Shown here: positions 1 through 64,000 of the stretch, in pieces | How positions within the stretch are numbered: position 1 is the stretch's first letter | Layout of the letters: each line of letters begins with the position of its first letter | IMG/VR virus record: IMGVR_UViG_3300047089_000307 | Location: 94,652-158,651 of that record | Direction: 5' to 3' (one strand) | Source: a virus | Length of the DNA stretch: 64,000 nt | Notes under the pieces: generated by a model | Seen by the model: only the letters and a program-made list of their open reading frames with translations | The model's database searches: none | What the model was told of the DNA's origin: nothing | Program-made: the position numbers and the translations under genes

Positions 1-242
1 GATCCGGGGTACGCGGCCTGGAAGGCATCACGGCTGAGCACCGCGAGAATCTCGTGGCACGACGATGACCGGGACATGAGGGCCTGGACGGAGGGGCACG
101 GCCGCAGTGATGATGACGCCATCGCCATGGCCTGCGGGCGCCTGACCCTGCACCGCGAGCGAAAGGCAGCCTCATGACCGCCCGGCGCTGGCCCGGCTGG
201 CGAACGACCTGCACGGCGCCGGCCACGAGGTCTACGTGGTAA

Positions 243-950
243 CCCCCACCACGTCGCCAGCACCGGGCGCAGCTGCTTCCAGGTCTCGTCACTGGTGAAC
301 AGCCCCAGGAACTCGCACACGTCCCGGACCTCCTGCGGCACGCACGGCACGACGCGGGCCGCCGCTGCCTGGTAACCGGGGTACTGGGGGAGAAGATCCC
401 TGGTGAACAGCTCCATCGCGTCAATGGCGTCCTGCCGCTTGTCCTTGTCACCGGGACGGCTTTCCAGGGACCGGGTGACCTGCCGCCACGTCAGCGCCTC
501 GCGGGGCAGCCGCTCGCCAGTCTCGGCATCCATGAGCTGGCCGTCGAACGGGAAGATCCCGGTGCGCAGCAGCTCGTGCCGGGATTCCCCCATGTCGTCA
601 CGCAGCTGGTCGGCGCTGTAGTCGATGCTGTCGTCAGTCCTGGACCAGTCCGGGTGGCAGAGCGGGCGCACCACGATGACGCTGGCCCGGCCGTGGTCAG
701 AGGTCTCGTAGTCGTAGGAAGCGCACTCGGCAACGTCGTGCTCCAGCCAGTTCGCCTCGTGCCGGATGGTCAGCCAGTCCATGGACGGGAACGGCTTGCC
801 CTCACCGGGCCCGTACCGCTCGTCCAGCCACCGCAGGTACGCGTGGCCGCTGTGGCAGCGGCCCTCGGCGAACTTCCAGTTAACCCGCTCGTCTTCTGGC
901 GTGACCCCGGTCAGGGCGTACCCAAGGTGCTTCTGGATGCGGATTCCCAT
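243..950 (-). CDS. hypothetical phage protein, apparently lacking its stop codon at a rearrangement junction (~243)
   Basis: Manual translation from ATG 950 (MGIRIQKHLGYALTG...LRPVLATWWG) with GC3-rich codons down to ~243; the frame then reads on without a stop to the window edge, so it is absent from the ORF track. Confidence 0.6.
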
Positions 951-1020
951 CAGTGGCCCTTCCGGGAGGCAACGGCAAGAACAGCTACCTTTATCATACT
1001 GTAAAAGACGAGGAGTTCCT

Positions 1021-1365
1021 GTGACTGCATACGGCTTTGACCTGGACGGGACGCTCGATCGCCCGGCGCTGGCCCGGCTGGCGAATGACCTGCACGACGT
1101 CGGCCATGAGGTCTACGTGGTAACCGGCGGCCTGGGCGATACAGGCGAGTGGACGCTGCCGGCCCGTGAGCGCACGCTGGCCGCGCTCGGCGTGCGCTAC
1201 ACGGCGATCATGCGCTGCATTGACCCGGACATCCGGCAGCTGGGCCTCCTGAAAGGCGAGCAGTGCGCCCGGCTGGGCATCGCCGTCATGGTCGATGACG
1301 ACCGGCTCTACCTGGACGGCGTCGCCGCCGCGGCCAGTGACGTCGTGCGGCTGCTGGTGCTGTGA
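1021..1365 (+). CDS. HAD-superfamily phosphatase-like protein
   Basis: FDLDGTL motif I, VVTG, MVDD; GTG start after GAGGAG. Confidence 0.75.
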   Translation: MTAYGFDLDGTLDRPALARLANDLHDVGHEVYVVTGGLGDTGEWTLPARERTLAALGVRYTAIMRCIDPDIRQLGLLKGEQCARLGIAVMVDDDRLYLDGVAAAASDVVRLLVL

Positions 1366-1700
1366 TGAGCGGCGTGAGCGGCGCGGACCTGTACCGGGAA
1401 CTGGTCGGGCAGGCGTACGAGCGCCGCAGCGACTGGCGCAATGACCACCGGAGCCTGTACTGGGTGATGAGCCATGAGTGTCGCAATGTCATCATGCAAC
1501 TGTGCTCACCGCAGGGATGGCCGGCCCTGGAGCTGTCGCGCACCGAGGGCCTGCGGGACATGCTGTTCGGCTACCCGGTCATCGCCGGGCCTGCCTACGG
1601 CCCGCCGCTGCTGACTGACGACCCGCTGGCAGCGGCGCAACGCGTGCAGCTGATCGCGCGGAACCTGACGCTAGCGGAACTGGCTAGTGAGCCGGGCTAG
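1362..1700 (+). CDS. hypothetical protein, ARxLTLxE C-terminal motif family; paralog of 3600..3950
   Basis: Ends IARNLTLAELASEPG; shares DL..LV, WVM, G.PV and G.P.LT.DP with 3600..3950. Confidence 0.7.
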   Translation: MMSGVSGADLYRELVGQAYERRSDWRNDHRSLYWVMSHECRNVIMQLCSPQGWPALELSRTEGLRDMLFGYPVIAGPAYGPPLLTDDPLAAAQRVQLIARNLTLAELASEPG

Positions 1701-1749
1701 CCCACGGTACGATGACTTATACTCTGCAAGACCGAGAAAGGGAGGTCAC

Positions 1750-1917
1750 GTGGATAGCAGGGTGACGATCTACGTGCCGCCGGAGCTAAGGGAGAAGCTC
1801 AGCTGGCTGCCCCCGCGCACCATCAGCCGGATCTGCCAGCAGGCACTGAGCGCCGAGGTGACCCGGCGGCTGACGCTGCGGGACGAGGCCGTCGAGGATG
1901 CTTTCGCCGAGGACTGA
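1750..1917 (+). CDS. small ribbon-helix-helix-like DNA-binding protein
   Basis: RVTIYVPPELREKL...ISRICQQAL pattern; GGAGG RBS and TATACT promoter-like element upstream of GTG 1750. Confidence 0.55.
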   Translation: MDSRVTIYVPPELREKLSWLPPRTISRICQQALSAEVTRRLTLRDEAVEDAFAED

Positions 1918-1929
1918 GAAAGGGACCTC

Positions 1930-2289
1930 ATGCCTGACGTCGTGACCGTGCGCAAGGACGAGCTGCTGGAGGTGCTGCGCAAGAACCGGGCCGCGCACCG
2001 GGAGGCGTTCCTGAAGGCGCAGGCAGGCTACCGGGCCCGCGCCATCGCAGAGCTGGACCGGTCCCTGGCGGACGCGCGGGCCGGCCGGGACATCCGGCTG
2101 ATCGTCAGCCTGCCGGTGCCCGAGGACCACACGGAGGACTACGACCGGGAGATCCGGATGCTGGAGATGCACACCGGGAACACCGTCGAGCTGGAGTCCC
2201 GGCTGTTCGACCAGGTCGTGATGGACCGCTGGCGCTGGTCGTCCGCCTTTGAGACCACCAACTCCGCGTACCTGGGCAAGCCGCGGTGA
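1930..2289 (+). CDS. conserved hypothetical phage protein
   Basis: Strong RBS, typical codon usage. Confidence 0.7.
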   Translation: MPDVVTVRKDELLEVLRKNRAAHREAFLKAQAGYRARAIAELDRSLADARAGRDIRLIVSLPVPEDHTEDYDREIRMLEMHTGNTVELESRLFDQVVMDRWRWSSAFETTNSAYLGKPR

Positions 2290-2563
2290 GCAGGCGGGCA
2301 GAGGTGAGGTGGCGGGCGCGGGACGTGAGCCGGACCATCGCGTTCACCATCCGGCGCCGGCCAGCGCGGTACCTCGGCTGGATGGCCCTCCTCCTGACCG
2401 GGGAGGAGACATCGATAGCGGTGGCCTTCTTCAATCCCGTCGCGGCATGGGCAGCCGTGGCCTGCGCCGTCGCCGCCGCGATCCTGTTCTCGGCTGACAG
2501 TGCGCGGCTGCGGAAGAGAGCCCGGCAGCGGCCACTGGACGAGCTAGACGAGCTGGGCAAGGA

Positions 2564-3607
2564 GTGGCCGCAGTGACCACGATCTCCTTCACCGCCTCCC
2601 GCTTTAACTTCGCCCCGCCGCCGTCCGTCGTGGCCAGCGTGCTGTCCGCCCGGGTGCCGCTCGCGGACCGCTACGTCACCGGGGCCTGCCAGGGCGGGGA
2701 CGCCTGGATCGGCGCCTGGCTGTACGTGACCAGGCCGGCCGCTGAGCACGTCGTGGTGGTCCCGTGTAACCGCCGTCAGGTCGACCCCTGGTGGACGCGC
2801 ACCGGGAGCCTGCCGCTGGTGACCGTCATCGACATGCCCCCGGGCACCAACTACGCCGACCGGAACCGGGAGCTAGTGGCCAGGGCTGACCAGGTCTTCG
2901 GCTTCCCGGCATTCCCGGAGGAGGACCCGCGGTCGCAGCGCAGCGGCACCTGGCAGACGATCCGGATGGCCCGCGACGCCGGGAAGCTGAGGCTGTGGCA
3001 GTGCGTCACGCCGCCGTACCGGGGGCAGGTTGAGGCCCTGACGGGGGAGCCGGACCTCGCGGCGCCGGCCACCGTCTCCTATCGCGAGGAGCTCGCGCGG
3101 TTCATGACCGCGGAGGGCGAGGAGAAGATCCGGATGCTCTTCGCGGAGCCGGATGAGCACCAGCCGTGGTGCGGAGACGCGTCGCTGAGCCGGCCGGACG
3201 ATGAGTGCACTTGCGACGTCACCCCGGAGATGCAGTACGCGCAGCGCGGCCAGTCCGAGGCGGAGCAGGCCCGGCGCGGGGATGACGGACTCACGGACGA
3301 GGAGCGCGCTGAGTACGCCCGGCGCTTCTGGGCGGTGGCCAATGCCCCAGTCTCGCCCGAGATGCGGGCAGCCACGCGCCGTCGCCTTGACTCCGCGGCC
3401 ATCGGCGAGTCCCGGCACCAGGCCCGGCGCGGGGATGACGTCGAGGCATGGCTGAGGGGCTGGCGGGACCTGCTCGGCGGCGACCCCTGGCACGCCGTGA
3501 ACGGGCTGCTGGATGATTACCGCAAGCGGGCCGATCTCGGGATTGCCCTCGATGACGATAGCGAAGCAGGGCACGCCGCTGGGCACGGAGCCGGCGAGGA
3601 TGAATGA
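2564..3607 (+). CDS. protein with N-terminal SLOG/DprA-like domain
   Basis: VTGACQGGDA, RNRELV, RSGTWQTIRMARDAG motifs. Confidence 0.6.
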   Translation: MAAVTTISFTASRFNFAPPPSVVASVLSARVPLADRYVTGACQGGDAWIGAWLYVTRPAAEHVVVVPCNRRQVDPWWTRTGSLPLVTVIDMPPGTNYADRNRELVARADQVFGFPAFPEEDPRSQRSGTWQTIRMARDAGKLRLWQCVTPPYRGQVEALTGEPDLAAPATVSYREELARFMTAEGEEKIRMLFAEPDEHQPWCGDASLSRPDDECTCDVTPEMQYAQRGQSEAEQARRGDDGLTDEERAEYARRFWAVANAPVSPEMRAATRRRLDSAAIGESRHQARRGDDVEAWLRGWRDLLGGDPWHAVNGLLDDYRKRADLGIALDDDSEAGHAAGHGAGEDE

Positions 3608-3950
3608 CCCGTCGCAGGTGAGCTACCAGGACCTGTGGGCGTACCTGGTCGATGAGTACTACCGGTTCCGGCTCCTGGACGCCCCTCGCCGCGGGCCCTG
3701 GGCCTGTCACCTGTGGTGGGTAATGCACCCGCGCTGGCTGCACCCGTGCCTGAACGCAGAAGTAATGAACATGAGCTACCGCATGTACCAGGAACAGCGC
3801 AAGAGCCCGGAATGGCTGCTGACCGGCATCCCGGTCCTGGAAGGCATGAAGTTCGGGGAGCCGAAGCTGACGCGGGACCCGGCCAGCCTCAGCAAGGGGC
3901 CGTACCTGCACGCCCGGCCGCTGACGCTGCGGGAGCTGATGAGCCGGTGA
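3600..3950 (+). CDS. hypothetical protein, ARxLTLxE motif family
   Basis: Ends LHARPLTLRELMSR; overlaps the upstream stop. Confidence 0.7.
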   Translation: MNDPSQVSYQDLWAYLVDEYYRFRLLDAPRRGPWACHLWWVMHPRWLHPCLNAEVMNMSYRMYQEQRKSPEWLLTGIPVLEGMKFGEPKLTRDPASLSKGPYLHARPLTLRELMSR

Positions 3951-4513
3951 CCACGGTAGCGATTGACTTTGACGGAGTTATTCACCGGTACTCACGCGGC
4001 TGGCAGGACGGGTCCATCTACGACTTGCCGTTCGACGGGGCGCTGGACGGGCTACGGCAGCTGATGAGCAGGCACGCGGTCTTCATCTTCACGTCCCGGA
4101 ACACCGCGCAGGTCGCAGGCTGGCTTCATGACCACGGGTTCAAGGTCAGCACCGATGACTCGGCCTTCCGGCATGACCGCGACTGGGACGGCGTGTTCTG
4201 GGAAACCCGGGGCGTGCTGCTCGTCACTAACCGGAAGCTGGGCGCCTCCGCTTACCTCGATGACAGGGCCGTCAGGTTCACTAGCTGGAAGCAGGCGCTC
4301 GCCGACCTGGGGACGGGAACTGGTCCGGAACCGGACGCCGCCGAGGCGCTGGCGCGGGAGATCCTTGAGGCGGCATGCCAGCGGGACGGCCTCTCGCTGG
4401 AGTCGGACGCGGACCCGGGGAAGCCTGCCCGCAACTACGAGCTGGCGCTGCGCCTGGGCATCGGGCACGTGTTCGGGCTAGGCCCTGCGCGCGGCGATGA
4501 GGTGGAACGATGA
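3947..4513 (+). CDS. HAD-superfamily phosphatase
   Basis: IDFDGVIH, FTSR, RK..A..YLDDRA motifs. Confidence 0.8.
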   Translation: MTTVAIDFDGVIHRYSRGWQDGSIYDLPFDGALDGLRQLMSRHAVFIFTSRNTAQVAGWLHDHGFKVSTDDSAFRHDRDWDGVFWETRGVLLVTNRKLGASAYLDDRAVRFTSWKQALADLGTGTGPEPDAAEALAREILEAACQRDGLSLESDADPGKPARNYELALRLGIGHVFGLGPARGDEVER

Positions 4514-5701
4514 CCGCCTGGCTAAGCCCCGGAGGGGAAGACCGCAACGGGCAGGATCACCCGTGGCACGGCGCGCTGGACGTTGACGAGAGCGCGGTCG
4601 ACATGCTGGTGATCGTCTTCGCCGAGTGCCGGGAGCTGGGCATCGCGATCTCCGGCTTCATGCCGCTGGACACGCCGGCCCACCAGCGCGCGGCCGTCAT
4701 GCACCTGTCCCGGCTGGTCCTGCGGGAGAAGAGGGAGCGCGGGCTATGAGCGAGACGGCCCCGAAGGTCAGCTTCACCGTCACCACGTACTGGAAGCGCC
4801 CCCGCGGCCAGCCGGGGCTAACGCGGATGGGCAGCCGGCGGCTGACGCTCAGCGAGGCCCTGGACTGGGTGCTCGCCGAGCTGCCGGCCGACGCGGTCAC
4901 CCTGGCGCACGACCTGGATGACGGCCGGAACGTGGTGACCGTCACCATCGACTGGGGCAAGGTACCGATGGAGGCCAGGGACGGTGCCCGGTGAGCAAGC
5001 CCGGTGCCCGGTACGAGATCACCGCGATCCGGCGCGTCCGCTGCCCGCTGTGCGGGTCGGCGGCCGGGCAGTGGTGCACGAGCCGCAGCGCCAGCGACCC
5101 GGTTCCGATCGCGCACCCGCACCCGGAACGGATCGCAGCGGTGCTCGCGGCCAGGAAGGCGAGGAGGCAGGAGCCATCATGACCGAGTGCGGGGTACCAG
5201 GCTGCGCAAGCCACCCGGAGCCGCTGCTGACCGCGGCCGAGCGTAACCTCATCCGGGCGCTCGGCCTGGCCTACCGGCAATTCGAGGAGCTGGCCGGCCA
5301 TTCCCCGCTGACGCGCGACGATGACCTGGCCGAAGTCCGGCTGCACGTTCACGCACTTCAGCGGATGATCATGGCGCAGGCCGCGGCGCGGGCGTTCCCG
5401 GGTGAGCTGCGGGCACTGGGGCTAACCGTCACTGACGGCGCGCTGGCCAACCGGGAAGGCAGTGACCCGGGACATGAAGACCGGGCAGTACGCGGCCGGG
5501 AAGTCCAGGAGGATGGCAGGCAATGAGCAGCCTGGCTGACCTGAGCACGATCATGGCCAGCTGCTTCACGGAGTGGCTGGAATACGAGCACGCCTGGCAT
5601 GCCCTGAACGACGATGAGATGGCGATCATGACCAGGGCTTTCGGCGCGGGCTTCCTCTACGGCGGGCTGCTGCTGACGCGCGAAGAGACCGGGGAGCTGC
5701 C

Positions 5702-6460
5702 GTGAACACGCCGCTGGCCTGGGACGCCGCGCTCGGCCGGCCGCTGCTGCTCGATGCCTACTGCGGGGCTGGCGGCATAGCCTGGGGGTACTGGCTGGCC
5801 GGCTTCGCCGTCATCGGCATCGATCACCAGCCGCAGCCGCACTACCCGTTCCCGTTCTTCCAGGGCGACGCCGTCAAGGCGCTGGGCGACCTGATCGCCG
5901 GGAAGCCACTGTCCTTCACCTACCAGCCCACGGGCAGCGTCGTGCCGTACCGGCTGAAGGACGTCGCCGCGATCCACGCCAGCTGCCCTTGCCAGTTCGC
6001 CACCGTATACGGGAACAACAAGGCGCACGTGAAGCAGGATCACCCGAACCTGATTCCGCCAACCCGCGAGCTGCTGGCGGCCACCGGGCTGCCGTACGTG
6101 ATCGAGAACGTCTACGGCGCGCGGGCGCACCTGAAGGACCCGGTCATGCTGTGCGGCACGTCGTTCGGCATCGAGGTACGGCGGCACCGGCTGTTCGAGT
6201 CGACGGTGACGATCCCCTCGGTTCCCTGTGACCACGGCCGGTTCACGGCACGCAAGTACCCGGGCAGCTCCAACCGGCCGAACGGGCGCACCGTGTGCAA
6301 CATCGGCGAGTACCGCGTCCCGCTGGCGGTCCAGCAGGCCGCGATCGGGATCAGCTGGATGAACCTGGCGGAGATCGCGCAGGCGATTCCCCCGTGCTAC
6401 ACCGAGTTCATCGGCATGTTCCTGATGAACGACCTGATCCTGAAAGGGCGTGAGCCATGA
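5702..6460 (+). CDS. DNA cytosine-5 methyltransferase (phage type)
   Basis: LLDAYCGAGG (motif I), ASCPCQ (catalytic PC), VIENV, RRHRLFE. Confidence 0.85.
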   Translation: MNTPLAWDAALGRPLLLDAYCGAGGIAWGYWLAGFAVIGIDHQPQPHYPFPFFQGDAVKALGDLIAGKPLSFTYQPTGSVVPYRLKDVAAIHASCPCQFATVYGNNKAHVKQDHPNLIPPTRELLAATGLPYVIENVYGARAHLKDPVMLCGTSFGIEVRRHRLFESTVTIPSVPCDHGRFTARKYPGSSNRPNGRTVCNIGEYRVPLAVQQAAIGISWMNLAEIAQAIPPCYTEFIGMFLMNDLILKGREP

Positions 6461-7712
6461 TCGTCCGCTTCACCGGGCTCTGCGCGCCGTGCGCCGTGGG
6501 GGAAAGGTAAGGCATTGACCGAGCGGGATGCCATGGAAAGGGCCATGATCGCCGTGCGCACGATCCTCGCGCAGTCCAAGGACCCGCGCACCACGCTAGG
6601 CCGGATGGGACCTTCCTCCGTGGCCTTCCATGCGGCCTGGGCCGCAGTTGACACGTACCGCAAGGCCCTGGAGGAAACATGAGTCACTACCTGTCCACCG
6701 CGTGCTATCACGAGCACCTGGCCAGCGACCCGGCACTGCACGACGCCTGCCGCCTGGCCTGCAAGTTCTGCGATGCGCCGTGCAGCTGCCCGCAGCACCC
6801 GCAGGAGAGCGGCAGCCCGCGCGCCGTCAGCGGGATCGACCAGGCCCGGGACATCGCCCGCGAGCTGCTGAGCTTGCTGGAGGAAGCCGGCGGGGTGCCG
6901 TACAAGCTCCACGAGCGGCTGAGCGATGACCCGCGGCTGTTCTGGCTGAGCGGGGGAGAGGCGCCGCCCGGGACGTGGAAGCAGGGGGAGGAGCAGCGGT
7001 AATGGCTGACTGCACGGCCTGGAAGGAAACCACCACCCGGCAGGTCTTCGAGCTGAGCATGCCGTCGAACGCCATCGAGCTGTCGAAGATGATCAGCTGG
7101 GCGTGCTCAGCGTATCGATCGGCGCACGGCAAGGAGCCGGCTGACGACGCGATCACCGTCACGGTCACCGATGACGCGATCATGCTGGGCTACGTGCTGG
7201 AGAAGGGCCGGCTGCAATGAGGGCGCTGCGGTGGCTGGCCTGGCTGGCGGACGAGATCCTGGACCGCGTGCCCGCCGTCGAGGACGGCCGCGTTTACTGG
7301 TACGGCGGCTGGGGCTGCCGCCTGCGGATGTCCCGGTTCTGGGACGAGGGGGATAAGCCGTGAGCGCGGGCTTCTGCCAGCACACCGGGGACTGCTGGGA
7401 TGACCCGGACTGCGCGCTGCACGGCTCGGGCCTGTGCCCGGCACTGGTCGCCATCCCCGCGCAGGCCCGTGAGCGCATCCTGCGCCAGCACCGGGAGCTA
7501 GGGCAGCTCACGGCGCGGGACGAGGCGCTGGAGGGCGACGAATTGCGCAAGGTGCGGATGCGCCCCGTGAACGAAGCCGAGGACGACTGGTGAGCGCCGC
7601 CACGCCGCGCTCATTCTGGCTCGCCGTGCTCACCCGGGTGCTGGACCGCGCAGCTGACAGCGCGGAAGAGCGCGCACGCAGGTTATACTGCGAGAGACTT
7701 AGAAGGAGGACG

Positions 7713-7820
7713 GTGATGATGACTGCGCACCGCGGATGCCGTAGTTGCGGGAACGTCCGAACATGCACGTGCTCCGCCACGTGCGACTGCCGTTGCATCG
7801 ATTGCCACTGCCATGCCTGA
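7713..7820 (+). CDS. Cys/His-rich metallothionein-like peptide
   Basis: MMTAHRGCRSCGNVRTCTCSATCDCRCIDCHCHA (9 Cys, 3 His); TATACT element at 7684 and AGAAGGAGG RBS. Confidence 0.5.
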   Translation: MMMTAHRGCRSCGNVRTCTCSATCDCRCIDCHCHA

Positions 7821-8913
7821 TATCCCCATCCGGGCACGGTGCAGTGGCATGTGCGCCCTGCACTGCGCCGGCCACGAGTACCAGGCAGAGCTCAGCTCGA
7901 AGGACGCGGACCGGCTGCTGGAGTGGCTGCGCAACGGCGACGCGGGGACGTTCACCCCGCACTCGCCCAGCCGGCTGTTCATTGACGCCACCGGCAACGG
8001 CGGCCTCGTCATCAGGATGGCGCCGTGACCGGCGCAGTGAGCGGGCCGGCTCCCCGCAGGCCGGTGGTCCCCGGCTCCGGGCAGGCCGGCGAGCCGCGTG
8101 ACCTCGCGCGCTGCCAGGCCCCGGACGGCACCGGGCACGCTTGCCGGGCACGGGCGTCCTGGCGGGTCAGCATCGGCAGCCGCCGCAGCGACGCGCAGCT
8201 GGCCTGCGGCCGGCACCTGAACATGGCCGCCCTGGCGATGCTCGGCGCGGAGGGGCGCGCCAGCGCCGTGCTCGCCGTCACGCCCGTGGCCGGCCTGCGC
8301 GCCCTGGCGGGGCTGAGTGAGTACCTGAGCCCGGCGGAGATCCGGCAGGGGGCGCGGCCATGACCAGCGGGGGGAAGCTGCCCGAGGCCCGGCTGCTGCT
8401 GCGCATCAGGTACCGGGGGCCGTGGGAGCGGCTGGAGGGCTTCTTCTACGGCGTCCGCGCGGACAATACCCTGCGCTTCAAGATCAGCGAGACCCCCCGC
8501 GGCTGGCGACGGGCGGCTGCCGCGCTCGGTGACTACTGCGACCGCCGGGACAGCGCCTGGCATGACCGCCATGCACGGGGCGGTACCCGCCCGCATCGCG
8601 CCTGGAAGAGGAGAGGGCCGTGATCACGGGCGAGGAGCGGGCCGTCGCCCGCAGGCTGTGGCCGGATGACGAGGAGACGGACTTCACCGTGGCCGTCGTC
8701 CCGGGCGACCCGGCCTGGATACGGCTGTCGTGCTCCGTGCACGGCCCCGTCATCGCTGCCGTCACCTGGGACCTGGGCGAGCTGCTCGTCGCCGCCGAGC
8801 GGCACTACGTCACCCGGCACCTGCGCCCGAACCGGGCTGCCCGCCCTGGCGAGTGCTCCTTCTGCTCGGGCGGGATGGCGGACTACTGCACCTGCCCGCC
8901 GGAGGAGGCACCG

Positions 8914-9494
8914 TGATCAGCTTCAGTGACACTGGCCGCGCCATGACCCTCATCGCCAGCATCAGCGCAGCCAAGGAGACGCACCCGGGCTTCTGGCCGA
9001 TGCTGGTCACGCGGATCGTCACTGACCTGGACATCGCCGGCGATGAAGCGGCCGTGGCGATGATCGTGAGGCTGCTCGCCCTGCTGCGGGGCCAGCTGGA
9101 GGACAGGGTCACGGTGCCCGCCAGCGCCCAGGACGTCAAGGTCCGCGTGAACCGCCTGCGCAGGATGGCCAGGCGGCAGGGCCTGCGGCTCGTCAAGTCG
9201 CGGCTCCGGGACCCGCTCGCGCCCGGCTTCGGCCGTTACCAGGTGGTGACGGCACAGGGGGAGGAGCCAGAGCGCTTCACCTCGCCCGGGGGATGGGGCC
9301 TGACGCTCAGTGAGGCTGAGCGGCGCCTCACGGAGACCGCCGCGGCAGCGCGCACGACCTTCCGCTGGCAAGGCGAGTGCCCGAACTGCGGGGACCCCGC
9401 CGCTGAGGACCTGTGCGCCCGGTGCCAGGCCCTCATGCAGTCCCCGGCCATGCGGCAGCTGCTGGCGACCCTGGCGAGCAGGGAGCAGCCGTGA
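8914..9494 (+). CDS. hypothetical protein with C-terminal CxxC..CxxC zinc ribbon
   Basis: GTG after GGAGG; CPNC...CARC. Confidence 0.55.
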
Positions 9495-9676
9495 TCACCG
9501 ACAAGCGCTGCTGGTGGTGCGGGAAGCTCTTCAAGGGCATCGACACCGACGTCCCCGTGGGCGCAGGCTACCTATGGGACACCGACGTGAGCATCCTGTG
9601 CGACGGCGACGGCTCGCAGGACTGCGAGCGCAGGGTAAAGCGACCCTGAGAAAAGAAAAAGAAAAAGGAGAAGCAC

Positions 9677-9814
9677 ATGATGGGACAGAGCTCCTCCCAC
9701 GGGGCCTCGTACTCCAACGGCCCGCTGGCAGCCGGCCAGGCCAAGCGGGATGCCGGATGGGATATCCGCCCCGTCCGGCACTGGGACTTCACCGAGCCCC
9801 AGACGCTGGCCTGA
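9677..9814 (+). CDS. 45-aa putative leader peptide
   Basis: AAAGGAG RBS; MMGQSSSHG...WDFTEPQTLA; 3' half overlaps a duplicated stem-loop. Confidence 0.45.
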   Translation: MMGQSSSHGASYSNGPLAAGQAKRDAGWDIRPVRHWDFTEPQTLA

Positions 9815-9907
9815 CCGTTAGGAAGGGTCCCAGTGCCGGACGGGATATCAGCCCGCCCGGCACGGGGACTTCACCGAGCCCAGACGCTGGCCCGACCGTC
9901 AGAAAGG
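9751..9907 (+). repeat. ~75-bp imperfect tandem duplication with alternative hairpins
   Basis: Copies 9751-9826 and 9834-9907; perfect 18-bp inverted repeat cccgtccggcactgggac / gtcccagtgccggacggg. Confidence 0.8.
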
Positions 9908-9912
9908 CACGC

Positions 9913-10629
9913 ATGTACCACGGAACATCCCTTACCAGCCCGGAGCGCACGATCACCGCAGAGGTGATCTGCGCCGGGCGCCGGCTGCCCTTCTACCAGC
10001 GCCCGGCAGACGGCTACCCCTACATTCCCGGAACCGCCGGGGCCAGCTACCTGATCGCGGTGCGGAACCTGGGCACCCGGCGCATCGAGGTGCTCGCCGC
10101 CGTGGACGGCATGAGCCTGATCACCGAGGAGGAGGCGTCCCTGGAGCGCAGCCAGGGCCTGGTCATCCCCGCGCACGGGGAGTACCGGTTCGCCGGCTTC
10201 CGCACCGGGGACGACTCCTCCCGGGAGCTGGTCTTCGGGGACCCGGCCGGGTCGGTCGCGGAGCAGGCCACCGGGTCCGCGGCAGGCTGCGGCGTGATCG
10301 GCATCGCCGCCTGGGTAGAACAGCACGCGCCCGCCTGGACCGCCGCCGCGGGAGGAGCAGCGCCCCCGGTCAGCGGCTTCGAGACCCGCGGCGGCACCCG
10401 GGGCATGACCCCGAACGCCTCCCGGGGGCTGGGCACGCACGCCGGAGCCGAGCGCCACGACCCGGTGGGCCGCACCTCGTTCACCCGCGCGCACGGGAGG
10501 CCGGACGTGCTGGTCATCGGCTACAAGGAGCTGGCGGAGCTGGAGGCGATGGGGATCACCGGCCCGGCCGACCCGGAGCCGTTCCCCGGTGACGTGAAGG
10601 CGGCCGGGTACCGCCGGTACGCGCCGTGA
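9913..10629 (+). CDS. conserved bacterial hypothetical protein
   Basis: Y.I.VRN...RIEVL..VDG...GFR...GVIGIA...LGT..G motif order resembles a widespread uncharacterised bacterial family. Confidence 0.7.
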   Translation: MYHGTSLTSPERTITAEVICAGRRLPFYQRPADGYPYIPGTAGASYLIAVRNLGTRRIEVLAAVDGMSLITEEEASLERSQGLVIPAHGEYRFAGFRTGDDSSRELVFGDPAGSVAEQATGSAAGCGVIGIAAWVEQHAPAWTAAAGGAAPPVSGFETRGGTRGMTPNASRGLGTHAGAERHDPVGRTSFTRAHGRPDVLVIGYKELAELEAMGITGPADPEPFPGDVKAAGYRRYAP

Positions 10630-11219
10630 CAAGGCAGTTCACCATCGTGCTGACCAGCGCTGACGGGCAGGTTAACTCGCGGTTCGAGTGCGAGGCGCAG
10701 ACCCCGCAGGCTGCGCTGACGGCTTTCGCCGGCGCGGGACCGAGGACGTGGCTGTACGGCCTGACCGCTGACGAATGGCTGCACCTGGCCAGCGAGGGCG
10801 AGGACAGCGAGGTGCAGCCCTGCTGCGGTAACGTCGGCGAACTGCGCGACCTGCTGCGCGCCCTGGCCACGTTCCAGTCCCGGGATGACACGGGGTGGCA
10901 GCTCAGTATCGGCCGCCACATCCTGGAGAACCTGGACGGCGACGGGGACGGGCACGGCCTGGGCGACGCCGCCGCGTTCCCGCTGCTGCACCGGGTGCTG
11001 GACGGCATCCGGGCGCAGCAGGCCGGCCAGGGCCCGGGCGAGGAGTCGTCCCACCGGGGGGCAGGTGACCGGCCCTGATCATCTTCGGCAAGTGCACCGC
11101 GTGCGAGGGCACCGGGGACCACAACGCCTGCGGCGGGGACGGTTGCCGGAACTGCGACTGGACGGGCACGTGCAGCGCCTGCGGCGGCCGGGGAACGAAA
11201 TGACGGGGGTGGCCGCCCT

Positions 11220-11801
11220 GTGACTGAGGAAGCGCCGCGGGCCGGGCCTGCCCTGACCGCGGCACAGCAGGACCTGCTGCGCCGGCTAACCCAGGGCCCG
11301 CAGCCGGCGGTAACCTGCGTGCTCGGCGTCGACCCCGGCCCTGTCACGGGCATCGCGTGGCTGTGCTCCGGGCCGGGGCAGCGTCCCCTGGTCTTCCAGT
11401 GCAATGCCGCGGGCGCGTACCCGCTGGCGAGCTGGCTGCTGGAGGCCAGCGAGGGGCCGGCCCGGATCATCTGCGCCGGCGAGCGGTTCATCACCGGGCG
11501 CGGCGCCGGGGCCAGGGGCGCGAACGCTACCGCCACCCGGCAGGTGATCAGCGACCTGGACCGGCTCGCCAGGTGGCACTGGCGCAGCGCAGCAGAAGTG
11601 AAACCCTGGGCAACCGACGCCCGGCTGAAGGCGGCAGGGCTGCTGGAGCAGTGCCACGGCATGCCGCACGCTGCCGACGCGTGCAGGCATGCTTTGTTTG
11701 CCATGATCCACGACTGTGGCATGCCCGATCCGCTCTCGCGCAAGGCGGGCACGCTCTATGCCCGGTCACTGTCGCTGGAAGAACTGGAGGGCTTCTCATG
11801 A
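11220..11801 (+). CDS. RuvC-like Holliday junction resolvase with appended ARSLSLEE tail
   Basis: VLGVDPGPVTGIA, ERF, AAEVK, HAADACRH. Confidence 0.75.
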   Translation: MTEEAPRAGPALTAAQQDLLRRLTQGPQPAVTCVLGVDPGPVTGIAWLCSGPGQRPLVFQCNAAGAYPLASWLLEASEGPARIICAGERFITGRGAGARGANATATRQVISDLDRLARWHWRSAAEVKPWATDARLKAAGLLEQCHGMPHAADACRHALFAMIHDCGMPDPLSRKAGTLYARSLSLEELEGFS

Positions 11802-12218
11802 TGCCGGCTGACGGGGAGAGCAGCTTCCGGATGGTGCTGACCTCGAATTCCTGCCCGCGCTGCGGCGCCATCACCTACCTCCGGCTGTCCGCCTCCGCAG
11901 AGGGAAGCGTCGCCGTGGCCGGCGAGCAGCCACCGCCCGTCGACAACCGGGCGCAGCACGCGGACTGGCACGAGCGGACGGGCACGTGAGCGCCTGGCGG
12001 CTAGTGGCGGGCCTGGCCGGCGTGGCGGCGGCACTCGCGGCCGTGATCCTGGCAGCCCAGGCGGTCGCCAGGGGATCAGTGCTGGAGATCGCGTTCCTGC
12101 CCGCGCTCATCGGGCTGCCCGCCAGCGTCGCGGTGATCATCCTTGAGCCGTCCTCCCCGGGCGAGGATGATGATGACGACGAGGATGACGAGCCGGGCTG
12201 GCGCGAGCGGACGGGCAC

Positions 12219-12581
12219 GTGAGCAGGCACCGGGGCCGGATAGGGTTCCGGGGCGGCTGGGCGCTGACGTACGAGGAAGACCGCTGGTGGCCGTCCTGGG
12301 AGAGTGCTTCCCGGCTGCACTGCGTCACCTGGACGCTGGACGACGTGGTCATGACGCAGGCGCAGTACGAGCGGGCCGCCGCCGTCCGGGACGACGCTCC
12401 GTACTGGCTGACCGCCATGGCAGCCGGGCTTGCGATGACGGCCGGGCTCGCGATGGTCAGCGGGATCTTGCTCAGCGAGGCTGAGGCGATGGCCATCCGG
12501 CGCGGCGCTCACCCGCTGACGGTGCTGCTGCCCCGGACCTGGGCCCGGCCGCTGACCCTGGCGGAGATGATGGGTGCATGA
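12219..12581 (+). CDS. paralog array member (ARxLTLxEM family)
   Basis: RGGWAL...RTWARPLTLAEMMGA. Confidence 0.8.
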   Translation: MSRHRGRIGFRGGWALTYEEDRWWPSWESASRLHCVTWTLDDVVMTQAQYERAAAVRDDAPYWLTAMAAGLAMTAGLAMVSGILLSEAEAMAIRRGAHPLTVLLPRTWARPLTLAEMMGA

Positions 12582-12889
12582 GCGTGCTGGCGCAGCGAGA
12601 CGGCTGGACGCTGGAGACAGGCCCGCCTTCCCCTCCTGACTTCCCCTGTGCTGCGTTCATCCTGCGCGAGCTGGCCGTGACGCAGGAGCAGTGCGCCGCC
12701 ATCTTGTACCGCTGCGGCCGGACCGGGTCCTGGTTCCGGGTCCCCGTCCCCGGCGGATGGGTCATGACGCTGGAGCTGGACCGGGCGGAGGCGCACGCGA
12801 TCGGGCTGCTGGGACGCGACCCGCTGACGGTGCTGGCTCCCCCGCTGCACGCCCGGTCACTGACCCTGAGGGAGATGATGAGCGCATGA
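12578..12889 (+). CDS. paralog array member
   Basis: LAQRDGWTL...LHARSLTLREMMSA. Confidence 0.8.
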   Translation: MSVLAQRDGWTLETGPPSPPDFPCAAFILRELAVTQEQCAAILYRCGRTGSWFRVPVPGGWVMTLELDRAEAHAIGLLGRDPLTVLAPPLHARSLTLREMMSA

Positions 12890-13206
12890 GCGTGCTGGCG
12901 CAGCGAGACGGCTGGACGCTGAGCGCGTGGCGCTGGCCCCGGAGCGGCAGCCTGCTCCGGCACGTGTACCAGCTCCGGCACGTGTACCAGCTGGACGGGC
13001 TGACGGTAACGGACGCGCAGCTCCAGGCCATGACCGCCCGGTCATCGCACATGTGGTGGGTAAGCCCTGAGTGCCTGATCATGCACGGCGTCAGCCTCAC
13101 CTGGGAGCAAGCCCGCGCAATCCAGGACGGGGCAAATCCGGTAACCGTGCTGACCCCTCGCTTCCGGGCCCGGTCACTGACCCTGAGGGAGATGATGGGC
13201 GCATGA
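12886..13206 (+). CDS. paralog array member
   Basis: LAQRDGWTL...FRARSLTLREMMGA. Confidence 0.8.
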   Translation: MSVLAQRDGWTLSAWRWPRSGSLLRHVYQLRHVYQLDGLTVTDAQLQAMTARSSHMWWVSPECLIMHGVSLTWEQARAIQDGANPVTVLTPRFRARSLTLREMMGA

Positions 13207-13586
13207 GCAGGATAGTCATGAAACGACGGCTGCGGTGCGGCGCGGTGCTGACCGCGCAGGAGCACTGGGAGCACTCGATGGGCGTCATGTCGCCAGGGCA
13301 CCGGGAGGTACTCTTCACGCTGCATGACCTCCCGGTGACGCCCGGAGACGCCGAGCGGCTGATGTCGGCGCGACCGCGGCCATGGCGTCGGGGTGCAGGC
13401 AGCTGGATTACCAGAACCTTCATGCACCAGTACGGCGCGAACGTCACCCCCGTCTTGTCCCTGTCCCGGATTCAGGTCACGCCGCAGGAGGCGGACCGCA
13501 TGCTGTCCGGGGAGCACCCGATGGCGGTGCTGCTGCCGCCGCTGTACGCGCGGTCGCTGACCCTGGCGGAGATGACGGGCGCATGA
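13203..13586 (+). CDS. paralog array member
   Basis: ...LYARSLTLAEMTGA. Confidence 0.8.
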   Translation: MSRIVMKRRLRCGAVLTAQEHWEHSMGVMSPGHREVLFTLHDLPVTPGDAERLMSARPRPWRRGAGSWITRTFMHQYGANVTPVLSLSRIQVTPQEADRMLSGEHPMAVLLPPLYARSLTLAEMTGA

Positions 13587-13912
13587 CGTGCAGCGAGATG
13601 CTCGCCGCCCGGGACGGCTGGACGCTGGACGCGGCGTGGGAGGGCGCCTTCCCGTACGGGACCGTGTCCTCCCCGGTTCGCTGCACGCTGTCCGGGCTGC
13701 GGGTGACGAGGAGCCAGGCCCGCGCCATCACCACGGGCCGGGCCGTGCTCACCGTTGAGCACGAGTACCCGTTCGGCAGCTTCTTCCTCCTGCACCTGGA
13801 GGTCACGCCGGCCGAGGCTCACGCCATCGCGGGCGGCAGGCACCCGCTGAACGTGCTGATGCCGCCGCTGTACGCGCGGTCGCTGACCCTGGCGGAGATG
13901 ACGGGCACGTGA
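13583..13912 (+). CDS. paralog array member
   Basis: ARDGWTL...LYARSLTLAEMTGT. Confidence 0.8.
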   Translation: MTCSEMLAARDGWTLDAAWEGAFPYGTVSSPVRCTLSGLRVTRSQARAITTGRAVLTVEHEYPFGSFFLLHLEVTPAEAHAIAGGRHPLNVLMPPLYARSLTLAEMTGT

Positions 13913-14355
13913 CCCGCGTCACCGGCAGGAACGGGATCATGTACCTCGGCACGGGGCCGGGCGCGCTGCTCGGCCAGCCCGTGGCTTATATCCCGGACTG
14001 GTCCATTGACTTCGACGTCCTGCCGGCAGCACTGACCGGGGTGACGCTCGCCGAGCGGGACGGCTGGACGCTGCGGGCCGGCACCGCCCCGTACGGTCAC
14101 TTCGGCGATACGCGCCCGCTGTACGTGCTGGAGAACCTGATGGTGACGGCCGGGCAGGCGAGCCAGGTCATGCGGCACCGGCCGGGGGACCTGCCCTGGC
14201 ACCTGGGCCACGGCAACGGCCCGCTGCGGCCGATGAAGATGGTGCTGACCACGGAGGAGACGGTGCGCGTCTGGCGCGGGGCCGACCCGCTGGCCATGCT
14301 GGCCCCGCCGCTGCGCGCCCGCGCGCTGACCCTGGAGGAGATGATGAGGGAATGA
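13909..14355 (+). CDS. paralog array member with tail-tube-like N-terminal extension
   Basis: ERDGWTL...LRARALTLEEMMRE. Confidence 0.8.
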   Translation: MTRVTGRNGIMYLGTGPGALLGQPVAYIPDWSIDFDVLPAALTGVTLAERDGWTLRAGTAPYGHFGDTRPLYVLENLMVTAGQASQVMRHRPGDLPWHLGHGNGPLRPMKMVLTTEETVRVWRGADPLAMLAPPLRARALTLEEMMRE

Positions 14356-14765
14356 GCTGGGACTGGCCGGGCTGGCGACTGGCCCGCACCTTCCACGGCA
14401 GCCGGAACGGGATGGCCCGGCGCGATAACTGGACGCTGGAGACCTGGCAGTACGAGGCGCCGCTGACCTGTTACTCCGAGTACCTCATCCCGCGCGTGAC
14501 CACCGACGTGCGGTACGTGCTGTCCGGCCTGACGGTGACGCCCCGCGAGGCGGATGCCATCACCGGCCGTCGCCTGGGGCACTTCGCGCCGCCGCGGGCC
14601 AGCGTGCACTACGGCTACGGCCCTGGCCCGGTCCTGGTGATGGACGACATTGAGCTGACCATGGACGAGGCGGCGGCCATCGTAGACGGCACCGACCCGG
14701 TGGCCGCGCTGGCGCCGCGGATCAGGGCACGGCCGCTGAGCCTTCAGGAGATGATGGGCGCATGA
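14352..14765 (+). CDS. paralog array member
   Basis: RDNWTL...IRARPLSLQEMMGA. Confidence 0.8.
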   Translation: MSWDWPGWRLARTFHGSRNGMARRDNWTLETWQYEAPLTCYSEYLIPRVTTDVRYVLSGLTVTPREADAITGRRLGHFAPPRASVHYGYGPGPVLVMDDIELTMDEAAAIVDGTDPVAALAPRIRARPLSLQEMMGA

Positions 14766-15013
14766 GCGAGGGCTACTCCTGGCGGGACCTGACGGGCTTC
14801 CTGGTGTCCGTCCACCGTGACCAGGCCGCCCGGCAAGAAGCCGGGGACCGCCAGGTCGCGGCACTGCGGGCGTCGGTCTGGCAGCTCCAGCGCCAGGCCG
14901 GCGTGATGACCCTGAATGAGGTGCGGGCCCGGCAGGACAGGGCGTCCCTGCCGCCCGGCACGATCGTGCTGCGCGCCCGGCCGCTGAGCCTTCAGGAGAT
15001 GCTAGGCACGTGA
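14762..15013 (+). CDS. ARxLSLxEM-tailed small protein
   Basis: ...GVMTLNEVRAR...LRARPLSLQEMLGT. Confidence 0.75.
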   Translation: MSEGYSWRDLTGFLVSVHRDQAARQEAGDRQVAALRASVWQLQRQAGVMTLNEVRARQDRASLPPGTIVLRARPLSLQEMLGT

Positions 15014-15044
15014 CGCAGGACAACGGAAAGCGAGTGCGCACGCC

Positions 15045-15419
15045 ATGCGGCCACCAGGAATTACCTACGATGCCCCCCGGCCGCAGCCGTGGACGCTGAC
15101 CCAGGTCCGGGACTACCCGGGCGGGCCGCGGCGGTGGCAGCTGGCCCTGGAGGTTACCGGCGGCGAGCAGGCCAGGGCGGTCCGGCTAGCGCGGGGCGGC
15201 AGCGGGGTGATGCGGACCCGGGACGACGGCGTCATGCGGTACCCGGAGGCTTACCTGTTCGAGTTCATCGACGTCACCGCGGAGGAGATGCTCGCCATCG
15301 CGGGCGGGGCCAGCCCGCTGGACGTGCTGCTGCGCGGCCCGGACGGGGCGCGGCAGTGGCTGTGGCCGCTGGTGCTGCGCGCCCGGCCGCTGAGCCTTCA
15401 GGAGATGCTGGGCACGTGA
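15045..15419 (+). CDS. paralog array member
   Basis: PWTL...LRARPLSLQEMLGT. Confidence 0.75.
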   Translation: MRPPGITYDAPRPQPWTLTQVRDYPGGPRRWQLALEVTGGEQARAVRLARGGSGVMRTRDDGVMRYPEAYLFEFIDVTAEEMLAIAGGASPLDVLLRGPDGARQWLWPLVLRARPLSLQEMLGT

Positions 15420-15589
15420 GCCACGGGGACTACGTGCAGCTCCTGGCGAGGCTGTACCTGGCCGGGATCATCACCGCAGCCAAGGCCCGCTGCCTGCATG
15501 AGGCCGCTTTCACGCGATGGCGGGCAACGACCGGGGGGCCGCTGCCGCTGGCAGCCCGGCCACTGACCCTGGCCGAGATGCTGGGCTAG
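15416..15589 (+). CDS. ARxLTLxEM-tailed small protein
   Basis: GTGA overlap; ends LAARPLTLAEMLG. Confidence 0.7.
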   Translation: MSHGDYVQLLARLYLAGIITAAKARCLHEAAFTRWRATTGGPLPLAARPLTLAEMLG

Positions 15590-15996
15590 TACCTGGCGAT
15601 CTTCCGGACGACGAGAGCGAGTACGCCGATGATCAGGACCACGATGACCCAGGCAGCCAGGTCGGATGCCCACACGGGCAGTATCCCGGGGCCGGGGTGG
15701 TAGCAAGAGGGATCGCCGGGCCGGCCCGTGAAGCCGTGGCACCGGCCCAGTGTCCCTGCCATCAGCCCGGCCCGGCCAGCAGGTGACCGGGTGGGGCTGG
15801 GTACTCATCGCCGTGTGCGTATCGGCGCTTCTCTTCCTGGCCGCGTGCTGGGCGGGCACTTGCTCGGTGAAGGGGTGCCGTGAGCCGGTGCGGTTCCACT
15901 CGATGGCGCGGCCGGGGACGGACGTGTGCGCCCGGCATTTCTGGGAGGAATGGGACGACGGTTACCGGTGCTGACTGACCCTGCCATGCGCGCGGG

Positions 15997-16821
15997 CTAC
16001 TCCGCCTTGTCATACGCTGCCCGGATCTTCGCCAGCACGGCGTGCTCGGAGCCGCGGCCCTGCGCGGCGCCGGCCAGCTCCCAGGTGCCGGCCGCCTTCA
16101 TCGCCCGCATCAGGCGCTCGTGCTCCAGCTCGGCGTTGCCCAGGGCCAGGCCCACCGCCTTGACCAGCGTCACGTTCGTGCGCCGCTTGTCGTCACCGGG
16201 GAAGCACTCGCGCAGGGCGCGCAGCGTCTCCCGTAGCCGGGGCTCGCCGCCGATGGCCAGCACGTAGGTACCCGCGCTGATGCCGATCGTGGTGGCGCTG
16301 TCGGTCCGCTGGCCTATCGTGAAGCCCTGCTCCTCGAACATGCGGTTGACGGTGAACGCGAGGCTGCCGTCATCGAACTCGATGTCACTGCGGGCCGCCT
16401 CGGTCAGCGTCACCTTCTTCAGCCGCTGAAGGTCCTGGAAGATGCGGTTCTCCTGGGCCAGCGTCAGGCCGCGGAGCACCCGGCACGGGACCAGGTGGTT
16501 CGGGCCGAACTTCTCGTGCAGCCAGTGGTTGGAGGCGTTGCCGTCCAGCGTCCAGTACTGGTGGCTGTCAGAACGGTAGGACACGACGCGCGGGCGCAGT
16601 AGCACAGGATTGTAGTCCTGGAACGCCTTGGCCCTCGCCCTGAGCGTTGACAGGTACCTGACGCTGTCCTCGGGGCGGTTGCGCTGCGGCCCGCGCAAGG
16701 TGGCGAACGCGGACACCAGTATGCCGACCGGCAGCATGGTGTCCTCGTAGTTCTGCGGCGGAGCCTCGGGGTAGATGACCTTCTTTGCCAACGGAATCCC
16801 TTTCAAGGGGTAGCTTCTCAC
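15997..16821 (-). CDS. ParB/Srx-like (DUF6551-like) protein
   Basis: VVSYR...YWTLDG...VPCRVLRGLTLAQENRIF resembles a ParB N-domain; TATGAT -10 just upstream (possibly leaderless). Confidence 0.55.
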   Translation of the reverse strand: MRSYPLKGIPLAKKVIYPEAPPQNYEDTMLPVGILVSAFATLRGPQRNRPEDSVRYLSTLRARAKAFQDYNPVLLRPRVVSYRSDSHQYWTLDGNASNHWLHEKFGPNHLVPCRVLRGLTLAQENRIFQDLQRLKKVTLTEAARSDIEFDDGSLAFTVNRMFEEQGFTIGQRTDSATTIGISAGTYVLAIGGEPRLRETLRALRECFPGDDKRRTNVTLVKAVGLALGNAELEHERLMRAMKAAGTWELAGAAQGRGSEHAVLAKIRAAYDKAE

Positions 16822-16847
16822 TCACATCATACTCTAAGAGACTACCT

Positions 16848-18089
16848 TTACCATCCGGCGATAGTCAGTGACCGCTCCGCCCTCGTCACCGCGGTGTACA
16901 GCCACCGGCTGCGCTCGCCAGTTCCGGGCGCCGGCCAGCCCTCCTCAATGACCAGCACCTTCTCGGCCGAACTTCCCTGTGCCTTGTGGGCTGTGAGTGC
17001 GTAGCCATAGTCAAAGAGCGCGACATGACGGTCCCTGACGCAGGATGCCTGGAACTTCGGGTCACCGAACGGCAGCGCTGATACCGTCCCCGACCACGGG
17101 CGGAGGAGGTCCTCGCATTCGATGACAGCCTGGAATGTGGCCTCACTACCGGGCCCTGTTACCCCTCCCACGGCCAGGATGGTCCCGCGCTGACCGTTGT
17201 ACAGGCCCTCTGCGTGGTTATTGCGAAGGCAGGTCACCGTATCGCCGACCTGCGGCGGCCCGGACCGGCCGTGCCACGCGCGCATCAGCTGGTTGTGCGC
17301 TGTCCTTGCGGCGTTAGTCGCGCAGATGATCAGGTCCGCCTCAGCCGGGTGCAGGCCGGCCAGCCCGGACTCATGCTCGGCCATCGTCAGCTTGACCGCA
17401 TCCGGCCCGTACCAGCCGGGCGGCACGTGGCCCTGCTCGCGCGCCCACCGCGCCATGGTGAGGATGGCCATGCCAGACGGGCTTTCCTCGTTCTGCCGGT
17501 GGATCTTCTCCAGCCGGATATCCGGGCTGGCCATCAAGTTGAAGGACGAGCGGACGGGCGGCAGCTGGCCGTGGTCGCCGACCGCCAGCACCGGAACGCC
17601 ATGGCCGGTCAGGTCCTTCCAGAGCTGCTCGGGGATCATCGATGCCTCGTCGGCCACGACCAGTCCGATGCCGGCGAGCGGCTCCGGCGCCGGCGTGAAG
17701 CTCAGCTGGCGGCGCACCGCGCACTCCCAGCCCCGTCCGGCGTGCGCGCGGCACTGAACGTCCGCCTCCTTCATTACCGTGTCACTCTCGGTGCACACCG
17801 TAACCTCACAGGCACGGTAGAGCAGCCGGTGCAGGGTGGACGCATGATCCGGGGGGACGTCACCGGGGAGCTTGCGCCGCAGCACGGACGTCGCCTTACC
17901 GGTGTAGGCGGCGAACGCGATCCGGATATCAGGCAGGAACTGCGGCAGGCAGCAGATCAGGCTAGTCTTCCCGGTTCCCGCCAGCCCGCCCAGGGTCAGC
18001 GGCGGCCAGCCCCCGGCCTCATGCCACGCCAGGATCTGCGTGAGCGCGCGGCGCTGGTCCGCGGACAGGGTCTCCGTCAGGTCAGTCAT
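16848..18089 (-). CDS. RecD/Dda-like SF1B DNA helicase
   Basis: GLAGTGKT Walker A, STLHRLLY, DEASM, GDHGQLPPV, LEKIHRQ, TAHKAQGS, LYTAVTRA; start MTDLTETLSADQ after TATCTT -10. Confidence 0.93.
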   Translation of the reverse strand: MTDLTETLSADQRRALTQILAWHEAGGWPPLTLGGLAGTGKTSLICCLPQFLPDIRIAFAAYTGKATSVLRRKLPGDVPPDHASTLHRLLYRACEVTVCTESDTVMKEADVQCRAHAGRGWECAVRRQLSFTPAPEPLAGIGLVVADEASMIPEQLWKDLTGHGVPVLAVGDHGQLPPVRSSFNLMASPDIRLEKIHRQNEESPSGMAILTMARWAREQGHVPPGWYGPDAVKLTMAEHESGLAGLHPAEADLIICATNAARTAHNQLMRAWHGRSGPPQVGDTVTCLRNNHAEGLYNGQRGTILAVGGVTGPGSEATFQAVIECEDLLRPWSGTVSALPFGDPKFQASCVRDRHVALFDYGYALTAHKAQGSSAEKVLVIEEGWPAPGTGERSRWLYTAVTRAERSLTIAGW

Positions 18090-18112
18090 AGACCCCAAGA
18101 TACCGGTAACAG

Positions 18113-18142
18113 GGCCCGGCACCGAGTGAAACGGCGCCGGGC
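18113..18142 (-). terminator. GC-rich hairpin closing the GGY-NN array
   Basis: gcccggcaccg-agtgaaa-cggcgccgggc inverted repeat next to a half copy of the array repeat. Confidence 0.55.
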
Positions 18143-19753
18143 TCCCGTGCCTGCCTAGCCAGGCCCGTCCTAGCCGAGCCATTCCTGCCGGGGCGGGCCG
18201 CGCCCAGCCCTGCCTAGCCTTGCGACGCCTGCCGAGCCTTGCCCAGCCGCGCCACGCCAAGCCCTGCCTGCCCAGCCGAGCCTAGCCCAGCCGCACCACG
18301 CCTAGCCATGCCTGCCACGCCAGACCTTGCCCTGCCTAGCCATGCCTGCCGGACCTCGCCTCACCTAGCCAAGCCATGCCGCGCCTGCCCTGCCGTGCCG
18401 CGCCGGGGCCTGCCGAGCCTAGCCATGCCTGCCTAGCCGAGCCCTGCCGAGCCTAGCCATGCCATGCCTGCCAGTCCTGGCCTTGCGTCACCCCGCCTTG
18501 CCCCGCCGTGTCCATCCCTTTTACGCCGGATGCTGCTGCTCCCGTGCCTGCCCGGCCACGCCAGACCTCGCCGCGCCTAACCTCACCTGCCCCGCCATGC
18601 CAGACCTTGCCGCGCCTAACCTCACCTGCCGCGCCAGACCTCGCCATGCCCTGCCGTGCCTAGCCGTGTCCATCCCTTTGCGCCGGATGCTGCTGCTCCC
18701 GTGCCTGCCGCGCCGCACCTGGCCATGGCTAACCTCACCGCGGCTGCCGAGCCGATCCCAGCCGTGCCTAGCCGTGCCGGCCCTGACCTCGCCTGCCCTG
18801 CCGCGCCGCGCCTGACCCAGCCAGGCCACGCCATGCCTGCCGCGCCGACGCGCGCCACCCCGTGCCAAGCCACGCCCTGCCTGCCGGTCCCCGCCTAGCC
18901 CCGCCTGGCCATGCCAGCCCGAGCCATGCCTGCCTTGCCAGACCTTGCCTCGCCGTGCCTTGCCGTGCCTGCCCGGCCTCGCCACATCGCGCCATGCCTC
19001 TCCTTGGCCAGCCTCGCCATGCCTGCCCCGCCTGGCCTCGCCGGACCCTGCCCTGCCGCGTCCATCCCTTTACGCCGGATGCTGCTGCTCCCGTCCCTGC
19101 CGGTCCCGGCCTAGCCTCACCGAGCCTGACCTGCCTGACCGCGCCATGACGCACCGAGCCTTACCGGTCCCTGCCTGCCATGCCACGCCACCCCGTGCCA
19201 AGCCCTACCTGCCCTGCCGCGCCGCGCCCTGCCGTGCCGTGCCTCGCCTGCCGCGCCTGGCCCTGCCGCACCGCACCATGCCACGTCCATCCCTTTACGC
19301 CGGATGCTGCTGCTCCCGTGCCGGCCAGACCTGCCGAGCCATGTCGTTCCGCTCCGCGCCATGCCCTGCCTGCCAAGCCACGCCCCACCCCGCCGAACCG
19401 AGCCATGCCTGCCAGGCCGTGCCGAGCCGCGCCTAGCCACGCCACGCCATGCCTGCCGGGCCATGACGCACCGCGCCTTGCCGCGCCACACCGTGCCTGC
19501 CCCGCCTTGCCAAGTCCATCCCTTTGCGCCGGATGCTGCTGCTCCCGTGCCTGCCCCGCCTAGCCAAGCCTTGCCACGCCGCGCCTTGCCTGCCGGGCCG
19601 GACCCCGCCGGGCCGGACCATGCCGAGCCGCACCATGCCGTGCCTGCCGGACCGGACCACGCCACGCCGCACCATGCCGTGCCTCGCCTGCCGCACCAAG
19701 CCTCGCCGGACCCCGCCTTGCCATGTCCATCCCTTTCAGCCGGATGCTGCTGC
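18113..19753 (-). ncRNA. non-coding GGY-NN pentamer array (putative guide-RNA array, VIPR-type vrRNA)
   Basis: Minus strand reads GGC AA GGC GG GGT CC GGC GA GGC TT GGT GC GGCA...; blocks separated by GGCA; 38-nt repeat at 18510, 18668, 19060, 19285, 19514 and a partial copy at 19725; downstream of a Cas7-like gene. Confidence 0.85.
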
Positions 19754-20203
19754 CTTCTTCACCTGCGCCTCGTGCTCGGCGATGACCTCGGCAAGCTCCT
19801 GCCAGAACTCGGGGTAGTCGCGGTACCGCTGGGCCATGGAGCGGACCTCGCGGCGGATGCGCAGCAGGATCAGGCCCTGCTCCTGCGTCGTGAGCGAGGT
19901 GACGCTGGAGTACGTGCCGGGCGGCGAGGGGATGCCGATCATCCGGTCGGCCACGTACTTGCGCATCATGACCGCGCGCTGGCCGCCGGACGCGACCTCG
20001 CGGACGACGGCCACCCGGTAGCTGCGGATCAGGCCGCGGGCCTCCTCCAGGCGGCGCTGCGCCGCGGCGATGGCGTCATCCCAGGTGAACAGCCCGTGCA
20101 GCGCGCTGTCCTCCGGCCGTGCTGCCGCCACGACCTCATCGGCGTGCAGCTTGCCGCGGGAGTCCTCCAGCCCCTTCAGGGCCTTCAGTACCTCATCCCT
20201 CAC
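19736..20203 (-). CDS. accessory protein coupled to the Cas7-like gene
   Basis: GTGA overlap, AAGGAG RBS; LHGLFTWDDAIAA...EARGLIRSY motif; stop codon lies inside the first array repeat. Confidence 0.85.
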   Translation of the reverse strand: MRDEVLKALKGLEDSRGKLHADEVVAAARPEDSALHGLFTWDDAIAAAQRRLEEARGLIRSYRVAVVREVASGGQRAVMMRKYVADRMIGIPSPPGTYSSVTSLTTQEQGLILLRIRREVRSMAQRYRDYPEFWQELAEVIAEHEAQVKKAAASG

Positions 20204-20892
20204 AGGACTATCTCCTTGACCTCGGCGTCGTCCGGCACCCGGAACGTGCCGTAGGAGCCAGTATTGGATTCCTTGCTGGCCGGGCGCCACTCGCCGATGC
20301 CCGCGAAGCCGGCGGCGTCCACCAGCGCGATGACGGACTCCAGCGTCAGCGAGTTGCGCACCCAGACCACCTCCAGCACCGCCGACCACGGCCAGTACTC
20401 CGGCCGGAAGCGGATGTCGGCGACGCCGGTCTCGTTGCGCGCGTAGTCCTGGCGCATCACCGCGGTGGCCGGGACGAGCGCCGACTCCTCGCCGGTCCAC
20501 TCCCCCCAGACGGGGACCAGCAGCGTGCGGTTCGCCTGGTCGGTGCCCGGCTCGCCGTTGACGAAGATCATCCGGCGCAGGTCCGTCATGGGCAGCTTGG
20601 AGCCCTTGAAGAACCGGGCCGCGTCCACGATGGCGGCCTTGAAGCCGACCGAGGGGAACGCGGGGGCGCCGCCGGGGAGCAGGTGCTGGGCGTCGCGGAA
20701 GTTCTGCTCCGGGTCCTTCGGCTGGCGCTCGACGGGCTTGCCCATCTGCCGGTCGAGCATGATCTGCTGGGCCTTGGCGCTGAACTTGTTGGTGATGAGC
20801 GGGGTGAGGCCCTGGACGGGCACCCGGATCATGGAGCGGCCGAGCCGCTGGAGCGAGATCGCGCCCGTGGTGGTGGCCTTCGCTGGGGGCAT
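20200..20892 (-). CDS. stand-alone Cas7/RAMP-like protein (Vipr-like effector)
   Basis: V.GLTPLI, FPSVGFKAAIVDAA, RPEYWPW and C-terminal G-rich loop AGFAGIGEWRP...GSYGTFRV typical of the RAMP fold; no other cas genes. Confidence 0.8.
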   Translation of the reverse strand: MPPAKATTTGAISLQRLGRSMIRVPVQGLTPLITNKFSAKAQQIMLDRQMGKPVERQPKDPEQNFRDAQHLLPGGAPAFPSVGFKAAIVDAARFFKGSKLPMTDLRRMIFVNGEPGTDQANRTLLVPVWGEWTGEESALVPATAVMRQDYARNETGVADIRFRPEYWPWSAVLEVVWVRNSLTLESVIALVDAAGFAGIGEWRPASKESNTGSYGTFRVPDDAEVKEIVL

Positions 20893-21850
20893 CAGGCTTC
20901 CCTTTCTTCTTTACATGGACTGACTGATACCCCACGATACTCTAAGACTGCTATCCTGGACTACATGAGCACTAAGGGCATGAAGGGTCACGGGGGCATC
21001 GATCCGTATGCAGGCAACGGCTGGTCCTCCCTGTACTGCCACGACTGTGAGCAAACCTGCTCCCCGGCTAGCCCGTGCGACCACTGCGAGCCGGAGGTCT
21101 GCACCAGCAAGGGCCGCGTGATCTACCGGGGGCCTGAGCGAGTGCAGGGGACAGGGGGATGGGAGCGCGAGCCGTGAGCTACCAGGGCAGCAACCGCAAT
21201 GACGAGAAGGCACCGGATGAGGTGACGGGCACGCTGCTGGTCACGGTCACCGTATACGGCGGGACGCTGGCGGACGCGGCGACCGCGCTGTCCAGTTACC
21301 GGGGCAAGGGCTGGGGCCGGGAGATGACCGACCTGCTAAATGGCGGGGAGTTCGAGGTCATCGCCGCTGACGTCGCTAAGGACGTCACGGCCGGCGACGC
21401 TGATCCTGACGTCATGAGCGAGCAGGAGCTGCGCGAGGAGATCACCCGGGTCGTCCTCGCGCAGCGAGCAGACTGCGCGGAGCACCCGATGCCGTTCCCG
21501 CGGCCGTCGTGCTGGGCGTGCGCCCGCAACGGGGCCTTCCACCGGGCGGCGCTGCTCGCGGCGGGCCGCTGGCCGGCCGCTGACCCGGTGACGTACGTGC
21601 TGCCCGCTCAGCCGGGCCGCTGGCCGGCCGCTGACCCGGAAGGAGCTGATGACGAGACGGCCGCGCCAGCCAGGCACAAGGCACGCGTGCGCAGCACCGG
21701 CCTGCGCTATGACGGCGTGCGGCTGTGGCGCTGGGCCTGCCCGCACTGGGACCAGGGCCGGAACCGGAACTGCCGCGGCGGCGACTACGGGTCCTGGGCC
21801 ATGGCCGTCCGTGACGCCGTCCGGCACGCCGGGTCAGGCGGCACGGCCTG

Positions 21851-22180
21851 GTGAGTAATCGCCACGGGCTGGCCCGGGACGGCTGGGGGCTGCCCGTCGC
21901 CGGGGACGGCTGGACGCTGACCGTGGAGCCGCTGCGCGGCCGTGACAAGTACGTCCGGTTCGCGCTGCGCGGGCCGGTCGCAAACGTGACGCCCGGCGAG
22001 CGGGCCGCGCTGCGGGTGTTCCAGGCACCGGGCGGCTGGCCGGCGATAGGCGTGGACGGCGGCATCGAGGTGAGCTGGGAAGAGGCGCAGCTGATCCGGG
22101 GCGGACGCGACCCGCGGCACGTGCTGTGGCCGCCGCTGCGGGCCCGGGCGCTGACGCTGGCGGAGATGATGAGCCGGTGA
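21851..22180 (+). CDS. paralog array member
   Basis: GDGWTL...LRARALTLAEMMSR. Confidence 0.8.
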   Translation: MSNRHGLARDGWGLPVAGDGWTLTVEPLRGRDKYVRFALRGPVANVTPGERAALRVFQAPGGWPAIGVDGGIEVSWEEAQLIRGGRDPRHVLWPPLRARALTLAEMMSR

Positions 22181-22500
22181 ACCGCCTGCTGCTCCCGGGC
22201 CCGCGGCCGTCAGGAAGCTACCCGGTGCCGGAGGAGTACGCGCAGCGACTGCTGCGCGCGGCCGGGTGCACCGGGGCGATGCTCCTGGGCTGGCGCGACG
22301 GGCTAGGGCCGCGCTGCCGGATGTGCGGCCGGGTCGCCGTCATCCCCACGGCCGCGCTCTGGGAGCGCATCGCGGGCTGGCGCGTCCCTGACCCCGCGTA
22401 CAGCATGCGCGAGCACGCCCGCTGGGCGCTGGCCGACCCGGAAGCCAGCCGCGCCGTCATGGCCGGGGGCGCGGTCCTGCTGGAGATGATGGCGAGATGA
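22177..22500 (+). CDS. hypothetical protein (degenerate LLEMMAR tail)
   Basis: GTGA overlaps; CxxC. Confidence 0.6.
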   Translation: MNRLLLPGPRPSGSYPVPEEYAQRLLRAAGCTGAMLLGWRDGLGPRCRMCGRVAVIPTAALWERIAGWRVPDPAYSMREHARWALADPEASRAVMAGGAVLLEMMAR

Positions 22501-22823
22501 CCGTGACGCGGGCGCGCGACGGCTGGACGCTGCACATCGAGAAGAGCCCGCCCGGCAGCCGTTTCGTGAACCGGACCTGGCTGGACGGGCTGGCCGTCAC
22601 CCGGGAGCAGGCGCATGCCATCATCACCGCGGGGGGCGCGGAGCGCACGTGGACGCTCGCGGGATACCACCAGGAGTGGCCGGCCCATGTGCTCATCCTG
22701 GACAGGGTCGGCGTGACCCGGGAGGAGTACCTGGCGATCCTGGGCGGGCGCGATCCGGTGAGCGTCCTCCTGCCGCTGCTGCGGGCCCGCGCGCTAACGC
22801 TGGCGGAGATGATGGCGCAGTGA
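22497..22823 (+). CDS. paralog array member
   Basis: ARDGWTL...LRARALTLAEMMAQ. Confidence 0.8.
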   Translation: MTVTRARDGWTLHIEKSPPGSRFVNRTWLDGLAVTREQAHAIITAGGAERTWTLAGYHQEWPAHVLILDRVGVTREEYLAILGGRDPVSVLLPLLRARALTLAEMMAQ

Positions 22824-23210
22824 CGATGACCCGGATGCTGGCGGCGGCGCACAGTCGCAATCACGACGAGCGTCCCGGCGACTGCGGCCGGAGCCGTTGC
22901 GGTCACCGGCACTACGACGCCTGGCGCGGGACTGGCGGAAGCCGCCTGCGCCGGCGCGGGCAGCGCGCCCGGGAGCGCCGCCTCGTCACCCGTGAGCTGG
23001 CGGAGCTGATGGCGCAGTGACGCAGGACATTACCCTGGCGGTCATCTCCGGCGCGGCCAGCGCGGTGATGCTCGTCCTGGCGCGCGGGATGTGGACGCAG
23101 GCGCTCCGCGACGCGGTGAACCTCCTCGGCGGCCTGCTGGCCGTGCTCTGCGTCGTGGCTGCCATCGGCGCGGCACTCACGGCAGGATGACCTGGAGATG
23201 ATGACGGGGG

Positions 23211-24467
23211 CTAGGCTGCCGAGGGCAGATCATCTAGCCGGTCGACTTCAGCCTCTTCGCACATGTAAATTGCTGCCTTATGCCGACCAGCAGTCTCAAC
23301 GATGCCAGCAGCGTTTTTAGCTAGCATCTCTATCCGCTGACGATGCTGGCTAATCGTAGCCGTTCCCCAGGTAACCATCGTGCCGTCCCCGAGCGCGAAC
23401 CGGGTGCTGAGCAGCTCTTCCGTTACCTCGATCCGGGTCTTCCTTGCTACGTCAGCGATGAGCTCATCTGTCCGAAGCTTAACGGGACCTCCAGGGTAAA
23501 ACGTCTGAGCTAGCCACCAGTCGTCGGGCGTCCAGCTCTCAAGCGCTGTTACCCCGTGCTTAGAGCACAAACCGCCTGCGACGCTCGCGCGATGGCAATC
23601 CCTGGGCTTCTGCCCCTTCACCGTTAGCTGCCCGGTGCATTCACGACGACCATGCCTTTCACAGAGCCTGCTCGCCTCTCGGTTAACTTCGTTGCGAGCC
23701 AGCCGATCCCGGCGAGCCTCCTCGGTAAGAACTGCCATGTCCTCCCGCACCTGCTGAAACCACCCGTCAAACCGGCCTGCGCACCAGCGGTGAAAAGCCA
23801 GGCTTCCTGGGAAGGTCGAACCGCTGAAGTAATCAGGAAAATACGTGTGCAACCAGCTGATTTCTGTAGCAGGATCGTCATACAGGCACTGGAAGAATTC
23901 TTCACTGCCCGCCCTCGACTCCCGGTTCTTCTGCTCCCGCTCCGCTTCTTCGCGTTCCCGGTCCCTCACTTCCTGCTCCTGCTGGCCCCGCAAGGCACCG
24001 ATGGCCCTCCTGTAAGAGAGCGGAAAACCGGGGTTATCCTGGTATTGCTCCAGGAACTTTCGTGCTTGCGCGGCCACCTCTGCATTGTCGGAGTTCATGT
24101 CGTCTGTCAGCCGCTGGGAAGCTTCCTGAGCTTGCTGCTCATACTCACGTGCCCGTTCCTGCTCAGCTTCACGTCCTAGCCGCTGTCGCTCTTGCTCAGC
24201 TGCGCGGGCCTCTTGCATCCGCTTGACTGCCAGGCTTACGGCACGCTCCTCAGCTTCCCGGGCCAGTCGGCGGCGATGACTGACCACGAAGGTCGTCAGC
24301 ATGGAGATGGCGAATGCGCGAAGCTGCGGTACCTCCATTTCTGCTGCGATGTTTGCGCTCACCGTCCTCGGCTCCATGCCTGGATGCTCGTCGGCATGCT
24401 CCTCAGCCAGGGCGACATACCTGCGGTAAGCCTCTTCCGTGACCGTCTCCGTCATAGACCGCATCAT
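23211..24467 (-). CDS. hypothetical protein, lower GC (recently acquired)
   Basis: 418-aa ORF with a coiled-coil region and atypical codon usage, antisense to its neighbours. Confidence 0.7.
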   Translation of the reverse strand: MMRSMTETVTEEAYRRYVALAEEHADEHPGMEPRTVSANIAAEMEVPQLRAFAISMLTTFVVSHRRRLAREAEERAVSLAVKRMQEARAAEQERQRLGREAEQERAREYEQQAQEASQRLTDDMNSDNAEVAAQARKFLEQYQDNPGFPLSYRRAIGALRGQQEQEVRDREREEAEREQKNRESRAGSEEFFQCLYDDPATEISWLHTYFPDYFSGSTFPGSLAFHRWCAGRFDGWFQQVREDMAVLTEEARRDRLARNEVNREASRLCERHGRRECTGQLTVKGQKPRDCHRASVAGGLCSKHGVTALESWTPDDWWLAQTFYPGGPVKLRTDELIADVARKTRIEVTEELLSTRFALGDGTMVTWGTATISQHRQRIEMLAKNAAGIVETAGRHKAAIYMCEEAEVDRLDDLPSAA

Positions 24468-24725
24468 ACTCTCTGCCGCTCCGGGTCCTGAAGTATCTTA
24501 CGGTATGCTGGCGAGATGCATGGGACTCCTGACAAGTCAGTCAGCCGTCCGCGTCGCCGCTGGGCACCCGGCTCCACGGACGAGGAGCTGATGGCCGACA
24601 TTGAAGCCGCGCGCCGCGAGGATGAGGCTGACGGCGTCCTGGCCACCGCCCCGGAGAGCATTACCAGCAGCCAGGCTGCGCGGGTCGGCCGGCTCTTGCT
24701 CGCCGGGCCGCACCGGGGAGAGCCC

Positions 24726-25112
24726 GTGACCGAGACCCCCGCGATGCCTGGCAAGAGCCCGGACTGCCCGTTCTGCGACCGCGTCGCCAACGGCGAGTTC
24801 GACTACGAGGACAAGTTCAGCGTGGCGTTCCAGCCGCGCAACCCGGTCACGCCAGGTCATTTCCTTGTCGTCTCCCGCAAGCACGTGCCGAGCGCGCTGG
24901 AGGGCCCGCTGGACGCGAGCAGCGCTACCGGGCTGGCCGCCGAGCTCGCCCGGGACATGGGACTGACCGCGTGCAACATCATCACCTCCGCGGGAGCGGC
25001 GGCCACGCAGACGGTCATGCACCTGCACGTCCACGTCGTCCCGCGCCGCGACGGTGACGGCCTGGCGCTCCCGTGGACCGGCCAGCGCAAGGACGGGGCG
25101 GCGCGCTCGTGA
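24726..25112 (+). CDS. HIT-family nucleotide hydrolase
   Basis: CPFC, NPVTPGHFLVV, QTVMHLHVHVVPR. Confidence 0.9.
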   Translation: MTETPAMPGKSPDCPFCDRVANGEFDYEDKFSVAFQPRNPVTPGHFLVVSRKHVPSALEGPLDASSATGLAAELARDMGLTACNIITSAGAAATQTVMHLHVHVVPRRDGDGLALPWTGQRKDGAARS

Positions 25113-25330
25113 CCGAGGCCCGTGATGCCGTCCACAACGTCCAGTTGCCGGACGGCTCGCAGACGCTGCCGGGCGCTGCGCTGCTGGCGGGCGGCGCCGC
25201 CACCGTGCCACGACTCGTCCGCGCCCGGTTGTGGTACCTGGCGGGAGAGCGTACAAGTCGAGTCCGCACCGCAGCGGGAGGGTGGTTCGCGGCCGCACCC
25301 GGCGCGAAATGCCGGCCGGGAGTGGATGCG

Positions 25331-26737
25331 TCAGTAGGACCGACCGAGAATGGCGATTATTCCCGGCTCGTCGTCGGCGTCCGGCAGGCCGCCGTCCGGA
25401 CGGAACAGGCACCGTACGGAGACCCCGGAAGCGTTCGCCTTCGCTTCGCCGTCAAGTCCGACGCGGTCCCAGGGCACCCGCGCCCAACCAGACGCCGACG
25501 CCTCGATGGCCTCGTCCACCGTGGACACGTCGACGGTCTTCGCCTCGCGGTAGGCCAACGCCTCGTCGTACAGCGACTGCTGATCTTTCTCCAATGCGGC
25601 GACCACCGTCGACATCACATCGTCGAATACGACGGGCTCCTTCGTGCCACTGACTCGCCGCACCACCGTCACCCGGCCTTCGGCGATATCGCGGGGACCG
25701 ACCTCCACCCGAATCGGATAGCCCTTCAACTCGGCATCAATCGCCCGGCGCCCGTATGGCGTGTCGACCCGGTCGTCCAAGCTGACCCGGACGCCCGCAT
25801 CACGCAGTGCGTCCCGCAGCTTGTGCGCGGTGGCGACGACGCCTTCACCGGCCGTCACGGCCACCACGAGCGCTTGGATCGGGGCGAGGCGGGGTGGCAC
25901 CCGCAGACCGTTGTCGTCGCCGTGGCACATGATCATGCCGCCGACCATCCGCGTCGAGCTGCCCCATGACGTCGTGTTGCAGAACTCCTGCCCGCCGGAC
26001 GCGCTGGTGAACTTGATGTTGAAGGCGCGCGCGAAGTTCTCGGTGAACTCGTGCACGGTACCCATCTGCAGCGCCTTCCCGTCGCGCATCATGCCCTCGA
26101 ACGTGTAGGTGCAGGTCGCCCCGGCGAAGCGTTCCTTCACCGTCTTCCGGCCGAGAACGACTGGCATCGCGAGTACGTTGACCATGTAGTCCCGGTACAC
26201 CTCGTGCAGGATCCGGCGCGCGAACGCCCGGGAGTCGGCGAAGTCCACATGGGCGGTGTGGCCCTCTTGCCAGAGGAACTCAGACGTTCTCAGGAAGATC
26301 CGCGGCCGCATCTCCCAACGCACCACGTTCGCCCACTGGTTGAGTAGCAGCGGCAGGTCGCGATAGCTCGAAATCCACTTGGCCATCATTTCGCCGAACA
26401 TCGTTTCGCTCGTGGGGCGCACGACCACGGGTTCGGGCAGTTCCTTGCCGCCGGCGTGTGTCACGAGGGTGAGCTCCGGGCTGAAGCCCTCCACGTGTTC
26501 CGCCTCGCGTGCGAAGTAGTTCTCCGGAACAAACAGCGGGAAGTACACGTTTTGTGCTCCGGTCGCCTTGATCCGCGCCTCGACCTCGGCCACCATCCGC
26601 TCCCAGATCGCATAGCCGGCCGGGCGTACCACCATGGTCCCGCGCACCGGCCCGTTGTCGGCCAGTTCGGCCTTCGCGATCACATCCTGGTACCAGCGGG
26701 GAAAGTCTTCGCCTTGAGGAGTAAGTACTTGCGCCAT
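25331..26737 (-). CDS. proS: prolyl-tRNA synthetase (archaeal/eukaryotic-like type)
   Basis: FPRWYQDVIAKAELAD.GPVRGTMVVRP, VVRPTSE, NQWANVVRWE, FLRTSEFLWQEGHT, ERFAGA, SWGSSTR, HGDD.GL, C-terminal GRSY; likely start MAQVLTP. Confidence 0.95.
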   Translation of the reverse strand: MAQVLTPQGEDFPRWYQDVIAKAELADNGPVRGTMVVRPAGYAIWERMVAEVEARIKATGAQNVYFPLFVPENYFAREAEHVEGFSPELTLVTHAGGKELPEPVVVRPTSETMFGEMMAKWISSYRDLPLLLNQWANVVRWEMRPRIFLRTSEFLWQEGHTAHVDFADSRAFARRILHEVYRDYMVNVLAMPVVLGRKTVKERFAGATCTYTFEGMMRDGKALQMGTVHEFTENFARAFNIKFTSASGGQEFCNTTSWGSSTRMVGGMIMCHGDDNGLRVPPRLAPIQALVVAVTAGEGVVATAHKLRDALRDAGVRVSLDDRVDTPYGRRAIDAELKGYPIRVEVGPRDIAEGRVTVVRRVSGTKEPVVFDDVMSTVVAALEKDQQSLYDEALAYREAKTVDVSTVDEAIEASASGWARVPWDRVGLDGEAKANASGVSVRCLFRPDGGLPDADDEPGIIAILGRSY

Positions 26738-26909
26738 GACCGCAAAGCGTACCCTGCTCAACTTCTTGTTAAAGACTTTTACAGACAGTAATACTGATTG
26801 CCTGGTCATGAGCACACGCCTGGCGTCGACAACCACGACCCCAACAGACCTGCGGGAACCTTGCGATTCTCCTTGCACCGCCTCGTGCACGCGGAGTACG
26901 TTCGGGGCC

Positions 26910-27098
26910 ATGTCGCTCCTCGCGCCCCCGCTCGTCTCCCTGGCCCGGAAGAAGGCCGCCTACACCAGGCATTACGGCAGCGAGGACGAGCGCGCCCTGG
27001 CCGCGGCCTCGCAGCTGCGCGTGGCCCGCCTGCTGGCCGAGATCGACAGCCTTACCCAGGACGAGCGCACGCAGCTGCTCGCCGCGCTGACCGCGTAA
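26910..27098 (+). CDS. small hypothetical protein upstream of the primase gene
   Basis: MSLLAPPLVSLARKKAAYTRHYG...; high GC3. Confidence 0.5.
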   Translation: MSLLAPPLVSLARKKAAYTRHYGSEDERALAAASQLRVARLLAEIDSLTQDERTQLLAALTA

Positions 27099-27185
27099 CA
27101 TCACCAGCGCGCAGCCGCTCACGCGCGGGCGCGAGACACCCCGCACCCTGCCAGGGGAGGACCACGCCGTGAGCGGAGCCACCAC

Positions 27186-30100
27186 ATGAGCGCGACGGGC
27201 GGGGCAGGAGTGTTCTCCGGTGCCGCCGCGGACTACGTCCTGGCCGGCTGGCCGTGCGTGATCCCGGTCCCGCCGGACGCCAAGTTCCCCCCGCCGGCGG
27301 GATTCACCGGGGCCACCGGGACGGACACCACCACCGAGGACATCGTGGGCTGGGCCGGCAACGGGATGTCCGGGTTCTCCGTCGCGCTGCGGATGCCGGA
27401 CGGCGTCATCGGCATCGACGTGGACGACTACGTGAAGAACGGCACCGTCAAGGCCGGCGCCGCCACGCTGGCGCAGCTTGAGGCGGAGCTGGGCGCGCTG
27501 CCGCCGACCTGGTCCTCGACCGCGCGGGGCACGCCGGCCGGGCCCGGGCTGTCCCGCATCATGTTCTTCCGGGTGCCCGCCGGCCGCTACGCCACCCGGT
27601 GCGGCGCCGACATCGACGTCATCCAGCGCCATCACCGCTACGCCGTGGTCGCGCCGTCCCCGCACGCCGGCGCCGGCGCCCGCTACCGCTGGTACCGCCC
27701 GGACGGCACGCCCGCCATGGACGGGGAGGTACCGCGGCCGGGCGACTTCCCGCTGCTGCCGGACTCCTGGGCCAAGCGGCTGGCGGAAGGCGCCACCACT
27801 GCCGGGCCGCCGCCCGCTGACCCCGCCAGCGGGCGGGCGCTGCTGGACTGGCTGCTCGCAGACCAGCGGATGCCGTGCGCGGAAGCCGACGAGGCGGGGC
27901 GCGCGGCGGCGGCCGAGCTGGCAGGAGCCCCGGCCGGCTCGCGGCACGACGCGATGACCGGGCACGTCTACCACGTCATCGCCCTCGGCGCGGAGGGCCA
28001 CGCGGGGGCCGGGTCGGTGCTGGGCTGGCTGGAGCAGCGCTGGGAGGAGCTGACCGGGGCGGAGAACCGCGGCGGGGAGTTCGACCGGATGCTGTTCACC
28101 GCCGCGCGCAAGGCGGCGGGCCGGGCGATCCCCGACCCGTACGCCGACCCGTGCATGGACGCCCGGCCGCTGGGCTGGGACGCGCTGGCCGCCCCGCTGG
28201 ACGACGACGCCAGCGCCGACGACGCGCTGGAGGCGCCGGCCCAGTGGTCACCGAGGCACGCCTGGGGCGCGCACCTGTTCGCCACCTCCGCCCAGCTGGA
28301 CTCGGTGCTGGCCCGCGACATCCTCATGCGCACCTACCCCGGGCTGCGCTACGCCGCCGACGCCGGGACCTGGCTGCTGCGCGGCCCGCTGCGCTGGGAG
28401 GCCCGGCCGGGCGAGCAGGCCCGCTGGGCGGTGGAGGAGATGTTCTGGCTGCTGCCGCGCGGTGACTCAGGAGCCCCGGAGGGCACCGAGCCGCACGAGC
28501 AGGCCAAGCGGCGCGCCCGGTTCGGCACCAACGCCGGGGCCGGCGCCATCGCGGCCAAGATGACGGCCCAGGTGATGGGCGGGCACCACCCGTGCTCGCT
28601 GGACATGGCCGGCCTGGACCATGACGCCGAGATCCTGTGGGCCGGCGGCTACCCCTACGACCTGCGGGCCTGCGGGAGCGGCCCGGTGCAGGCCGCGCTG
28701 AGCCTGGAGACCGTGCACATGCACAGCGCCGGGTGCGCGCCGCGGCGGGGGGCGACGCCGCTGTGGGATGCCTTCCTGGCAGCCGTCTGGCCAGATCCGG
28801 AGGTGCGCGCGTGGGCCGTCCGGGTGCTGGCGGTCACGCTGACCGGGTACAGCGACAAGGCGCTGCCGATCCTGCTCGGGCCGACCAACCGGGGCAAGAC
28901 GCAGGTGATCGCGCTGCTGATGTCGGTGCTGGGCAGTTACGCGCACGCGGCCGACCCGCGGCTGCTGGCCCCGGCCGACCGCAGCCACGCCTCCATCGTG
29001 CACGCGCTGAAGGGGCGCCGCTGCTCGTTCATCGATGAGGCGCCCCGGTCCGGGCAGCAGGCCCAGGAGCGGCTCAAGCAGCTGACCGGCGGCGGGGAGC
29101 TGACCGGCAACCGGATGGCCGAGAACCCGATCACCTTCAAGCCCACGCACACGCTCATCCTGACGGCCAACCCCGGGTCGGAGCCGAAGCTCACGGACGG
29201 GGCCGTGCGCAGCCGGGTGCGGCTCATCCCGTGCGAGGGCGACCCCGAGGCGGTGCGCGCGGCCCGCGCGGCGATCGGCCCGCTGGCCGGCCCGGCCTGG
29301 CGCGCGGAGGCGCCGGCGGTGCTGGCGATGATGATGGCGCAGGCCGCCGCGTGGCTGGCGGACCCGGAGTCGGCCTCCACCGAGCGGGCGCCGCTGTGCG
29401 TGCGCGCGGCGGCGGACACCGCGGCAGCCGCGCAGGACCTGGCGTACGCGTGGCTGACCGAGGAGTGCGAGCACTGGGAGGCGGGCACGAAGGCGGGCCA
29501 GCTGTACCAGGAGTTCGTCGCCTGGTGCCGCCGGGTCAACGTCGCCCCGCATGACATCCCCAAGATGACGGCGTGGGGACTGCGCCTCAATGACCTGGGG
29601 TACCTGCCGCAGAAGCGCCGCGACGCCAATTACCGGCAGCTGCGCGTCCGCCTGGGCGGCTACGACGGCGGCCTCGCACCCTCCACGGTGCCCACGGCAG
29701 CACCCTCCGCGGTGCCCGCGGCAGCGCCCGTACCCTCCACACTGCCCTCCGCGGGACTCGCTGCGCCCGTACCCTCCACGGTGCCCACGGCCGGGAATCC
29801 GGCTGCAACTCCCGCGGTGCCCGCTGCACCCCCCGCGACGGTGGAGGGTACGGCTCCTGTGGAGGGTCTGGTGGAGGGTACGTGGAGGGTTGACGGCAAA
29901 CCCTCCACACTGCAAAACCCCAGGTCAAACCCTCCACAACTATCCACTGTGGAGGGTGTGGATACCCTATCGCCTGTTATACGCACGCACACACGCACAC
30001 ACACACACACACACGTAAGTGAATACCATCCAACCCTCCACACTCTCCACAACCCTCCCCCACCTGCGGAAACGCATTTTGAACCCTCCACAGACCCTCC

Positions 30101-31874
30101 GCAACCCTCCACGCCCCCCGCAGACCCTCCGCAGCTACCCTCCACGGCCACCGGGACCGTCGCCTTCGACCTGGAGGGCGGCAGCGCCGACGAGCTGTTC
30201 ACCTACCGGCCGCACGACGAGCGCGGGTACGTCCGGCTGGCCGGCAGCCTGACCGCGGGCGGGGCGCCGGTCATCACGGGCGCGCCCGCGCTGCTGGAGC
30301 GGCTGGCCGCGGCGGGCGAGATCACCGGGCACAACATCCTCGGCTTCGACCTGCCCGCGCTGGCCTGGCACTGCGGCGCGGACTTCGAGGCGCTGGCGGC
30401 GAAGGCGAAGGACACCGAGCTGATCGCCCGGCAGGCGTGGCCGCCGCGGTCGCGGGAGGGCGGGCACTCCGCGGACGGCTACGGCCTGGACGCGGTGGCG
30501 CAGCGCCTGGGCATCCCGGGCAAGACTGATGACCTGGCCCGGCTCAAGCGCAGGCACGGCGGCTACGACAAGATCCCGCTGGACGACCCGGAGTACCTGT
30601 CGTACCTGGAGGGCGACCTGGCGGCCACGGCGGCGGTGTCCGCGATGCTGGGCAACGACGCCTACACCGTGCGCGAGCACAAGCTGGCCACGCTGGCGGG
30701 CCGGATGACGCTCAACGGCTTCCTGGTCGACGTCCCCCTGCTGGAGCAGCGGATAGCGCAGGGCCAGGAGCGCAAGGCCGCGGCGCTGGGGCTGCTGCAT
30801 GACGGCTGGGGCCTGCCGCTGACGAGAACACTGGCCCGGGGCCGCGGCAAGGCCCGGCATGAGGTGACGGAGGAGCTCGACTCCCCCCTGAGCGCGGAAT
30901 CCGGCAGGGAGTGGCTGGCGGGCGTGCTGGAGGGCTACGGGGTGACGGTGCCGCGGACGCCGAAGCAGGGCAAGCCGGCGGTGGGCGACGAGCAGCTGAG
31001 GGCCATCGCCGCTGACCCGGCCTGCCCGCAGCCGCTGCGGCAGCTGATCGCGTGCGTGAAGATCGTGGTGGGCACGCGGACGGTGTACCAGACGGCCGCG
31101 GACTGCCTGGCCCCGGACGGGCGCGTGCACCCGGGCAACAGCTTCCGGCAGGCGTCCGGGCGCTGGTCGGTGACCAACCCGGGGCTGACCGTCTTCGGCA
31201 AGCACGGCGGGCGGCATGCCGAGCGCGACATCTTCGTCCCCGACCCCGGCCACGTGCTGCTGTGCTTCGACCTCAAGCAGGTGGACATGCGGGCGATGGC
31301 CGGGCACTGCGGCGACCCCGCCTACATGGCGCTGTTCGCCCCGGGCCGGGACGCGCACGCGGAGATCGCCGCGCAGGTGGGCATCAAGCGCCAGGACGCC
31401 AAGGCGATCGGGCACGGCTGGAACTACGGGCTGGGCGCGAACCGGATGATCCGCAACGGCCTCGATGAGGCGCTGGTGCGCAAGTTCATCGCCGGGATGA
31501 CCGAGCGGTTCCCGGTGCTGATCGCCTGGCGCGAGGAGATCCGCGCGGCGGGCAAGGCCGGCGACGTGCTGGACAACGGCTTCGGCCGCCGGATGGCGTG
31601 CGACCCGGAGCGCGCCTACACCGTGGCCCCGGCGCTGATGGGCCAGGGCGGGGCGCGGGACATCATGGGCGAGTGCCTGCTGCGGCTGGACCGCTCGCTG
31701 TGGCCGCTGCTACGGGTGATGGTCCACGATGAGATAGTCTGCTCGGTTCCTAAAGAGGATGCTGTTGACGTAGCGCGGCAAGTTACCAGGGCGATGACAT
31801 GGACCTGGCGGAATGTCCCTATACTTTGTGATCTCAGTGGCGGAAGCAGCTGGGGAGAGGCGTCTGCAAAGTGA
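27186..31874 (+). CDS. fused Prim-Pol primase / D5-like SF3 helicase / family A DNA polymerase
   Basis: IGIDVDD prim-pol; GPTNRGKT, FIDE, LKQLTGG helicase; FDLE, GHNILGFDL exonuclease; SGRWS, FDLKQVDMR, KAIGHGWNYG, VHDE PolA motifs. Confidence 0.92.
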   Translation: MSATGGAGVFSGAAADYVLAGWPCVIPVPPDAKFPPPAGFTGATGTDTTTEDIVGWAGNGMSGFSVALRMPDGVIGIDVDDYVKNGTVKAGAATLAQLEAELGALPPTWSSTARGTPAGPGLSRIMFFRVPAGRYATRCGADIDVIQRHHRYAVVAPSPHAGAGARYRWYRPDGTPAMDGEVPRPGDFPLLPDSWAKRLAEGATTAGPPPADPASGRALLDWLLADQRMPCAEADEAGRAAAAELAGAPAGSRHDAMTGHVYHVIALGAEGHAGAGSVLGWLEQRWEELTGAENRGGEFDRMLFTAARKAAGRAIPDPYADPCMDARPLGWDALAAPLDDDASADDALEAPAQWSPRHAWGAHLFATSAQLDSVLARDILMRTYPGLRYAADAGTWLLRGPLRWEARPGEQARWAVEEMFWLLPRGDSGAPEGTEPHEQAKRRARFGTNAGAGAIAAKMTAQVMGGHHPCSLDMAGLDHDAEILWAGGYPYDLRACGSGPVQAALSLETVHMHSAGCAPRRGATPLWDAFLAAVWPDPEVRAWAVRVLAVTLTGYSDKALPILLGPTNRGKTQVIALLMSVLGSYAHAADPRLLAPADRSHASIVHALKGRRCSFIDEAPRSGQQAQERLKQLTGGGELTGNRMAENPITFKPTHTLILTANPGSEPKLTDGAVRSRVRLIPCEGDPEAVRAARAAIGPLAGPAWRAEAPAVLAMMMAQAAAWLADPESASTERAPLCVRAAADTAAAAQDLAYAWLTEECEHWEAGTKAGQLYQEFVAWCRRVNVAPHDIPKMTAWGLRLNDLGYLPQKRRDANYRQLRVRLGGYDGGLAPSTVPTAAPSAVPAAAPVPSTLPSAGLAAPVPSTVPTAGNPAATPAVPAAPPATVEGTAPVEGLVEGTWRVDGKPSTLQNPRSNPPQLSTVEGVDTLSPVIRTHTRTHTHTHVSEYHPTLHTLHNPPPPAETHFEPSTDPPQPSTPPADPPQLPSTATGTVAFDLEGGSADELFTYRPHDERGYVRLAGSLTAGGAPVITGAPALLERLAAAGEITGHNILGFDLPALAWHCGADFEALAAKAKDTELIARQAWPPRSREGGHSADGYGLDAVAQRLGIPGKTDDLARLKRRHGGYDKIPLDDPEYLSYLEGDLAATAAVSAMLGNDAYTVREHKLATLAGRMTLNGFLVDVPLLEQRIAQGQERKAAALGLLHDGWGLPLTRTLARGRGKARHEVTEELDSPLSAESGREWLAGVLEGYGVTVPRTPKQGKPAVGDEQLRAIAADPACPQPLRQLIACVKIVVGTRTVYQTAADCLAPDGRVHPGNSFRQASGRWSVTNPGLTVFGKHGGRHAERDIFVPDPGHVLLCFDLKQVDMRAMAGHCGDPAYMALFAPGRDAHAEIAAQVGIKRQDAKAIGHGWNYGLGANRMIRNGLDEALVRKFIAGMTERFPVLIAWREEIRAAGKAGDVLDNGFGRRMACDPERAYTVAPALMGQGGARDIMGECLLRLDRSLWPLLRVMVHDEIVCSVPKEDAVDVARQVTRAMTWTWRNVPILCDLSGGSSWGEASAK
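29675..30150. repeat. CCCTCCAC/GTGGAGGG iteron-like cluster with (CA)n tract; putative replication origin
   Basis: About 15 copies of CCCTCC(A/G)C in both orientations, lower GC, CA dinucleotide run near 29985-30013. Confidence 0.65.
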
Positions 31875-31896
31875 GCAATAACTGGGACCCGGCAGC

Positions 31897-31956
31897 GTTC
31901 CCATCCTGTGTGACCTGAATGGCGGGAGCAGCTGGGGAGAGGCGTCTGCAAAGTGA
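31897..31956 (+). pseudogene. duplicated 60-bp 3' end of the polymerase gene
   Basis: Encodes VPILCDLNGGSSWGEASAK* versus VPILCDLSGGSSWGEASAK* at 31815-31874. Confidence 0.85.
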
Positions 31957-31968
31957 TACCCTCGTGCC

Positions 31969-32229
31969 ATGAGGGACGATATCCCGCTGGGCGCCCTGCG
32001 GTTCGTCACCGTCTCGGAGGTGGCGTCCGCGCTGCGCGTGTCGAGGATGACCGTCTACCGGATGGTGAAGGACGGGACGCTGGACGCCGTGCGGTTCGGG
32101 CGCAGCTTCCGCATCCGCGAGGACTCGGTGGAGTCCTACCTGCGCGCCGCGGTGGTCACCCCGGGCGCGGTGGTCACCCCGGGCGCGGTGGTCACCCCGG
32201 GCGAGGTGGCCGCCGGGACCGTGGCGTGA
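31969..32229 (+). CDS. excisionase-like HTH protein
   Basis: TVSEVASALRVSRMTVYRMV..G.L.AVRFGRSFRI; three 18-bp repeats at the 3' end. Confidence 0.85.
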   Translation: MRDDIPLGALRFVTVSEVASALRVSRMTVYRMVKDGTLDAVRFGRSFRIREDSVESYLRAAVVTPGAVVTPGAVVTPGEVAAGTVA

Positions 32230-32353
32230 GCGCGAGCGGGCGCCGGGGAAGCTGATGACGGCCCGGCCGGGGGGCCGCGTGGTATCTTGACGTCGTTGAC
32301 GGCTGAGGCCCTTCCCGGGAGCCAGTTCGGCCCCTGGCTCCTGGGAGGCAGCC

Positions 32354-33253
32354 GTGGCGAAGGGCATTGACTACGCGAACTTCCCGCACCCGTCCCCGGC
32401 GGCCATCAAGGCGGCGGGCTTTGAGTTCGTCATGCGCTATGCCAGCCCGGCTGCCGCCAACGACGCCAACGGCAAGAACCTGCTCAAGGGTGAGCTGACG
32501 GCGCTGCTGGCCGCCGGGCTGAAGGTGGGCCTGGTCTTCGAGTACGCCGCGCGGCAGATGCTGAAGGGCCGCGTGCAGGGCGTGGCCGACGCGCAGCACA
32601 GTGACGCGGTGGCCAAGGGCCTGGGGATGCCCGGCCTGCCGGTGTACTTCGCCGCCGACTGGGACGTGGCCCCCGGGGAGCAGGCGCAGGTGAACGCGTA
32701 CCTGGACGGCGCGGCCTCGGTGATCGGCAAGCCCCGGACCGGGATCTACGGCGGCTACTACCCGGTGAAGCGGGCGCTGGACGGCGGGCACGCGGCCTGG
32801 GCCTGGCAGGCGCTGGCCTGGTCCGGCGGCCAGTGGGACCCCCGGGCGAGCATCCGCCAGCACCTGGGCGTCACGGTGGGCGGCGCCAGCTGCGATGCCG
32901 ACGAATCCATGACGGCGGACTTCGGGCAATGGCCGCGCCCGGCCGTGACGCCTCCCGTGACGCCCCCGCCCGTCATCCCCCCGCCTTCCCCTGCCTACCC
33001 GGTGCCCGCGGCCCTGACGGCCGTCGTGCGCCCGCTGGTGACGCTCGCCTGGGCACCGGGGGACCCGCTGTCCCCGCACTGGCGCGTTCAGGTGGCCGCG
33101 GACGCGGCCGGGAAGCCGGGCGAGGTCACCGTGTCGATGGTGACGACCCTCAGCCACGCCTCGATGAGCCTGCCGGCTGCCGGGAGGTACTGGGCCCGCG
33201 TGCAGGCGGCGGGCAACAGCCCGTTCACGACCTGGCAGGCGTTCACCGCGTAG
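32354..33253 (+). CDS. endolysin, DUF1906/Rv2525c-like glycoside hydrolase
   Basis: FVMRY, VFE, PVYFAADWD, GIYGG, WQALAWSGG; Pro-rich linker and beta-rich C-terminal domain. Confidence 0.85.
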   Translation: MAKGIDYANFPHPSPAAIKAAGFEFVMRYASPAAANDANGKNLLKGELTALLAAGLKVGLVFEYAARQMLKGRVQGVADAQHSDAVAKGLGMPGLPVYFAADWDVAPGEQAQVNAYLDGAASVIGKPRTGIYGGYYPVKRALDGGHAAWAWQALAWSGGQWDPRASIRQHLGVTVGGASCDADESMTADFGQWPRPAVTPPVTPPPVIPPPSPAYPVPAALTAVVRPLVTLAWAPGDPLSPHWRVQVAADAAGKPGEVTVSMVTTLSHASMSLPAAGRYWARVQAAGNSPFTTWQAFTA

Positions 33254-33264
33254 GGTATGACGCC

Positions 33265-33558
33265 ATGAGGCTCTGGGCTCAGAACAAGTTCCTGGTGACG
33301 CGGCGGGACGGCACGGTGCCTGAGTGGCCGTGGTTCGTCCTGGGAGCGCGCGATCCTGCTGCCCCCGCGGCCCTGAGGGCTTACGCGGACGCTGCGGACG
33401 CTCACGGGATGGACCCGGAGTACACGGCGGACCTCCGGGAGCTTGCCGTGGCCTTCGAGCGCTTCCGGGAGGACCACGGCACGGGTGACCCTGACGCGGC
33501 CCCGCACCGCGCTGATGATCCCGTCACGGCTAGCCGGATGAGGCCCAGGTTCTCGTGA
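33265..33558 (+). CDS. conserved hypothetical phage protein
   Basis: FVLGARDPAAPAALRAYA motif. Confidence 0.65.
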   Translation: MRLWAQNKFLVTRRDGTVPEWPWFVLGARDPAAPAALRAYADAADAHGMDPEYTADLRELAVAFERFREDHGTGDPDAAPHRADDPVTASRMRPRFS

Positions 33559-33678
33559 CGCTCACCGGCTGGGCCATGCTCGCCGTCTTCATCGCCGGGC
33601 TGTACCTCGGCCGCAAGACCGTGCGCCGCAAGGGCAAGCGCAAGGGCAAGGACGAGTGCAAGGACGAGAAGGACTGAC

Positions 33679-34056
33679 GTGCCGCGTCCCCCGGGAATCG
33701 GCAGCCACGCGTGGGACCTGCTGCGGATGCGCGTGTTCGGGACGCACGGCACCGTGTGCCACCTGTGCGGCCATGGCGGGGCGCGGACGGTCGATCACGT
33801 GATCCCCGTGACGGAGCGCCCGGACCTGGCCCTGTCACTGGCTAACCTGCGCCCGGCGCACGGGTCGGGGAACCGCTGCCCGACGTGCAGCGTGGCGGCC
33901 GGCAAGCCGGTTTTCTGCAACGAGATCAAGCACGGCATGAGCACCGACCGCGCTAAGCGCAAGATCCAGGAGAGAACGGGGCTGCGGCCAGGTGAGCAGC
34001 CTTCCCTGGCGACGGCGAAACCTCCGGTTCCGGCAGATTCCGGCCGTGAATGGTAA
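33679..34056 (+). CDS. HNH endonuclease
   Basis: CHLCG...TVDHVIP...NLRPAH...CN. Confidence 0.88.
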   Translation: MPRPPGIGSHAWDLLRMRVFGTHGTVCHLCGHGGARTVDHVIPVTERPDLALSLANLRPAHGSGNRCPTCSVAAGKPVFCNEIKHGMSTDRAKRKIQERTGLRPGEQPSLATAKPPVPADSGREW

Positions 34057-34174
34057 AGAGGCCGTGAATGGCGAGGCGCCGCCGCGCTTTCCCCCGGTGA
34101 GCGGGAACCAGGAAGCGGCAGGGCAGGGAGCGCAGGCTCGTGGTGACGCTGAGCGGGAAAACCCCCCAGGCATG

Positions 34175-34211
34175 AAAAAAGCCCGCTCTCATGGCCTGAG
34201 AGCGGGCTTTT
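34175..34211. terminator. bidirectional intrinsic terminator
   Basis: AAAAAA-GCCCGCTCTCA-tggcc-TGAGAGCGGGC-TTTT at the convergence of the two gene arms. Confidence 0.9.
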
Positions 34212-34525
34212 CCGCGTTTTTACTCCCAAATGGAGCTGTCTATCCAGAATCCGGCATCTTGCGCCTTGTTCCGTTCAGCGATGAGCTTGGCCTGAAGGGG
34301 CTTGACGTCAAAGCCGTCCAGCTGCGCGGCCAGCTCTGCCAGCACCATGAAGGTGCGCATCGTGTACGCCAGGATTACGGCCTCGTACCCGTTAGTCACG
34401 GGCGTGAATTCCGCAATTCGCTGCCGGATGATATCTGCTAGCTCTCCGGTGATGCGCTCGGCCATGCGCACGGGGATGGCGGCGGTTACTTCCTCTTTCT
34501 TTTCTTGCATCTCCCTTTCCTTCTT

Positions 34526-35119
34526 TCATCCTCCCAGGCCGGATTCCCAGTTATTGCCATTGCGGACGGCCTCCGCCAGCGCGGCGCCCCCGTCCCCGGA
34601 GCCGGACGACGCCACGATGGCCCCGTCCACCGCGATGGTCACCGTCACCGGCCCGGCTCCCTGCGTGAGGGCCGACAGCACGTACCCGTCCGCGCCAGGG
34701 CGCAGCGGCTCCGTGAGCGTCATCGGCGACGAGCCGGCGGCCAGGGCGTCACCGTAGGCGCCGTAGGAGACGGCCGCCGGCCCGCCGCGCACGATGAACG
34801 TGACCGTCTCCGGCACCGGCACCGGGGCGGGCGGCGGCCAGGACGGCACGTCACCCGGGCACCAGTCCTGCGCCAGCTCGCCGGCCCGGCAGCTGACGCC
34901 GCGGGCGTCAGTGACCACCGGGTTAGCGTCTGCCGGGCACAGCCCCGCGGCGGTCAGGGCCGCCGCCGGGCACGAGGCCCCGAGGCTGTCGGTGACCGTG
35001 CCCGGCGCGGGGACCGCGGACGGCAGGGCCAGCGCCCTGGACGGCGCGCTGGAGCACCCGGCGACTGCGATGGCCGCGGCGGCCAGGGCCACGGCGGCAG
35101 CCGCGGTCCTGGCCGTCAT
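34526..35119 (-). CDS. putative lipoprotein
   Basis: MTARTAAAAVALAAAAIAVAGC signal peptide with lipobox. Confidence 0.6.
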   Translation of the reverse strand: MTARTAAAAVALAAAAIAVAGCSSAPSRALALPSAVPAPGTVTDSLGASCPAAALTAAGLCPADANPVVTDARGVSCRAGELAQDWCPGDVPSWPPPAPVPVPETVTFIVRGGPAAVSYGAYGDALAAGSSPMTLTEPLRPGADGYVLSALTQGAGPVTVTIAVDGAIVASSGSGDGGAALAEAVRNGNNWESGLGG

Positions 35120-37776
35120 TCCGGGGCCGTCCGGAGGGACTGGGCGTGATGGCTGACTTCCTCTGCCACCTCGCGCCGTCCCTGCGCCCTGGCACGGGAC
35201 AGGGCGACGCGGATCAGCTCGGCTACCCCCCGGGGGACGTAGTCCGGCAGGGTGAGGACGACGACCCCGTTCTCCGGGGCGGTTCCCTCGAAGATGACCC
35301 ACTCCGGGCGCTCCCGGTCCCGGTCCAGGTAGTACCTCATTTTGCCGGCCCGTCCAGGCTGTAGCGCCCGCTCAGGCGCTCGGGCAGCGTGGAGATGAAC
35401 TCGGCGGCCTCCAGCTCGGTGTCAAAGTCACCCAGGACGATGGCCTGTACCCCGGTGCCGGATTCTCCCGGAACGCGGGCCTCCTTCCAGTCGCAGACGA
35501 CGTACGGTTTCATGGCTGGTTGCTCTCTCATGATCCTTCCCTTCTCTCAAGCCTGCCGCCGAGCTGTGCCTGGCGCAGGCCGAACTGGTAGCCGCAGCGC
35601 AGCCCGCAGAAGCAGTCATCGGCGTAGGCGCCCAGGCCGGCAGCGGGCCGTACGGCGTAGCTGAGGCCCTCACGTTCCATGCGCCCGGTGTCCAGGACCG
35701 TGGTCCGGCGCAGCCTCCGGCCGCACCACAGGCACGTGGCCGACTGGCCGGAGTACCCGAACGGCTGCCGGTCGCCGCTCATGACCGTTCCCCGGACAGG
35801 GTGTCGATGACCGCCTGGGCCTCCGGGCACGGCCACGTCCGCCGCTGGCCGCCCTTGTCCCGGCACTGGCATGTCATCCACGTCCCGTCCCATCCGTGAT
35901 GCTGCTCCGGCTCGTGGAAGGACAAGGCGGCCAGCAGCGCCGCGGCGACCGTCTCCTTCGGCAGCTGCGCGAGCAGCTGGTCATAGTGCAGGACGGCGGT
36001 GGCCTGCGGTGGCCCTTCCCGGCCCGTGGCCGGGCTGGCCCTATGGCGCCTGGCTGGCATCGTCTTCCTCCTCGTTGAAGAACCCGGTTTCCGCGAGCTG
36101 GATCAGCCCTTCCAGGTCGATGGTCCCGTTGCGCCACGCGGCGGCCAGGTTCGCGGCCTCGTAGTCCATCAGGACCACCCGTGCAGGCTGCGCCCGGTGA
36201 TGCTGATGCCCTGCACCGCGGGGGGAAGCGCGTTCCCCGTTTCCTGGGTGAACCGCGCCCCGGCCCGCAGGGCGGCCTCCGCCTTGTTGCGGGCCTTGAC
36301 CCAGATCGTGAACCTCTTCCTCTCGCCACCCGGCGGGCCGTAATCGAAGATGACCGTGTAGCCCCTCACGACGCGGCCTCCGTGTCCTCGCGCGGGAGCT
36401 GGCCGGCCTCGGCTTCCGCTGCCGCCTGCGCCCGCTCCCGGGCCTGGGCCGCCTTGTGCTGGCGGTGCTCGTACAGCGTGGGGACCACCCCGCCGTCGTC
36501 CTTGTGGGCCTGCGCCTGCGCGAGCACGGCGGCCCGCAGCGACCTGGGCAGTCCCGCGACGGCGCGCTGGACCGACTCGGAGTAGCACCACCAGCAGAAC
36601 TTCGGCTGCTTTCTTATCTCATTGACGGCCATTATCCTTCTCCTCGTGAAAACGTGACGTGCCGGGGAATCCTGCGCGCGGACAGGGACAGGGATTCAGG
36701 GACGACTCCCTCGGTGCGTGAGTCAAGGTCCAGCCGCAGTTTCCATCCGGCCAGGAAAAGCGCTGACTCCTTGCTGAGCGCCCGGACGGTAAGGACGATC
36801 TCCCGCCTGTCCGGGCGGTTGACGTTCACGCGGAACGCAGCCGTTACCTGATAGGTGAACAAGCTCATAGCCGCAGCGCCTGCGTCATCCCCCAGGCCCT
36901 GACTTCCTCTTCGGTGGGCTCTCCGGGGGATATGACCTGGTATTCATCGGCCCACCAGCGGCGTTTTGCCGGCTCCGTGGCGAGAAGTTCCCGGATGGCG
37001 TGCTCCAGCTCGGCGACGGGGCGCTTCTCCTGCATTTCCTCGTGGCTGCGCGGCATGTACCACGCGATAAGGATGTTGGCCACGTCCTCGCGGGTCAGGG
37101 ACCACGTTGTCCGGACGTGCGCTATCTTCTCGGTGCCCCTCACCCAGTTAAACCTGATTGCCATTCTCCCCCTCCTTTCCCGGCTTTTCGTTCGCCTTCC
37201 GGTTGTCTTTCCGGGTGCGCCGGTTATACCAGTACGCGCTGGCGTCGATGGCCCCGGGCAGCAGCCGGTCAGCGACGTCCGTGAGGAACCAGGCCACGCT
37301 GGAGACGGCGAACCCGAGCGGGAACAGCGCCGCGCGCACGGGCAGCGGCCAGCGCTGCTGCCAGTACGACGGGAACTCCGCCGCGCCCTCCCTGGCCTCT
37401 TCCTGCCAGCGCTGCGCCCGGTACGCCAGCTCCTGCCAGCTGCGGGTGACGCGGTAGGACACCCACCGCCAGTCCAGCCAGCGGATCATGTACGGCAGCA
37501 CGACGACCTGGCACTTCGGGCAGCGGTACAGCCGCCAGCGCCACAGCGGCAGCATGCCGTCCTCGTCATAGGTCTTCAGGTAGCCGCTGTCGCAGCGCCG
37601 GACCCGGGCGTAGCGCAGGCCGCCGCCTGCCCACCCGGGGCAGCGCCGGAGCTTGTCATAGCACGGGCGGCTGACGCGGAATCGCGCCGCGGGGCCTTCC
37701 ATGCTGCCGGTGAGCATTCCCAGGACCTGCGATCCGGTGAGCTTCCCCGTGTCGGAGACAGGCTCGTTTTCCTCTG

Positions 37777-38517
37777 TCATGGTGCGTAGTTCCCTTCCCT
37801 GATGCGCGTGACGTGCGCGTAGATGACGGTGCCGTCCGCGCCGGAGTCAAAGGATCGTTCCCCGGTGTGGTGCGTGAACTGGTAGTCGCCGGGCGGCACG
37901 CTGATGACGGTGTCGCCGTAGCCGAGTGCCAGCGCGTTCCCGCCCCGCGAGGCCCAGTCCTCGAAGTCGGCGATGCTGTAAGCCCACAGGTCAGTGCAGG
38001 TCTTTGCCAGCAGCGTCCAGCCCTGCGGGGTCGCCTCCTCCTGCGAGAGCCCGGTCTCGCCGTCGCCCGGGTAATAGTCCAGGCTGGCGATGGCGTAAGA
38101 GTCCCCCCCGGTGCTGAAAAGCCCCGGCGAGGTGTTGCCGACCGGGCCGAACGCGCAGCCGGCCCGCTCCATGGCCACCATCGCCTGGTGCTGGCCGAGG
38201 AGGGAGTTGTAGCTGACGGTCAGGTCCCCGGCCTGCCAGTCGTAGACCGGGCGCAGGCTGTCGCTGACGATCAGCTTCCCGGACGGCACCGCCAGCGTGA
38301 CGATCGTGGTGATGCCGCCGGCGTACGGGCACGGGCCCTGCATCCAGGCGGCGTCACCGGCAATCCGCAGCCAGGGGGAGGCGTCGCAGGACTGGCACGG
38401 GAAGGGAAGCTCCGGGGAGAACGCGCGGCCGAAGCCGTCATCCTCGATGATCATGATCACCTGGCCGTCCGGGACGCTGAGCAGGTGCCCGTTCGCCCGG
38501 AAGATCATGCGCTTCAT
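37777..38517 (-). CDS. hypothetical protein
   Basis: 246-aa ORF, typical codon usage, coupled starts and stops. Confidence 0.7.
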   Translation of the reverse strand: MKRMIFRANGHLLSVPDGQVIMIIEDDGFGRAFSPELPFPCQSCDASPWLRIAGDAAWMQGPCPYAGGITTIVTLAVPSGKLIVSDSLRPVYDWQAGDLTVSYNSLLGQHQAMVAMERAGCAFGPVGNTSPGLFSTGGDSYAIASLDYYPGDGETGLSQEEATPQGWTLLAKTCTDLWAYSIADFEDWASRGGNALALGYGDTVISVPPGDYQFTHHTGERSFDSGADGTVIYAHVTRIREGNYAP

Positions 38518-41500
38518 GAGCTGTCCTCTCCCTCGTTGCCTGCCGCTATCCCGGGAAGGCCGAATGCCGCGATATGACGTGCTATGGCCAGGTCAAGGGC
38601 GGTGAAGTCGTCTTCGTTCATGGGCAAAGTCCTCTTTCTTGGTATTTTGCAGTATAACCCTGACCGGGCAAGGGAATGCCCCGTACCCGGGAAACGGGCA
38701 CGGGGCACTCGGCTAGCGGGGTCAGTTACCGTGCGGGCTGCCAGCCAGGGCAGCCGCAGCTGCATTCCGCGGTGCTGCTGTGCACGTGGCCGCAGGCAGC
38801 GCATGCGGGGGCGGCGGGCGGGGTCATGGTGATCGCTCCTCCTCTCCTGTCTCAGTAGTGGCGGCGCCCTGGGTGAGGGCGTCCAGGACCAGGTTCCGGG
38901 CGGCTAGCCGGGGCAGCAGCGCCGACACGGTCAGGTCCGTGATCGCCTCGCCCCAGTAGTACGGGCCGAATACCCGGCCGGGCAGCCGGGAGAACTCCAG
39001 CGTGACGCGCTCCCCCCGGTAGGACCGGGCCCGGGTGACGGTGACGGTGCCCGCGATCATGTCAGTCAGCCTCGGGGCCGTCATCCTCGTCCTCCTCGCA
39101 TTCCGGCGGCTCCAGGTACTCCGGGTGGTCCAGCGGGGGCCTGCCCGCATCCCAGCCCAGCAGGGCCCTGGCCTCAGTCACCAGGTCGTTGTAGGTCTCC
39201 CAGGCGCGGTCGTTCTCCACCACGTAAGCCCGGCCGTCAGCCGTGGTGCCCTCGTTGTCCAGTCGCAGGGCCGCGATGCCCATGATGAACCGCAGCGCCT
39301 CCTGCGCGTCCAGGCGGGTGAAGTCCAGGGCTGAGTGCCCGTCCGCGCTGCGCAGGCGCGTGGCGTCAGTCGTCATTGCCGTGCCTCCTGTCCTCGTGCG
39401 GGCACGCCCCCGCCCAGCTCCGTACCCGGGCGATGAGCAGCTCGTTCCACCGCGCGCTGCCCTTCTCCGGCATTTCCTCGCCCTCGTCCAGGTCGTAGCC
39501 ATCGATATCGGTGCCGGCGTACTGGGCGATGATGATCTCGTCCAGGCTGGCTCCCGGGTGGTCCAGCAGGTGCATGACGCTGTTGACGGCCAGGTTGAGG
39601 ATGTCGTCCTGCGCGATGGTCTCGCTGGATTCACCCTCGTGCTCCGATAGCAGGCTGGCGGCTGCGTTCAGGGCCGCGGAGACTTGCTCGCGGGTGTAGG
39701 CCAGGGTCGTTCCCTGGCTCGCCAGTGCGGCGACCCGGGCGAGCAGGCTGAGGTAATCCTCGTGCCCTGCCCGGGTCCCGCCCGGGTTATCGCGGAGCCA
39801 CTCGCCGAATGCCTTGGCCATCAGGCTTCTCCTTCCCTGCGCTCCGGCCGCGGTGCGCCGCAGTTACCGCAGGTGCCGTCTTCCACGGGGCTGCGGTAGC
39901 CGCACGCGTGGCCTTCCTCCAGGCGGTTGCGGCATTGCCAGGCGAACCTGGCCTTGTCGAGGAGCTGGTCCAGGGTGTCTGACTCGTAGTCGTCTGCGAC
40001 GTTCCGCAGCCGGCCCAGGATGCCGCCCGGCTCCCATGGCCCAGGCCCTGCTGAGGCCACGGCCACGTCCGTCCATTCGGAGGTGTCGTGGTTCCCGTAG
40101 TTGGCGGCGTCATCAAGCGCGAATTCGACGGCGCTGAGGATTCCTGCCTCATCGGTTCCGTCCGGGGCCTCGACTGTGACCAGGATTGCCTTCTTCATCT
40201 CACTCACCTCCCGTCAGCGTGACGCAGCCGGCGCTGTTCCCGTTGGCGTCCAGGATGAGGGCGCGGAAATCAGGGATGACTGCCCAGGATTCCATGTCGT
40301 CCTCCATGCGCTCCACGACCCGGGTGACGGTGCGGTACACGTCGTCTTTCGTGATCATGGCGTCATCGCCGAGCGTGATGCTGATCTCAAGTTTCCGTGG
40401 CATTTTTCCTTTCCTTTCAGGTAGCGACGTCCAGGGTTACGAGGACTATGTCGTACGAGCAGCCGTCAGGTGCCTCCGCTGACGTGTCCTTCCACGTCAG
40501 CGGGTTTACTCCGTTTTCGTGCTCCTGGCAGGCGGTGCGTGCCTTCTCTTCGTCAGAGAAGCCGCCTATTACGCCGGATTTATGCCCGTCCGGGTAATCG
40601 TGCAGTGCAATGTAGATATCCATCTCTTCTCTTTCTCTTCTTCAGGCTGAGTGCCTGCGACCGCGCACGGGAAATTCCCGCCCGCGATCGCCAGTGCTCA
40701 GTTACTTTTTCCTGGCCTCGTCCGCCTCGCGGGCCAGGGCCGTGTCCTCGGGGCCGTCCGGGTCGTACCCCCCGGCGGTGAGCCACGCGAGGGCGCGCTC
40801 CCGGTTCGCGCCGCGGTCCTTGAGCATCCGGAACGCCTCGCGTACCGGCGTGGAGTACCCGCCCTGGATCATGACGGCGTGCATGGCCGCCTTCTCCGGA
40901 TCGTGGAATCCCAGCTCGTCGGCGAAGAAGCCGCCAAGCTCGTCAGCGAAATAGCCCATTCCCATTCCCATTCCCATTCCCATTCCCTTGTCCCCTTTCT
41001 CAGTCTCCGTGCGGGTGGACCAGGATGGCGACGATGGCCAGGGCCTGCCAGTGGTCCAGGCCGGTGATCACCGGGATCAGGCCCCGGTCACAGGTCAGCT
41101 CGCTGACGGCGTAGCCGCGATCTCCGGTCAGGGCAGCGATCAGCGCATTCCCGTGCACGCGCCATTCCCTTTCATGCGGGTGACCCGGGCAGTGGGCGGC
41201 CCCGCATTCGCAGGGGACTGCGGGGTTATCGCAGTCGTCTACCTCGCAGGGAGCCGGGCCTGGGCGGTGCAGGGTGCTCATCGTCCCTCCTCCTCCTCCT
41301 GCGCCTCGATGGCGTCGGCCAGGGCCGTGAGCACGGGCAGCGGGTCCCGGTCGGTGAGCGCCAGCAGGGCCGCGGTCATCACGTCCGGGCTGGCGCCGCT
41401 CAGCAGGAGCAGCGCCTTGGCCCGGGGGTGGCGCAGCGGGCTGCCCGCTACCGGGTCCTTGTCGCCCTTGCGCCAGACCGGGAGTACCAGCGCGGTGCGT

Positions 41501-42242
41501 TGCTCGTGCGGGTGCCGTAGCCGCCGCCGGATGAAGAACGTTCCCGGCAGCAGCACGACGCGGTGGCATCGCTTGCCGGCCGGCGCGTGGCACAGCGGGC
41601 AGGCGTGCCGCAGCGACTTAACTTCACGCAGGTAGCCTGCCAGGTCGCTGTTCAGCTCCAGTGACATCTCGTTCATGGCATCCTTTCCTCATCGGCCATC
41701 GTCAGCAGCCGTCTCGCCAGTTCCCTCAGCTCGTCCGGGCCGGCGTTCTCGATGACGTCCCGGAGGTAGGCCACGGCGCTGGCCCTGCGCTCGGTGGGCT
41801 CCCAGCTGAGCTGGCCGAGCGCGGAGCCGGTTGTCCACGTGCAGTACACGGTTCTCTTCCTTTCAGTAGCGGCGGAGCTCACCAGTGCCCGATGATCGTC
41901 CGGCAGTGGCAGCACAGCAGCGGGCACCGGCCGCCATCGAACTTCCTGATCCCCTTCTCCGGGGGGCAGTGATGACCTCGCGCGCACAGCGTGGCCGCGA
42001 GCAGGGCGTGCCAGGTCTCGCCGGGCTTGCGGCAGTAATCCCGGACGGCGTGCTTCCAGGTCACCAGCCGGGGCTTGCGCTTCACGGGACGGCCTGCCCG
42101 CGGGCGCTCTCCGGACCGGCAGTCCAGCTGGCCTCCTCGCCGCTGAAGTCCTGCTCGGTCCAGGTCGTCCGGCACAGCAGGAGGCTGACGGGGCAGTCCG
42201 GTGCGCCGTCGCAGCACCACCAGGGCACGAATGATGCCCTGC

Positions 42243-43046
42243 TCATGCGGCCTTCGCCGCCTTCGCGGCCTTGGCCGCCGCCACGCTGGCCTTCAGGATG
42301 TCGCCCAGGTCAGCGGGCGCCCCGGTGCCCGGCTCGGCAGCGGAGGTCCCGGGCGGCAGTACCACGTCACCGCCGGCGATCTTCGCCTCGATGACCTGCT
42401 CCAGTGCCTCCCGGTAGCCGTCGTGGTAGGCGTCCGGGCTGAAGTCTTCGGTCAGGGTGTCGATCAGCATGGCCGCCGACGCCAGCTCCTGGCTGCGCAC
42501 CTGCGTGTCCTCGTCCAGGAACGCGAAGTCCGGCGAGCGCACCTCATCCGGCCACAGCAGCGTCTCCAGCACCAGCATGTCGCCGAGGACGCGGATGACC
42601 GCCAGGGACTCCCGCAGCCGCAGGGCCACCTTGGCGACGGCCACCCGCCCGGAGCTGCGCAGTGCCTCGCGGAACAGCACGTACGCCCGCGTCCCGCCCC
42701 GGCCCGGCTCCAGGTAGTAGCTCTTGCCGGACAGCAGCGGGCTGACCTGCCCCGCGGCGGTGAAGCTCAGCACCTCGACCTGCTTGCGGGTCGGCAGCGG
42801 CAGGCGTGCCAGGTCGGCGTCCGTCAGCACGGCCACCGTCCCGTCCGGCAGCTCATAGCCCTTGGCCAGGTCGGAGTACGGGACCTCCGCGCCGTCAGCC
42901 GAGCAGATGCGGCGCAGGTGGATGCGCGCCCCGTCCGCCTGGTGCACCTGGTGGAAGGCGACGTCCCGCTCTCCGGTGGCGGCGTACAGCTTCACCGGGA
43001 TGACGACCATGCCGAACGAAACTGTGCCTGACCATATGCTTCTCAT
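42243..43046 (-). CDS. ku: Ku (NHEJ) DNA end-binding protein
   Basis: MRSIWSGTVSFGMVVIPVKLY, KGYE, SYYLEP, TLLWPDEVR, Y.D.YREAL. Confidence 0.95.
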   Translation of the reverse strand: MRSIWSGTVSFGMVVIPVKLYAATGERDVAFHQVHQADGARIHLRRICSADGAEVPYSDLAKGYELPDGTVAVLTDADLARLPLPTRKQVEVLSFTAAGQVSPLLSGKSYYLEPGRGGTRAYVLFREALRSSGRVAVAKVALRLRESLAVIRVLGDMLVLETLLWPDEVRSPDFAFLDEDTQVRSQELASAAMLIDTLTEDFSPDAYHDGYREALEQVIEAKIAGGDVVLPPGTSAAEPGTGAPADLGDILKASVAAAKAAKAAKAA

Positions 43047-43081
43047 GGTTTCCTCTTTCTTCTTCGGATACTATCGCTGGC

Positions 43082-43660
43082 ATGGTGCCATGCGAGCTGT
43101 GCTCGGAGCCCCAGGTTGCCCGGGGGCTGTGCAGGAAGCACTACTCCGCGCAGTACGACCGGGCGCGGCACGAGGCGCATCCGCTGCGTCACGCCTTCTA
43201 TGGCATGCAGGGCCGCTGCCGGAACCCGGGTGACAAGGACTGGCATAACTACGGGGCCCGGGGCATCACCGTCTACGAGCCGTGGATCGGGAACTTCCCT
43301 GCGTACGAGCGCTATGTTCAGGACGAGGTCGGCAACTGCCAGCACGGGTACTGCGGGGGCTGCCCGCAGCGCTGCGCTATCGACCGCGTTGATAAGGACG
43401 GGCCGTATGAGCCTGGGCAGCTCCGCTGGGCTACGCCTGGGGAGCAGTGGGCTAACAGGCGTGATTTCGTGCCCTTCGGAGGTAAGCGCGCCCGGGGTGA
43501 ACGGCAGGGCAGCGCCAAGCTGACTGAAGCTAGCGTCCGTGATATCCGCAGGCGCGTGGCAGCGGGCGAGAGCAAGGCGTCGGTGGCCAGGCGTTATGAC
43601 GTAACGGATGTCCTGGTCGGCATGATCGTGCGCCGGCGAGCGTGGGGCTGGCTGGAGTGA
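43082..43660 (+). CDS. HNH homing endonuclease with C-terminal HTH
   Basis: M..RC.NP....YGARGITV, IDRVD.DG.YEPG..RWAT..EQ..NR, AKLT...V..IR; antisense to its neighbours. Confidence 0.85.
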   Translation: MVPCELCSEPQVARGLCRKHYSAQYDRARHEAHPLRHAFYGMQGRCRNPGDKDWHNYGARGITVYEPWIGNFPAYERYVQDEVGNCQHGYCGGCPQRCAIDRVDKDGPYEPGQLRWATPGEQWANRRDFVPFGGKRARGERQGSAKLTEASVRDIRRRVAAGESKASVARRYDVTDVLVGMIVRRRAWGWLE

Positions 43661-43981
43661 GCCAGCCCCCGTGTCGCTCATGCCTGCCTCTTTCTTCTCT
43701 CAGGATTCGCTGGCGTCCTTCGCCAGCTTCCGGGTCCGCGCGTTGTACCCGGCGTTGGCGGCGACCCGCGCGGCCGTGACCGGCGCGGACATGCCGCCGG
43801 TAGCGACGAACGCGAGCAGGTGCAGTCCCTTGCGGGTCCTCTTGTCCTTGCGGACGATGACGACCGGTGGCTTGCGTGCCATGTTCTTTCCCTTTCTCTT
43901 TCTGTCTCTTGCAGTATATCTTCCCAGGCTGGTCGCCTGCGGACGCGGACGGGGGAAGATCCCGCCCGCGACCGCCAGCGG

Positions 43982-44374
43982 TCAGAGCTGGCTGTTGATC
44001 AGCTGCCAGATTTCCGGGAACGTGGTTCCGGTGTCGTTGAGGCTGGCCAGCGAGTCCTGGTTCCGGCCTTCCGGCCGGCCGGCCATGGTCACCACCGGGC
44101 TAGCCAGGGTCAGCCCGGCCCAGCTGGTGACAGCCGAGGGGAGCAGCGCGTATGCCCAGTCCGTTCCGTCCGGGGTGGCGTAGCGGTACCTCCCGTTCTC
44201 CGGGTTGAGGGTGCGCACGACGATTCCGGCTTCCACGGCCAGGTCGCACAGGCCGCCGAGGCAGCAGAACTCCTCCTTCCCGCTCTCGGTAACCTGGCGC
44301 AGCGCGCCCCTGCCCTGCTCGTCCGCGTGCGCCAGCAGCCATTCGCCCCACCGGGCTTTGATCTCGGGGTTCAT
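43982..44374 (-). CDS. hypothetical phage protein (FCCLGGLCDL family), paralog 1
   Basis: Tandem paralog of 44410..44799. Confidence 0.75.
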   Translation of the reverse strand: MNPEIKARWGEWLLAHADEQGRGALRQVTESGKEEFCCLGGLCDLAVEAGIVVRTLNPENGRYRYATPDGTDWAYALLPSAVTSWAGLTLASPVVTMAGRPEGRNQDSLASLNDTGTTFPEIWQLINSQL

Positions 44375-44409
44375 TGGCGTTGCGGTGCCGTTCCCTCTCC
44401 TTCGTGCTT

Positions 44410-44799
44410 TCACAGTTGCTCGCTGATGAGCCGCCAGATACTCGGGAAGCGGTAGCCTTGGTCGTTCAGCTCGGCCAGCGACGCGCGATGGCTGTCCGCG
44501 AGGGAGACCACCGGGTTGCTGTCCGGCAGGCCGGCCCACTGGTACACGGCCCGGGGCAGCGTCCCGGTCTCCGGTTCCGGGTGCAGCTCTCCTTCCACGT
44601 AGTAGCCGTACTTGCGCGTGGCCTCATTGAAGGTGCGCACGACGATTCCGGCGGCCACGGCCAGGTCGCACAGGCCGCCGAGGCAGCAGAACTTGCCTCC
44701 AGCGTCAGTCTCCTGGCGTAGCGCGCCCGTGCCCTGCTCGTCCGCGTGCTCCAGCAGCCACGCGCCCCACTGGTCCTTGATCTCGGCGTTCATTGGCAT
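44410..44799 (-). CDS. hypothetical phage protein (FCCLGGLCDL family), paralog 2
   Basis: MNAEIK..WG.WLL.HADEQG.GALRQ...FCCLGGLCDLAV. Confidence 0.75.
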   Translation of the reverse strand: MPMNAEIKDQWGAWLLEHADEQGTGALRQETDAGGKFCCLGGLCDLAVAAGIVVRTFNEATRKYGYYVEGELHPEPETGTLPRAVYQWAGLPDSNPVVSLADSHRASLAELNDQGYRFPSIWRLISEQL

Positions 44800-45391
44800 T
44801 TCGGTGCCGTTTCCTTTCTTGTTTTCTCCTGTTTGCCCTGACCGGGCAAGGAAGCGCCCGTGCCCTGTTCCCAGGGCACGGGCGCTTGGCTAACCGGGTC
44901 AGTCTCCTTACCAGATTTGCTGGCCGGCCAGCCGGATAGCGTGCTCGCGCTCGCGCTCCAGGGTCTCCGGCGGCCAGTCGACCGTGCCGGTGATAACGAG
45001 GTCGCTGACGCGGACGATAGTCCACGCCACGCCGACGCCTCCGACGTATTCCGCCTCCTCGCGGAGGCAGAAGTCCAGGGGAACGTTGTCCGGCCCTGCC
45101 CCGCGGGGAGGGTCAATGCGGCCTTCCGCCAGCAGCTCATCCAGGATCTCCCGCGCCAGGGCGCCTTGCTCATCCGCAGGAGCCGGGCGCGGCGGGCGCC
45201 GCCGCAGCCAGGCGTCCACCCGGTAGCTGTGCACGTCCGATATCTCCCGCTGGCGGTACCAGGGGAAAGGCCGCCACGTCCAGCGCTGGTACCGGTAGAC
45301 GCGGGTCGTGGTGAAGGTGGTCCCGACGTCAGGGGCCAGGGCAGCCTCGTTCACGGCGTGTGCTCCTGCCAGCCGAAGTACACTCTGTTTT

Positions 45392-45967
45392 TCATGAATG
45401 ACTCCATCTCTTCCTGTTCACGATCATGGAAATAGTCGCCTTACTCACGCAGAATTCGTCAGCTAGCATCCTTTGCTTTTCTCCAGCCGCGTGTCTTTGC
45501 CGGATTTGCGATACGTCTTTCTCGGTTAGCTTTGCCATCGGGTTCTGGCTGCCTGCGTTCGCAGTGCCGTCACGTACCCGGTCCCCCTGGTTCTCCGCTG
45601 GCGTTCCGTAGCGCAAGTTGGCTACGCAGTTCACCAGGTTTCCCTCAGGGCCATGGCAGCACTGCATGCCCGCAGGGCGCTCGCCAAGGTGAGCGCGAGC
45701 GACCAGCGTGTGCACCATGTGGTGGTGGATGATGCCGTCCGCGTCGGTGAGGGTCACCTGCCAGTAATTCCTGTGCCAGCTCACCGGACTGGATGAGGCG
45801 CGGTACTGCCTGATGATCCCGCCGGGGCGCGTCCACGGATACGTTTTCCCTTTCCGTGACCTGCGCCAGATGATGCGATCAAGGGACCGTACGGTCCCTT
45901 GATCGCTCACCTCGTACAGTCCCTCGTACCCGACTACCGGGAGCCACTCACTGGTCTTTGTGTTCAC
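45392..45967 (-). CDS. NUMOD4-HNH homing endonuclease
   Basis: EWLPVVGYEGLYEVSDQG.VRS, VHTLVA, NLRYGTPAEN, AKLT HTH. Confidence 0.9.
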   Translation of the reverse strand: MNTKTSEWLPVVGYEGLYEVSDQGTVRSLDRIIWRRSRKGKTYPWTRPGGIIRQYRASSSPVSWHRNYWQVTLTDADGIIHHHMVHTLVARAHLGERPAGMQCCHGPEGNLVNCVANLRYGTPAENQGDRVRDGTANAGSQNPMAKLTEKDVSQIRQRHAAGEKQRMLADEFCVSKATISMIVNRKRWSHS

Positions 45968-46507
45968 TCCAGTTAAAATACACTCTGGGCGCGTGCGTGA
46001 ACTCCAGCGATCCCAGCGTGCCGTCTGACTTGCGCGAGACGACCACGTACGGCGCCTGGAATCCCAGCACGTCGAATTCCTCTTGCAGCTGCTCGGTAGT
46101 CCACGTCTGCGTGGGCCATTGCCGGCTCAGGTCCCGGTGCGCCTGCGCGGCCTCGGGGGACTCGAACATCTTGCCGTCGCTCATGCGCCTGCCTCCGGCT
46201 TCTTCACGTGCCCCTGGAGGAGGAGCATGGACGCCGTGCGCCCGTAGCTCCCCTGAAGCTCCCAGGCCAGGCCGCTGTCCACCAGCTCCTGGAAGAAGGC
46301 GATGATCTCGTCATCGCTCATCTCCCCGTCCTCGTAGGCCATGATCTTGTCCACTAGGTCGTTCTTCACCGCGCTCACGGGATTGCCCTTTCTGTCTCTT
46401 AGAGTATCTTGCCTCGTCCCTGACGGGACAGTGAAGCGCCCGGTCCCTGGCGGGGGACCGGGCGCTCGGACTGCCGTGTCAGCAGTGACGTGGTATCTTG
46501 GAGTCTT

Positions 46508-46603
46508 AGTATGCGGTTGGGCAGGGCATGGCAGGACATGGGCTGGTGCGGCAGGCACGGAGAGCAGGCCCGTTTTCCTGAGTACGGGGAAGCGGGCCTG
46601 CTC
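46508..46603 (+). ncRNA. orphan GGY-NN unit (putative single guide RNA)
   Basis: TATCTT -10, then AGTATGC GGT TG GGC AG GGC AT GGC AG GAC AT GGG CT GGT GC GGCA GGCACGGAGAGC plus hairpin. Confidence 0.7.
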
Positions 46604-46608
46604 CTGTG

Positions 46609-47913
46609 TTAATCGACGCGCCCGCCCATTGACCACGCCCGGACACTCGGCGGGAAGTTCCCCGCCTGGTGCATGGGGACGGTATTTCTGACAAGCTCAT
46701 GCCAGGTCTTGCCGTCTCCGAGCTGGATCGTGGCGTGCTCGGCCGGACGCCGGACGTGGTACAAGCGGCCCCTCGCGTACGTGCGGCCGTTCAGCATCCG
46801 CATCTCGGTGACGCGGTGATTTACCTGGAGCACCAGTGTCATTCGCTGGGACGGGCCCGGCAGGTCTCGCGTCATCATCCCGGGCCGCGCGATGGCGAAC
46901 ACGTCGCCTTGCCTGAGTACGGCCCGGCCCGCTGCCTCGGCTGCCAGGACCTCCGGCGGCTTGAGTGCCTCCCGGGCCGCGGCTACCGTCTGCGGCCGGG
47001 CACCGCGGGGCAGCTCAGCCAGGAAGTACAGCGGCCGAGGCTCGTTCGTGTCGAACGCGGACAGGAAGTAGGCGTGCCTGCGGGTTTCATGGCCCTGGTC
47101 CCGGCCGAGGTAGCGGGTGTAACTGGCGCGGAACACCGACTCGCCGAGCCAGTGCCGCTGCTCGGTCCAGTGGTACAGGCCGTCCGCGCCTGGCGTGATC
47201 TCCTGGTAGTGGTCTTCCAGCGGCGCCTGGTATTCCGGGCCGGGTACCGGGAAGTTCTGATGGCCGTTCAGCGCGGAGTGGCGGCTGACGTGCCAGCCGC
47301 TGCCGCCGCCGATGGCCGAGTCCGGGTATGCCTTCCGGCCGTCATCCGCGACGGGCGGCGTGATTACCGCTCCGGTGGCGTCCCGCCAGGTGTGCTGCTT
47401 GCGGTGGCTCTCCGGCACGCCGTCCAGCGTGATCGCGGAGTGATCCTCCCTTGTCCATCGCTCGGGAAGCACCTCCACGGGGACGATCGTCTCCATGCTG
47501 ATGCCCGCCTCGCGCAGCGCGGAGAACGGCACGATGACCCATGGCGTGCCGGACTGCTGCGCGGCTTCGCGCATCATGGCGTTGTGGTTATTGGTCCGGC
47601 CGAAGCCGCCGCGGCCCCACCAGTCGCCGTTCAGTACCCACAGCTTCCGTGACCCGTCCTCGTTCAGGATCAGGCGGCCCAGCGGGAAGTGGCTTCCGTA
47701 GGACACGATCTCCGTGATCACGCCACCGTGGCTGTGGTAGTACAGGCTCGACCTGCCGCCGTCCGGGAACCGTGCCCGCAGGTGCCCCTTCTTGCCGTCC
47801 GGCTCGGTGCCATGCGGCTTCCCGGCGTACTGCACGAACCGGGGGATAATGTAGCTTGCGCCGCGACTTTCTTTTTTCATTTCATTTTCCCTTTCTTTTT
47901 CGTCACTCGCCAT
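46609..47913 (-). CDS. hypothetical phage protein (RQGDV motif)
   Basis: 434-aa ORF; VLRQGDVFAI, HxEH motif. Confidence 0.7.
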   Translation of the reverse strand: MASDEKERENEMKKESRGASYIIPRFVQYAGKPHGTEPDGKKGHLRARFPDGGRSSLYYHSHGGVITEIVSYGSHFPLGRLILNEDGSRKLWVLNGDWWGRGGFGRTNNHNAMMREAAQQSGTPWVIVPFSALREAGISMETIVPVEVLPERWTREDHSAITLDGVPESHRKQHTWRDATGAVITPPVADDGRKAYPDSAIGGGSGWHVSRHSALNGHQNFPVPGPEYQAPLEDHYQEITPGADGLYHWTEQRHWLGESVFRASYTRYLGRDQGHETRRHAYFLSAFDTNEPRPLYFLAELPRGARPQTVAAAREALKPPEVLAAEAAGRAVLRQGDVFAIARPGMMTRDLPGPSQRMTLVLQVNHRVTEMRMLNGRTYARGRLYHVRRPAEHATIQLGDGKTWHELVRNTVPMHQAGNFPPSVRAWSMGGRVD

Positions 47914-50269
47914 TGCAGAGGAATGTCACGCCATTCAGCGTCACTTCCTCGTAGGAGGTTTCCAGGAGACCGTCCTGGAGATCCCGGGCGAACCTTTTCG
48001 CTCGCCAGTACGGGGTCTCGGTGGCTTCTCCGTAGGCATCGTGGCTGCGGTATTTCGCGTACGTTGCCCAGTAGCTCTCGCGGACAACGGAGTCAGCCTT
48101 GCCGATGGCCGCGCGGAAGTCTCGCAGTTCCCTCAGCTCTTCGCTCAGCCCGGCGACTTCGTCTAGCGCGCCGTCATCCTGTCCGCCGGCCAGGAGCAGG
48201 AAGATCCTCGCCCGGATTCCGGTGACTCGCTCGTCCACGTCACGGGCGTACAGGATGTCCTCGCGGGACAGGTCGTGAATGTCCTTTGCCATGTGCCTTT
48301 CCTCTTCTCTCAGGCGCGGTTGAAGGCGACGAACCACCCGTTGCCGTGCGTGTCCTCGCGGGAGCAGTACTCCTGCGCGCTTTCCAGCGTGACGTTCTCT
48401 GCTATCAGCAGCTTTTCTTCCCCGGAGCGGAAGACATGGAGGTTCCGGTCGCCCGTTCCTTCTTCCGGTACGGCAGGGAGCCCGTACTTCGCCAGCACTT
48501 CGCTTTTGCCCACTTCTCCTTCTCTCTTTGCCGTGCCCTGACCGGGCGGCAAAGCGCCCCGTGCCTGGTAACCAGGCACGGGGCGCTCGGGCTGGGCGGT
48601 CAGTAAGCCGGGCCGAATACGGTGTCGTCCCAGCGGTCGGTGAACAGCTTCTCGTTCTCCTTCAGCTGCTCGCGCGCCCGGCGCAGTTCCGGCGACACGT
48701 AGTCCGGGTCGCCGTGCGCGCTGAGTGCGGCCCGGTTAGCCTCCCAGTCCGCCTGGTCAATGGCAGACCATGCCTGCGGCTGGTGACCGCTGGCCAGGGT
48801 CTCGCGAACCTCGGCTATGGCTGCGCGTGCTTCCCTGGCCTGCTCTTCCGTGAGCCCGTGCCAGGGTCGCTCCTGCTGCTCCGGTGACGGCCTGAGGGGC
48901 TGCCGCCGGGGCACGCGCATCAGCGGCGCGCACGACCTGCCGTTCGCCAGGCATTCCGGGGCGACCCGGCTACTGCACTGGCACCGGTCAGGCACGGACG
49001 GAAGCTCGCTGAACTGGTTCCCGGTCTTCTCGTGGAAGTCGGCCGCGTCCCGGTAGCCCCAGCTGGGACCGGTGGCCGCGCCGAACCGCGCGCCGGGGTC
49101 GGCGGCGAATATCTCCGCCATGAACCAGCCCCACTCATGCCACGTTGCCGCCCACACCGCCTCGCCGCGTGCCCGCTCGCTGGCCGCGCCGCGGTTGCCG
49201 CTGTTCTTGTACCGGCGCACTCGCAGGACCTTGCCGTGCTGGTCTCGCGTGCCGGGCGGCAGGGAGTGCTTGTCCAGCGTGCCGAGCTGCACCTGCACGG
49301 AGCGGGCGTGCGTCCGCGATGGCCGCGTGGCGAACGATGCGGTGAACACGATGTCCGGCGTTGCCAGGCCGGCCGCCTTCACGCGGTTCAGCGCGCTGTG
49401 GACCTGCTGCTCGGACAGGCTCGTGTAGAGCCTCACGAGATTGCCCGGCCTGGCAGCGTGCCAGCCTGGCGCACCGCTGGCGACACGTAATCCGGGTCCA
49501 GGTACGGGTCGCCTGGCCGCAGTGCCTCTTTCATGGCCTGCCACTGGACGAGCAGTGCCAGGAGCCCTACCTGAATCCGCTTGCGCAGGGTCCACTCGAT
49601 CATTTCCCTTTCCTTTCTGTGTGATTCGTTGCGTGATTGACCGGACAAGGAAGCGGCACCGGCTCGCTTGCGCGAGGCGGTGCCGCTCGGCTAACCAGGT
49701 CAGGTGGTGGCTTACGGGTAGTGGTAGGACGTAATGGTCTTCAGGCCCATGGATTCAGCGACCTCCTCCAGGGCGGCGGCGTAGCCGTCCCGGTAAGCCG
49801 GGTTTCGCCATTCGGCGCTCTTCTCGGCCTCTCGCAGGGCGGTCGTCATCGCCTCCGCCAGGCTGGATAGCTGGTACTCGGCTGTGTCGGCCATGCTCAT
49901 GTCGTTTCCCCCTCTTCGATAGCCGGCACCGGAAGCGGCTCGCCCCGGTACGTCCCGATGAGCGAGTACCGCCAGTTGATGTGCTGCGCTGTGTCCGGTA
50001 GCCTCACGGGCGGCCCGTCCGTCCCGAAGTAGGCGGCCGGGCTGCCGTAGCTGGCGATCCGGATGTCGCCGGCGTCCCGGTGAGACAAGTCGTGGTTCTG
50101 GAAAACGGCCACGCCGTCTCCGCGGGCCAGCCACTGGTTGACCTTCCCGGTGATCTCCCCGGTTCCCTCCGGCCCGTATTCCTCGAAGAGGCAGGCAGCC
50201 AGTTCTCCGGCGGTGAATTCCGTTGCCATGGGTTTTTCCTTTCTCAGTATCTTGCGGTAGTATGGAGGG

Positions 50270-50344
50270 AGTATGCGGTATGGTTTGGCCAGGCAAGGTC
50301 AGGTGAGCCCTGGCGGGGCCAGGCAGGCGTGGGACTCCACCTGG
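50270..50344 (+). ncRNA. orphan GGY-NN unit (putative single guide RNA)
   Basis: TAGTAT -10, then AGTATGC GGT AT GGT TT GGC CA GGC AA GGT CA GGT GA GCC CT GGC GG GGC CA GGCA GGC GTGG-GACT-CCAC. Confidence 0.75.
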
Positions 50345-51820
50345 TCACAGCACGTCTGTGGCCAGGTGGTGGCCTAGCCTGAGTGCGTTGGCCATGACGG
50401 TCAGCGCAGGATTCGTTGCTCCTACGGACGGCATGAACGAGCTGTCCGTGACGTACAGGTTGCGCACGTCCCAGGTCTGGCAGAACGGGTCCAGAACGGA
50501 TGTTGCCGGGTCGGTGCCGAATCGCAGGGTCCCCGCCTGGTGGGCCACGGCCGTCAGCGGCATCATCTTGCGCAGGAACAGCGCGTCCACGCCGGAAGCC
50601 CAGAGCATCTTCTTGGTGGCCGCGTACAGCTGGTGCGCCGCGCGCTGGCTCGTCTGCGTGACCGACAGCCGGATGGTGCCGTCAGCGTCCAGCGTGACCC
50701 GGTTCTCCGGCCGGGGCAGGTCCTCGGTGGACAGCCAGAAGTCCAGCGCGTGCGCGGCGACCTTCTCCAGTGACCAGCCCGGGGCCAGCGCGGCCAGCCG
50801 GGACTCGCCCCTCATGGCTTCTGCTGAGCTTTTTCCCAGCATCTGGATGCAGCCCAACCCCTCGTTGTAGAAATCGTTGATGCATAGCGTCTTCTGGAAG
50901 ACGGTCGGGTTCGGTTCTGGAGTAATGGCCATGACCGCTTGCGACAGGTGGGACATGTAGTTGCGTCCTACCTGTCCAGAGCTGTTGGCCAGTCCTGACC
51001 GCAGTAGGATCGCGGCGCTGTTGACCGCGCCGGCCGCCAGCACGATGATGTTCGCGCTGTGCAGCTCGCGGTATTTCTCGCCGTCCTCGTCCGTGCGCAC
51101 TACGTCCACCCAGCGTGCCTGGCCTCCGGGGGCTATGATGCGCCTGACTCTCGTATTCGTCATCAGCGTGACGTTGTCCATCCCCAGCAGCGGGCGTACC
51201 GCGACCGTCTCCGCGTCGCTTTTGGCTCCCAGCTGGCAGGCGAACCCGTCGCAGGTCCCGCACAGGATGCAGCCCTTAGCCGTCAGCACGCCGGCCGGCG
51301 CGTGGAACGGGTGGTAGCCCGCCCGGGTCAGGTCATCGGACAGCTGCTGGATGCGCGGCTCGTGCGGGACGGCCGGCAGCGGGTACTGCCTGCTCCAGCT
51401 TCCCTCCGTGGGGTCCTCACCGTGGTGCCCGCGGACGGAGTACATCTGCTCGGCCTCGTCGTACCATGGCCCCATGTCGGTGTAGCCCAGCGGCCACGCA
51501 GGGGAGATCCCGTCTGTCTCCTGGCGGGCCTCGAAGTCACGCGGGCGCAGCCGGAACAAGGCTGCGCCGAACAACTTGGTGGCTCCGCCTACGTAGTAGT
51601 GCGCCTGCGGCTGGAATGGCTTCCCGTGCTTATCGCGCCAGGTGTCCTTGCTGACGTACCGGCCGTTGCCGAACACTTCCTTTGCGTCCCAGTTCTCCGG
51701 TTCGCGGGGCAGGAATCCTCCGCGCTCGATGATGGCGATCCGCTTGCCCGTCTTTGCTAGCACGCTGGCCAGCGTTCCGCCGCCGGCCCCTGAGCCGACG
51801 ATGATGACGTCGTAGTGCAT
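50345..51820 (-). CDS. GMC-family FAD oxidoreductase
   Basis: DVIIVGSGAGG, VGGATK, LAAGAVNSA, VGRNYM.H, AHQAGTLRFG, NPALTVMANALR. Confidence 0.93.
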   Translation of the reverse strand: MHYDVIIVGSGAGGGTLASVLAKTGKRIAIIERGGFLPREPENWDAKEVFGNGRYVSKDTWRDKHGKPFQPQAHYYVGGATKLFGAALFRLRPRDFEARQETDGISPAWPLGYTDMGPWYDEAEQMYSVRGHHGEDPTEGSWSRQYPLPAVPHEPRIQQLSDDLTRAGYHPFHAPAGVLTAKGCILCGTCDGFACQLGAKSDAETVAVRPLLGMDNVTLMTNTRVRRIIAPGGQARWVDVVRTDEDGEKYRELHSANIIVLAAGAVNSAAILLRSGLANSSGQVGRNYMSHLSQAVMAITPEPNPTVFQKTLCINDFYNEGLGCIQMLGKSSAEAMRGESRLAALAPGWSLEKVAAHALDFWLSTEDLPRPENRVTLDADGTIRLSVTQTSQRAAHQLYAATKKMLWASGVDALFLRKMMPLTAVAHQAGTLRFGTDPATSVLDPFCQTWDVRNLYVTDSSFMPSVGATNPALTVMANALRLGHHLATDVL

Positions 51821-52340
51821 GGTCCTTTCTCCTTTCTTGCTTCCTGTTGCCCTGACCGGGCAAGGGAGCGCCCCGTGCCTGAGTGACCAGGCACGGGGCG
51901 CTCGGCTAACCAGGTCAGTTACCCGGACAGGTGCTCGTCCCCGGTGAGGGGCTTGCCCGCCAGTGCGTCCTTGATCTCTCCGAAGGCAGCACGCCGCTGC
52001 CGGGTGATGTCGTCCAGCTCGCTCTCCCGGCTGTCGATGTCATAGATCAGCCGGTCCAGCCGGCCCCACAGGCCACCGGGGCCGGCGTTGACGTACTGGG
52101 CGGTCAGCTCCCGCATGGCGGTGGCGTGCTCGCGCATCTCGCGCAGGGCCTCGCGCGGGAAGCGGCTTAGCTCATCGGTGCTCAGGATGGTCATCTCAGG
52201 TCACCTGCCCGAGTGCGAAGGCGAGACCCCCGAGGACGGGACTGGCGAAGAGCGCGACGACTAGCCCGTTCAGGAGCCAGGACACGATTGCGACGACGGG
52301 CCTTGCAGGCAGGCCGTTGGCTGCCTTCCACGTGGTCATC

Positions 52341-52760
52341 TCAGATCACCGGTCGCTGCGCCAGTGCGGCCTCCAGCGCGGCCATGACCAGCAGCGGGTT
52401 GTCGCCGTAGCGCCAGCACAGCGCCCGGTCGTCCACGAACAGCCGGGTGCCGTCCAGCTTGCGATGGGTAACCAGGACGGTGCGCCCGTCCCTGCCGCCG
52501 TCCCAGCTCCTGCGGCGCATGAGCGGGTCGGTCCTGGTCCGCACGTTCTGCGCGTGCAGTGCGCGGGCGACCTTGCCGGGCTTGTTGCCGGTGACGATGG
52601 CGACGACGTGCCCGCTGGCGTGCGCCATGTGGATGAGCGTGGCGTCCACCCGGCCGAAGTGCGGCTCCCAGTGGTCGTGCTCGTGCACGACGCCGTCGAA
52701 GTCCAGGACCAGGAGCTGGGCTACCTTCTCCTCCGGGTCTGCCTTTCCTGCCAGTGTCAT
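52341..52760 (-). CDS. HAD-superfamily phosphatase
   Basis: LDFDGVVH, RKL, FVDDRA; paralog of 3947..4513. Confidence 0.75.
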   Translation of the reverse strand: MTLAGKADPEEKVAQLLVLDFDGVVHEHDHWEPHFGRVDATLIHMAHASGHVVAIVTGNKPGKVARALHAQNVRTRTDPLMRRRSWDGGRDGRTVLVTHRKLDGTRLFVDDRALCWRYGDNPLLVMAALEAALAQRPVI

Positions 52761-53207
52761 TTTCTTTTTCCTTTCTCGTGCTTTCCTGTCTTGCCTAGCC
52801 GGACAGCAAGGCGCTCCGCATTCACCGTTGAATGCGGAGCGCCATGCTCACGGGCTAGAGCCGGAAGATGCTGTTCGGGTGGTCCAGGTCGCGGTAGTAG
52901 GTCTCCTCCTCCGGGATGGTGATCCGCATCATCTTCGGGTTGGGCCTGCGCGCCAGGAACAGCAGGACGGTGAATCCCAGGCTGAGCAGGAGGGGAAGGC
53001 CGAGCGCGACGGAGAGGGTGAAGATCATGGCTTACTGCCCTCCGTCAGGTGCGCACGCTAGCGTTGCGTGGACGCCGGCTTCTGTCAGGATCGGGGGCGT
53101 GACGATGTATCCCGTAGTCCGGTTGCCGGTGGCATCCGTGGTCATGAGGGCGTACTCGGCCAGCAGCCTTTCGGCTTCGGCGTAGTGCTCACGGGGCGTC
53201 ATGGCGG

Positions 53208-53924
53208 TTACCGCCCTTCGGTGAGCTGGCGGTTGCCGACGGCGGGGAGGAGCCCGTTGTCTTGCGCGATCTGGTCCTTCCACAGCTGGCTGGCGACGGG
53301 CTTGCCGTCCCATTCGGCCAGGAAGCTGACGTAGCCGGGCACGTTGTCCTCGTGCATGCCGTCCGGCGCGGGCCCGGACGGGCCGATCTCGGCGATCTTG
53401 ACGTCGTCAGCCATGAAGTGGATGGCGCGCGGGTTGCCGCTTTCCGGGTGAATGTGGACGGTGATGCCCGGTCCCACGGGACGCAGGGCCGGCAGCTCAC
53501 CGTGATGGGTGCGCACGGTGCTGGCGGTGTCGAAGAACGTGATCAGCGAGTCCCAGGTGAGCGCGACCGGCGCGTAGCCTTCCCACATGGCCTCGCGGGC
53601 CCGCGCCGTCCGGCTGGCGGGGTCATTCGGGTTGGCGAGCAGCTCGGTCACCTGCCAGTTGCGCGTGTATCCGCCCTTGACTAGCGGGAAGCTGCCGTAC
53701 GTGCCAGCGAGCCCGGCGGAGGTGAGCTGGTCACTGCCCGACCACAGTGCCAGGTGGCCGTGGTTGCCGGCGTGGTCGCCGTACGCTCGCCATGCGCGGG
53801 CGAAGGAGCCGTTGTCCAGGTACGGCTTCGCAGCCGCTGCCTCTGCCGCCAGCAGCCGCTCCCTTTCTTCTCGTGGCATCCCGTCCGGGAATGCGATGTC
53901 CATGGATACCAGGAACTCTGGCAT
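53208..53924 (-). CDS. muconolactone delta-isomerase-like domain fused to an unknown domain
   Basis: MPEFLVSM.I.FP...E.......AE........G....WR...LW...FPL...VT.L..NPNDP. Confidence 0.7.
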   Translation of the reverse strand: MPEFLVSMDIAFPDGMPREERERLLAAEAAAAKPYLDNGSFARAWRAYGDHAGNHGHLALWSGSDQLTSAGLAGTYGSFPLVKGGYTRNWQVTELLANPNDPASRTARAREAMWEGYAPVALTWDSLITFFDTASTVRTHHGELPALRPVGPGITVHIHPESGNPRAIHFMADDVKIAEIGPSGPAPDGMHEDNVPGYVSFLAEWDGKPVASQLWKDQIAQDNGLLPAVGNRQLTEGR

Positions 53925-54026
53925 TGGCGTGCCTTTCTCTTCGTGCGCTTCTCCTCGCTTAGCCCTGACCGGGCAGCAAAGCGCCCCGTGCCTGGTTATC
54001 AGGCACGGGGCGCTCGGGCTGGGCGG

Positions 54027-54632
54027 TCAGTCGTCCTCGGCGTCCTCGTCGTCCTCGTCGTCCTCGTCGTCCTCCTCGTCGTCCTCGGCGTCCTCGTCGT
54101 CCTCCTCGTCCTCGTCCGCGCCCGCGCAGCCAGCGCAGTCACACGACTCGTCGTCTTCGTCGTCTTCGTCGTCCTCGTCGTCCTCGCACTCGGGGATCTC
54201 GAACGTGCCCGTCTCCGCGATGGCGTCCAGGGCGGCCAGCACCTCGCTTTCCGTGCGCCCGGCATGGAACAGCCAGTCCGACAGGTCCTGATCCAGCGTT
54301 AGCCCCAGCGCCCGCGCGCCCAGGTAGTCTGCGGAGCCGATCTGCTCGCCGTCTGCGGTCTCGACGTTCGAGCCGTCATCGATGAGCGCTCCCGGCGGGG
54401 CGGTGAGGATCGCGGCCCATCCGGCGACGCAGCCGGTCGTCCCGCAGGAGTGGCTGCCGTGCCGGAGCGCGTCCAGGATCTTGCTGATCGCCATCTCGGT
54501 GGACTTGCCGAACCATGTGCGCTGGTACCACCACCGGGAATCGGTGCGGATCAGGTCCGCGATGAACCTCGCCAGCGTCCGCGGGGTGAAGCTCTCCGGG
54601 ATCTCGCGGACAGTCTCTTCGTGCTCGTGCAT
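54027..54632 (-). CDS. hypothetical protein with very acidic C-terminal tail
   Basis: CGTTGCVAGWA motif; ~45-residue D/E tail containing CDCAGC. Confidence 0.7.
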   Translation of the reverse strand: MHEHEETVREIPESFTPRTLARFIADLIRTDSRWWYQRTWFGKSTEMAISKILDALRHGSHSCGTTGCVAGWAAILTAPPGALIDDGSNVETADGEQIGSADYLGARALGLTLDQDLSDWLFHAGRTESEVLAALDAIAETGTFEIPECEDDEDDEDDEDDESCDCAGCAGADEDEEDDEDAEDDEEDDEDDEDDEDAEDD

Positions 54633-55078
54633 GACGTGCCTTTCTGCTTGTTCCTTTCAGGCTGGGTGCCTGCGACCGTGCGCAGGAGATCCTGCGCACG
54701 GCCGCCAGTACCCGGACTGGCCTTACCGCTCCCGGTCTTCCCAGCGGGGGTCAGCCGGGTTCCCGGTGTAGTACCAGGCCGAGCCGTACTCGGCCAGGAC
54801 GTCCAGTGCCCGCCGGAGCCAGCACCGCACCCGGGCCATCACAGCTGCCCGAGGTAGTCGACCAGCTCCTGGAAGCCGGACAGCGACCAGGACACGATGA
54901 GGATCGTCATCTCCCCCATGTCGGAGGCGAGGAGGAAGGTGATGATGAGCATGCCGGCGAACAGCACTCCCGTGTGCGCGTGCAGCCGCAGCGCCGCGCG
55001 CTTGAGCTCTTGCTCATCGGCTGCGATGACGCGCGCCGTGATGTTGCTGATCCGCAGTAGCGGTGTCATGGTCTCCTC

Positions 55079-55972
55079 CTACTGCCCGGCGGCCAGGGCC
55101 GGGACGGCGTCCCTGCGGTCGGGGTACAGCTCGCGCAGCTGCGTGATCATGGCCGTGACGTCCCAGGCGGCGTCCGGCTGCGCGCCGGCTGCATCCTGGT
55201 AATCACGGCTCGCGGCCTCGTAGGTGGCCACGATGTTCGGCCGGGAGCTCTGGGACAGGTAGCCCAGGAAGCCGGCCCGGCTCGCGTCACCGGGAGGGCA
55301 CATGCACAGCAGCCGCATGCGCGGGTCGAAGTCCCCGATGGTCACGATGTGGGACACCACGTCCTCGTGCCCGTGCGTGCACACGATGACCAGCGCCTTC
55401 CCCAGCCAGGCGGCGGCGACGGAGGCCAGCGCCGTTCCCTCGGGGTCCCACGCGCACACGATTGCCTCGAACTTGCGCGCGTGCGGCAGCAGGTCAGCCA
55501 CGAGGGCGTCCCGGGTGCGCGACAGCTGCCCCGTGGCCGGCTCGCCGGGCGGCAGCGGCGCGACCTGCTGGTAGTCCCGGACCTGGGCCGCGTAGGTGGC
55601 CACGATGGTGGCGTGGCCGTAGCGGGCCAGCCAGTCCGCGACGTGCCGCCAGCTTGCGCCGAGGCAGAAGAAGTCGTCCACGTACAGGAGCCTCATCCCC
55701 TGGCGGAGCTCTCCGATGACCTTGACCTGCGGGGAGCCGTCATCGCGTGCCTGGTTGCACACGACGAGCAGCGTCTTGGACAGCTTCGCTGCGGCGACGG
55801 CGGCCAGCGCCACGCCGTGGAAGTCCCCCGCGCACACGATCGCGTCAAACTCATGCGCGCGGGAGACCAGGTCACCGGTCATCGCCTCCTTGGCGGCGGT
55901 GAGGGCGGGTGGTGCCCCGGCGGGCAGCCCGGAGAGGGGCCCCAGTTCAGGGGGCTGGTACTCGGTTACCAT
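55079..55972 (-). CDS. tandem phosphoribosyltransferase-like domains
   Basis: LLYVDDFFCLGAS PRPP-binding motif; internal duplication with a degenerate second copy. Confidence 0.65.
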   Translation of the reverse strand: MVTEYQPPELGPLSGLPAGAPPALTAAKEAMTGDLVSRAHEFDAIVCAGDFHGVALAAVAAAKLSKTLLVVCNQARDDGSPQVKVIGELRQGMRLLYVDDFFCLGASWRHVADWLARYGHATIVATYAAQVRDYQQVAPLPPGEPATGQLSRTRDALVADLLPHARKFEAIVCAWDPEGTALASVAAAWLGKALVIVCTHGHEDVVSHIVTIGDFDPRMRLLCMCPPGDASRAGFLGYLSQSSRPNIVATYEAASRDYQDAAGAQPDAAWDVTAMITQLRELYPDRRDAVPALAAGQ

Positions 55973-58900
55973 GACGAGCCTTTCTCGTGTCTCTTCCCTG
56001 CTCTTGCTCCAGGCTGGTCGCCTGCGGCCGTGGACAGGGCGGATGGCCCTGCCCGCGACCGTCAGCGGTCAGTGCGGCAGTCGCTCGCGCTTGAATTCCA
56101 GGACCCGCCAGGGGCCGAGGGGGGATTCCTCTTGCCGGCCGAGCCGGACCAGGCGCCGGTCCTCCTCGTTCCGCGCGGTCAGCATGCTGCGCACCTGCGC
56201 CCGGGTGCTGTGCTCCTCGCACGCGTAGAGCGACAGGTCGCAGGTTTCCGTGCCGGTGCTGCTGCGGGGCGGGGCTGTGAAGAACCCGCCGGAGAATCCC
56301 GGGAACTCGACCTTCCCGCGCCCGGTCACGCAGCTGAGGTTGTACTCCGCGCGGTTCGGGCAGTCCTTGCGCCAGCAGTTCATCAGCACTGCGCTCCGTG
56401 CTCGCGGTACTGCCAGTGCCACCTGCCGTCGCTCGCGGCCCACGCGGTGGCGCGCTCGCTCTCGGCCCGGAAGCCACCGCCCAGGTTGGCGGCGAACAGC
56501 CTGCCCGTGGCGGCGGGCATCGCGGCGATCCGGGCTAGCAGCTCCACGCTGCTGATCAGCTGCGTGCGCTCGACGGACTGGCCGCCGCTGTCCTGCCATG
56601 CCTCGTACGCGCTGCGCAGGGACGGTGCGCGGTCTGCCAGGCGAGCGTCCGCGTAGGCACGCGCGAACGCGAGCTCCGGGCTAATCCACCGGTCGATGCC
56701 GGCCGTGGGAGGGCCGGACGTGCTCGCGTCCATGCGCCCTCGGGCGTAGCCGAGTGCCTCCCGCATTGTCTCGCTGTGCTTGTGGCTGATGAACGTGGTG
56801 TCCGCGGGCTGTAGTTCAGTCATCGTCGTTTCTCCTGCTCTTTCTCGTTTTCCCTGGTGTCCTGACCGGACAAGGAAGCGGCACCGGCTCGCTTGCGCGA
56901 GGCGGTGCCGCTCGGCTAACCGGGTCAGTTCCTGCGTGCAGCCTTGATCTCGGCGACCAGGCTGTCTATCTGCTCCCACTGCTGGCGCTGCGGGTGGAAT
57001 GCCTCTGCGGCGACGAGGTCCGGGTAGGCATCCACCATCGTGTCCGCGTCCGGGAACGCAGCCTCGCGGGGGTCACCGCCCTGGCCTGCGTAGATCCGGA
57101 ACAGCAGTACCTCCTCCGCCCTGATCAGGCCGGACATCAGGCGCGGGATGACGTACTCGTCCAGCGTCCAGCCTGCGTTGTCGTTACCGCCGATCGTGAT
57201 GACGCCCGGCTCTCCCGGGATTACCTCGTAGTTCGACGGCAGGTAGCGGGCGACGGTCTCCGCTGAGGGGATGCCGTCTCGTTGCCTTACGTGCGCGTAC
57301 CTCATGGCTCCTCCGTTTCCATTAGCTCCCGGGCACGGGCCATGGCAGCCTGCGCCAGGTCCATGTGCCGTGCGGCTACCCGCAGCTGCTCCCCGGCGTC
57401 TTGCCTGCGCTGCCATGCCTCACGGGTCTCGCCGCTGCGCTGCCCGGTCCAGAACTCCGCGTCCAGCGGACGGCCGGGCTGCGCGGCGATCTCGCCGGAG
57501 CCGACGATCCTGGTTTTCATGTCCGGTGCCGCCGCAGTCCCGCGTTGCCGGCGATGGCCGTGGCCGCTCCCTGCACTGACTGGTAGGCCAGGTTCAGGTA
57601 CCGCCCGCGCCCGTCGTGGCACTCGAACGGCTTGAGCGGGTCCTCGTCATCGTCAGCCACGGGGTTCTGCGACGACGGGACGCCGGACATGACCGCCTCG
57701 TCCCTGGTGTCGGTGATGAAGCCGAGGACCCGCCCGCTGCGCGGGTCCGTGACCGTCCAGTCCGCGAGCGGCGGCTGCTCCGGCTCGCTGTAGACGCGGA
57801 CCTTGCCGAACACGGTGTCGTAGGTGACGTCCAGGTCGTTGCCTGCTCCCATGCTCCTCCCGCCTCCTTTCCCTTCTCGTTTTCCTGGTTGCCCTGACCG
57901 GACAGCAAAGCGCCCCGTGCCCGGGTGAGCGGGCGCGGGGCGCTAGGGCTGAGGAGTCAGGAGCTGCTAGCAGCCCCGGGAGTCCGTGACGGTGCTGTGC
58001 GCGATGCCCGTCTTGCTCACGGACCTGCGCACCTCGTGCTCCGTCCAGCACGGGAAGCGCATCACCTTGGCCAGGCGGAACGTGGATGACGCCCCGGTGT
58101 AGCTGCGCGACCAGCCGTGCTCGGCCTCGGTGTAGTCCTTGCCGCAGGTGACCTTCGTGGTCCACCGGTCGGACACGCTCCCGCGGGAGCTGACCGTGTG
58201 GCTGTGCGTGGTCCTGGACGTGCACGCGGTGGCCGTGGCCGCCTCGGCGGGGATCGCCACGGTGCCCGCCATGCCGCCGGCCAGGCAGAGCGCGACGATC
58301 CCGGACATGACGTAATCCATGCGCTTGAGCTTCATTTCCTGTGCTGCCTTTCTCCTGCTCTCCCCGGGCTGGCCGGGCTGCGATGCGCTCCCGCGCCTGT
58401 CATTCCAGGCGCGGGAGCGCACGGGCGGCCGTGCCAGCTCAGGTCAGCGGCAGGCTGGCGAAGACCAGGGAGTCGTCGCCGCCCAGGACCTCGTACGCGG
58501 CGAGGACATCCGCCGAGGTTTCCAGGGCCTGCGCCACGATCTCCCGGGCGTCCCAGGCGTGCGCCTCGTCCAGGTACACGCGCACCGTGATGTACGTGGT
58601 GTCCGCGCGCTCGTTCAGCTCCTGCGCGCTCACCCTCGCCGTCCGGTCCGGCGCGCGGGCAGGACGCGCCTGCTGGTGCGCCCGCTGGCCATGGCCTCCG
58701 CCTCCTGGGAGCGGGGCGCGGCGTCCGGGACGCGGAACGCCCACGGCTTCGTGCCGCTCAGGTCCGCGCGCCGCTTCGCCACGCCGGCCGCGCGCACGGT
58801 GCTGCGCCTGGGAGTCGGGCCGTTCTTGGTACGGTCGTTGCTCACGGTGTTGCCCTTTCCGGTAGTTTCCTGGTTGCCCTGACCGGGCAGCAAAGCGACC

Positions 58901-61067
58901 GCGCCCCCGTGGTTGCGGGGGCGCGGTCGCTAGGGCTGGCTGGTCAGTGCTGCTTCGTGCTGGCGTACGTGGTGCCGGGCTCGTGAAGCTCGGCGTCCTT
59001 GCCCTCGAAGTACCGGGCTAGCCGGCCGTACTGGCGCATGGTGCCGGACATGGTGTCGGAGCCGCCGCGCGTGGTGTTGTGCCAGGTCTGGGTCTCGCCG
59101 GAGTCCGCGTACCCGTTGGACCAGGCGGCGACCCGGGTCACCTGCACGACGGTCAGGTTGTTGTCCCAGAATTTCGCGCCCACGGTGACCGGGAAGCCGT
59201 CTGCGGACAGGTGCGCGACCTGGACTGCGGGGTGCTTCGGGCAGGAGCCGTCGTTGGCTCCGGTGCAGGCGGGACCGGTCACGGCTGCTCGACGTCCAGC
59301 GTTCCGTCCCGGAGGCAGGTGGCCACGTCGCTGTCCGGCAGGAAGACCTCCTGGCCGGGCTTGAGCGTGACTACCCAGGTGCCTACCAGCTGGTCGGTGT
59401 TGTCGGTGTAGACCGGCTGGGTCGCGCGGCACGTGCCGGCCGGCAGGTGAATCGCTGTCCCCCTGGACTGCGCGACCGCGTAGGTGGTGCCGGCGGTAGC
59501 GCCGCTGAGCAGGACGAGCGATCCCGTGAGCAGTAGCGCGCGGCGTCGGGTGATCCGGAGCTTCATGGTGGTTTCCCTTTCTCGGTTGCCCTGACTGGAC
59601 AAGGAAGCGCTCCGCACCGTGCGTTACGGTGCGGAGCGCTCAGCCAATCGAGTCAGTGCCTTACGGGCAGGTCAGCCCGTCATCGCCGTACTGCCGTGCC
59701 AGGTCCTGGCACGCGGGCGCGGTACTCGTGCCCGTGGTCTGGTAGATGACCTGCCCTTGCGGGGCGGGCATGCTCTGCACGGCCAGCGTGGCGGCTACTC
59801 CGAAGAGGCAGGCTGTTACAGCCAGGGCCGCTATCCATGCTCTGGGGTGCTTCACGATGACGTGTCCTTCCTCGTGATGAGGATCGTGGGCCATTCCAGG
59901 TACCGGGCCGCCATGACCTGCGCGTCCGCGTGGGCCCAGCTGTCCGGGTCCGGCGTGCCGTCCGCGCGCAGCAGGACGGGCTCGATCTGCCCCTCCTGCT
60001 CCAGGCGCTCAGCCTGCGCGTAGACGTCCCGCCAGTGCGGCTCGCTGCTGACGGGGACGTCGTGCGGGCTGACCAGCTCGGTCACGGCTACGCCCTGGCC
60101 TCGGTCACGATGGCCCGGTTGATCCACGGCACGCCATGGCCGGCCGTGTCGACGTGCAGCGTGTCGGCAGCGCCGTAGCGGGCCTGGGCCGGCGCGCTGC
60201 GGGCGACGTTCAGCGCGTCCTCGCTGCTGGGCGCGCTGGTGATCAGCGTGATCAGGTCATCCCCGGTCATGGCCTCGTGCACGGTGACCCGGGACTCAGC
60301 CGTCAGGATCGCGGTTGCGTAGCTGGCCCAGACTTCGCTGTCCTTGCTGATGGTGATGGCCTGCCCGTGCTGGGACTGGTATGCGGCGTTGCCGGCGGCC
60401 AGCTCCTCCTGCGCGCTGCGTGCCTCGGCGTACGCATCCGGGTGCCGCAGCGCGATGAAGTTCAGCAGGAAGTGCAGGTCCAGCATGCTTAGCTGCGCTA
60501 TCTCCTCTAGCGGTCCGGCCGGCTGCTGCCTGCCTTCCGTCTCCGGGATGTCCCGGGAGTGCTTTCCCATGGTCGATTTCCCTTCCTGTCGGTTCCTGAT
60601 GGCCACGTAAGGCCATGGCCCCGGATTTCCCTGTCACGGGAAATCCGGGGCCACGATCCGGCGTCAGTTCAGGATCAGCCGTCCCATGGCTTCCCAGCCG
60701 CCGAGCATTTCAGCGACTACCTTCTGGGAAAGCACGGCAGCGGCCAGCGGGCTTGCCCCGGATTTGCGGGCTGCCCGGTAAGCGGCGTTCTGCGCTAGTG
60801 CCTCTGCTTCTTCCCGGTTGCCGTGCGGGAGGGACAGCGCGTCAGCGGCGGCATCGCTGGCCGCCATTTCGATGTCGGTCATGTCCGGGAGAGCGGTCAT
60901 TTCCGGGTTTTCCTCTCTAGACACGGTCAAGTGCGGGATCGTAGTGCGTGGCTCTCCGCGCGCCGGCCAGGTAGGCCATGCGCAGGAAGGAGTAGCTGAG
61001 CATGGAGTCATCAGGCAGGGAGTCCCACCAGGATTCGAAGTCCTCGTCCATTTCCTGGATTCCTTTC

Positions 61068-61598
61068 TCAGTAGTTCCTGGTCCACGTGAACAGGAACCG
61101 CGTGTCGTAGTGGCTGCTGCACCGGTTGCAGCTGATCTGCTTAGTCGGCCGGCGTTCCCGTCCGGTTTCGTGGCCGGCCGGGCACGTCCCCGCCCACCGG
61201 GGCTCCAGCTCTGCCTCGCCGTCGTGTCCCCAGGTCCTGTCCGGCTCCACTCCGATCCGGATGCACTCCAGCTGCCACGCGGCATCGTGGTAGTGGCCGG
61301 GCGTCCGCGCGTGCGCGATCTCGTGCAGCACGGTCTTGCGCTGGTGCTCCGGAATCCACAGGGACATGAGCAGCGCGGAGAAGCTCAGCGTTCCCGCGCT
61401 GCCGTTCCTGCCGTACCGGCACTGGCCGGCCCGGCGCTTGGCCTGGTCAAACTGGAATCCCCATGCGGACAGGTCATGGGCAGCCATCTCGGCGAGCGCC
61501 ATCTCCCGGAATTCCGCTAGCTTCCCGGGCTCGGCGACGTGGTTACCGTTGTCAACTAGCGTGACCGCCCCGAACTGTGAGAGCAGTGATCCTGCCAT
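61068..61598 (-). CDS. SprT-like metalloprotease
   Basis: AKRRAGQC, TVLHEIAHA, H...W, C..GH, CxxC; start uncertain. Confidence 0.85.
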   Translation of the reverse strand: MAGSLLSQFGAVTLVDNGNHVAEPGKLAEFREMALAEMAAHDLSAWGFQFDQAKRRAGQCRYGRNGSAGTLSFSALLMSLWIPEHQRKTVLHEIAHARTPGHYHDAAWQLECIRIGVEPDRTWGHDGEAELEPRWAGTCPAGHETGRERRPTKQISCNRCSSHYDTRFLFTWTRNY

Positions 61599-62437
61599 GC
61601 GTCCTGGATTCCTCCTTTCCTGCTCAGTACCGGGCTGAATGCCCGTGAGCGCACGCGGGGGATTCCCGCGTGCGCTCATGGGGAGTCAGTTCCTGCGAAT
61701 TTCAGACGTGAACGGCCATCGTGGTGATGACCACGGATAGCGCGAAGAACGGACTGAATGCCAGCGCGTAGCAAACAGGCGAGAAAATCTCGGCCACGAT
61801 GCCCCGGATGTTACTCCGGTAGGCGCGCCGGAAAAGCGGGTACGTGACTGCCGTGATCGCCAGCGTTGCGTAGAGAGTATCAGCGGGTATCATGGTGAGC
61901 ATGGCGAAATCTTCTCTCCCTCTTGGGTGGCATGGGCTAGGTACGGTCACCCATGCCGGACTGAGCTACGCTACTGAGGTACCCGTAGCCGTGAAACGTG
62001 GAATTCCCCGTGTTCCTGGTGTACGCATTTTCAGCGTTGTGCTTGATCCGGATAAGGACCAGGAACACGGGGAATCGCGGCACTGGCGAGAGTCGGACTC
62101 GCACGCTAGCTGCGGACGCTAGCGCTCACCGTGAGCGATGCCGGATAGGAGGGACAGTTACAACGGGAGTTGCTTGCTGCCGTAGCAGTAACGGCCGTCT
62201 TGATTCTTGTGAACGTGGAGCTTGCCCTTAACGCCGAGTGCCAGGATCTTTCCGCATCGCTGGCACTTACCGCGCGTGATACCGCTAGGGGTTGGCTTGT
62301 ATGCCCTGGTTGCCATTGTCCTGTCCTCCTGCTGTGTCCTGCCTCACCGTTGCCGGCTAGGTAGCACGCGGGACGATTGCCCCGAATGCTGCCTAGCCGG
62401 CCGGCCGCGCGTGTCGCGTGGCCGGCCGGCTGCGCTG

Positions 62438-63070
62438 CTAGTTGCGGTTGAGGATTTGCTGACCGCGCGACGTGCGCCGGCGCGCCGGCTGCGGAGTACC
62501 TTGCGTCACGGTGACCTCACCGTTGGCGTTCTCCGCTGCCGGCTTCTTCACGGTCAGCCGGAAGTGGATGTCATGCCCGACATTCCACGTGGGGTCAACC
62601 TTGTTGTCCGGAATCCACTTGACGGGAACCACGGTTCCGTTCTTCTCCGTGATCGTTCCGGCCACGGGAGCGTTAGTCTCGGGGTCGGTTTCCGTAACGC
62701 GGAAACTCGCGTCCTTGTCCGCATCCTTGCGCGTCCAGTGCGCCGGCGCGTGCTTGGGAAGGTAGGGGTTGAGGTTGTGGAGCTCGGCATACGCGCGGAT
62801 GTAATTGCGGAAGTCTTCCGCATCCTGCTCTGTCGCGTCCGCCTTACGGGCCCTCAGGTCAAGATGGATCTTGTAAGTGCTTTCCATCGTGGCCAGGATT
62901 CCGGGCACCTCCGCCAGAGCGGCGGCAACGTCCGGCGGAATGGTGACCGTGGTCTTCTTGACCAGGGTGACCGCACCGAACGCACTCAGCGCGAAGAAGC
63001 CGCTGGGACTCGGGTTAGCCGGCGCGCTGGTCTCGGAGGGATTGGTCGTGGTGTCAGTGGTGCCAGGCAT
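62438..63070 (-). CDS. hypothetical protein
   Basis: 210-aa ORF with AAAGGG RBS. Confidence 0.65.
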   Translation of the reverse strand: MPGTTDTTTNPSETSAPANPSPSGFFALSAFGAVTLVKKTTVTIPPDVAAALAEVPGILATMESTYKIHLDLRARKADATEQDAEDFRNYIRAYAELHNLNPYLPKHAPAHWTRKDADKDASFRVTETDPETNAPVAGTITEKNGTVVPVKWIPDNKVDPTWNVGHDIHFRLTVKKPAAENANGEVTVTQGTPQPARRRTSRGQQILNRN

Positions 63071-63329
63071 GGTGTGCCCTTTCTAGTGTTCCGGGGCCCT
63101 CTGGCGGGCCCTCCTGCCCGGGCCCGCTGCGGGCCCGCGCGCGGGCCCGATTTCTCTTGCCCACTGCTCTCAGAATACGCTAGTGTCGGGGAATACGCCA
63201 ATGTCCAGGTCAGGACCATAATTCGAACGGTGTTCGAATGCCTCGGAACTAGGACAAAACGGACTCTGGTCACAGGAGTAACAGGACAACAGCAACATGA
63301 GTCACATCAGTCGCAAGAGGCATCCCGAG

Positions 63330-64000
63330 TTACATAGTTAGGCGAGGTAACGACTAATATGGTAACAGCATGGCTGCAAGACGGTAACGGGATGGTAACG
63401 AGATCTCGGCCGCCCCCGCCACTCTCGATTATCCATGGCTATAGTCATGCATGGTCGACCCTAAGAACTGCCGGCCTGTTGTCAATCGAGCCCCACTGTC
63501 GGCGAGACCAGGTCGGCCTGCCTGTTGCGCTAGCTGGCCGGCTGCCGAGCACGGCCACGTGTGCTAGCCATAGTGCTAGCATGAGCAAGCATAGCCTCTG
63601 ACCTGCGACGATGTGATCGTTAGTTACCGTTGCTAACGGTGTACCGATCGGTCCATGCTAGCCCACGTGCTAGCATGAGCAAGCAAAGTCATGTCGTTAG
63701 CCATGTTAACGACCCAGCTACGACAGTGATCGCCATGCCACGTACATACTCGACTACACGACACACCACGCTAAGCTACGTCACCACCCGTCCACTGTCC
63801 CATACCATCGATCAGTCACATACAGTCACAACGATGGTCACCACCACATGACCATGTACCACCCTACGCTACAGTGGTCGACTACATGTGTGCCATGGTC
63901 ACCATACCATGACCATGGTCGACTACACGATGATGGTCGACGATAGTGAACGAGGGTAGTCGACCATGGTCGTACTTTTTGCGTACAAGTGTTCGAGGAC
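63330..64000. repeat. lower-GC non-coding region with short degenerate repeats (possible genome end or terminal repeat)
   Basis: Recurring ACCATG, ATGGTC, GTCGAC and GCTAGC; duplicated gtgctagcatgagcaagca. Confidence 0.5.

Follow-up and report, generated by a model that had tools for sequence, protein, structure and literature searches.

To our knowledge, short terminal peptides that are shared by many unlike proteins and sort them to one partner have been described in only a few model phages, for the T4 internal proteins, the T4 clamp clients, and the T7 acidic tails. The capsid-targeting sequence (CTS) of T4 can be transferred to foreign proteins and is cut off by the prohead protease. The ends of T4 gp43, gp33, and gp55 bind the gp45 clamp, and the acidic tails of T7 gp2.5 and gp4 follow the same arrangement of one short end and one hub. 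The internal proteins of T-even phages form a hypervariable, fast-turnover set of small proteins that share only the short terminal CTS (PMC3012670). The 80alpha scaffold (SP) and CpmB of SaPI1, unrelated proteins with similar coat-binding C-termini, compete for one capsid-protein site (PMC5644958), and encapsulin cargo-loading peptides are terminal peptides that bind an HK97-fold shell protein (PMC8346489, PMC11866011). The 13-bp SAS/ESAS elements of Cluster K mycobacteriophages lie in one orientation 3 to 7 bp from the starts of many non-structural genes, contain a Shine-Dalgarno (SD) core, and have no known function (PMC3203893). Tab and Tai, small proteins of prophages and satellites, act on tail assembly, and Tab activity targets the tape measure (PMC10884400, PMC11364771).

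Here, we describe a C-terminal peptide, A-R-x-L-T/S-L-x-E-M (referred to below as the tail), shared by many small proteins of an uncultured high-GC phage. Like the CTS, it is a short, conserved, portable terminal peptide on hypervariable small proteins; unlike the N-terminal CTS, it is C-terminal, shows no evidence of cleavage, and is found mostly on products of the early/replication region. The C-terminal ends of scaffold proteins and encapsulin cargo offer a likeness of arrangement, and one bearer here copies the scaffolding domain of the capsid protein; however, enzymes and early proteins account for many of the bearers. A DNA-metabolism hub of the T4/T7 kind would suit the RuvC, HNH, and dCMP deaminase bearers, but the motif is off the QL[SD]LF/PIP consensus, and virion-protein fragments carry the tail too. 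The sliding-clamp-binding consensus, QL[SD]LF or QLxLxL, ends in an aromatic residue or Leu. The tail does not fit it, having a variable residue and then Glu at the corresponding positions; the clamp families PF00712 and PF02768 had no match in the 158 kb (~75% complete). Like SAS, the tail DNA is repeated in one orientation next to starts and contains an SD core; unlike SAS, it is conserved as amino acids with synonymous variation. Tab and Tai provide a precedent for small mobile-element proteins engaging virion components, but they are prophage or satellite defenses with no reported shared tail and are not described as copies of virion proteins.

The record is a 158,651-bp (158.6 kb) contig, the final 64 kb of which is referred to as the window. 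The strict motif, R.L[TS]L.E[ML], was counted in the six-frame translation of the whole record. It occurs 17 times genome-wide compared to ~0.05 copies expected by composition; in 200 codon-block shuffles of the genome, the mean was 0.055 and the maximum was 1. Every copy is on the plus strand and C-terminal, 2 to 5 residues ahead of the stop, with 15 copies inside the window and 2 outside. A preliminary description had listed 17 window genes with the tail; all of them exist, 15 with the strict motif and two with a degenerate one. The tail is present on 19 of ~240 genes, or ~1 in 13 (Table 1). Residues beyond the motif vary in number (1 to 13) and kind both within and between genomes, which is unusual for tags that rely on the free carboxylate. 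The tail variant itself is genome-specific: LTL.EM here, RARKLTMAEL in the relative G001, and LT[RMH].EL in L016. Uniformity within a genome could reflect gene conversion instead of co-evolution with a reader.

Table 1. Genes bearing the tail. Positions are those of the window unless marked as genome positions.
Feature	Position	Strand	Remarks
g131, tail-only bearer	1362..1700	+	Ends A-R-N-L-T-L-A-E-L + 5 residues
g136, tail-only bearer, g131 paralogue	3552..3950	+	GTGA overlap with next gene
RuvC-fold Holliday-junction resolvase-like protein (predicted) with C-terminal extension	11319..11801	+	Tail codons about 11754-11798
RDGWTL family member 1 with tail	12219..12581	+	Alignment and profile
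RDGWTL family member 2 with tail	12578..12889	+	Alignment and profile
RDGWTL family member 3 with tail	12886..13206	+	Cassette missing in close relative L030
RDGWTL family member 4 with tail	13203..13586	+	Alignment and profile
RDGWTL family member 5 with tail	13583..13912	+	Protein modelled by AF2
RDGWTL family member 6, chimera	13909..14355	+	Tail-tube-like N-terminus, then RDGWTL domain, then tail
RDGWTL family member 7 with tail	14352..14765	+	Alignment and profile
83-aa tail bearer	14762..15013	+	Weak or partial family match; no overlapping downstream start
RDGWTL family member with tail	15045..15419	+	Alignment and profile
57-aa tail-only bearer	15416..15589	+	TAG end, no coupled downstream gene
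RDGWTL family member with tail, second cluster	21851..22180	+	Alignment and profile
107-aa protein, degenerate tail	22177..22500	+	..L-L-E-M-M-A-R; missed by family profile
RDGWTL family member with tail	22497..22823	+	Alignment and profile
66-aa protein, degenerate tail	22820..23020	+	R-E-L-A-E-L-M-A-Q
Tail bearer outside window	Genome 20100-20396	+	Capsid-protein scaffolding-domain copy
Tail bearer outside window	Genome 51434-51763	+	Strict motif

The RDGWTL family proper has 10 members in this phage (HMM E ≤ 5e-15); the other bearers match the family profile only in its last 12 to 20 positions. The domain comprises ~100 residues and was found in 99 metagenomic clusters, most of which end in R.L[TS]..E[LM]. 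In an alignment of 52 family sequences, mean column identity was 20%, and the R, L, and E of the tail make up three of only four invariant columns. The alignment confirmed RDGWTL as well as the L.VT..(Q/E)A.AI motif that occurs twice, both noted earlier. The domain had nothing better than E 0.06 in Pfam, no match at E ≤ 0.1 in PHROGs, and no match at E ≤ 0.01 in NCBIfam; it is an undescribed family, new to all three. The AF2 model of member 5 had a pLDDT of 86, with about 78 for the tail in the family protein, and its fold matches were weak (Foldseek best E 0.18 in PDB and 0.04 in BFVD; VIA-align wide best Z 4.5). Judging from the model, the tail in family proteins may be no more than a piece of the folded domain.

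Outside the family, the tail is carried by unrelated proteins, as the preliminary description had stated. The 11319..11801 protein had no sequence-level match to PDB chains or Pfam. The top 12 Foldseek matches of its model were all RuvC chains (E 1e-5 to 7e-4, probability 1.00, TM 0.51 to 0.59), including 4ld0, 7w8d, and 1hjr (E 1e-5 to 3e-4), and the protein is predicted to have a RuvC (RNase H-like) fold. Asp5, Glu55, and Asp120, together with His124, are invariant in a 10-sequence alignment, roughly at the places expected for RuvC catalytic residues. Its tail is a 14- to 16-residue extension, predicted to be flexible (pLDDT 49 to 66), that is missing from eight orthologues and present in L030. 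In relatives, the tail is found on an HNH endonuclease (G001, gene at 22 kb) and on a dCMP deaminase; this phage’s own deaminase homologue is without it.

Several bearers carry pieces of the phage’s own capsid protein and tail tube and, more weakly, of the tape measure and portal. At E < 1e-4, such pieces were found, among small proteins, in tail bearers only; none were detected in the tail bearers of G001. The body of g131 resembles residues 273 to 354 of the HK97-type major capsid protein (32% over 84 aa; 38.9 bits, whereas 200 shuffles reached at most 27.3). The first 37 residues of member 6 resemble the N-terminus of the major tail (tube) protein (54% over 37 aa; 43.5 bits compared to a shuffle maximum of 26.9). 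At genome 20100-20396, the bearer reproduces the N-terminal scaffolding domain of the capsid protein as a separate protein (43% over 54 aa). Its gene shows translational coupling to the terminase gene, and the genes for portal, protease, and capsid follow downstream. The match of the 14762..15013 product to a portal motif (residues 356 to 387) is weak and suggestive only, since its 27.7 bits do not exceed the best shuffle.

We analyzed the codons of the tail. Synonymous variation in the AR.L codons, claimed earlier, was found at fixed residues (e.g., AGG versus CGG): Arg is encoded by CGG, CGC, or AGG; Leu by CTG, CTA, or CTT; Glu by GAG or GAA; and Thr/Ser by ACC, ACG, AGC, or TCG. Codon changes at fixed positions are synonymous or stay within the motif; none leaves it. 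Tails on non-family proteins differ at many synonymous sites, yet none has lost any of the six fixed positions. Between g131 and g136, body identity is 33%, while seven of nine tail residues are identical with synonymous differences; P0107, a close orthologue of g136, has kept the tail. In comparisons with L030 and L008 orthologues, pN/pS was 0.42 in the tail compared to about 0.9 in the family bodies, and all seven non-synonymous tail changes fell at x or T/S positions. Tail pS (0.11) was roughly like that elsewhere (0.16). Conservation is thus not limited to SD nucleotides: amino acids are conserved, and third and even first codon positions vary. Purifying selection thus bears on the peptide, and the tail acts as protein. 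Because non-family tails could come already intact from family donors, the codon test falls short of full independence.

At the DNA level, the tail doubles as SD and stop/start overlap for the next gene, as proposed earlier, in 12 of 17 cases: the coding sequence runs into a shared ATGA or GTGA, and GGAG stands 11 nt ahead of the next start. The remaining five have no overlapping downstream start. The 11-nt spacing is at the far edge of the range seen in other coupled pairs. Among 68 overlapping gene pairs, only 10 to 12 are joined through the tail; 56 do without it, and the tail is therefore dispensable for translational coupling. The tail repeats are 33 to 114 nt long. Comparison with relatives revealed cassette turnover: between the close relatives L030 and L008 and this phage, cassettes have been gained, lost, and replaced, with breakpoints at tail junctions. 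In L030, the breakpoints of the missing member 3 cassette lie within the tail repeats; L008 lacks the 22177..22500 cassette and, in place of 22820..23020, has an unrelated gene of 56 aa whose tail is intact. Slightly upstream of the array lies another junction repeat, unrelated to the tail (W.ERTGT followed by GTGA), at 11961-11991 and 12194-12224.

With middling confidence, we favor a reading in which the tail is a protein-level docking handle on unlike proteins as well as a recombination joint and a ribosome-binding site. In this reading, the tail is the conserved C-terminal segment of the RDGWTL domain, and the segment has become portable in this phage lineage. Through recombination at the stop/start junction that its DNA contains, it would have come to sit on other bodies: the RuvC-type resolvase and copied pieces of virion proteins (scaffolding domain, capsid body, tube N-terminus, and, with less certainty, portal and tape measure). 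The peptide is kept by purifying selection and most likely works as a short, flexible handle that brings unlike proteins to one common partner; the foremost candidate is the machinery of head assembly and packaging, and a protease or unfoldase is the alternative. The tail DNA also gives the next gene its GGAG box and ATGA/GTGA overlap and supplies 33 to 114 nt of homology for the gain, loss, and swap of cassettes. Of the two earlier hypotheses, a C-terminal tag is borne out in its general form, as a protein-level tag, by the codon evidence, the uncoupled tails, and the unrelated bearers; a recombination and coupling joint stands as a second, DNA-level role in its recombination part, whereas a need for translational coupling does not. 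The bearers are a mixed set, ranging from early-region arrays and enzymes to a late terminase-coupled gene, and so no single cellular address is obvious.

Rather unlikely, though deserving of weight, is that the tail is only the final structural piece of the RDGWTL domain and elsewhere a passive remnant of recombination, kept mainly for the ribosome-binding site and start overlap of the next gene. On other proteins it would then stem from a deletion or unequal cross-over in which the gene upstream was fused with the 3′ end of a neighboring family gene. The family array directly follows the RuvC-like gene in G001, so that an in-frame deletion could yield RuvC with a tail, and the L030/L008 cassette indels break inside tail repeats. 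The ordered tail in the AF2 family model, the different strand (R-L-x-A-V-P) that ends distant family members, and the nearby W.ERTGT/GTGA repeat also agree with this explanation. However, two bearers of this phage (genome 20.1 kb and 51.4 kb) and the G001 HNH gene (22 kb) are tens of kilobases from any family gene, and two of these three end in TAA without a coupled gene. Passive remnants are also at odds with the intact fixed positions of non-family tails and with the conserved tails of g131 and g136 on diverged bodies. Moreover, tail-only proteins are non-randomly built of virion-protein pieces, which a remnant would not predict.

In a narrower form of the handle, which we think improbable, the tail binds the procapsid interior or portal, in the manner of scaffold C-termini, encapsulin cargo peptides, and the T4 CTS, so that fast-evolving small proteins are loaded and then ejected into the next host. 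As in cargo loading, the tail is a terminal, portable peptide on unrelated cargo; the scaffolding-domain copy coupled to the terminase gene carries it; and the arrays are hypervariable, with high body pN/pS and cassette turnover. Competition of the 80alpha scaffold and SaPI1 CpmB for one capsid site provides a parallel (PMC5644958). Against this, most bearers lie in the replication/early region and not among the late genes, it is hard to see what a phage would gain by packaging a dCMP deaminase or an HNH enzyme, and the tail is C-terminal with no evidence of cleavage.

A degradation or adaptor tag, a second narrower form of the handle, which would recruit a host or phage protease or unfoldase to limit the lifetime of nucleases and mimics or to deliver mimic-bound proteins, is in our judgment distinctly improbable. 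The tail is C-terminal, portable, and flexible on RuvC, and its bearers (nucleases and assembly-protein fragments) are potentially toxic. However, the last 1 to 5 residues are conserved neither in count nor in identity, and we rejected an ssrA-type degron, in which the residues next to the free carboxylate are conserved. The tail is also present on a late structural-module gene, and the prohead protease was the sole protease candidate found.

Least probable is that the DNA or mRNA is the conserved unit, as a start/coupling signal or a protein- or RNA-binding site with the peptide as a by-product: the 12 coupled tails with upstream GGAG, the single orientation of all copies, and the Cluster K precedent (PMC3203893) favor it, but an SAS-type DNA element was rejected on the synonymous codon variation and the 11-nt GGAG distance, an extreme among coupled pairs, and tail synonymous divergence about equal to that elsewhere, the five tails without an overlapping start, the 56 coupled pairs that use other sequences, and an exact-pattern scan of IMG/VR that gave chance internal matches only all argue against it.

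The docking-handle reading may be carried further, to a phage-encoded sorting system that we consider doubtful: a C-terminal address label would gather a fast-evolving arsenal of RDGWTL proteins, capsid, tube, tape-measure, and portal mimics, and nucleases at the assembling head or packaging vertex. These proteins might be loaded for the next host or might steer or sabotage virion assembly, the phage’s own or a rival’s. Such a system would mirror the T4 CTS at the C-terminus and combine it with a “bait plus handle” architecture.

The tail has been added to enzymes in three related lineages and joined to copied pieces of virion proteins. The locus provides a clean example of a dual-use coding, SD, and overlap junction that serves as a joint for cassette shuffling in phage arrays. 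If one partner reads the tail, a single peptide pull-down would open a whole block of “dark matter” genes, and the tail may become a tool for addressing foreign proteins.

The C-terminal peptide A-R-x-L-T/S-L-x-E-M (hereafter the tail) was matched 15 times as R.L[TS]L.E[ML] in a six-frame translation of the window, always on the plus strand and 2 to 5 residues before a stop codon. The whole genome yielded 17 matches, likewise all on the plus strand and 2 to 5 residues before the stop. The number expected by composition is ~0.05, and in 200 codon-block shuffles there was never more than 1 match (mean, 0.055). With two genes bearing degenerate tails, the window contains 17 tail genes, as the preliminary description had counted, and the genome 19, of ~240 genes called by GC3 periodicity. 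A search of IMG/VR with the exact degenerate tail-DNA pattern returned seven loci, all of them internal chance matches and none C-terminal.

Positions of tail bearers and other features (w, window coordinates; g, whole-record coordinates)
Position	Strand	Feature	Similarity or content	Score
w 1362–1700 (paralog, w 3552–3950)		Bearer g131 (paralog g136)	Capsid-protein residues 273–354, in PF05065	32% over 84 aa, 38.9 bits
w 11319–11801		RuvC-like bearer
w 11798–11989 and 11986–12222		Genes directly upstream of the array
w 11961–11991 and 12194–12224		Second junction repeat	31 nt	94% DNA identity
w 12886–13206		Cassette gene, compared with L030
w 13909–14355		Bearer, first 37 residues	Major tail protein N terminus	54%, 43.5 bits
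w 14762–15013		Bearer g164	Portal motif (suggestive)	34% over 32 aa, 27.7 bits
w 18100–19730 / 19736–20892		Repetitive, strongly GC-skewed stretch beside two minus-strand genes	Genes without Pfam match	Skew −0.24
w 22177–22500		First degenerate-tail gene
w 22820–23020		Second degenerate-tail gene
w 25331–26683	−	Class II aminoacyl-tRNA-synthetase-like gene	HGTP anticodon domain
w 27210–31874		1554-aa fusion	DUF5906 (primase-helicase type) + family A DNA polymerase
w 38824–39084	−	86-aa protein	Family profile, weak	E = 0.03
g 20100–20396	+	98-aa bearer outside the window, strict motif	Capsid protein N-terminal scaffolding (delta) domain, residues 9–61	43% over 54 aa, 35.0 bits
g 20393–20668		91-codon ORF	Cys/His-rich
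g 27803–37481 and 52062–52934		Sugar-modifying genes	NAD-dependent epimerase, C-methyltransferase, several glycosyltransferases
g 35392–35877		dCMP deaminase homolog
g 51434–51763	+	Bearer g066 outside the window, strict motif	Tape measure ~1165–1237 (suggestive)	35% over 75 aa, 29.3 bits

Ten bearers have in common a full domain (HMM E ≤ 5e-15), here called the RDGWTL family; the RDGWTL and twice-repeated L.VT..(Q/E)A.AI motifs noticed earlier are both seen in it. The family profile matched 99 clusters when 1.8 billion representative proteins were searched, and every family sequence found comes from metagenomes. Cluster lengths are nearly all 90 to 150 residues. The majority terminate with R.L[TS]..E[LM] and 1 to 5 further residues; the most distant ones have a different terminal strand, ...Y-R-L-x-A-V-P.... 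In a 52-sequence alignment with a mean column identity of 20%, invariance is limited to the tail's R, L, and E and a single Pro. The AF2 model of the family (pLDDT 86, pTM 0.71; tail, ~78) is beta-rich with two short helices, and structure searches with it revealed no clear neighbor. There was no match in Pfam, PHROG, or NCBIfam, and the family is undescribed in these libraries. One family member compared with INPHARED phages by tblastn gave no match, and megablast of window positions 11000 to 24000 against INPHARED and PLSDB found no near relative among these deposited phage and plasmid records.

The two long proteins matched by the family profile were rejected as family members. P0067 is a low-complexity repeat protein. 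P0085 (2679 aa, metagenomic) is a fiber-like repeat protein with many V-G-I-T-x-E-Q-A-x-x-I copies; its match (E = 1e-4) spans the L.VT..EA.AI motif and is probably a convergence of a short helix motif. The 86-aa minus-strand protein of the window contains an internal tail-like L-L-P-R-L-A-A-R-N-L-V-L-D-A-L followed by 15 residues; it is possibly a copy that has decayed on the other arm.

The tail is also found on unrelated enzymes. The bearer previously described as RuvC-like has a RuvC fold according to Foldseek (E = 1e-5 to 7e-4 to RuvC of T. thermophilus, D. radiodurans, E. coli, and a lactococcal phage). Eight orthologs on IMG/VR contigs stop at ...D-P-L-S-R-K-A-G(-A-L), while the protein is 14 to 16 residues longer in the analyzed phage and its close relative L030, the extension being the tail. 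Modeled at a pLDDT of 49 to 66, this extension is consistent with a flexible appendage. In a 122-kb relative (G001), six proteins carry the genome-specific variant R-A-R-K-L-T-M-A-E-L, and an HNH endonuclease encoded 46 kb away (21729–22328) has the tail R-A-R-A-L-T-R-A-E-L and ends with TAA. Another relative, the 109.7-kb JGI contig L016, has the same replication-gene synteny, seven tails within 20 kb, and a tailed dCMP deaminase (1184–1630); the homolog in the analyzed phage lacks the tail. Different enzymes have therefore acquired the tail in three lineages, with a flavor particular to each genome: LTL.EM in the analyzed phage, LTMAEL in G001, and LT[RMH].EL in L016.

The tail-coding repeats are 33 to 114 nt long. 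One array gene differs by presence or absence between the analyzed phage and L030, and the homology overlaps by 72 nt in the tails of the adjacent genes. The first degenerate-tail gene differs in the same way from L008, a second close relative; here the breaks fall at the stop/start overlap and within the degenerate tail. In place of the second, L008 carries a gene of 56 residues that is unrelated and whose tail is intact. Given these cassette breakpoints and the repeats, the tail junction doubles as a recombination joint, as the preliminary description had proposed in one of its two hypotheses. The tail could be viewed as a passive structural end-piece accompanied by recombination scars, since proper folding of the family may require it and deletions are able to join it to upstream genes. 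We consider this reading somewhat unlikely, while giving it appreciable weight.

A second junction repeat, unrelated to the tail, was observed just upstream of the array: W-x-E-R-T-G-T terminates each of two successive genes, and a GTGA overlap comes next in both cases. It points to junction duplication as something usual in this region.

The genome is a linear IMG/VR virus record of 158,651 bp (~70% G+C, estimated to be ~75% complete), of which the window covers positions 94652 to 158651. Its HK97-type head module comprises a portal, a prohead protease, and a PF05065 capsid protein (genome positions 24050 to 25300). It also contains genes for a tail terminator, a major tail protein, a tape measure, a PrimPol-DUF5906-PolA fusion, and a RecD-like helicase. 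The L016 homolog of the fusion is annotated with a Prim-Pol domain, and the synthetase-like gene adjoins the fusion. The sugar-modifying block sits within and beside the structural modules, a position that hints at virion glycosylation.

When bearers were compared with the phage’s own proteome by BLAST and significance was gauged by 200 shuffles, several resembled pieces of virion proteins (see the table). The scaffolding-domain, capsid-body, and tail-protein matches beat all 200 shuffles; the portal and tape-measure similarities are only suggestive, because their scores equal or barely top the best shuffle. No small protein without the tail matched the capsid, tube, portal, or tape measure at E < 1e-4 in an all-against-all comparison, and BLAST of the bearers from G001, L016, and L008 detected no virion-protein pieces. 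A capsid protein nearer to the g131 fragment than the phage’s own, as the rival-decoy idea would have it, was not found in what is a weak test. No description of such a tail combined with copied virion-protein pieces was found in the literature searched. A portal start at genome position 20393 was rejected, since that frame is only 91 codons long; the portal runs from 21023 to 22672. This 91-codon ORF begins in a GTGA overlap with the stop codon of the tailed copy of the scaffolding domain, and ~350 nt of apparently noncoding DNA separate the ORF from the portal gene.

RuvC-type and HNH nucleases are associated with packaging in other phages, and among the bearers is a free copy of the scaffolding domain of the capsid protein, whose gene is coupled to, and expressed with, that of the large terminase. 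In being hypervariable, the arrays are also like the internal-protein loci of T-even phages, where a capsid-targeting sequence is the sole shared feature (PMC3012670). The head-assembly and packaging machinery is thus a candidate partner of the tail, although we hold this identification to be doubtful. In logic, a shared terminal peptide, the tail is like the T4 capsid-targeting sequence, clamp-binding tails, the coat-binding ends of scaffold and CpmB (PMC5644958), and encapsulin cargo peptides (PMC8346489), but its motif matches none of the consensus sequences compared. The assembly-blocking small proteins Tab and Tai (PMC10884400, PMC11364771) are a functional precedent only. No phage-encoded beta clamp that could be the partner was found in the ~75%-complete genome. 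The tail could instead be a degradation or adaptor tag, a quite improbable role in our estimate.

Across the 17 tails, Arg is encoded by CGG (13), CGC (2), and AGG (2), Leu by CTG, CTA, or CTT, Glu by GAG or GAA, and Thr/Ser by ACC, ACG, AGC, or TCG; at fixed positions, codon changes never depart from the motif. Eight ortholog pairs with L030 and L008 (85 to 95% nucleotide identity) gave a tail pS of 0.11 and pN of 0.046 (ratio of 0.42), and all seven nonsynonymous changes are at the two x positions or are T↔S swaps. For the remainder of the same genes, pS was 0.156 and pN was 0.10; the pN/pS of family bodies alone was ~0.9. The fixed residues are protected, tail synonymous sites are without special protection, and the constraint on the tail stands within proteins otherwise near-neutral or under diversifying selection. 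Only 10 to 12 of the 68 gene pairs overlapping by 4 or 1 nt in the genome use the tail, the others having the Shine-Dalgarno (SD) sequence embedded in unrelated C termini. The GGAG of a tail junction is 11 nt from the start that follows, which is the upper end of the distances found in other pairs; for five tails, no downstream start overlaps. Because of the codon variation, the ortholog pN/pS, and the coupling and spacing results, conservation cannot be described as confined to the SD nucleotides, part of the outcome that the preliminary description had set against its reading. That the tail is a purely nucleic-acid element is very improbable.

A complex prediction combining family-domain residues 1 to 94 (no tail) with the C-terminal 30 residues of the RuvC-like bearer, run without controls, scored 0.00 and weighs neither way. 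Overall, we give an even chance to the reading that the tail is a protein-level docking handle. Such a handle would have originated as the C-terminal segment of the RDGWTL domain and would have been spread among different bodies by recombination at the junctions. It would dock its bearers to a putative partner, for which the head-assembly and packaging machinery would be the leading candidate.

What the first reader, a model, noticed from the sequence alone, without database searches (positions are those of the whole stretch)
18113..20892. Cas7/RAMP-like gene + partner gene + 1.6-kb GGY-NN pentamer array: a non-CRISPR RNA-guided system
Seen: a 230-aa RAMP-like protein (G-rich loop GIGEWRP..GSYGTF) is coupled by a GTGA overlap to a 155-aa partner. 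Directly downstream on the same strand are roughly 250 pentamers with constant GGY and variable NN (e.g. GAC AT GGC AA GGC GG GGT CC GGC GA GGC TT GGT GC GGCA). There is no cas1/2/3/5/6. Known: Cas7 subunits polymerise along guide RNA with a fixed step. Inference: each subunit binds one GGY and presents the NN, so the dinucleotides spell a gapped target. This matches my recollection of the recently reported phage VIPR systems (Vipr protein plus GGY/NN RNAs), which I cannot verify here. The likely role is silencing of competing phage or host genes.
Basis: partly seen in the sequence, partly recalled or inferred. Interest (0 to 1): 0.97.

Follow-up and report, generated by a model that had tools for sequence, protein, structure and literature searches.

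The report
Phage VIPR guide-RNA system, giant array
This uncultivated high-GC phage carries a complete VIPR system, the CRISPR-related RNA-guided DNA-silencing system first described in 2026 preprints; it is a new example of a known kind, notable mainly for an unusually large guide array built from six cassettes.

Summary

A 1.57-kb tract follows with 233 perfect NN-GGY pentamers: 199 GGY spacings of 5 nt, against 17 in shuffles. GGC-A-GGY steps of 4 nt cut the tract into about 36 blocks, mostly 7-8 units long. Six cassettes each open with a 29-nt copy of the vap 3' end.

Two solo guides lie 26-30 kb away. One of them and the vipr operon carry a recurrent promoter-like motif.

Relatives, including Mycobacterium phage Saal, share the vipr-vap-array layout and the punctuation. 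In one relative a delimiter-bounded guide matches its own polA gene 20/20 under the published 1-nt-skip rule.

Targets of this phage's guides were not found: there is no self-match, and exact scans gave chance-level hits.

VIPR is already published, and this scan has flagged it before in at least 121 other genomes. The verdict is a new member of a known kind.

The parts
20937..20944 (-). Promoter-like motif TAGAGTAT, preceded by GTCT, about 45 nt upstream of the vipr ATG; likely the operon promoter
   Evidence: TAGAGTAT occurs 6 times in the 158.6-kb genome, against about 0.5 expected from base composition. Five of the six copies follow GTCT(C)(T). The near-variant GTCT-TAGTAT precedes solo guide 2. 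Function is inferred.
20200..20892 (-). vipr: 230-aa RAMP protein that binds the guide RNA
19736..20203 (-). vap: 155-aa accessory protein, translationally coupled to vipr by the GTGA overlap
18153..19724 (-). vrRNA array: six cassettes holding about 36 blocks of NN-GGY pentamers punctuated by GGC-A-GGY. Of these, 26 are clean guides of 6-10 units (13 of 7, 9 of 8, 3 of 6, 1 of 10).
   Evidence: TRF periods of 34/39/44 nt equal 7/8/9 units minus 1. No Rfam family matches.
19725..19753 (-). Cassette leader element GCAGCAGCATCCGGCnnAAAGGGATGGAC, copy 1. It spans the vap stop codon. Further copies lie at 19514-19542, 19285-19313, 19060-19088, 18668-18696 and 18510-18539.
   Evidence: The same leader at the vap 3' end precedes the array in relatives L002, L006, L009 and L011. 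It has no significant fold of its own (z 0.02).
18109..18148 (-). Terminal GC-rich hairpin directly after the last GGCAGGCACGGGAGC; the array's terminator or 3' cap
   Evidence: MFE -42 kcal/mol, z -4.2, 0 of 200 shuffles as stable.
50258..50372 (+). Solo vrRNA 1: TAGTAT box, AGTATGCGGT start, 9 pentamers (at tt ca aa ca ga ct gg ca), GGC-A-GGC, then a 14-bp hairpin
   Evidence: z -2.7. It is one of only two clear pentamer runs outside the array in the whole genome.
46507..46605 (+). Solo vrRNA 2: GTCT-TAGTAT box, 7 pentamers (tg ag at ag at ct gc), GGCAGGCACGGAGAGC, then a 19-bp hairpin
   Evidence: (z -6.6). Its 3' end is nearly identical to the 3' ends of the array and its cassettes.

Best explanation
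This is a VIPR (Viral Interference Programmable Repeat) system of an uncultivated high-GC phage, probably an actinophage.

How it is expressed (inferred). One operon, running from the GTCT-TAGAGTAT box to the terminal hairpin, is read as vipr, vap and a 1.57-kb guide array.

How it works (inferred from the published cryo-EM and reporter work on SUSP1 and P. fulva VIPR). Vipr protomers polymerise on the RNA, one per pentamer. They grip each GGY with the thumb arginine and the G-loop E-W-R, and they present each NN. The NN dinucleotides pair with double-stranded DNA read as NNx, so every third base is skipped. This blocks transcription.

Punctuation (inferred from this clade). GGC-A-GGY steps of 4 nt break the 5-nt register and bound individual guides of mostly 7-8 units, that is 14-16 specified bases.

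Solo guides (inferred). Two solo guides elsewhere in the genome are separate transcription units that use the same protein in trans.

Vap (weak inference). Vap is probably a DNA-binding helper.

Targets. They are most likely other mobile elements or host loci, but they are unidentified.
For: Shown here:
- Sequence homology to the solved SUSP1 Vipr over the thumb and G-loop. SUSP1 R138, W178 and R179 are identical and D177 is replaced by E (our R163, W202, R203, E201). R163 and R203 are invariant, and E201 and W202 nearly invariant, in 57 homologues (residue roles from 10.64898/2026.04.26.720927).
- A 5-nt-phased GGY/NN tract far above shuffles.
- Quantised blocks of 35 or 40 nt.
- A vipr-vap-array layout conserved across the relatives fetched, while no 5-unit NN string is shared among the 11 arrays and solo guides compared.
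- The solo guides end with the same GGC-A-GGC plus hairpin.
- The record is viral.
- No self-target in the 158.6-kb genome, as the paper reports for its systems.
- In relatives L009/L010, a 10-unit guide lying exactly between two 4-nt-step delimiters matches the phage's own polA 20/20 under the 1-nt-skip rule, in frame with the skip at the wobble position (VDYKIQGTAA). 0 of 100 shuffles matched. This supports both the code and the delimiter reading in this clade.
Against: - No transcription, RNP or binding data exist for this locus.
- No natural target was found for any of this phage's guides.
- Guides of 7-8 units are shorter than the 9-16 units reported for SUSP1-clade vrRNAs.
- The published 3' pseudoknot tail is absent. 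Here there is only GGC-A-GGC-RY-GGGA plus a hairpin at the array and solo ends.
- Whether the blocks are cut apart or act on one long RNA is unknown.
- About 10 of the 36 blocks are short or out of phase, which suggests decay.
Confidence: 0.9

Rival explanations
1. The system is a VIPR, but it is used mainly to regulate the phage's own genes, as a temporal switch on replication genes, rather than to fight other elements.
For: In relatives L009/L010 the first guide matches the phage's own polA gene perfectly. That gene lies directly upstream of vipr. Here the locus also sits in a replication module, with a Dda-like helicase downstream.
Against: None of this phage's 26 clean array guides matches its own 158.6-kb record better than shuffled guides (best 2-5 mismatches). 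At peptide level none of the 28 guides, solos included, matches the record. The record is only about 75% complete, so a target in the missing part is not excluded.
Confidence: 0.08
2. The guides are aimed at host chromosomal genes, for example defence or DNA-modification genes, rather than at rival phages.
For: Earlier notes of this scan on other VIPR loci reported guides that spell conserved motifs of restriction, methylase or helicase genes (these are leads only). The NN content here is 47% GC, well below this phage's own codon positions 1-2, so the targets are not typical genes of this phage.
Against: The host is unknown and no host genome could be searched. The one genome-collection scan went to finding relatives. 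The decoded peptides show no motif I can recognise.
Confidence: 0.2
3. The tract is not a guide array. It would instead be a decaying simple repeat or a glycine/alanine-rich coding repeat.
For: Mechanical ORFs of 128-182 aa cross the tract on the minus strand. About 10 blocks are out of phase or short.
Against: A 5-nt period with 4-nt steps cannot keep a reading frame. GGY is fixed while NN is hypervariable. The tract is always beside vipr-vap in relatives, with differing lengths and contents. Solo units have their own promoter-like box and hairpin.
Confidence: 0.02

Closest known systems
Type II VIPR of Escherichia phage SUSP1 and the Pseudomonas fulva prophage (bioRxiv 10.64898/2026.04.26.720920, .720927; PDB 36pp)
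   Same: - A lone RAMP protein with G-loop and thumb, and the GGY-gripping R / D(E)-W-R residues.
- A small vap gene downstream.
- GGY/NN pentamer guides.
- A viral genome.
- No self-targeting.
   Different: - Sequence similarity is detectable only over the C-terminal 60 or so residues (E 2.3e-9).
- Guides have 7-8 units rather than 9-16.
- There is no pseudoknot tail between guides. Guides abut through GGC-A-GGY steps.
- There are about 36 guides in six cassettes, against four vrRNAs in SUSP1.
- The VIPR type (I-VII) could not be assigned, because the figures and tables are not held.
Unannotated VIPR loci of Cheoctovirus mycobacteriophages (e.g. Saal gp51/gp52) and Gordonia phages (ODay, Ecliptus, UmaThurman)
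   Same: - Vipr is 34-41% identical over 84-95% of its length in 33 phage records.
- Saal gp52 is a Vap homologue.
- The same GGC-A-GGC punctuation is present.
   Different: - Saal has only four guides of about 11-12 units, placed upstream of vipr beside the immunity region.
- ODay has about four guides downstream of vipr.
- These genes are annotated 'hypothetical protein'.
'Staggered' vrRNA arrays (fig. S18 legend of 10.64898/2026.04.26.720920)
   Same: Guides follow one another with no spacer or tail. The end of one marks the start of the next, with a 1-nt offset, which agrees with the GGC-A-GGY 4-nt step seen here.
   Different: Only the legend could be read, so the identity of the architecture is not verified. 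The paper confirmed only the other two array architectures it names by small-RNA sequencing. Six concatenated cassettes with vap 3'-end remnants are not mentioned in the text held.
Csm3/Cas7 backbone subunits of type III CRISPR-Cas effector complexes
   Same: - One subunit polymerises per fixed RNA step.
- The thumb flips bases.
   Different: - The step is 5 nt with three bases sequestered, not 6 nt with one flipped.
- There are no CRISPR repeats, Cas10, Cas5/6 or small-subunit genes at the locus.
- The published relatives recognise dsDNA.
Solo (orphan) vrRNAs of SUSP1-family phages and their satellites (bioRxiv 10.64898/2026.10.15.759431)
   Same: Guides are encoded away from vipr, each with its own promoter and terminator.
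   Different: Here the solos sit in the vipr-bearing genome itself. Their targets are unknown, and none matches the relatives' vipr genes that I could test.

Membership tests
VIPR system | A Vipr protein homologous to characterised Vipr proteins | tested here: met
   The profile A1 (57 sequences) hits PDB 36pp_D 'SUSP1 Vipr protein' at E 2.3e-9, and it is the only PDB sequence hit.
[not shown]
   [not shown]
VIPR system | Residues that recognise GGY (SUSP1 R138, D177, W178, R179) | tested here: met
   The alignment maps them to R163, E201, W202 and R203. R163 and R203 are invariant, and E201 and W202 are at least 90% conserved. D to E is conservative. H17, K33 and K82 could not be mapped.
VIPR system | Tandem YNNGG (GGY/NN) repeats, at least 4 units, in non-coding DNA flanking vipr | tested here: met
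   233 perfect units directly downstream on the same strand. 199 five-nt spacings against 17 +/- 4 in shuffles.
VIPR system | GGY conserved while NN is hypervariable between related loci | tested here: met
   No 5-unit NN string is shared among the 11 arrays and solo guides compared, while the layout and delimiters are conserved.
VIPR system | A minimal locus (vipr plus one vap gene), with no CRISPR repeats or other cas genes at the locus, and mostly viral | tested here: met
   Genes downstream of the array differ between relatives, so the Dda-like helicase is not part of the system.
VIPR system | Guides match natural targets under the 1-nt-skip (NNx) rule | tested here: inconclusive
   For this window: no self-match, and exact scans with 6 guides gave chance-level hits. 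For relatives L009/L010: one 20/20 in-frame match to polA.
VIPR system | A conserved structured 3' tail capping each vrRNA (a pseudoknot in the SUSP1 clade) | tested here: inconclusive
   The array end and both solos share GGC-A-GGC-RY-GG(G)A plus a long hairpin. Internal guides have only GGC-A-GGY. The inter-cassette element has no significant fold (z 0.02).
VIPR system | vrRNAs are expressed, co-purify with Vipr, and the RNP binds dsDNA and represses transcription | not testable with these tools
   This needs small-RNA-seq, a pull-down and reporter assays.
Class 1 CRISPR-Cas effector (Cas7 backbone) | A CRISPR repeat-spacer array and partner cas genes (Cas5, Cas6, a large or small subunit) next to the Cas7 gene | tested here: not met
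   No such genes or repeats are at the locus. The only CRISPR array in the genome is about 75 kb away, beside a Cas12f-like gene.

The most novel reading that the evidence does not exclude
The 1.57-kb super-array may record how VIPR guide sets grow without Cas1/Cas2.

It is six complete arrays joined head to tail. Each junction is the array's 3' end (GGCAGGCACGGGAGC) fused to the last 29 or so nt of vap plus the leader (AGCAGCATCCGGCnnAAAGGGATGGAC). This suggests that whole arrays are duplicated, or captured from related phages, by recombination at the conserved vap end.

Within cassettes, new guides would arise by tandem duplication and NN mutation. The three most similar guide pairs of all 325 pairs are all neighbours, at 79% NN identity.

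The same phage also carries a Cas12f-type CRISPR array, so one virus would field two RNA-guided systems.
Probability: 0.35. Interest if true: 0.5.

Novelty: new member of a known kind. Interest (0 to 1): 0.33.

Why it matters
VIPR was described only in 2026, and its experiments are on E. coli and Pseudomonas systems. This locus matters in four modest ways.

- It documents the actinophage clade, which also sits unannotated in Cheoctovirus mycobacteriophages and some Gordonia phages that are available as laboratory isolates.
- It gives sequence-level evidence that the 1-nt-skip code and the GGC-A-GG punctuation hold in that clade.
- It has the largest array among the relatives sampled here (233 perfect units, against at most 116 in the 14 relatives counted), and its cassette structure hints at how guide repertoires expand.
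- It shows VIPR and a miniature CRISPR-Cas12f in one phage.

None of this changes what kind of thing it is.

Tried and rejected
- Megablast of 17000-22000 against isolated phages: no match.
- Pfam and PADLOC for Vipr and Vap: nothing. Rfam over 17900-21100 at E<=1: nothing, so no hammerhead or other known RNA.
- The sigma-70 consensus scan found no promoter. The recurrent TAGAGTAT box came from a direct motif search instead.
- Self-targeting: the 26 clean array guides against the whole 158.6-kb record under skips 0, 1 and 2 are no better than reversed or shuffled guides. Skip 3 only finds the array itself.
- A six-frame peptide search found 0 hits.
- Exact NNx scans gave the following:
  - 10-unit guide: 0 hits in IMG/VR and 3 in JGI metagenomes, at 46-64% GC with no second guide on the same contig.
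  - Solo 1 (18 specified bases): 3 hits at 41-58% GC.
  - Three 8-unit guides: 4, 8 and 12 hits, nearly all on 27-50% GC contigs, with no contig hit twice.
  - I read all of these as chance.
- Window guides against 25 related loci: only matches with at most 1 mismatch, at the expected chance rate. One of these is a 13/14 in-frame match (DFADLVR) in a single-strand-annealing-protein gene just upstream of vipr in L049/L050. This is a weak lead, not evidence.
- Using the phage's CRISPR spacers to find a shared enemy: no match in isolated phages, and one spacer core had no IMG/VR match.
- The search for related loci failed with the 57-sequence alignment and with the single protein. The genome collection yielded only two loci, so the host is unresolved.
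- The Dda-like helicase as a vap candidate was rejected, because the gene downstream of the array differs in every relative.
- The VIPR type (I-VII) could not be assigned. No supplementary tables are held.
Full report
**What is there**

On the minus strand of the window the features run in this order:
- a GTCT-TAGAGTAT box at 20937-20944;
- a 230-aa ORF at 20200-20892;
- a 155-aa ORF at 19736-20203, starting at a GTG that overlaps the upstream stop (GTGA);
- a 1.57-kb non-coding tract from 19724 to about 18153;
- a strong hairpin at 18109-18148 (MFE -42 kcal/mol, z -4.2);
- a Dda-like helicase gene at 16848-18080.

The window is bases 94652-158651 of a 158,651-bp IMG/VR virus record. The record is 68.8% GC and CheckV puts it at about 75% complete.

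**Is the repeat real?**

The tract holds 270 GGY triplets. Of the successive spacings, 199 are exactly 5 nt, against 17.2 +/- 4.3 (maximum 33) in 200 dinucleotide-preserving shuffles. A further 35 spacings are 4 nt, against 18.4 +/- 4.2.

A greedy parse gives 233 perfect NNGGY units. G autocorrelation peaks at lags 5, 10 and 15.

The Y position is C in 158 of the 188 perfect units inside in-phase blocks and T in the other 30. The NN positions use all 16 dinucleotides, with CG seen only once.

**Anatomy of the array**

Six copies of a 29-nt element, GCAGCAGCATCCGGCnnAAAGGGATGGAC, divide the tract into six cassettes. The first copy spans the vap stop codon.

Within cassettes, GGY-N-GGY steps of 4 nt (almost always GGC-A-GGC) cut the pentamer run into 36 blocks. 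Of these, 26 are clean in-phase blocks of 6-10 units: 13 of 7 units, 9 of 8, 3 of 6 and 1 of 10. Tandem Repeats Finder independently reports periods of 34, 39 and 44 nt, which equal 7, 8 and 9 units minus one base.

Each internal cassette junction reads GGCAGGCACGGGAGC + AGCAGCATCCGGCGYAAAGGGATGGAC. The first half is also the array's own 3' end, where it is followed by the terminal hairpin. The second half is the vap 3' end plus leader. I read the six cassettes as six whole arrays joined head to tail; this is inference.

The junction element has no significant fold of its own (z 0.02).

The three most similar guide pairs among all 325 pairs are all neighbours, at 79% NN identity. A permutation test on the mean identity of adjacent guides gives p = 0.03. 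This pattern fits local duplication followed by NN divergence, or sets of guides aimed at allelic targets.

**The proteins**

The 230-aa protein has a large family:
- 122 hits in the word-indexed search, down to 34% identity;
- 2332 cluster representatives at E<=1e-3 in the exhaustive search;
- a match to phrog_4652.

A profile of 57 members has exactly one hit in the PDB sequence set, the 'SUSP1 Vipr protein' (36pp_D, E 2.3e-9). The match covers the thumb strand and the G-loop.

In that alignment, the SUSP1 residues that the cryo-EM paper assigns to GGY recognition map as follows:

| SUSP1 residue | Role in SUSP1 | This protein |
|---|---|---|
| R138 | thumb | R163 |
| D177 | G-loop | E201 |
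| W178 | G-loop | W202 |
| R179 | G-loop | R203 |

All four positions are invariant or at least 90% conserved in the family.

The 155-aa partner follows vipr in every relative fetched except Gordonia phage ODay, whose next gene lies after the array and was not compared. Partner lengths are 145-163 aa. It is homologous to gp52 of Mycobacterium phage Saal (hhalign 97%, E 6e-11). It has no Pfam family.

**Relatives**

The vipr-vap-array layout recurs in metagenomic phage contigs whose Vipr is 25-89% identical. In these the array lies on the same strand just after vap and spans 0.13-0.63 kb.

The closer relatives (L002, L006, L009, L011) share three features: the leader at the vap 3' end, GGC-A-GG[C/A] punctuation, and a terminal hairpin.

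L003 has a 2.1-kb array that is more degenerate. Among the 14 IMG/VR relatives counted the same way, the largest array has 116 perfect units against 233 here.

Thirty-three isolated phage records also encode the protein: 27 Mycobacterium, 5 Gordonia and 1 cyanophage. Identity is 34-41%, and the gene is annotated 'hypothetical protein'. In Saal, four guides of about 11-12 units with the same GGC-A-GGC punctuation lie upstream of gp51, next to the immunity region.

No 5-unit NN string is shared among the 11 arrays and solo guides compared. So the GGY scaffold is conserved and the NN content is hypervariable, as the family's definition requires.

**Solo guides**

Earlier notes of this scan pointed to two orphan units, and I verified both.

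- Window 50258-50372(+): a TAGTAT box, 9 pentamers, GGC-A-GGC, then a 14-bp hairpin.
- Window 46507-46605(+): GTCT-TAGTAT, 7 pentamers, GGCAGGCACGGAGAGC, then a 19-bp hairpin.

They are the only clear pentamer runs outside the array in the whole record; the one other run is 4 units long, probably chance.

The box upstream of vipr (GTCT-TAGAGTAT) is a recurrent motif of this phage. TAGAGTAT occurs 6 times against about 0.5 expected, and it is mostly preceded by GTCT. No copy lies inside the array, so I infer that the array is co-transcribed with vipr-vap.

The solos show that 7-9 units followed by GGC-A-GGC is a self-sufficient unit. This supports reading each block as one guide.

**Does the published code apply to this clade?**

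In relatives L009/L010 (Vipr 64% identical), the first full guide has 10 units and lies exactly between two 4-nt-step delimiters. Two of its units are degenerate (GTC and GTA in place of GGY).

[quoted passage not shown] None of 100 shuffled guides matched. The chance expectation is of the order of 1e-7.

This result is independent sequence evidence for three points:
- the NNx code holds in this clade;
- the delimiters bound guides;
- degenerate units still count as guide units.

It is also a self-match, which the discovery paper did not see in the systems it tested. I record it as unexplained.

**Targets of this phage's guides**

None was found. Neither the own record (DNA level) nor its six-frame translation matches better than controls.

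Exact NNx scans of public collections with six guides gave the counts expected by chance. The hits were mostly on low-GC contigs, and no contig was hit by two guides.

The NN positions are 47% GC in a 69% GC phage whose codon positions 1 and 2 are 75% and 54% GC. G is rare at the second N (15%) and CG occurs 1 time in 188. The validated L009 guide is likewise 45% GC.

This bias may reflect a preference for easily melted target sites, or avoidance of G-runs that would blur the GGY register. That is inference.

**Comparison with what is known**

VIPR systems were reported in April 2026, with follow-up work on structure, satellites and solo vrRNAs, and recovery by a genomic language model.

The locus passes every defining feature that can be tested from sequence. 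It differs from the characterised type II systems in four ways:
- guides are shorter;
- guides abut through a 4-nt step, which is probably the 'staggered' architecture known to me only from a figure legend;
- the tail is a hairpin rather than a pseudoknot;
- the array is large and built from cassettes.

The type (I-VII) cannot be assigned, because the figures and tables are not held.

This scan has already flagged VIPR loci 148 times in at least 121 genomes.

**Verdict**

This is a new member of a known kind. Interest is moderate to low, with a few useful specifics: the cassette structure, the solo guides with a shared promoter box, co-occurrence with Cas12f-CRISPR, and validation of the code in an actinophage relative.

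Noticed in passing
L013:1-2040 (genome 38000-40039, about 55 kb before the window's start): The same phage encodes a Cas12f-like (type V-F/U) protein: PADLOC Cas12f at E 1.9e-31 and the Pfam Cas12f1-like TNB domain at E 3.4e-14. Its gene runs straight into a CRISPR array of 12 repeats of 36 nt with 11 spacers, one of them duplicated. The phage therefore carries VIPR and CRISPR together. The spacers had no match in isolated phages, and one spacer core had none in IMG/VR.
   Followed up: partly
L009:9595-9644 -> L009:8103-8131; L010:3550 -> L010:2058: In a related phage the first VIPR guide (10 units) matches the phage's own polA gene 20/20 under the 1-nt-skip rule, in frame, at VDYKIQGTAA (the conserved QGTAA motif region). 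The gene lies directly upstream of vipr. This is a self-match of unknown meaning: autoregulation, a guide aimed at rivals' polA, or an assembly of mixed variants.
   Followed up: partly
window 20937-20944(-), 16829-16836(-), 46400-46407(+), 46507-46512(+); also genome 12253, 74972, 85522: A recurrent promoter-like box, GTCT(C)(T)-TAGAGTAT or -TAGTAT. TAGAGTAT occurs 6 times against about 0.5 expected. One copy is upstream of vipr and the TAGTAT variant precedes solo guide 2. It is probably a phage promoter class.
   Followed up: partly
window 18153-19724(-): The NN dinucleotides are compositionally skewed. They are 47% GC in a 69% GC genome. CG occurs 1 time in 188, TG 4 times and CA 5 times. 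The first N is 66% purine, and the first unit after a delimiter starts with A in 19 of 26 guides. This may reflect target choice or register constraints on the RNA.
   Followed up: no
L004:3585-3835 (Mycobacterium phage Saal, NC_023580.1 about 36575-36825) and L005:4610-4800 (Gordonia phage ODay): Well-known isolated actinophages carry unannotated VIPR systems. These are 27 Mycobacterium records (those inspected are Cheoctovirus) and 5 Gordonia records. Vipr and Vap are labelled 'hypothetical protein', with 4 guides in Saal and about 4 in ODay. They are tractable laboratory models for this clade.
   Followed up: partly
L049:4891-4910 (also L050): Window guide 18584-18550 (GA.TA.GC.GA.CT.GT.CG) matches 13 of 14 bases, in frame (DFADLVR), near the 3' end of a single-strand-annealing-protein gene that lies just upstream of vipr in a related phage. 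The number of such hits is about what chance predicts, so this is only a lead.
   Followed up: partly
window 16848-18080(-): A Dda/RecD-like SF1 helicase gene (phrog_325, E 1.3e-69) lies directly after the array's terminal hairpin. It is not conserved next to VIPR in relatives, so it is a neighbour in the replication module and not a vap.
   Followed up: yes

What the first reader, a model, noticed from the sequence alone, without database searches (positions are those of the whole stretch)
18141..19753. Three-level grammar of the array: pentamers, GGCA separators and a 38-nt hairpin repeat overlapping the upstream stop codon
Runs of mostly 5-10 pentamers end in a 4-nt GGCA that breaks the phase. 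Groups of runs are separated by GGCACGGGAGCAGCAGCATCCGGCGYAAAGGGATGGAC (CATCC/GGATG stem) at 18510, 18668, 19060, 19285 and 19514. A partial copy at 19725 overlaps the last codons (AAASG*) of the partner gene, and a half copy at 18141 runs into a terminal hairpin. Spacing is irregular (158-392 nt). Inference: the long repeat and/or GGCA mark processing sites that define individual guides, and the repeat arose from the gene end by duplication.
Basis: partly seen in the sequence, partly recalled or inferred. Interest (0 to 1): 0.8.

Follow-up and report, generated by a model that had tools for sequence, protein, structure and literature searches.

The report
Phage VIPR array with repeated leader
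A soil phage carries a VIPR guide-RNA array (a CRISPR-related DNA-silencing system published in 2026) whose short-guide punctuation is already described, but it also repeats six times a small, apparently undescribed start element that relatives carry only once, which points to how such arrays begin and grow.

Summary
Observation confirmed. The minus strand holds about 35 units, nearly all of 6-10 GGY-NN pentamers; 34 of 35 end in a 4-nt GGCA. The array follows a Vipr gene (profile hit to SUSP1 Vipr, PDB 36pp) and a partner gene. This is a VIPR system, and the GGCA level fits the published 'staggered' array with 1-nt overlap; this scan saw such arrays before in two other phages. The 38-nt repeat is composite: the array's own 3' end motif (9-11 nt) joined head-to-tail to a roughly 29-nt leader. 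I found no description of that leader. It heads GGY-NN tracts, as one copy, in 14 other loci: eight in one Vipr subclade and six solo guides, four with a -10-like hexamer just upstream. So GGCA, not the long repeat, most likely delimits guides; the repeat marks cassette junctions. Gene-end origin is only partly right: overlap with the partner gene looks ancestral, but the leader is free-standing in eight loci. The 5-bp stem is weak and lacks covariation. No guide target was found and no RNA data were available. New variant of a known kind.

The parts
20200..20892 (-). vipr gene, 230 aa RAMP/Cas7-like guide-binding protein
   Evidence: Profile of 120 homologues hits only SUSP1 Vipr 36pp_D, E 4.7e-9; AlphaFold model pLDDT 91 matches Csm/Cas7-family chains; phrog_4652
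19736..20203 (-). partner (vap-type) gene, 155 aa, ends AAASG-stop
   Evidence: Translation; phrog_15946; follows vipr in most relatives
19725..19753 (-). head copy of the leader (box A, 5-nt loop holding the stop codon, box B)
   Evidence: Alignment with leaders of 14 other loci
19552..19722 (-). block 1: four guide units
   Evidence: parse
19514..19551 (-). junction copy 1 (array-end motif + leader)
19323..19511 (-). block 2: four units plus two stubs (14 and 9 nt)
19285..19322 (-). junction copy 2
19098..19282 (-). block 3: five units
19060..19097 (-). junction copy 3 (one substitution)
18706..19057 (-). block 4: eight units
18668..18705 (-). junction copy 4
18549..18665 (-). block 5: three units, two of them a 39-nt tandem duplicate
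18510..18548 (-). junction copy 5 (one extra A in the loop)
18152..18507 (-). block 6: nine units
18109..18151 (-). array-end motif (the 'half copy') and terminal G+C-rich hairpin
   Evidence: fold z -3.1; the same GGCA + one pentamer + GGGA/GGAG + hairpin ending is seen in two solo guides of this genome and in L003
46515..46553 (+). solo guide unit without the leader, followed by an end motif and hairpin
50277..50325 (+). second solo guide unit without the leader, followed by an end motif and hairpin

Best explanation
This is the guide array of a phage VIPR system. Shown: the anatomy, the Vipr homology, the composite nature of the 38-nt repeat and the distribution of its leader half. From the literature: Vipr protomers polymerise on the GGY of each pentamer and the NN pairs read double-stranded DNA with one skipped base, silencing transcription. 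Inferred: vipr, the partner gene and the array form one transcript; each 4-nt GGCA puts neighbouring Vipr filaments one base out of register, and cutting there frees 35-55-nt guides that share one G and read 12-20 bases each. The long repeat is not a per-guide signal. It is the head-to-tail junction of a cassette (leader, several guides, end motif). The leader is a subclade-specific RNA element that sets or protects the 5' end of the first guide, most likely by being recognised by a protein (Vipr, the partner, or a host RNase) rather than through a stable stem. The array grew by adding cassettes, through tandem amplification or recombination at the leader, and the six blocks are probably released as sub-arrays before GGCA cutting.
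For: Vipr homology. GGCA separators in 77 of 87 homologous loci; staggered arrays published. The 5' part of the repeat is identical to the array's true end at 18141-18151 and resembles the ends of two solo guides and of L003. All five internal copies follow a 4-nt unit. The leader heads a GGY-NN tract in 14 other loci whose upstream flanks are unrelated, as one copy. All 14 continue with YRYGG against 0 of 39 chance matches (partly circular, as I chose them by their pentamers). A TAnnnT hexamer lies 8-10 nt upstream in 4 of 6 solo leaders, 0 of 8 gene-linked leaders and 1 of 39 chance hits, which places the leader at a transcript start. Leader-bearing Vipr proteins cluster: 9 of 87 rows, 2 changes against 8.7 shuffled (quick tree). 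Junction copies differ from each other at no more than a few positions while blocks share no more pentamer triples than chance (2 against 0.96, P 0.26).
Against: No RNA ends were available. No target was found for any guide, so the units are not shown to work as separate guides. Unrelated blocks do not fit recent simple duplication; they need guide turnover or import. The stem has no compensatory change. The leader is dispensable in kin (L141, L142) and in this genome's two solo guides. Much of the leader's invariance was imposed by my search pattern. Two relatives (L002, L087) end inside their arrays, so 'one copy' is sure only for the six complete arrays.
Confidence: 0.62

Rival explanations
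1. The internal copies are neutral scars of head-to-tail duplication, kept alike by recent origin or gene conversion. Only the head copy matters, and processing relies on GGCA alone.
For: Multiplied only in this genome; all complete relatives have one copy. Both stub units lie next to copies. In the internal copies the upstream end motif competes with the stem. The end motif is cut off from its terminal hairpin.
Against: Five near-identical junctions persist while the guides between them are no more alike than chance.
Confidence: 0.2
2. The leader is a small self-cleaving ribozyme of an undescribed class, filling the slot that hammerheads fill in some type I and V VIPR arrays.
For: Hammerhead-interspersed VIPR arrays are published. 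The element has two conserved boxes around a loop of 5-22 nt that can hold its own hairpin (L006), and it sits exactly between mRNA and first guide.
Against: About 29 nt with a single 5-bp stem; no Rfam match; no hammerhead core motifs by inspection; no covariation; solo copies already have a promoter-defined 5' end.
Confidence: 0.1
3. One reading: the repeat is a duplicated piece of the partner gene's end, conserved as AAASG codons, that became a CRISPR-repeat-like processing mark for guides.
For: Overlap with the partner gene here and in L003, L005, L006, L087, L138 and L145; there the box A changes are synonymous; partner proteins commonly end in Ala (22 of 66 end in AA). Overlap is the state of the outgroups on the tree.
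Against: Box B is always non-coding; the element is free of the gene in L001, L002 and six solo loci; 9 of 38 nt derive from the array end; internal loops (GYAAA) match L002, not the head copy (TGAAA); there are 35 units but only 6 copies.
Confidence: 0.08

Closest known systems
VIPR systems with staggered vrRNA arrays (bioRxiv 10.64898/2026.04.26.720920, fig. S18 legend)
   Same: vipr + vap two-gene operon in a phage; GGY/NN repeats; units joined with a 1-nt overlap, which is the 4-nt GGCA unit seen here.
   Different: Units are short (6-10 pentamers against 9-16 reported for type II and a mode of 8-11 in homologues). A conserved 5' leader, repeated six times, is not mentioned in the text or legends of the VIPR papers I read (figures are not held).
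Hammerhead-interspersed VIPR arrays, types I and V (same paper, fig. S19)
   Same: A conserved non-pentamer element sits between stretches of guides.
   Different: The element here has no hammerhead core and no Rfam match, and it separates groups of 3-9 units rather than single guides.
Type II (SUSP1, P. fulva) vrRNA with invariant 3' tail, and solo vrRNAs (bioRxiv 10.64898/2026.10.15.759431; structure 10.64898/2026.04.26.720927)
   Same: A roughly 40-nt conserved element travels with guides and also marks solo guides that lack vipr.
   Different: There it is a 3' pseudoknot cap on every guide; here the conserved element is 5' of the tract and once per cassette.
CRISPR arrays with Cas7-family RAMPs
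   Same: RAMP fold; a multi-guide precursor with repeats.
   Different: No spacers of fixed length, irregular spacing, no neighbouring cas1/cas2/cas6 seen among the ORFs examined; specificity is in interleaved NN pairs.

Membership tests
VIPR | Vipr RAMP protein | tested here: met
   Profile hit to SUSP1 Vipr, E 4.7e-9, over the C-terminal 65 positions; Cas7/Csm-like fold
VIPR | Minimal vipr + vap operon in a virus | tested here: met
   Two overlapping genes; G000 is a virus record. The partner's homology to a named vap type was not established
VIPR | Adjacent tandem GGY/NN tract | tested here: met
   215 of 240 pentamers start with GGY; 199 against 11.8 expected
VIPR | NN pairs match natural targets under the 1-nt skip rule | tested here: inconclusive
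   No excess of skip-1 over skip-0, 2, 3 in the own genome, 0.64 Mb of VIPR loci, 0.29 Mb of terminase regions and 0.75 Mb of related phages; the true rivals may not be in these sets
VIPR | RNA is expressed and bound by Vipr | not testable with these tools
   No RNA holder listed
VIPR, staggered array | Units joined by a 1-nt overlap | tested here: met
   34 of 35 phase breaks are GGCA followed by G
VIPR, staggered array | Processed RNA ends fall at the overlaps | not testable with these tools
   No RNA data
VIPR, hammerhead-interspersed array | Hammerhead ribozyme between guides | tested here: not met
   No Rfam hit in the array at E up to 10 except a chance M23 match; none at gathering score in 20 related loci
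VIPR type II | Invariant 3' tail after each guide | tested here: not met
   The conserved element precedes tracts in all 15 loci; single units have no tail
CRISPR array | Regular repeat-spacer period | tested here: not met
   Spacing 158-392 nt, filled with pentamers

The most novel reading that the evidence does not exclude
The 29-nt leader is a new functional RNA class (a self-cleaving or nuclease-directing element) that makes leader-guides-end cassettes portable. Solo cassettes and other phages' cassettes are captured by recombination at the leader or through a circular intermediate, and this array records five such acquisitions. That would be a first visible trace of how VIPR arrays gain guides and a third route of vrRNA maturation.
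Probability: 0.17. Interest if true: 0.75.

Novelty: new variant of a known kind. Interest (0 to 1): 0.42.

Why it matters
In the papers I read, how staggered VIPR arrays are cut and how they acquire new guides is not explained. This locus gives sharp, testable boundaries: 34 GGCA sites set against 10 in-phase GGCAG pentamers that are not breaks, five identical end-to-leader junctions, and a leader that also flags solo guides. The leader is a ready search handle for solo vrRNAs of this subclade. The two lower levels of the 'grammar' are already published, which caps the interest.

Tried and rejected
Target decoding failed everywhere. Own genome and VIPR loci, terminase neighbourhoods of 28 related contigs and 0.75 Mb of related phage genomes showed no advantage of skip-1 over the control skips. 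The longest guide (20 specified bases) had 0 exact hits in IMG/VR and one 3-mismatch hit in 16 records. A 16-base guide had 8 hits in unrelated, mostly low-GC contigs, read as chance. Relaxed leader scans with free stem positions returned only chance hits plus one known locus, so no compensatory variants were found. Rfam gave nothing. No RNA holder listed. Short-sided joints among laid contigs were not used, since they probably come from other VIPR arrays. The sigma-70 scan found no promoter, and no terminator-like site at the array; the terminal hairpin has no T run. Blocks as recent duplicates of each other: rejected (P 0.26). Leader as a two-box promoter or operator: unlikely, because the spacing varies from 5 to 22 nt and solo copies have their own -10-like hexamer. 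Known ribozymes (twister, pistol, HDV-like, hatchet): compared from memory only, no likeness seen. The open frames across the array were treated as by-products of the repeat and not tested. The careful tree did not finish; the quick tree was used. The Dda-like helicase downstream was not examined as a system component.

Full report
Setting. The window is the last 64 kb of a 158,651-nt virus record found in soil and rhizosphere metagenomes. High G+C and nearest cultured Vipr homologues in Mycobacterium and Gordonia phages suggest an actinobacterial host; that is an inference.

Observation. On the minus strand, 19722 to 18152 is a GGY-NN pentamer array. A tolerant parse gives 35 units, 34 closed by GGCA and one by GGCC; 33 are 34-54 nt long and two are stubs. 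GGY pairs at 5-nt distance number 199 against 11.8 in shuffles. Independent contigs reproduce most blocks without differences and break at the repeats, so the blocks are real although their order is not independently shown.

What it is. The gene at 20200-20892 is a Vipr: a profile of 120 homologues hits one PDB sequence, SUSP1 Vipr, at E 4.7e-9, and a confident model resembles Csm/Cas7 chains. With the overlapping 155-aa partner gene and the array this is a VIPR system as described in bioRxiv 10.64898/2026.04.26.720920. That paper reports staggered arrays in which guides derive from positions overlapping by one nucleotide. A 4-nt GGCA followed by G is that arrangement. It is the norm in this branch: 836 of about 1,200 four-nt units, and at least two GGCA in 77 of 87 loci. 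Within this array, repeated pentamer triples exceed chance (6 against 1.2, P 0.0005), mostly between neighbouring units, and one pair is an exact 39-nt separator-to-separator duplicate. Ten in-phase GGCAG pentamers are not breaks, so the signal is the phase shift or the base after GGCAG.

The third level. The 38-mer is composite. Its first 11 nt are identical to the true end of the array at 18141-18151, which leads into a strong hairpin. Two solo guides elsewhere in this genome (46515, 50277) and relative L003 end the same way: GGCA, one pentamer, a purine-rich motif, then a hairpin. The remaining 29 nt, overlapping the end motif by two bases, are a leader of two boxes around a 5-22-nt loop. 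It heads the array, as one copy, in eight Vipr-linked relatives at 58-89% protein identity, which form one subclade (9 of 87 rows, 2 changes against 8.7 shuffled). A scan of metagenomes also found it in front of six short pentamer tracts with no vipr in the DNA held, 1.6-4.6 kb each. Four of these six have a TAnnnT hexamer 8-10 nt upstream, against 0 of 8 gene-linked leaders and 1 of 39 chance hits. The leader is thus a 5' module of the guide RNA, and each internal copy is an end-to-leader junction of a cassette.

Gene-end origin. The head copy overlaps AAASG-stop here and in six relatives, where box A varies only synonymously, and this overlap is the state of the outgroups. Partner proteins often end in Ala-Ala (22 of 66), so box A may have started as codons. 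But box B is always non-coding, the element is free of the gene in L001, L002 and all six solo loci, and the five internal loops match the non-coding leader of L002 rather than the stop-bearing head copy. The internal copies are copies of a leader, not scraps of a gene.

Structure. The CATCC/GGATG stem is the consensus fold, with one wobble change in three loci and no compensatory change. It is not the predicted fold in the internal copies tested. Relaxed scans found no stem variants. Rfam has no match. 'Hairpin' is therefore a hypothesis, and my search pattern fixed much of the apparent conservation.

How it most likely works. Published: Vipr coats GGY, and NN pairs read DNA with one skipped base to silence transcription. 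Inferred: one transcript carries both genes and the array; filaments fall out of register at each GGCA and the RNA is cut there into short guides; the leader sets or protects the first guide's 5' end, probably through protein recognition; internal junctions divide the precursor into six sub-arrays and record growth by cassette addition. The junctions are nearly identical whereas the blocks share no more than chance (P 0.26), which fits selection on the junctions, homogenisation, or import of foreign cassettes; I cannot separate these.

Targets. None found in four sequence sets with skip controls or in two collection scans. The guides are short and the real rivals may be unsampled, so this neither supports nor refutes the unit boundaries.

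Comparison and verdict. Membership in VIPR is met on protein, operon and repeat; targets are inconclusive and RNA was not testable. It differs from hammerhead-interspersed arrays and from type II arrays with 3' tails. Paper searches returned only four VIPR-related preprints, and I found no mention of a 5' leader in the parts read; figures were not available. Earlier notes of this scan report staggered VIPR arrays in two other phages and no look-alike of the leader elsewhere. Verdict: new variant of a known kind, interest 0.42.

Noticed in passing
window 46490-46610 and 50245-50380 (+): Two solo guide units without the leader. Both are preceded by TATCTT/TAGTAT -10-like hexamers and the same 7 nt (AGTATGC), and closed by GGCA, one pentamer and a hairpin.
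   Followed up: partly
window 18089-18104 (-): A TATCTT hexamer lies 6-7 nt before the ATG of the Dda-like helicase, suggesting its own leaderless transcript rather than read-through from the array.
   Followed up: no
partner genes of 66 loci: Partner proteins usually end in Ala (22 of 66 in AA), like a ClpXP-type C-terminal degradation tag (from memory); the leader subclade extends this to AAASG(x).
   Followed up: no
window 18152-19722: The dinucleotide CG is nearly absent from NN positions (3 of 240) despite the high G+C content, while AT and TA are common; the first NN after GGCA is biased to AT (11 of 33).
   Followed up: no
L002:2220-3600: In the nearest relative the leader and array follow vipr directly, with no partner gene between them.
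   Followed up: partly
L024:4228-7573 (G012): A very long staggered array (over 3.3 kb, at least 49 GGCA units) plus two further pentamer tracts in the same phage; no leader match.
   Followed up: no
L001:72-4470: A cluster of 28 tRNA genes lies directly upstream of vipr in a close relative.
   Followed up: no
L099:1800-2100 and L137 (minus strand, 800-1100): Solo leader-guides sit just after what look by eye like a GntR-type regulator gene and an IS transposase gene, so they may reside on non-phage elements.
   Followed up: no
phage collection: Mycobacterium phages such as Saal and Donkeykong carry a 39% identical Vipr homologue but gave no hit with the partner protein; Gordonia phages gave both.
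   Followed up: no

Follow-up and report, generated by a model that had tools for sequence, protein, structure and literature searches.

The locus analysed here raises the question of why a phage that encodes its own VIPR protein and guide array should carry, about 30 kb away, a single guide with a promoter apparently of its own, and against which DNA this guide is directed. Guides of the VIPR system consist of alternating GGY and NN, of which the NN bases pair with DNA and every third target base is skipped, and the outcome is repression (bioRxiv 10.64898/2026.04.26.720920). The window, i.e. the whole stretch of DNA that was analysed, represents the terminal 64 kb of a 158,651-bp virus record (GC ~69%) that is 75% complete. 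Coordinates of the features discussed below, together with the decoded guides of related phages, are collected in Table 1.

Table 1. Features of the window and decoded solo guides of related phages (fractions are matched NN bases out of those read)
Feature	Position	Strand	Remarks
Staggered vrRNA array	18150..19722	-	~30 guides in blocks between repeated short hairpin linkers
vap gene, 155 aa	19736..20203	-	overlaps vipr stop; winged-helix-like N-terminal domain
vipr gene, 230 aa, RAMP	20200..20892	-	Cas7/Csm3-like fold; PHROG family shared with SUSP1 Vipr
Near-match of the 46515 guide	46215..46234	+	11/14, weak; within adjacent gene (~46181-46380, -)
Second solo vrRNA unit	46508..46610	+	seven pentamers between leader and end as at 50277; long hairpin
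P0121, 110 aa, divergent neighbour	49897..50229	-	phage family, 448 clusters at E <= 0.001
Recoded target site in the own P0121 gene	50080..50106	-	14/18; L148 has CTG and GGT, this phage TTG and TCT (GGT changed to TCT)
Candidate -10, TATCTT	50248..50253	+	predicted from sequence; precedes most solo guides of relatives; counterpart TATAAT in L143
Candidate -10, TAGTAT	50258..50263	+	predicted; choice of the initial annotation; L005 has TATCGT here
Leader AGTATGC	50270..50276	+	conserved; common to the 46515 unit and guides of L144, L146 and L148
Solo vrRNA guide region	50277..50321	+	nine GGY/NN pentamers; whole guide unit 50277-50332
GGCA-GGC-GT-GG end (GGCA-GGY-NN-GG type)	50322..50332	+	1-nt-overlap junction as in the main staggered array
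14-bp hairpin	50337..50369	+	z -3.35; overlaps GMC stop codon; sequence differs among solo guides
GMC oxidoreductase gene	50345..51820	-	convergent on the 50277 guide; read by solo guides of relatives
Site matched by the L005/L006 solo guide	50721..50746	+	18/18, 20/20 with lead unit; in GMC gene
Guide of L005			reads GMC gene, 436 bp away; own 14/18, best rival 18/18 (this phage)
Upstream guide of L143/L144			reads GMC start, 165 bp away; own 15/18, best rival 16/18
Downstream guide of L144			reads GMC end, 149 bp away; own 13/16, best rival 16/16
First guide of L146			reads adjacent 423-aa gene, 537 bp away; own 13/16, best rival 15/16
Second guide of L146			reads intergenic repeat, 102 bp away; own 14/16, best rival 15/16
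Guide of L148			reads GMC gene of rivals, 17/20; own copy beyond contig end

The Cas7-like gene that the initial annotation had noted 30 kb from the solo unit corresponds to vipr and is the single match to the Vipr family in the whole 75%-complete record, 29.4 kb from the guide at 50277. Its product falls into phrog_4652, the family that also holds the Vipr of SUSP1, and comparison of the two proteins by hhalign gave 96.7% over the C-terminal 57 columns. The structural model (pLDDT 89.9) retrieved Csm3 and Cas7 chains as top PDB matches (E 6e-7), and with its RRM, thumb and G-loop and its location outside a cas locus the protein is a stand-alone RAMP of the VIPR type. The family of the overlapping vap gene is present in 78 of 82 vipr loci, in line with the two-gene operon of this system. 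Vap itself had no match in Pfam, PDB sequences or Foldseek and no detectable sequence similarity to SUSP1 vap1; it was modelled as winged-helix-like at middling Z scores (<=6.7), and no nuclease fold was found in the model. The array is interrupted at GGCA/GGY, where neighbouring units overlap by 1 nt, and thereby has the staggered architecture shown in fig. S18 of 10.64898/2026.04.26.720920. Its repeated linkers (18500-19750, minus strand) are ~29 nt long with a CATCC/GGATG stem, the first copy overlapping the vap stop codon; they lack an Rfam match and are possibly a processing signal. For the guides of the main array, no convincing target was found in the own genome or in 1.7 Mb of fetched loci, four merged blocks being left out of the latter search. 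Homologues of Vipr with ~37-39% identity occur in 33 records of a phage collection, mostly Mycobacterium and Gordonia phages, where they are annotated as hypothetical. Between the vipr locus and the solo units, the window also encodes a protein with class II tRNA synthetase core and anticodon-binding domains (25331-26911, minus strand) and a 1562-aa protein with a C-terminal family A DNA polymerase domain and DUF5906 in its middle (27186-31874, plus strand).

All elements previously described for the solo unit are present: TAGTAT, AGTATGC, nine pentamers with the NN series AT TT CA AA CA GA CT GG CA, the GGCA-GGC end and a hairpin. The GGY triplet is perfect in eight of the nine pentamers and reads GCC in the remaining one. 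Nine pentamers followed by a terminal GGCAG unit lie within the 9-16 GGY/NN repeats of VIPR vrRNAs. Such periodicity is not a chance product: ~4e-5 runs of this kind are expected per genome, none appeared in 20 second-order Markov simulations, and apart from the array, units of this type occur just twice in the whole 158,651 bp, at 50277 and 46515. Two details of the earlier description have to be revised. First, TATCTT is at least as good a candidate for the -10 element as the proposed TAGTAT, and the choice between these predicted boxes is uncertain. Second, the hairpin extends beyond 50344, the end given for the unit, and is doubtful as part of a minimal guide. Its 3′ arm consists of the final codons of the convergent GMC oxidoreductase gene, and since the related contig L143 has a similar hairpin at this place without a full guide, it is probably not a guide-specific tail; the conserved 3′ element of solo guides is the GGCA-GGY junction, and the hairpin behind it varies between relatives. 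Searches of the unit with Rfam, ARAGORN and a sigma-70 scan gave no match. Taken together, positions 50277-50332 on the plus strand almost certainly constitute a genuine VIPR guide gene.

For the second solo unit, the local near-match was equalled by permuted guides in 91 of 2000 trials, and no close rival allele was found, the candidates L149, L150 and L032 being too distant. The NN series of this unit corresponds to the antisense strand of the small gene beside it, in which a Ser codon is TCC where the guide implies AGN. A gene for a NUMOD4/HNH endonuclease (45392-45967, minus strand) lies ~550 bp from this guide.

What the guide at 50277 reads became apparent under the published skip of one nucleotide. 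With boundaries taken over from the initial annotation, and thus set before the target was known, the codons spelled by the guide correspond to a conserved motif of the P0121 family, to which the divergently oriented neighbouring gene belongs. The best match to a P0121 homologue was 17/18 in the sister contig L148, followed by 16/18 in each of three further relatives (L004, L005 and L147), and none of 300 order-permuted guides scored 17. Skips of 0, 2 or 3 yielded 12-13/18 at most, compared to 17/18 with a skip of 1, and the base computed to be skipped in the target is codon position 3, so that the guide stands in the wobble register. The first unit is mismatched even in L148, 18/18 is reached in no homologous P0121 allele, and the mismatches of the relatives sit in units 1-2. 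On this sequence evidence, the P0121 homologues of related phages are the predicted target. P0121 itself received no assignment from Pfam, PHROG or Atlas. An exact search with the 18-base pattern returned three matches among viral contigs, which we treat as chance because none is a P0121 homologue, and periodic hits in five further P0121-bearing phages are likewise chance runs. The earlier interpretation of the unit as a guide is supported, in that its NN series decodes to a real homologous site under a 1-nt skip only; it overlooked three points, namely the published VIPR system, the target next door and the recoding of the own allele.

The phage's own P0121 gene contains a near-match to the guide at a distance of 171 bp, which ties for the best match in the genome; permuted guides reached 14/18 inside 1 kb in 10 of 2000 trials. 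The own gene and that of L148 differ at 7 of 333 nt and the encoded proteins at three residues. Four of the seven differences fall within the 27-nt footprint of the guide (P = 0.0012), three of these four affect read positions, and each of the three breaks a match in the own allele. With L148 as reference, the change from CTG to TTG is synonymous, and a Ser as encoded by the new TCT occurs naturally at this position in 18 of 125 P0121 family members. Both new codons, TTG and TCT, are rare in this genome (2.7% and 4%, respectively). Apart from the shared mismatch in unit 1, the own allele is mismatched in units 7-8 of 9. In a cryo-EM series, R-loops grew from the guide tail onwards, in the 3′ to 5′ direction (10.64898/2026.04.26.720927), and the own mismatches thus lie near the end of the guide where R-loops start. 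Moreover, the unit carrying TT reads a Phe, whereas Tyr stands at this position in 123 of 125 family members and Phe only in the own protein, in L148 and in one distant protein. Because the guide reads this lineage-specific residue, it appears to have been written against the allele of the lineage shared with L148. We therefore infer from the alleles an order of events in which Phe was gained in the lineage, the guide was then written against the Phe allele, and the own copy was subsequently recoded.

A near-match so close to the guide could also mean that the phage damps its own adjacent gene by imperfect pairing, all the more as Vipr represses from either strand (10.64898/2026.04.26.720920). 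The own match amounts to 78%, or 80% with the lead unit, which is close to the published cut-off of 80%, and partial self-repression is therefore possible. As the purpose of the guide, however, autoregulation seems improbable to us: clustered substitutions that create rare codons have carried the own allele away from the guide, own scores are below those of rivals in every relative where both can be compared, and the same slot is aimed at different neighbours in different strains.

The latter two points emerged from eight syntenic phage contigs that were fetched through their P0121 and GMC gene neighbours. Seven further solo guides, all distinct and with leaders and ends of the type described above, are present in them; six of these could be decoded (Table 1), the five-unit guide of L143 being left out as too short. 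All six beat 300 of 300 permutations. In five of five cases with a visible own copy, the own allele matched less well than the best rival allele, with guide boundaries of some relatives set by eye after a first pass and two of the margins amounting to a single base. Retrieval through neighbouring genes could favour matches to such genes, a bias that is limited because the top match of five of the six guides across the whole 158-kb genome falls into the homologue of their neighbour. Targeting can be reciprocal: the guide of L005 matches the GMC gene of this phage at 18/18, and the guide at 50277 matches the P0121 homologue of L005 at 16/18. The leader and the 3′ end are conserved across relatives and the NN content changes completely, as would be expected of separately promoted guides that are used in trans by the Cas7-like protein, the idea put forward by the initial annotation. 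At the 3′ end of the GMC gene, different guides occupy the slot in this phage, L005, L144, L146 and L148, and none is present in L004, L145 and L147. The 42-bp promoter-leader is common to this phage and L148 with one difference, followed by different guides. The fragments of the relatives are too short to show vipr, and a leader-plus-repeat search of viral and genome collections revealed no additional convincing solo guides of the clade.

Several further observations concern the surroundings of the slot. In L143, three pentamer-like units and a hairpin follow the GMC stop on the minus strand (~2281-2320), possibly a collapsed guide. A comparison of 50230-50245 with positions 130-500 of L148 shows that this phage lacks a 107-aa repressor-like gene, which in L148 separates the slot from the P0121 homologue and is also found in L004, L144 and L145. 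A microhomology deletion is suggested, because the junction falls in the shared GAGAAAGGA ribosome-site motif. The GMC oxidoreductase belongs to a phage clade with 68-86% identity and has cellular-type homologues at ~59%. Upstream of minus-strand genes, the window contains a repeated intergenic element at seven sites (44834, 46417, 51848, 53961, 57890, 58875 and 59587), composed of a conserved motif and a hairpin; it is also repeated in L005 and is read by the guide at 7423 of L146. In the same record, outside the window (~39,860-40,040), there are CRISPR-like repeats with a 72-nt period, and one of their spacers shares 17 exact bases with L146, a weak match (E 0.003).

That one promoter-leader precedes different guides, all reading sequence near the slot, raises the possibility that new NN series are copied in cis, from DNA or RNA close by, into an existing cassette. 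Such a guide would target its own genome at first, the own gene would then mutate, and any attack on relatives would be incidental. The TT for the lineage-specific Phe, which aims the guide at the allele shared by this phage and L148, would fit this scenario. Nevertheless, we consider it rather unlikely as the whole explanation. No acquisition enzyme was found, of 411 array-type guides examined as a control in other vipr loci only 15 matched local DNA at p <= 0.01, and a purely costly guide would be expected to be lost by deletion before a conserved motif is recoded. Writing in cis is not exclusive with the reading that we prefer below.

A further alternative is suggested by the geometry of the locus. 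Guide-target distances of 102-537 bp, the patchy occupancy of the slot and a target in the flanking gene of relatives that is matched less well in the own genome are reminiscent of the free-standing homing endonucleases seg and mob of T4, which are inserted beside their target genes and cleave them at distances of hundreds to thousands of bases (PMC2988022). By analogy, Vipr bound to a sister allele might provoke a break, a stalled fork or recombination, and repair from the genome that carries the guide might co-convert the recoded site together with the guide, resulting in RNA-guided homing or marker exclusion. This seems unlikely. Characterised VIPR represses and does not cut (10.64898/2026.04.26.720920), a conversion tract was not found, and this phage and L148 have the leader but not the guide in common. 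In addition, Vap models as winged-helix-like with no nuclease match, so that a cut-and-home drive is hypothetical; an unlinked or host nuclease could conceivably take part.

Finally, the unit could be a decayed, non-functional relic or a decoy RNA that merely sequesters Vipr. Solo vrRNAs of satellites act as decoys (10.64898/2026.10.15.759431), one of the nine GGY triplets is imperfect, and L143 has an apparent collapsed remnant at the slot. However, this phage encodes its own Vipr, the predicted promoter and the leader show no decay and are conserved, and the NN series spells one particular coding motif with a match well beyond chance expectation, all of which makes a relic or decoy very improbable.

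The reading that we favour, with a probability of roughly 60%, is that guide and immune allele form a module: the guide at 50277 would silence the P0121-family gene of co-infecting relatives, and the recoded own copy would escape. In this model, the cassette is transcribed from its own promoter and its product is loaded in trans on the Vipr filament of the phage. By pairing with a 1-nt skip, the guide would read codon positions 1 and 2, skip the wobble base and bind the conserved P0121 motif of sister phages, and from the published mechanism the gene or its operon would be silenced there. The own copy would escape because the bases recoded in it are read by units close to the guide's tail, where R-loops start. 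Since a guide would be safe only alongside a resistant allele, linkage of guide and target should be favoured, and guides a few hundred bases from their recoded targets would be the survivors of recombination among mosaic phages. Guide and immune allele would then behave as a single module, similar to a toxin-antidote pair. More speculatively, and with considerably less confidence, dispersed solo vrRNAs might be selfish RNA-guided drive elements of ~100 bp, each written against adjoining DNA, paired with a recoded immune allele and spreading as co-infecting relatives lose or convert the locus via Vipr in trans.

In many respects, the system resembles published VIPR (10.64898/2026.04.26.720920, 10.64898/2026.04.26.720927), with which it shares the GGY/NN guide, the 1-nt-skip code in wobble register, the vipr-vap two-gene operon in a phage, an array of guides with 1-nt overlaps and targets in other phages. 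It differs in that the guide at 50277 lies 30 kb from vipr, has its own predicted promoter and reads the gene of sister phages that adjoins it; the conserved pseudoknot tail was not detected at this guide. Moreover, no self matches of >=80% were reported for published VIPR, whereas the own site is here a recoded near-match at 78-80%. Solo, or orphan, vrRNAs have been described from F5 satellites and vipr-null SUSP1-family phages (10.64898/2026.10.15.759431). Like these, the present guide stands alone, more than 20 kb from any vipr, and is aimed at relatives, and a lower match to self than to rivals is common to it and to the vrRNA-targeting guides of that study. In contrast, the F5 and SUSP1 genomes are without vipr, borrow the protein of a rival and hit vipr, vrRNAs, satellites or REP decoys, whereas this genome has vipr and vap and its solo guides read ordinary neighbours whose own copy is recoded. 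Word searches of the text of 10.64898/2026.10.15.759431 revealed no neighbouring-gene rule for solo vrRNAs. With seg and mob of T4, associated with intronless homing and marker exclusion, the locus shares the intergenic element, the flanking-gene target in related phages and the patchy presence; unlike there, the specificity unit is an RNA of ~60-100 nt that would use a shared protein in trans, and no nuclease was identified. Unlike CRISPR-Cas and TIGR-Tas, the period is 5 nt, contiguous decoding (skip 0) gave only 12-13/18 and the guide is not part of a repeat-spacer array with contiguous spacer pairing. In the VIPR preprints consulted, we found no description of a vipr-bearing phage whose dispersed guides read a neighbouring gene with a recoded own allele; to that extent, the arrangement appears to be new.

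VIPR is a newly described, programmable and ancestor-like relative of Class 1 CRISPR. The locus at 50277 provides a datable case, in which a guide against a lineage-specific allele was apparently followed by own escape through three changes at read positions. The sister genomes on record include the sensitive allele, a different guide in the slot and an empty slot, so that guide acquisition, mismatch tolerance and discrimination between self and non-self can be tested on natural sequences, and the cultured Mycobacterium and Gordonia phages with Vipr homologues offer a bench model. In this clade, escape takes the form of Leu CTG/TTG, Ser AGY/TCN or ATG/GTG start-codon exchanges, which are among the few protein-neutral dodges of a wobble-blind code. 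Overall, our analysis suggests that a natural guide-plus-rescue module could shape gene exchange among phages.
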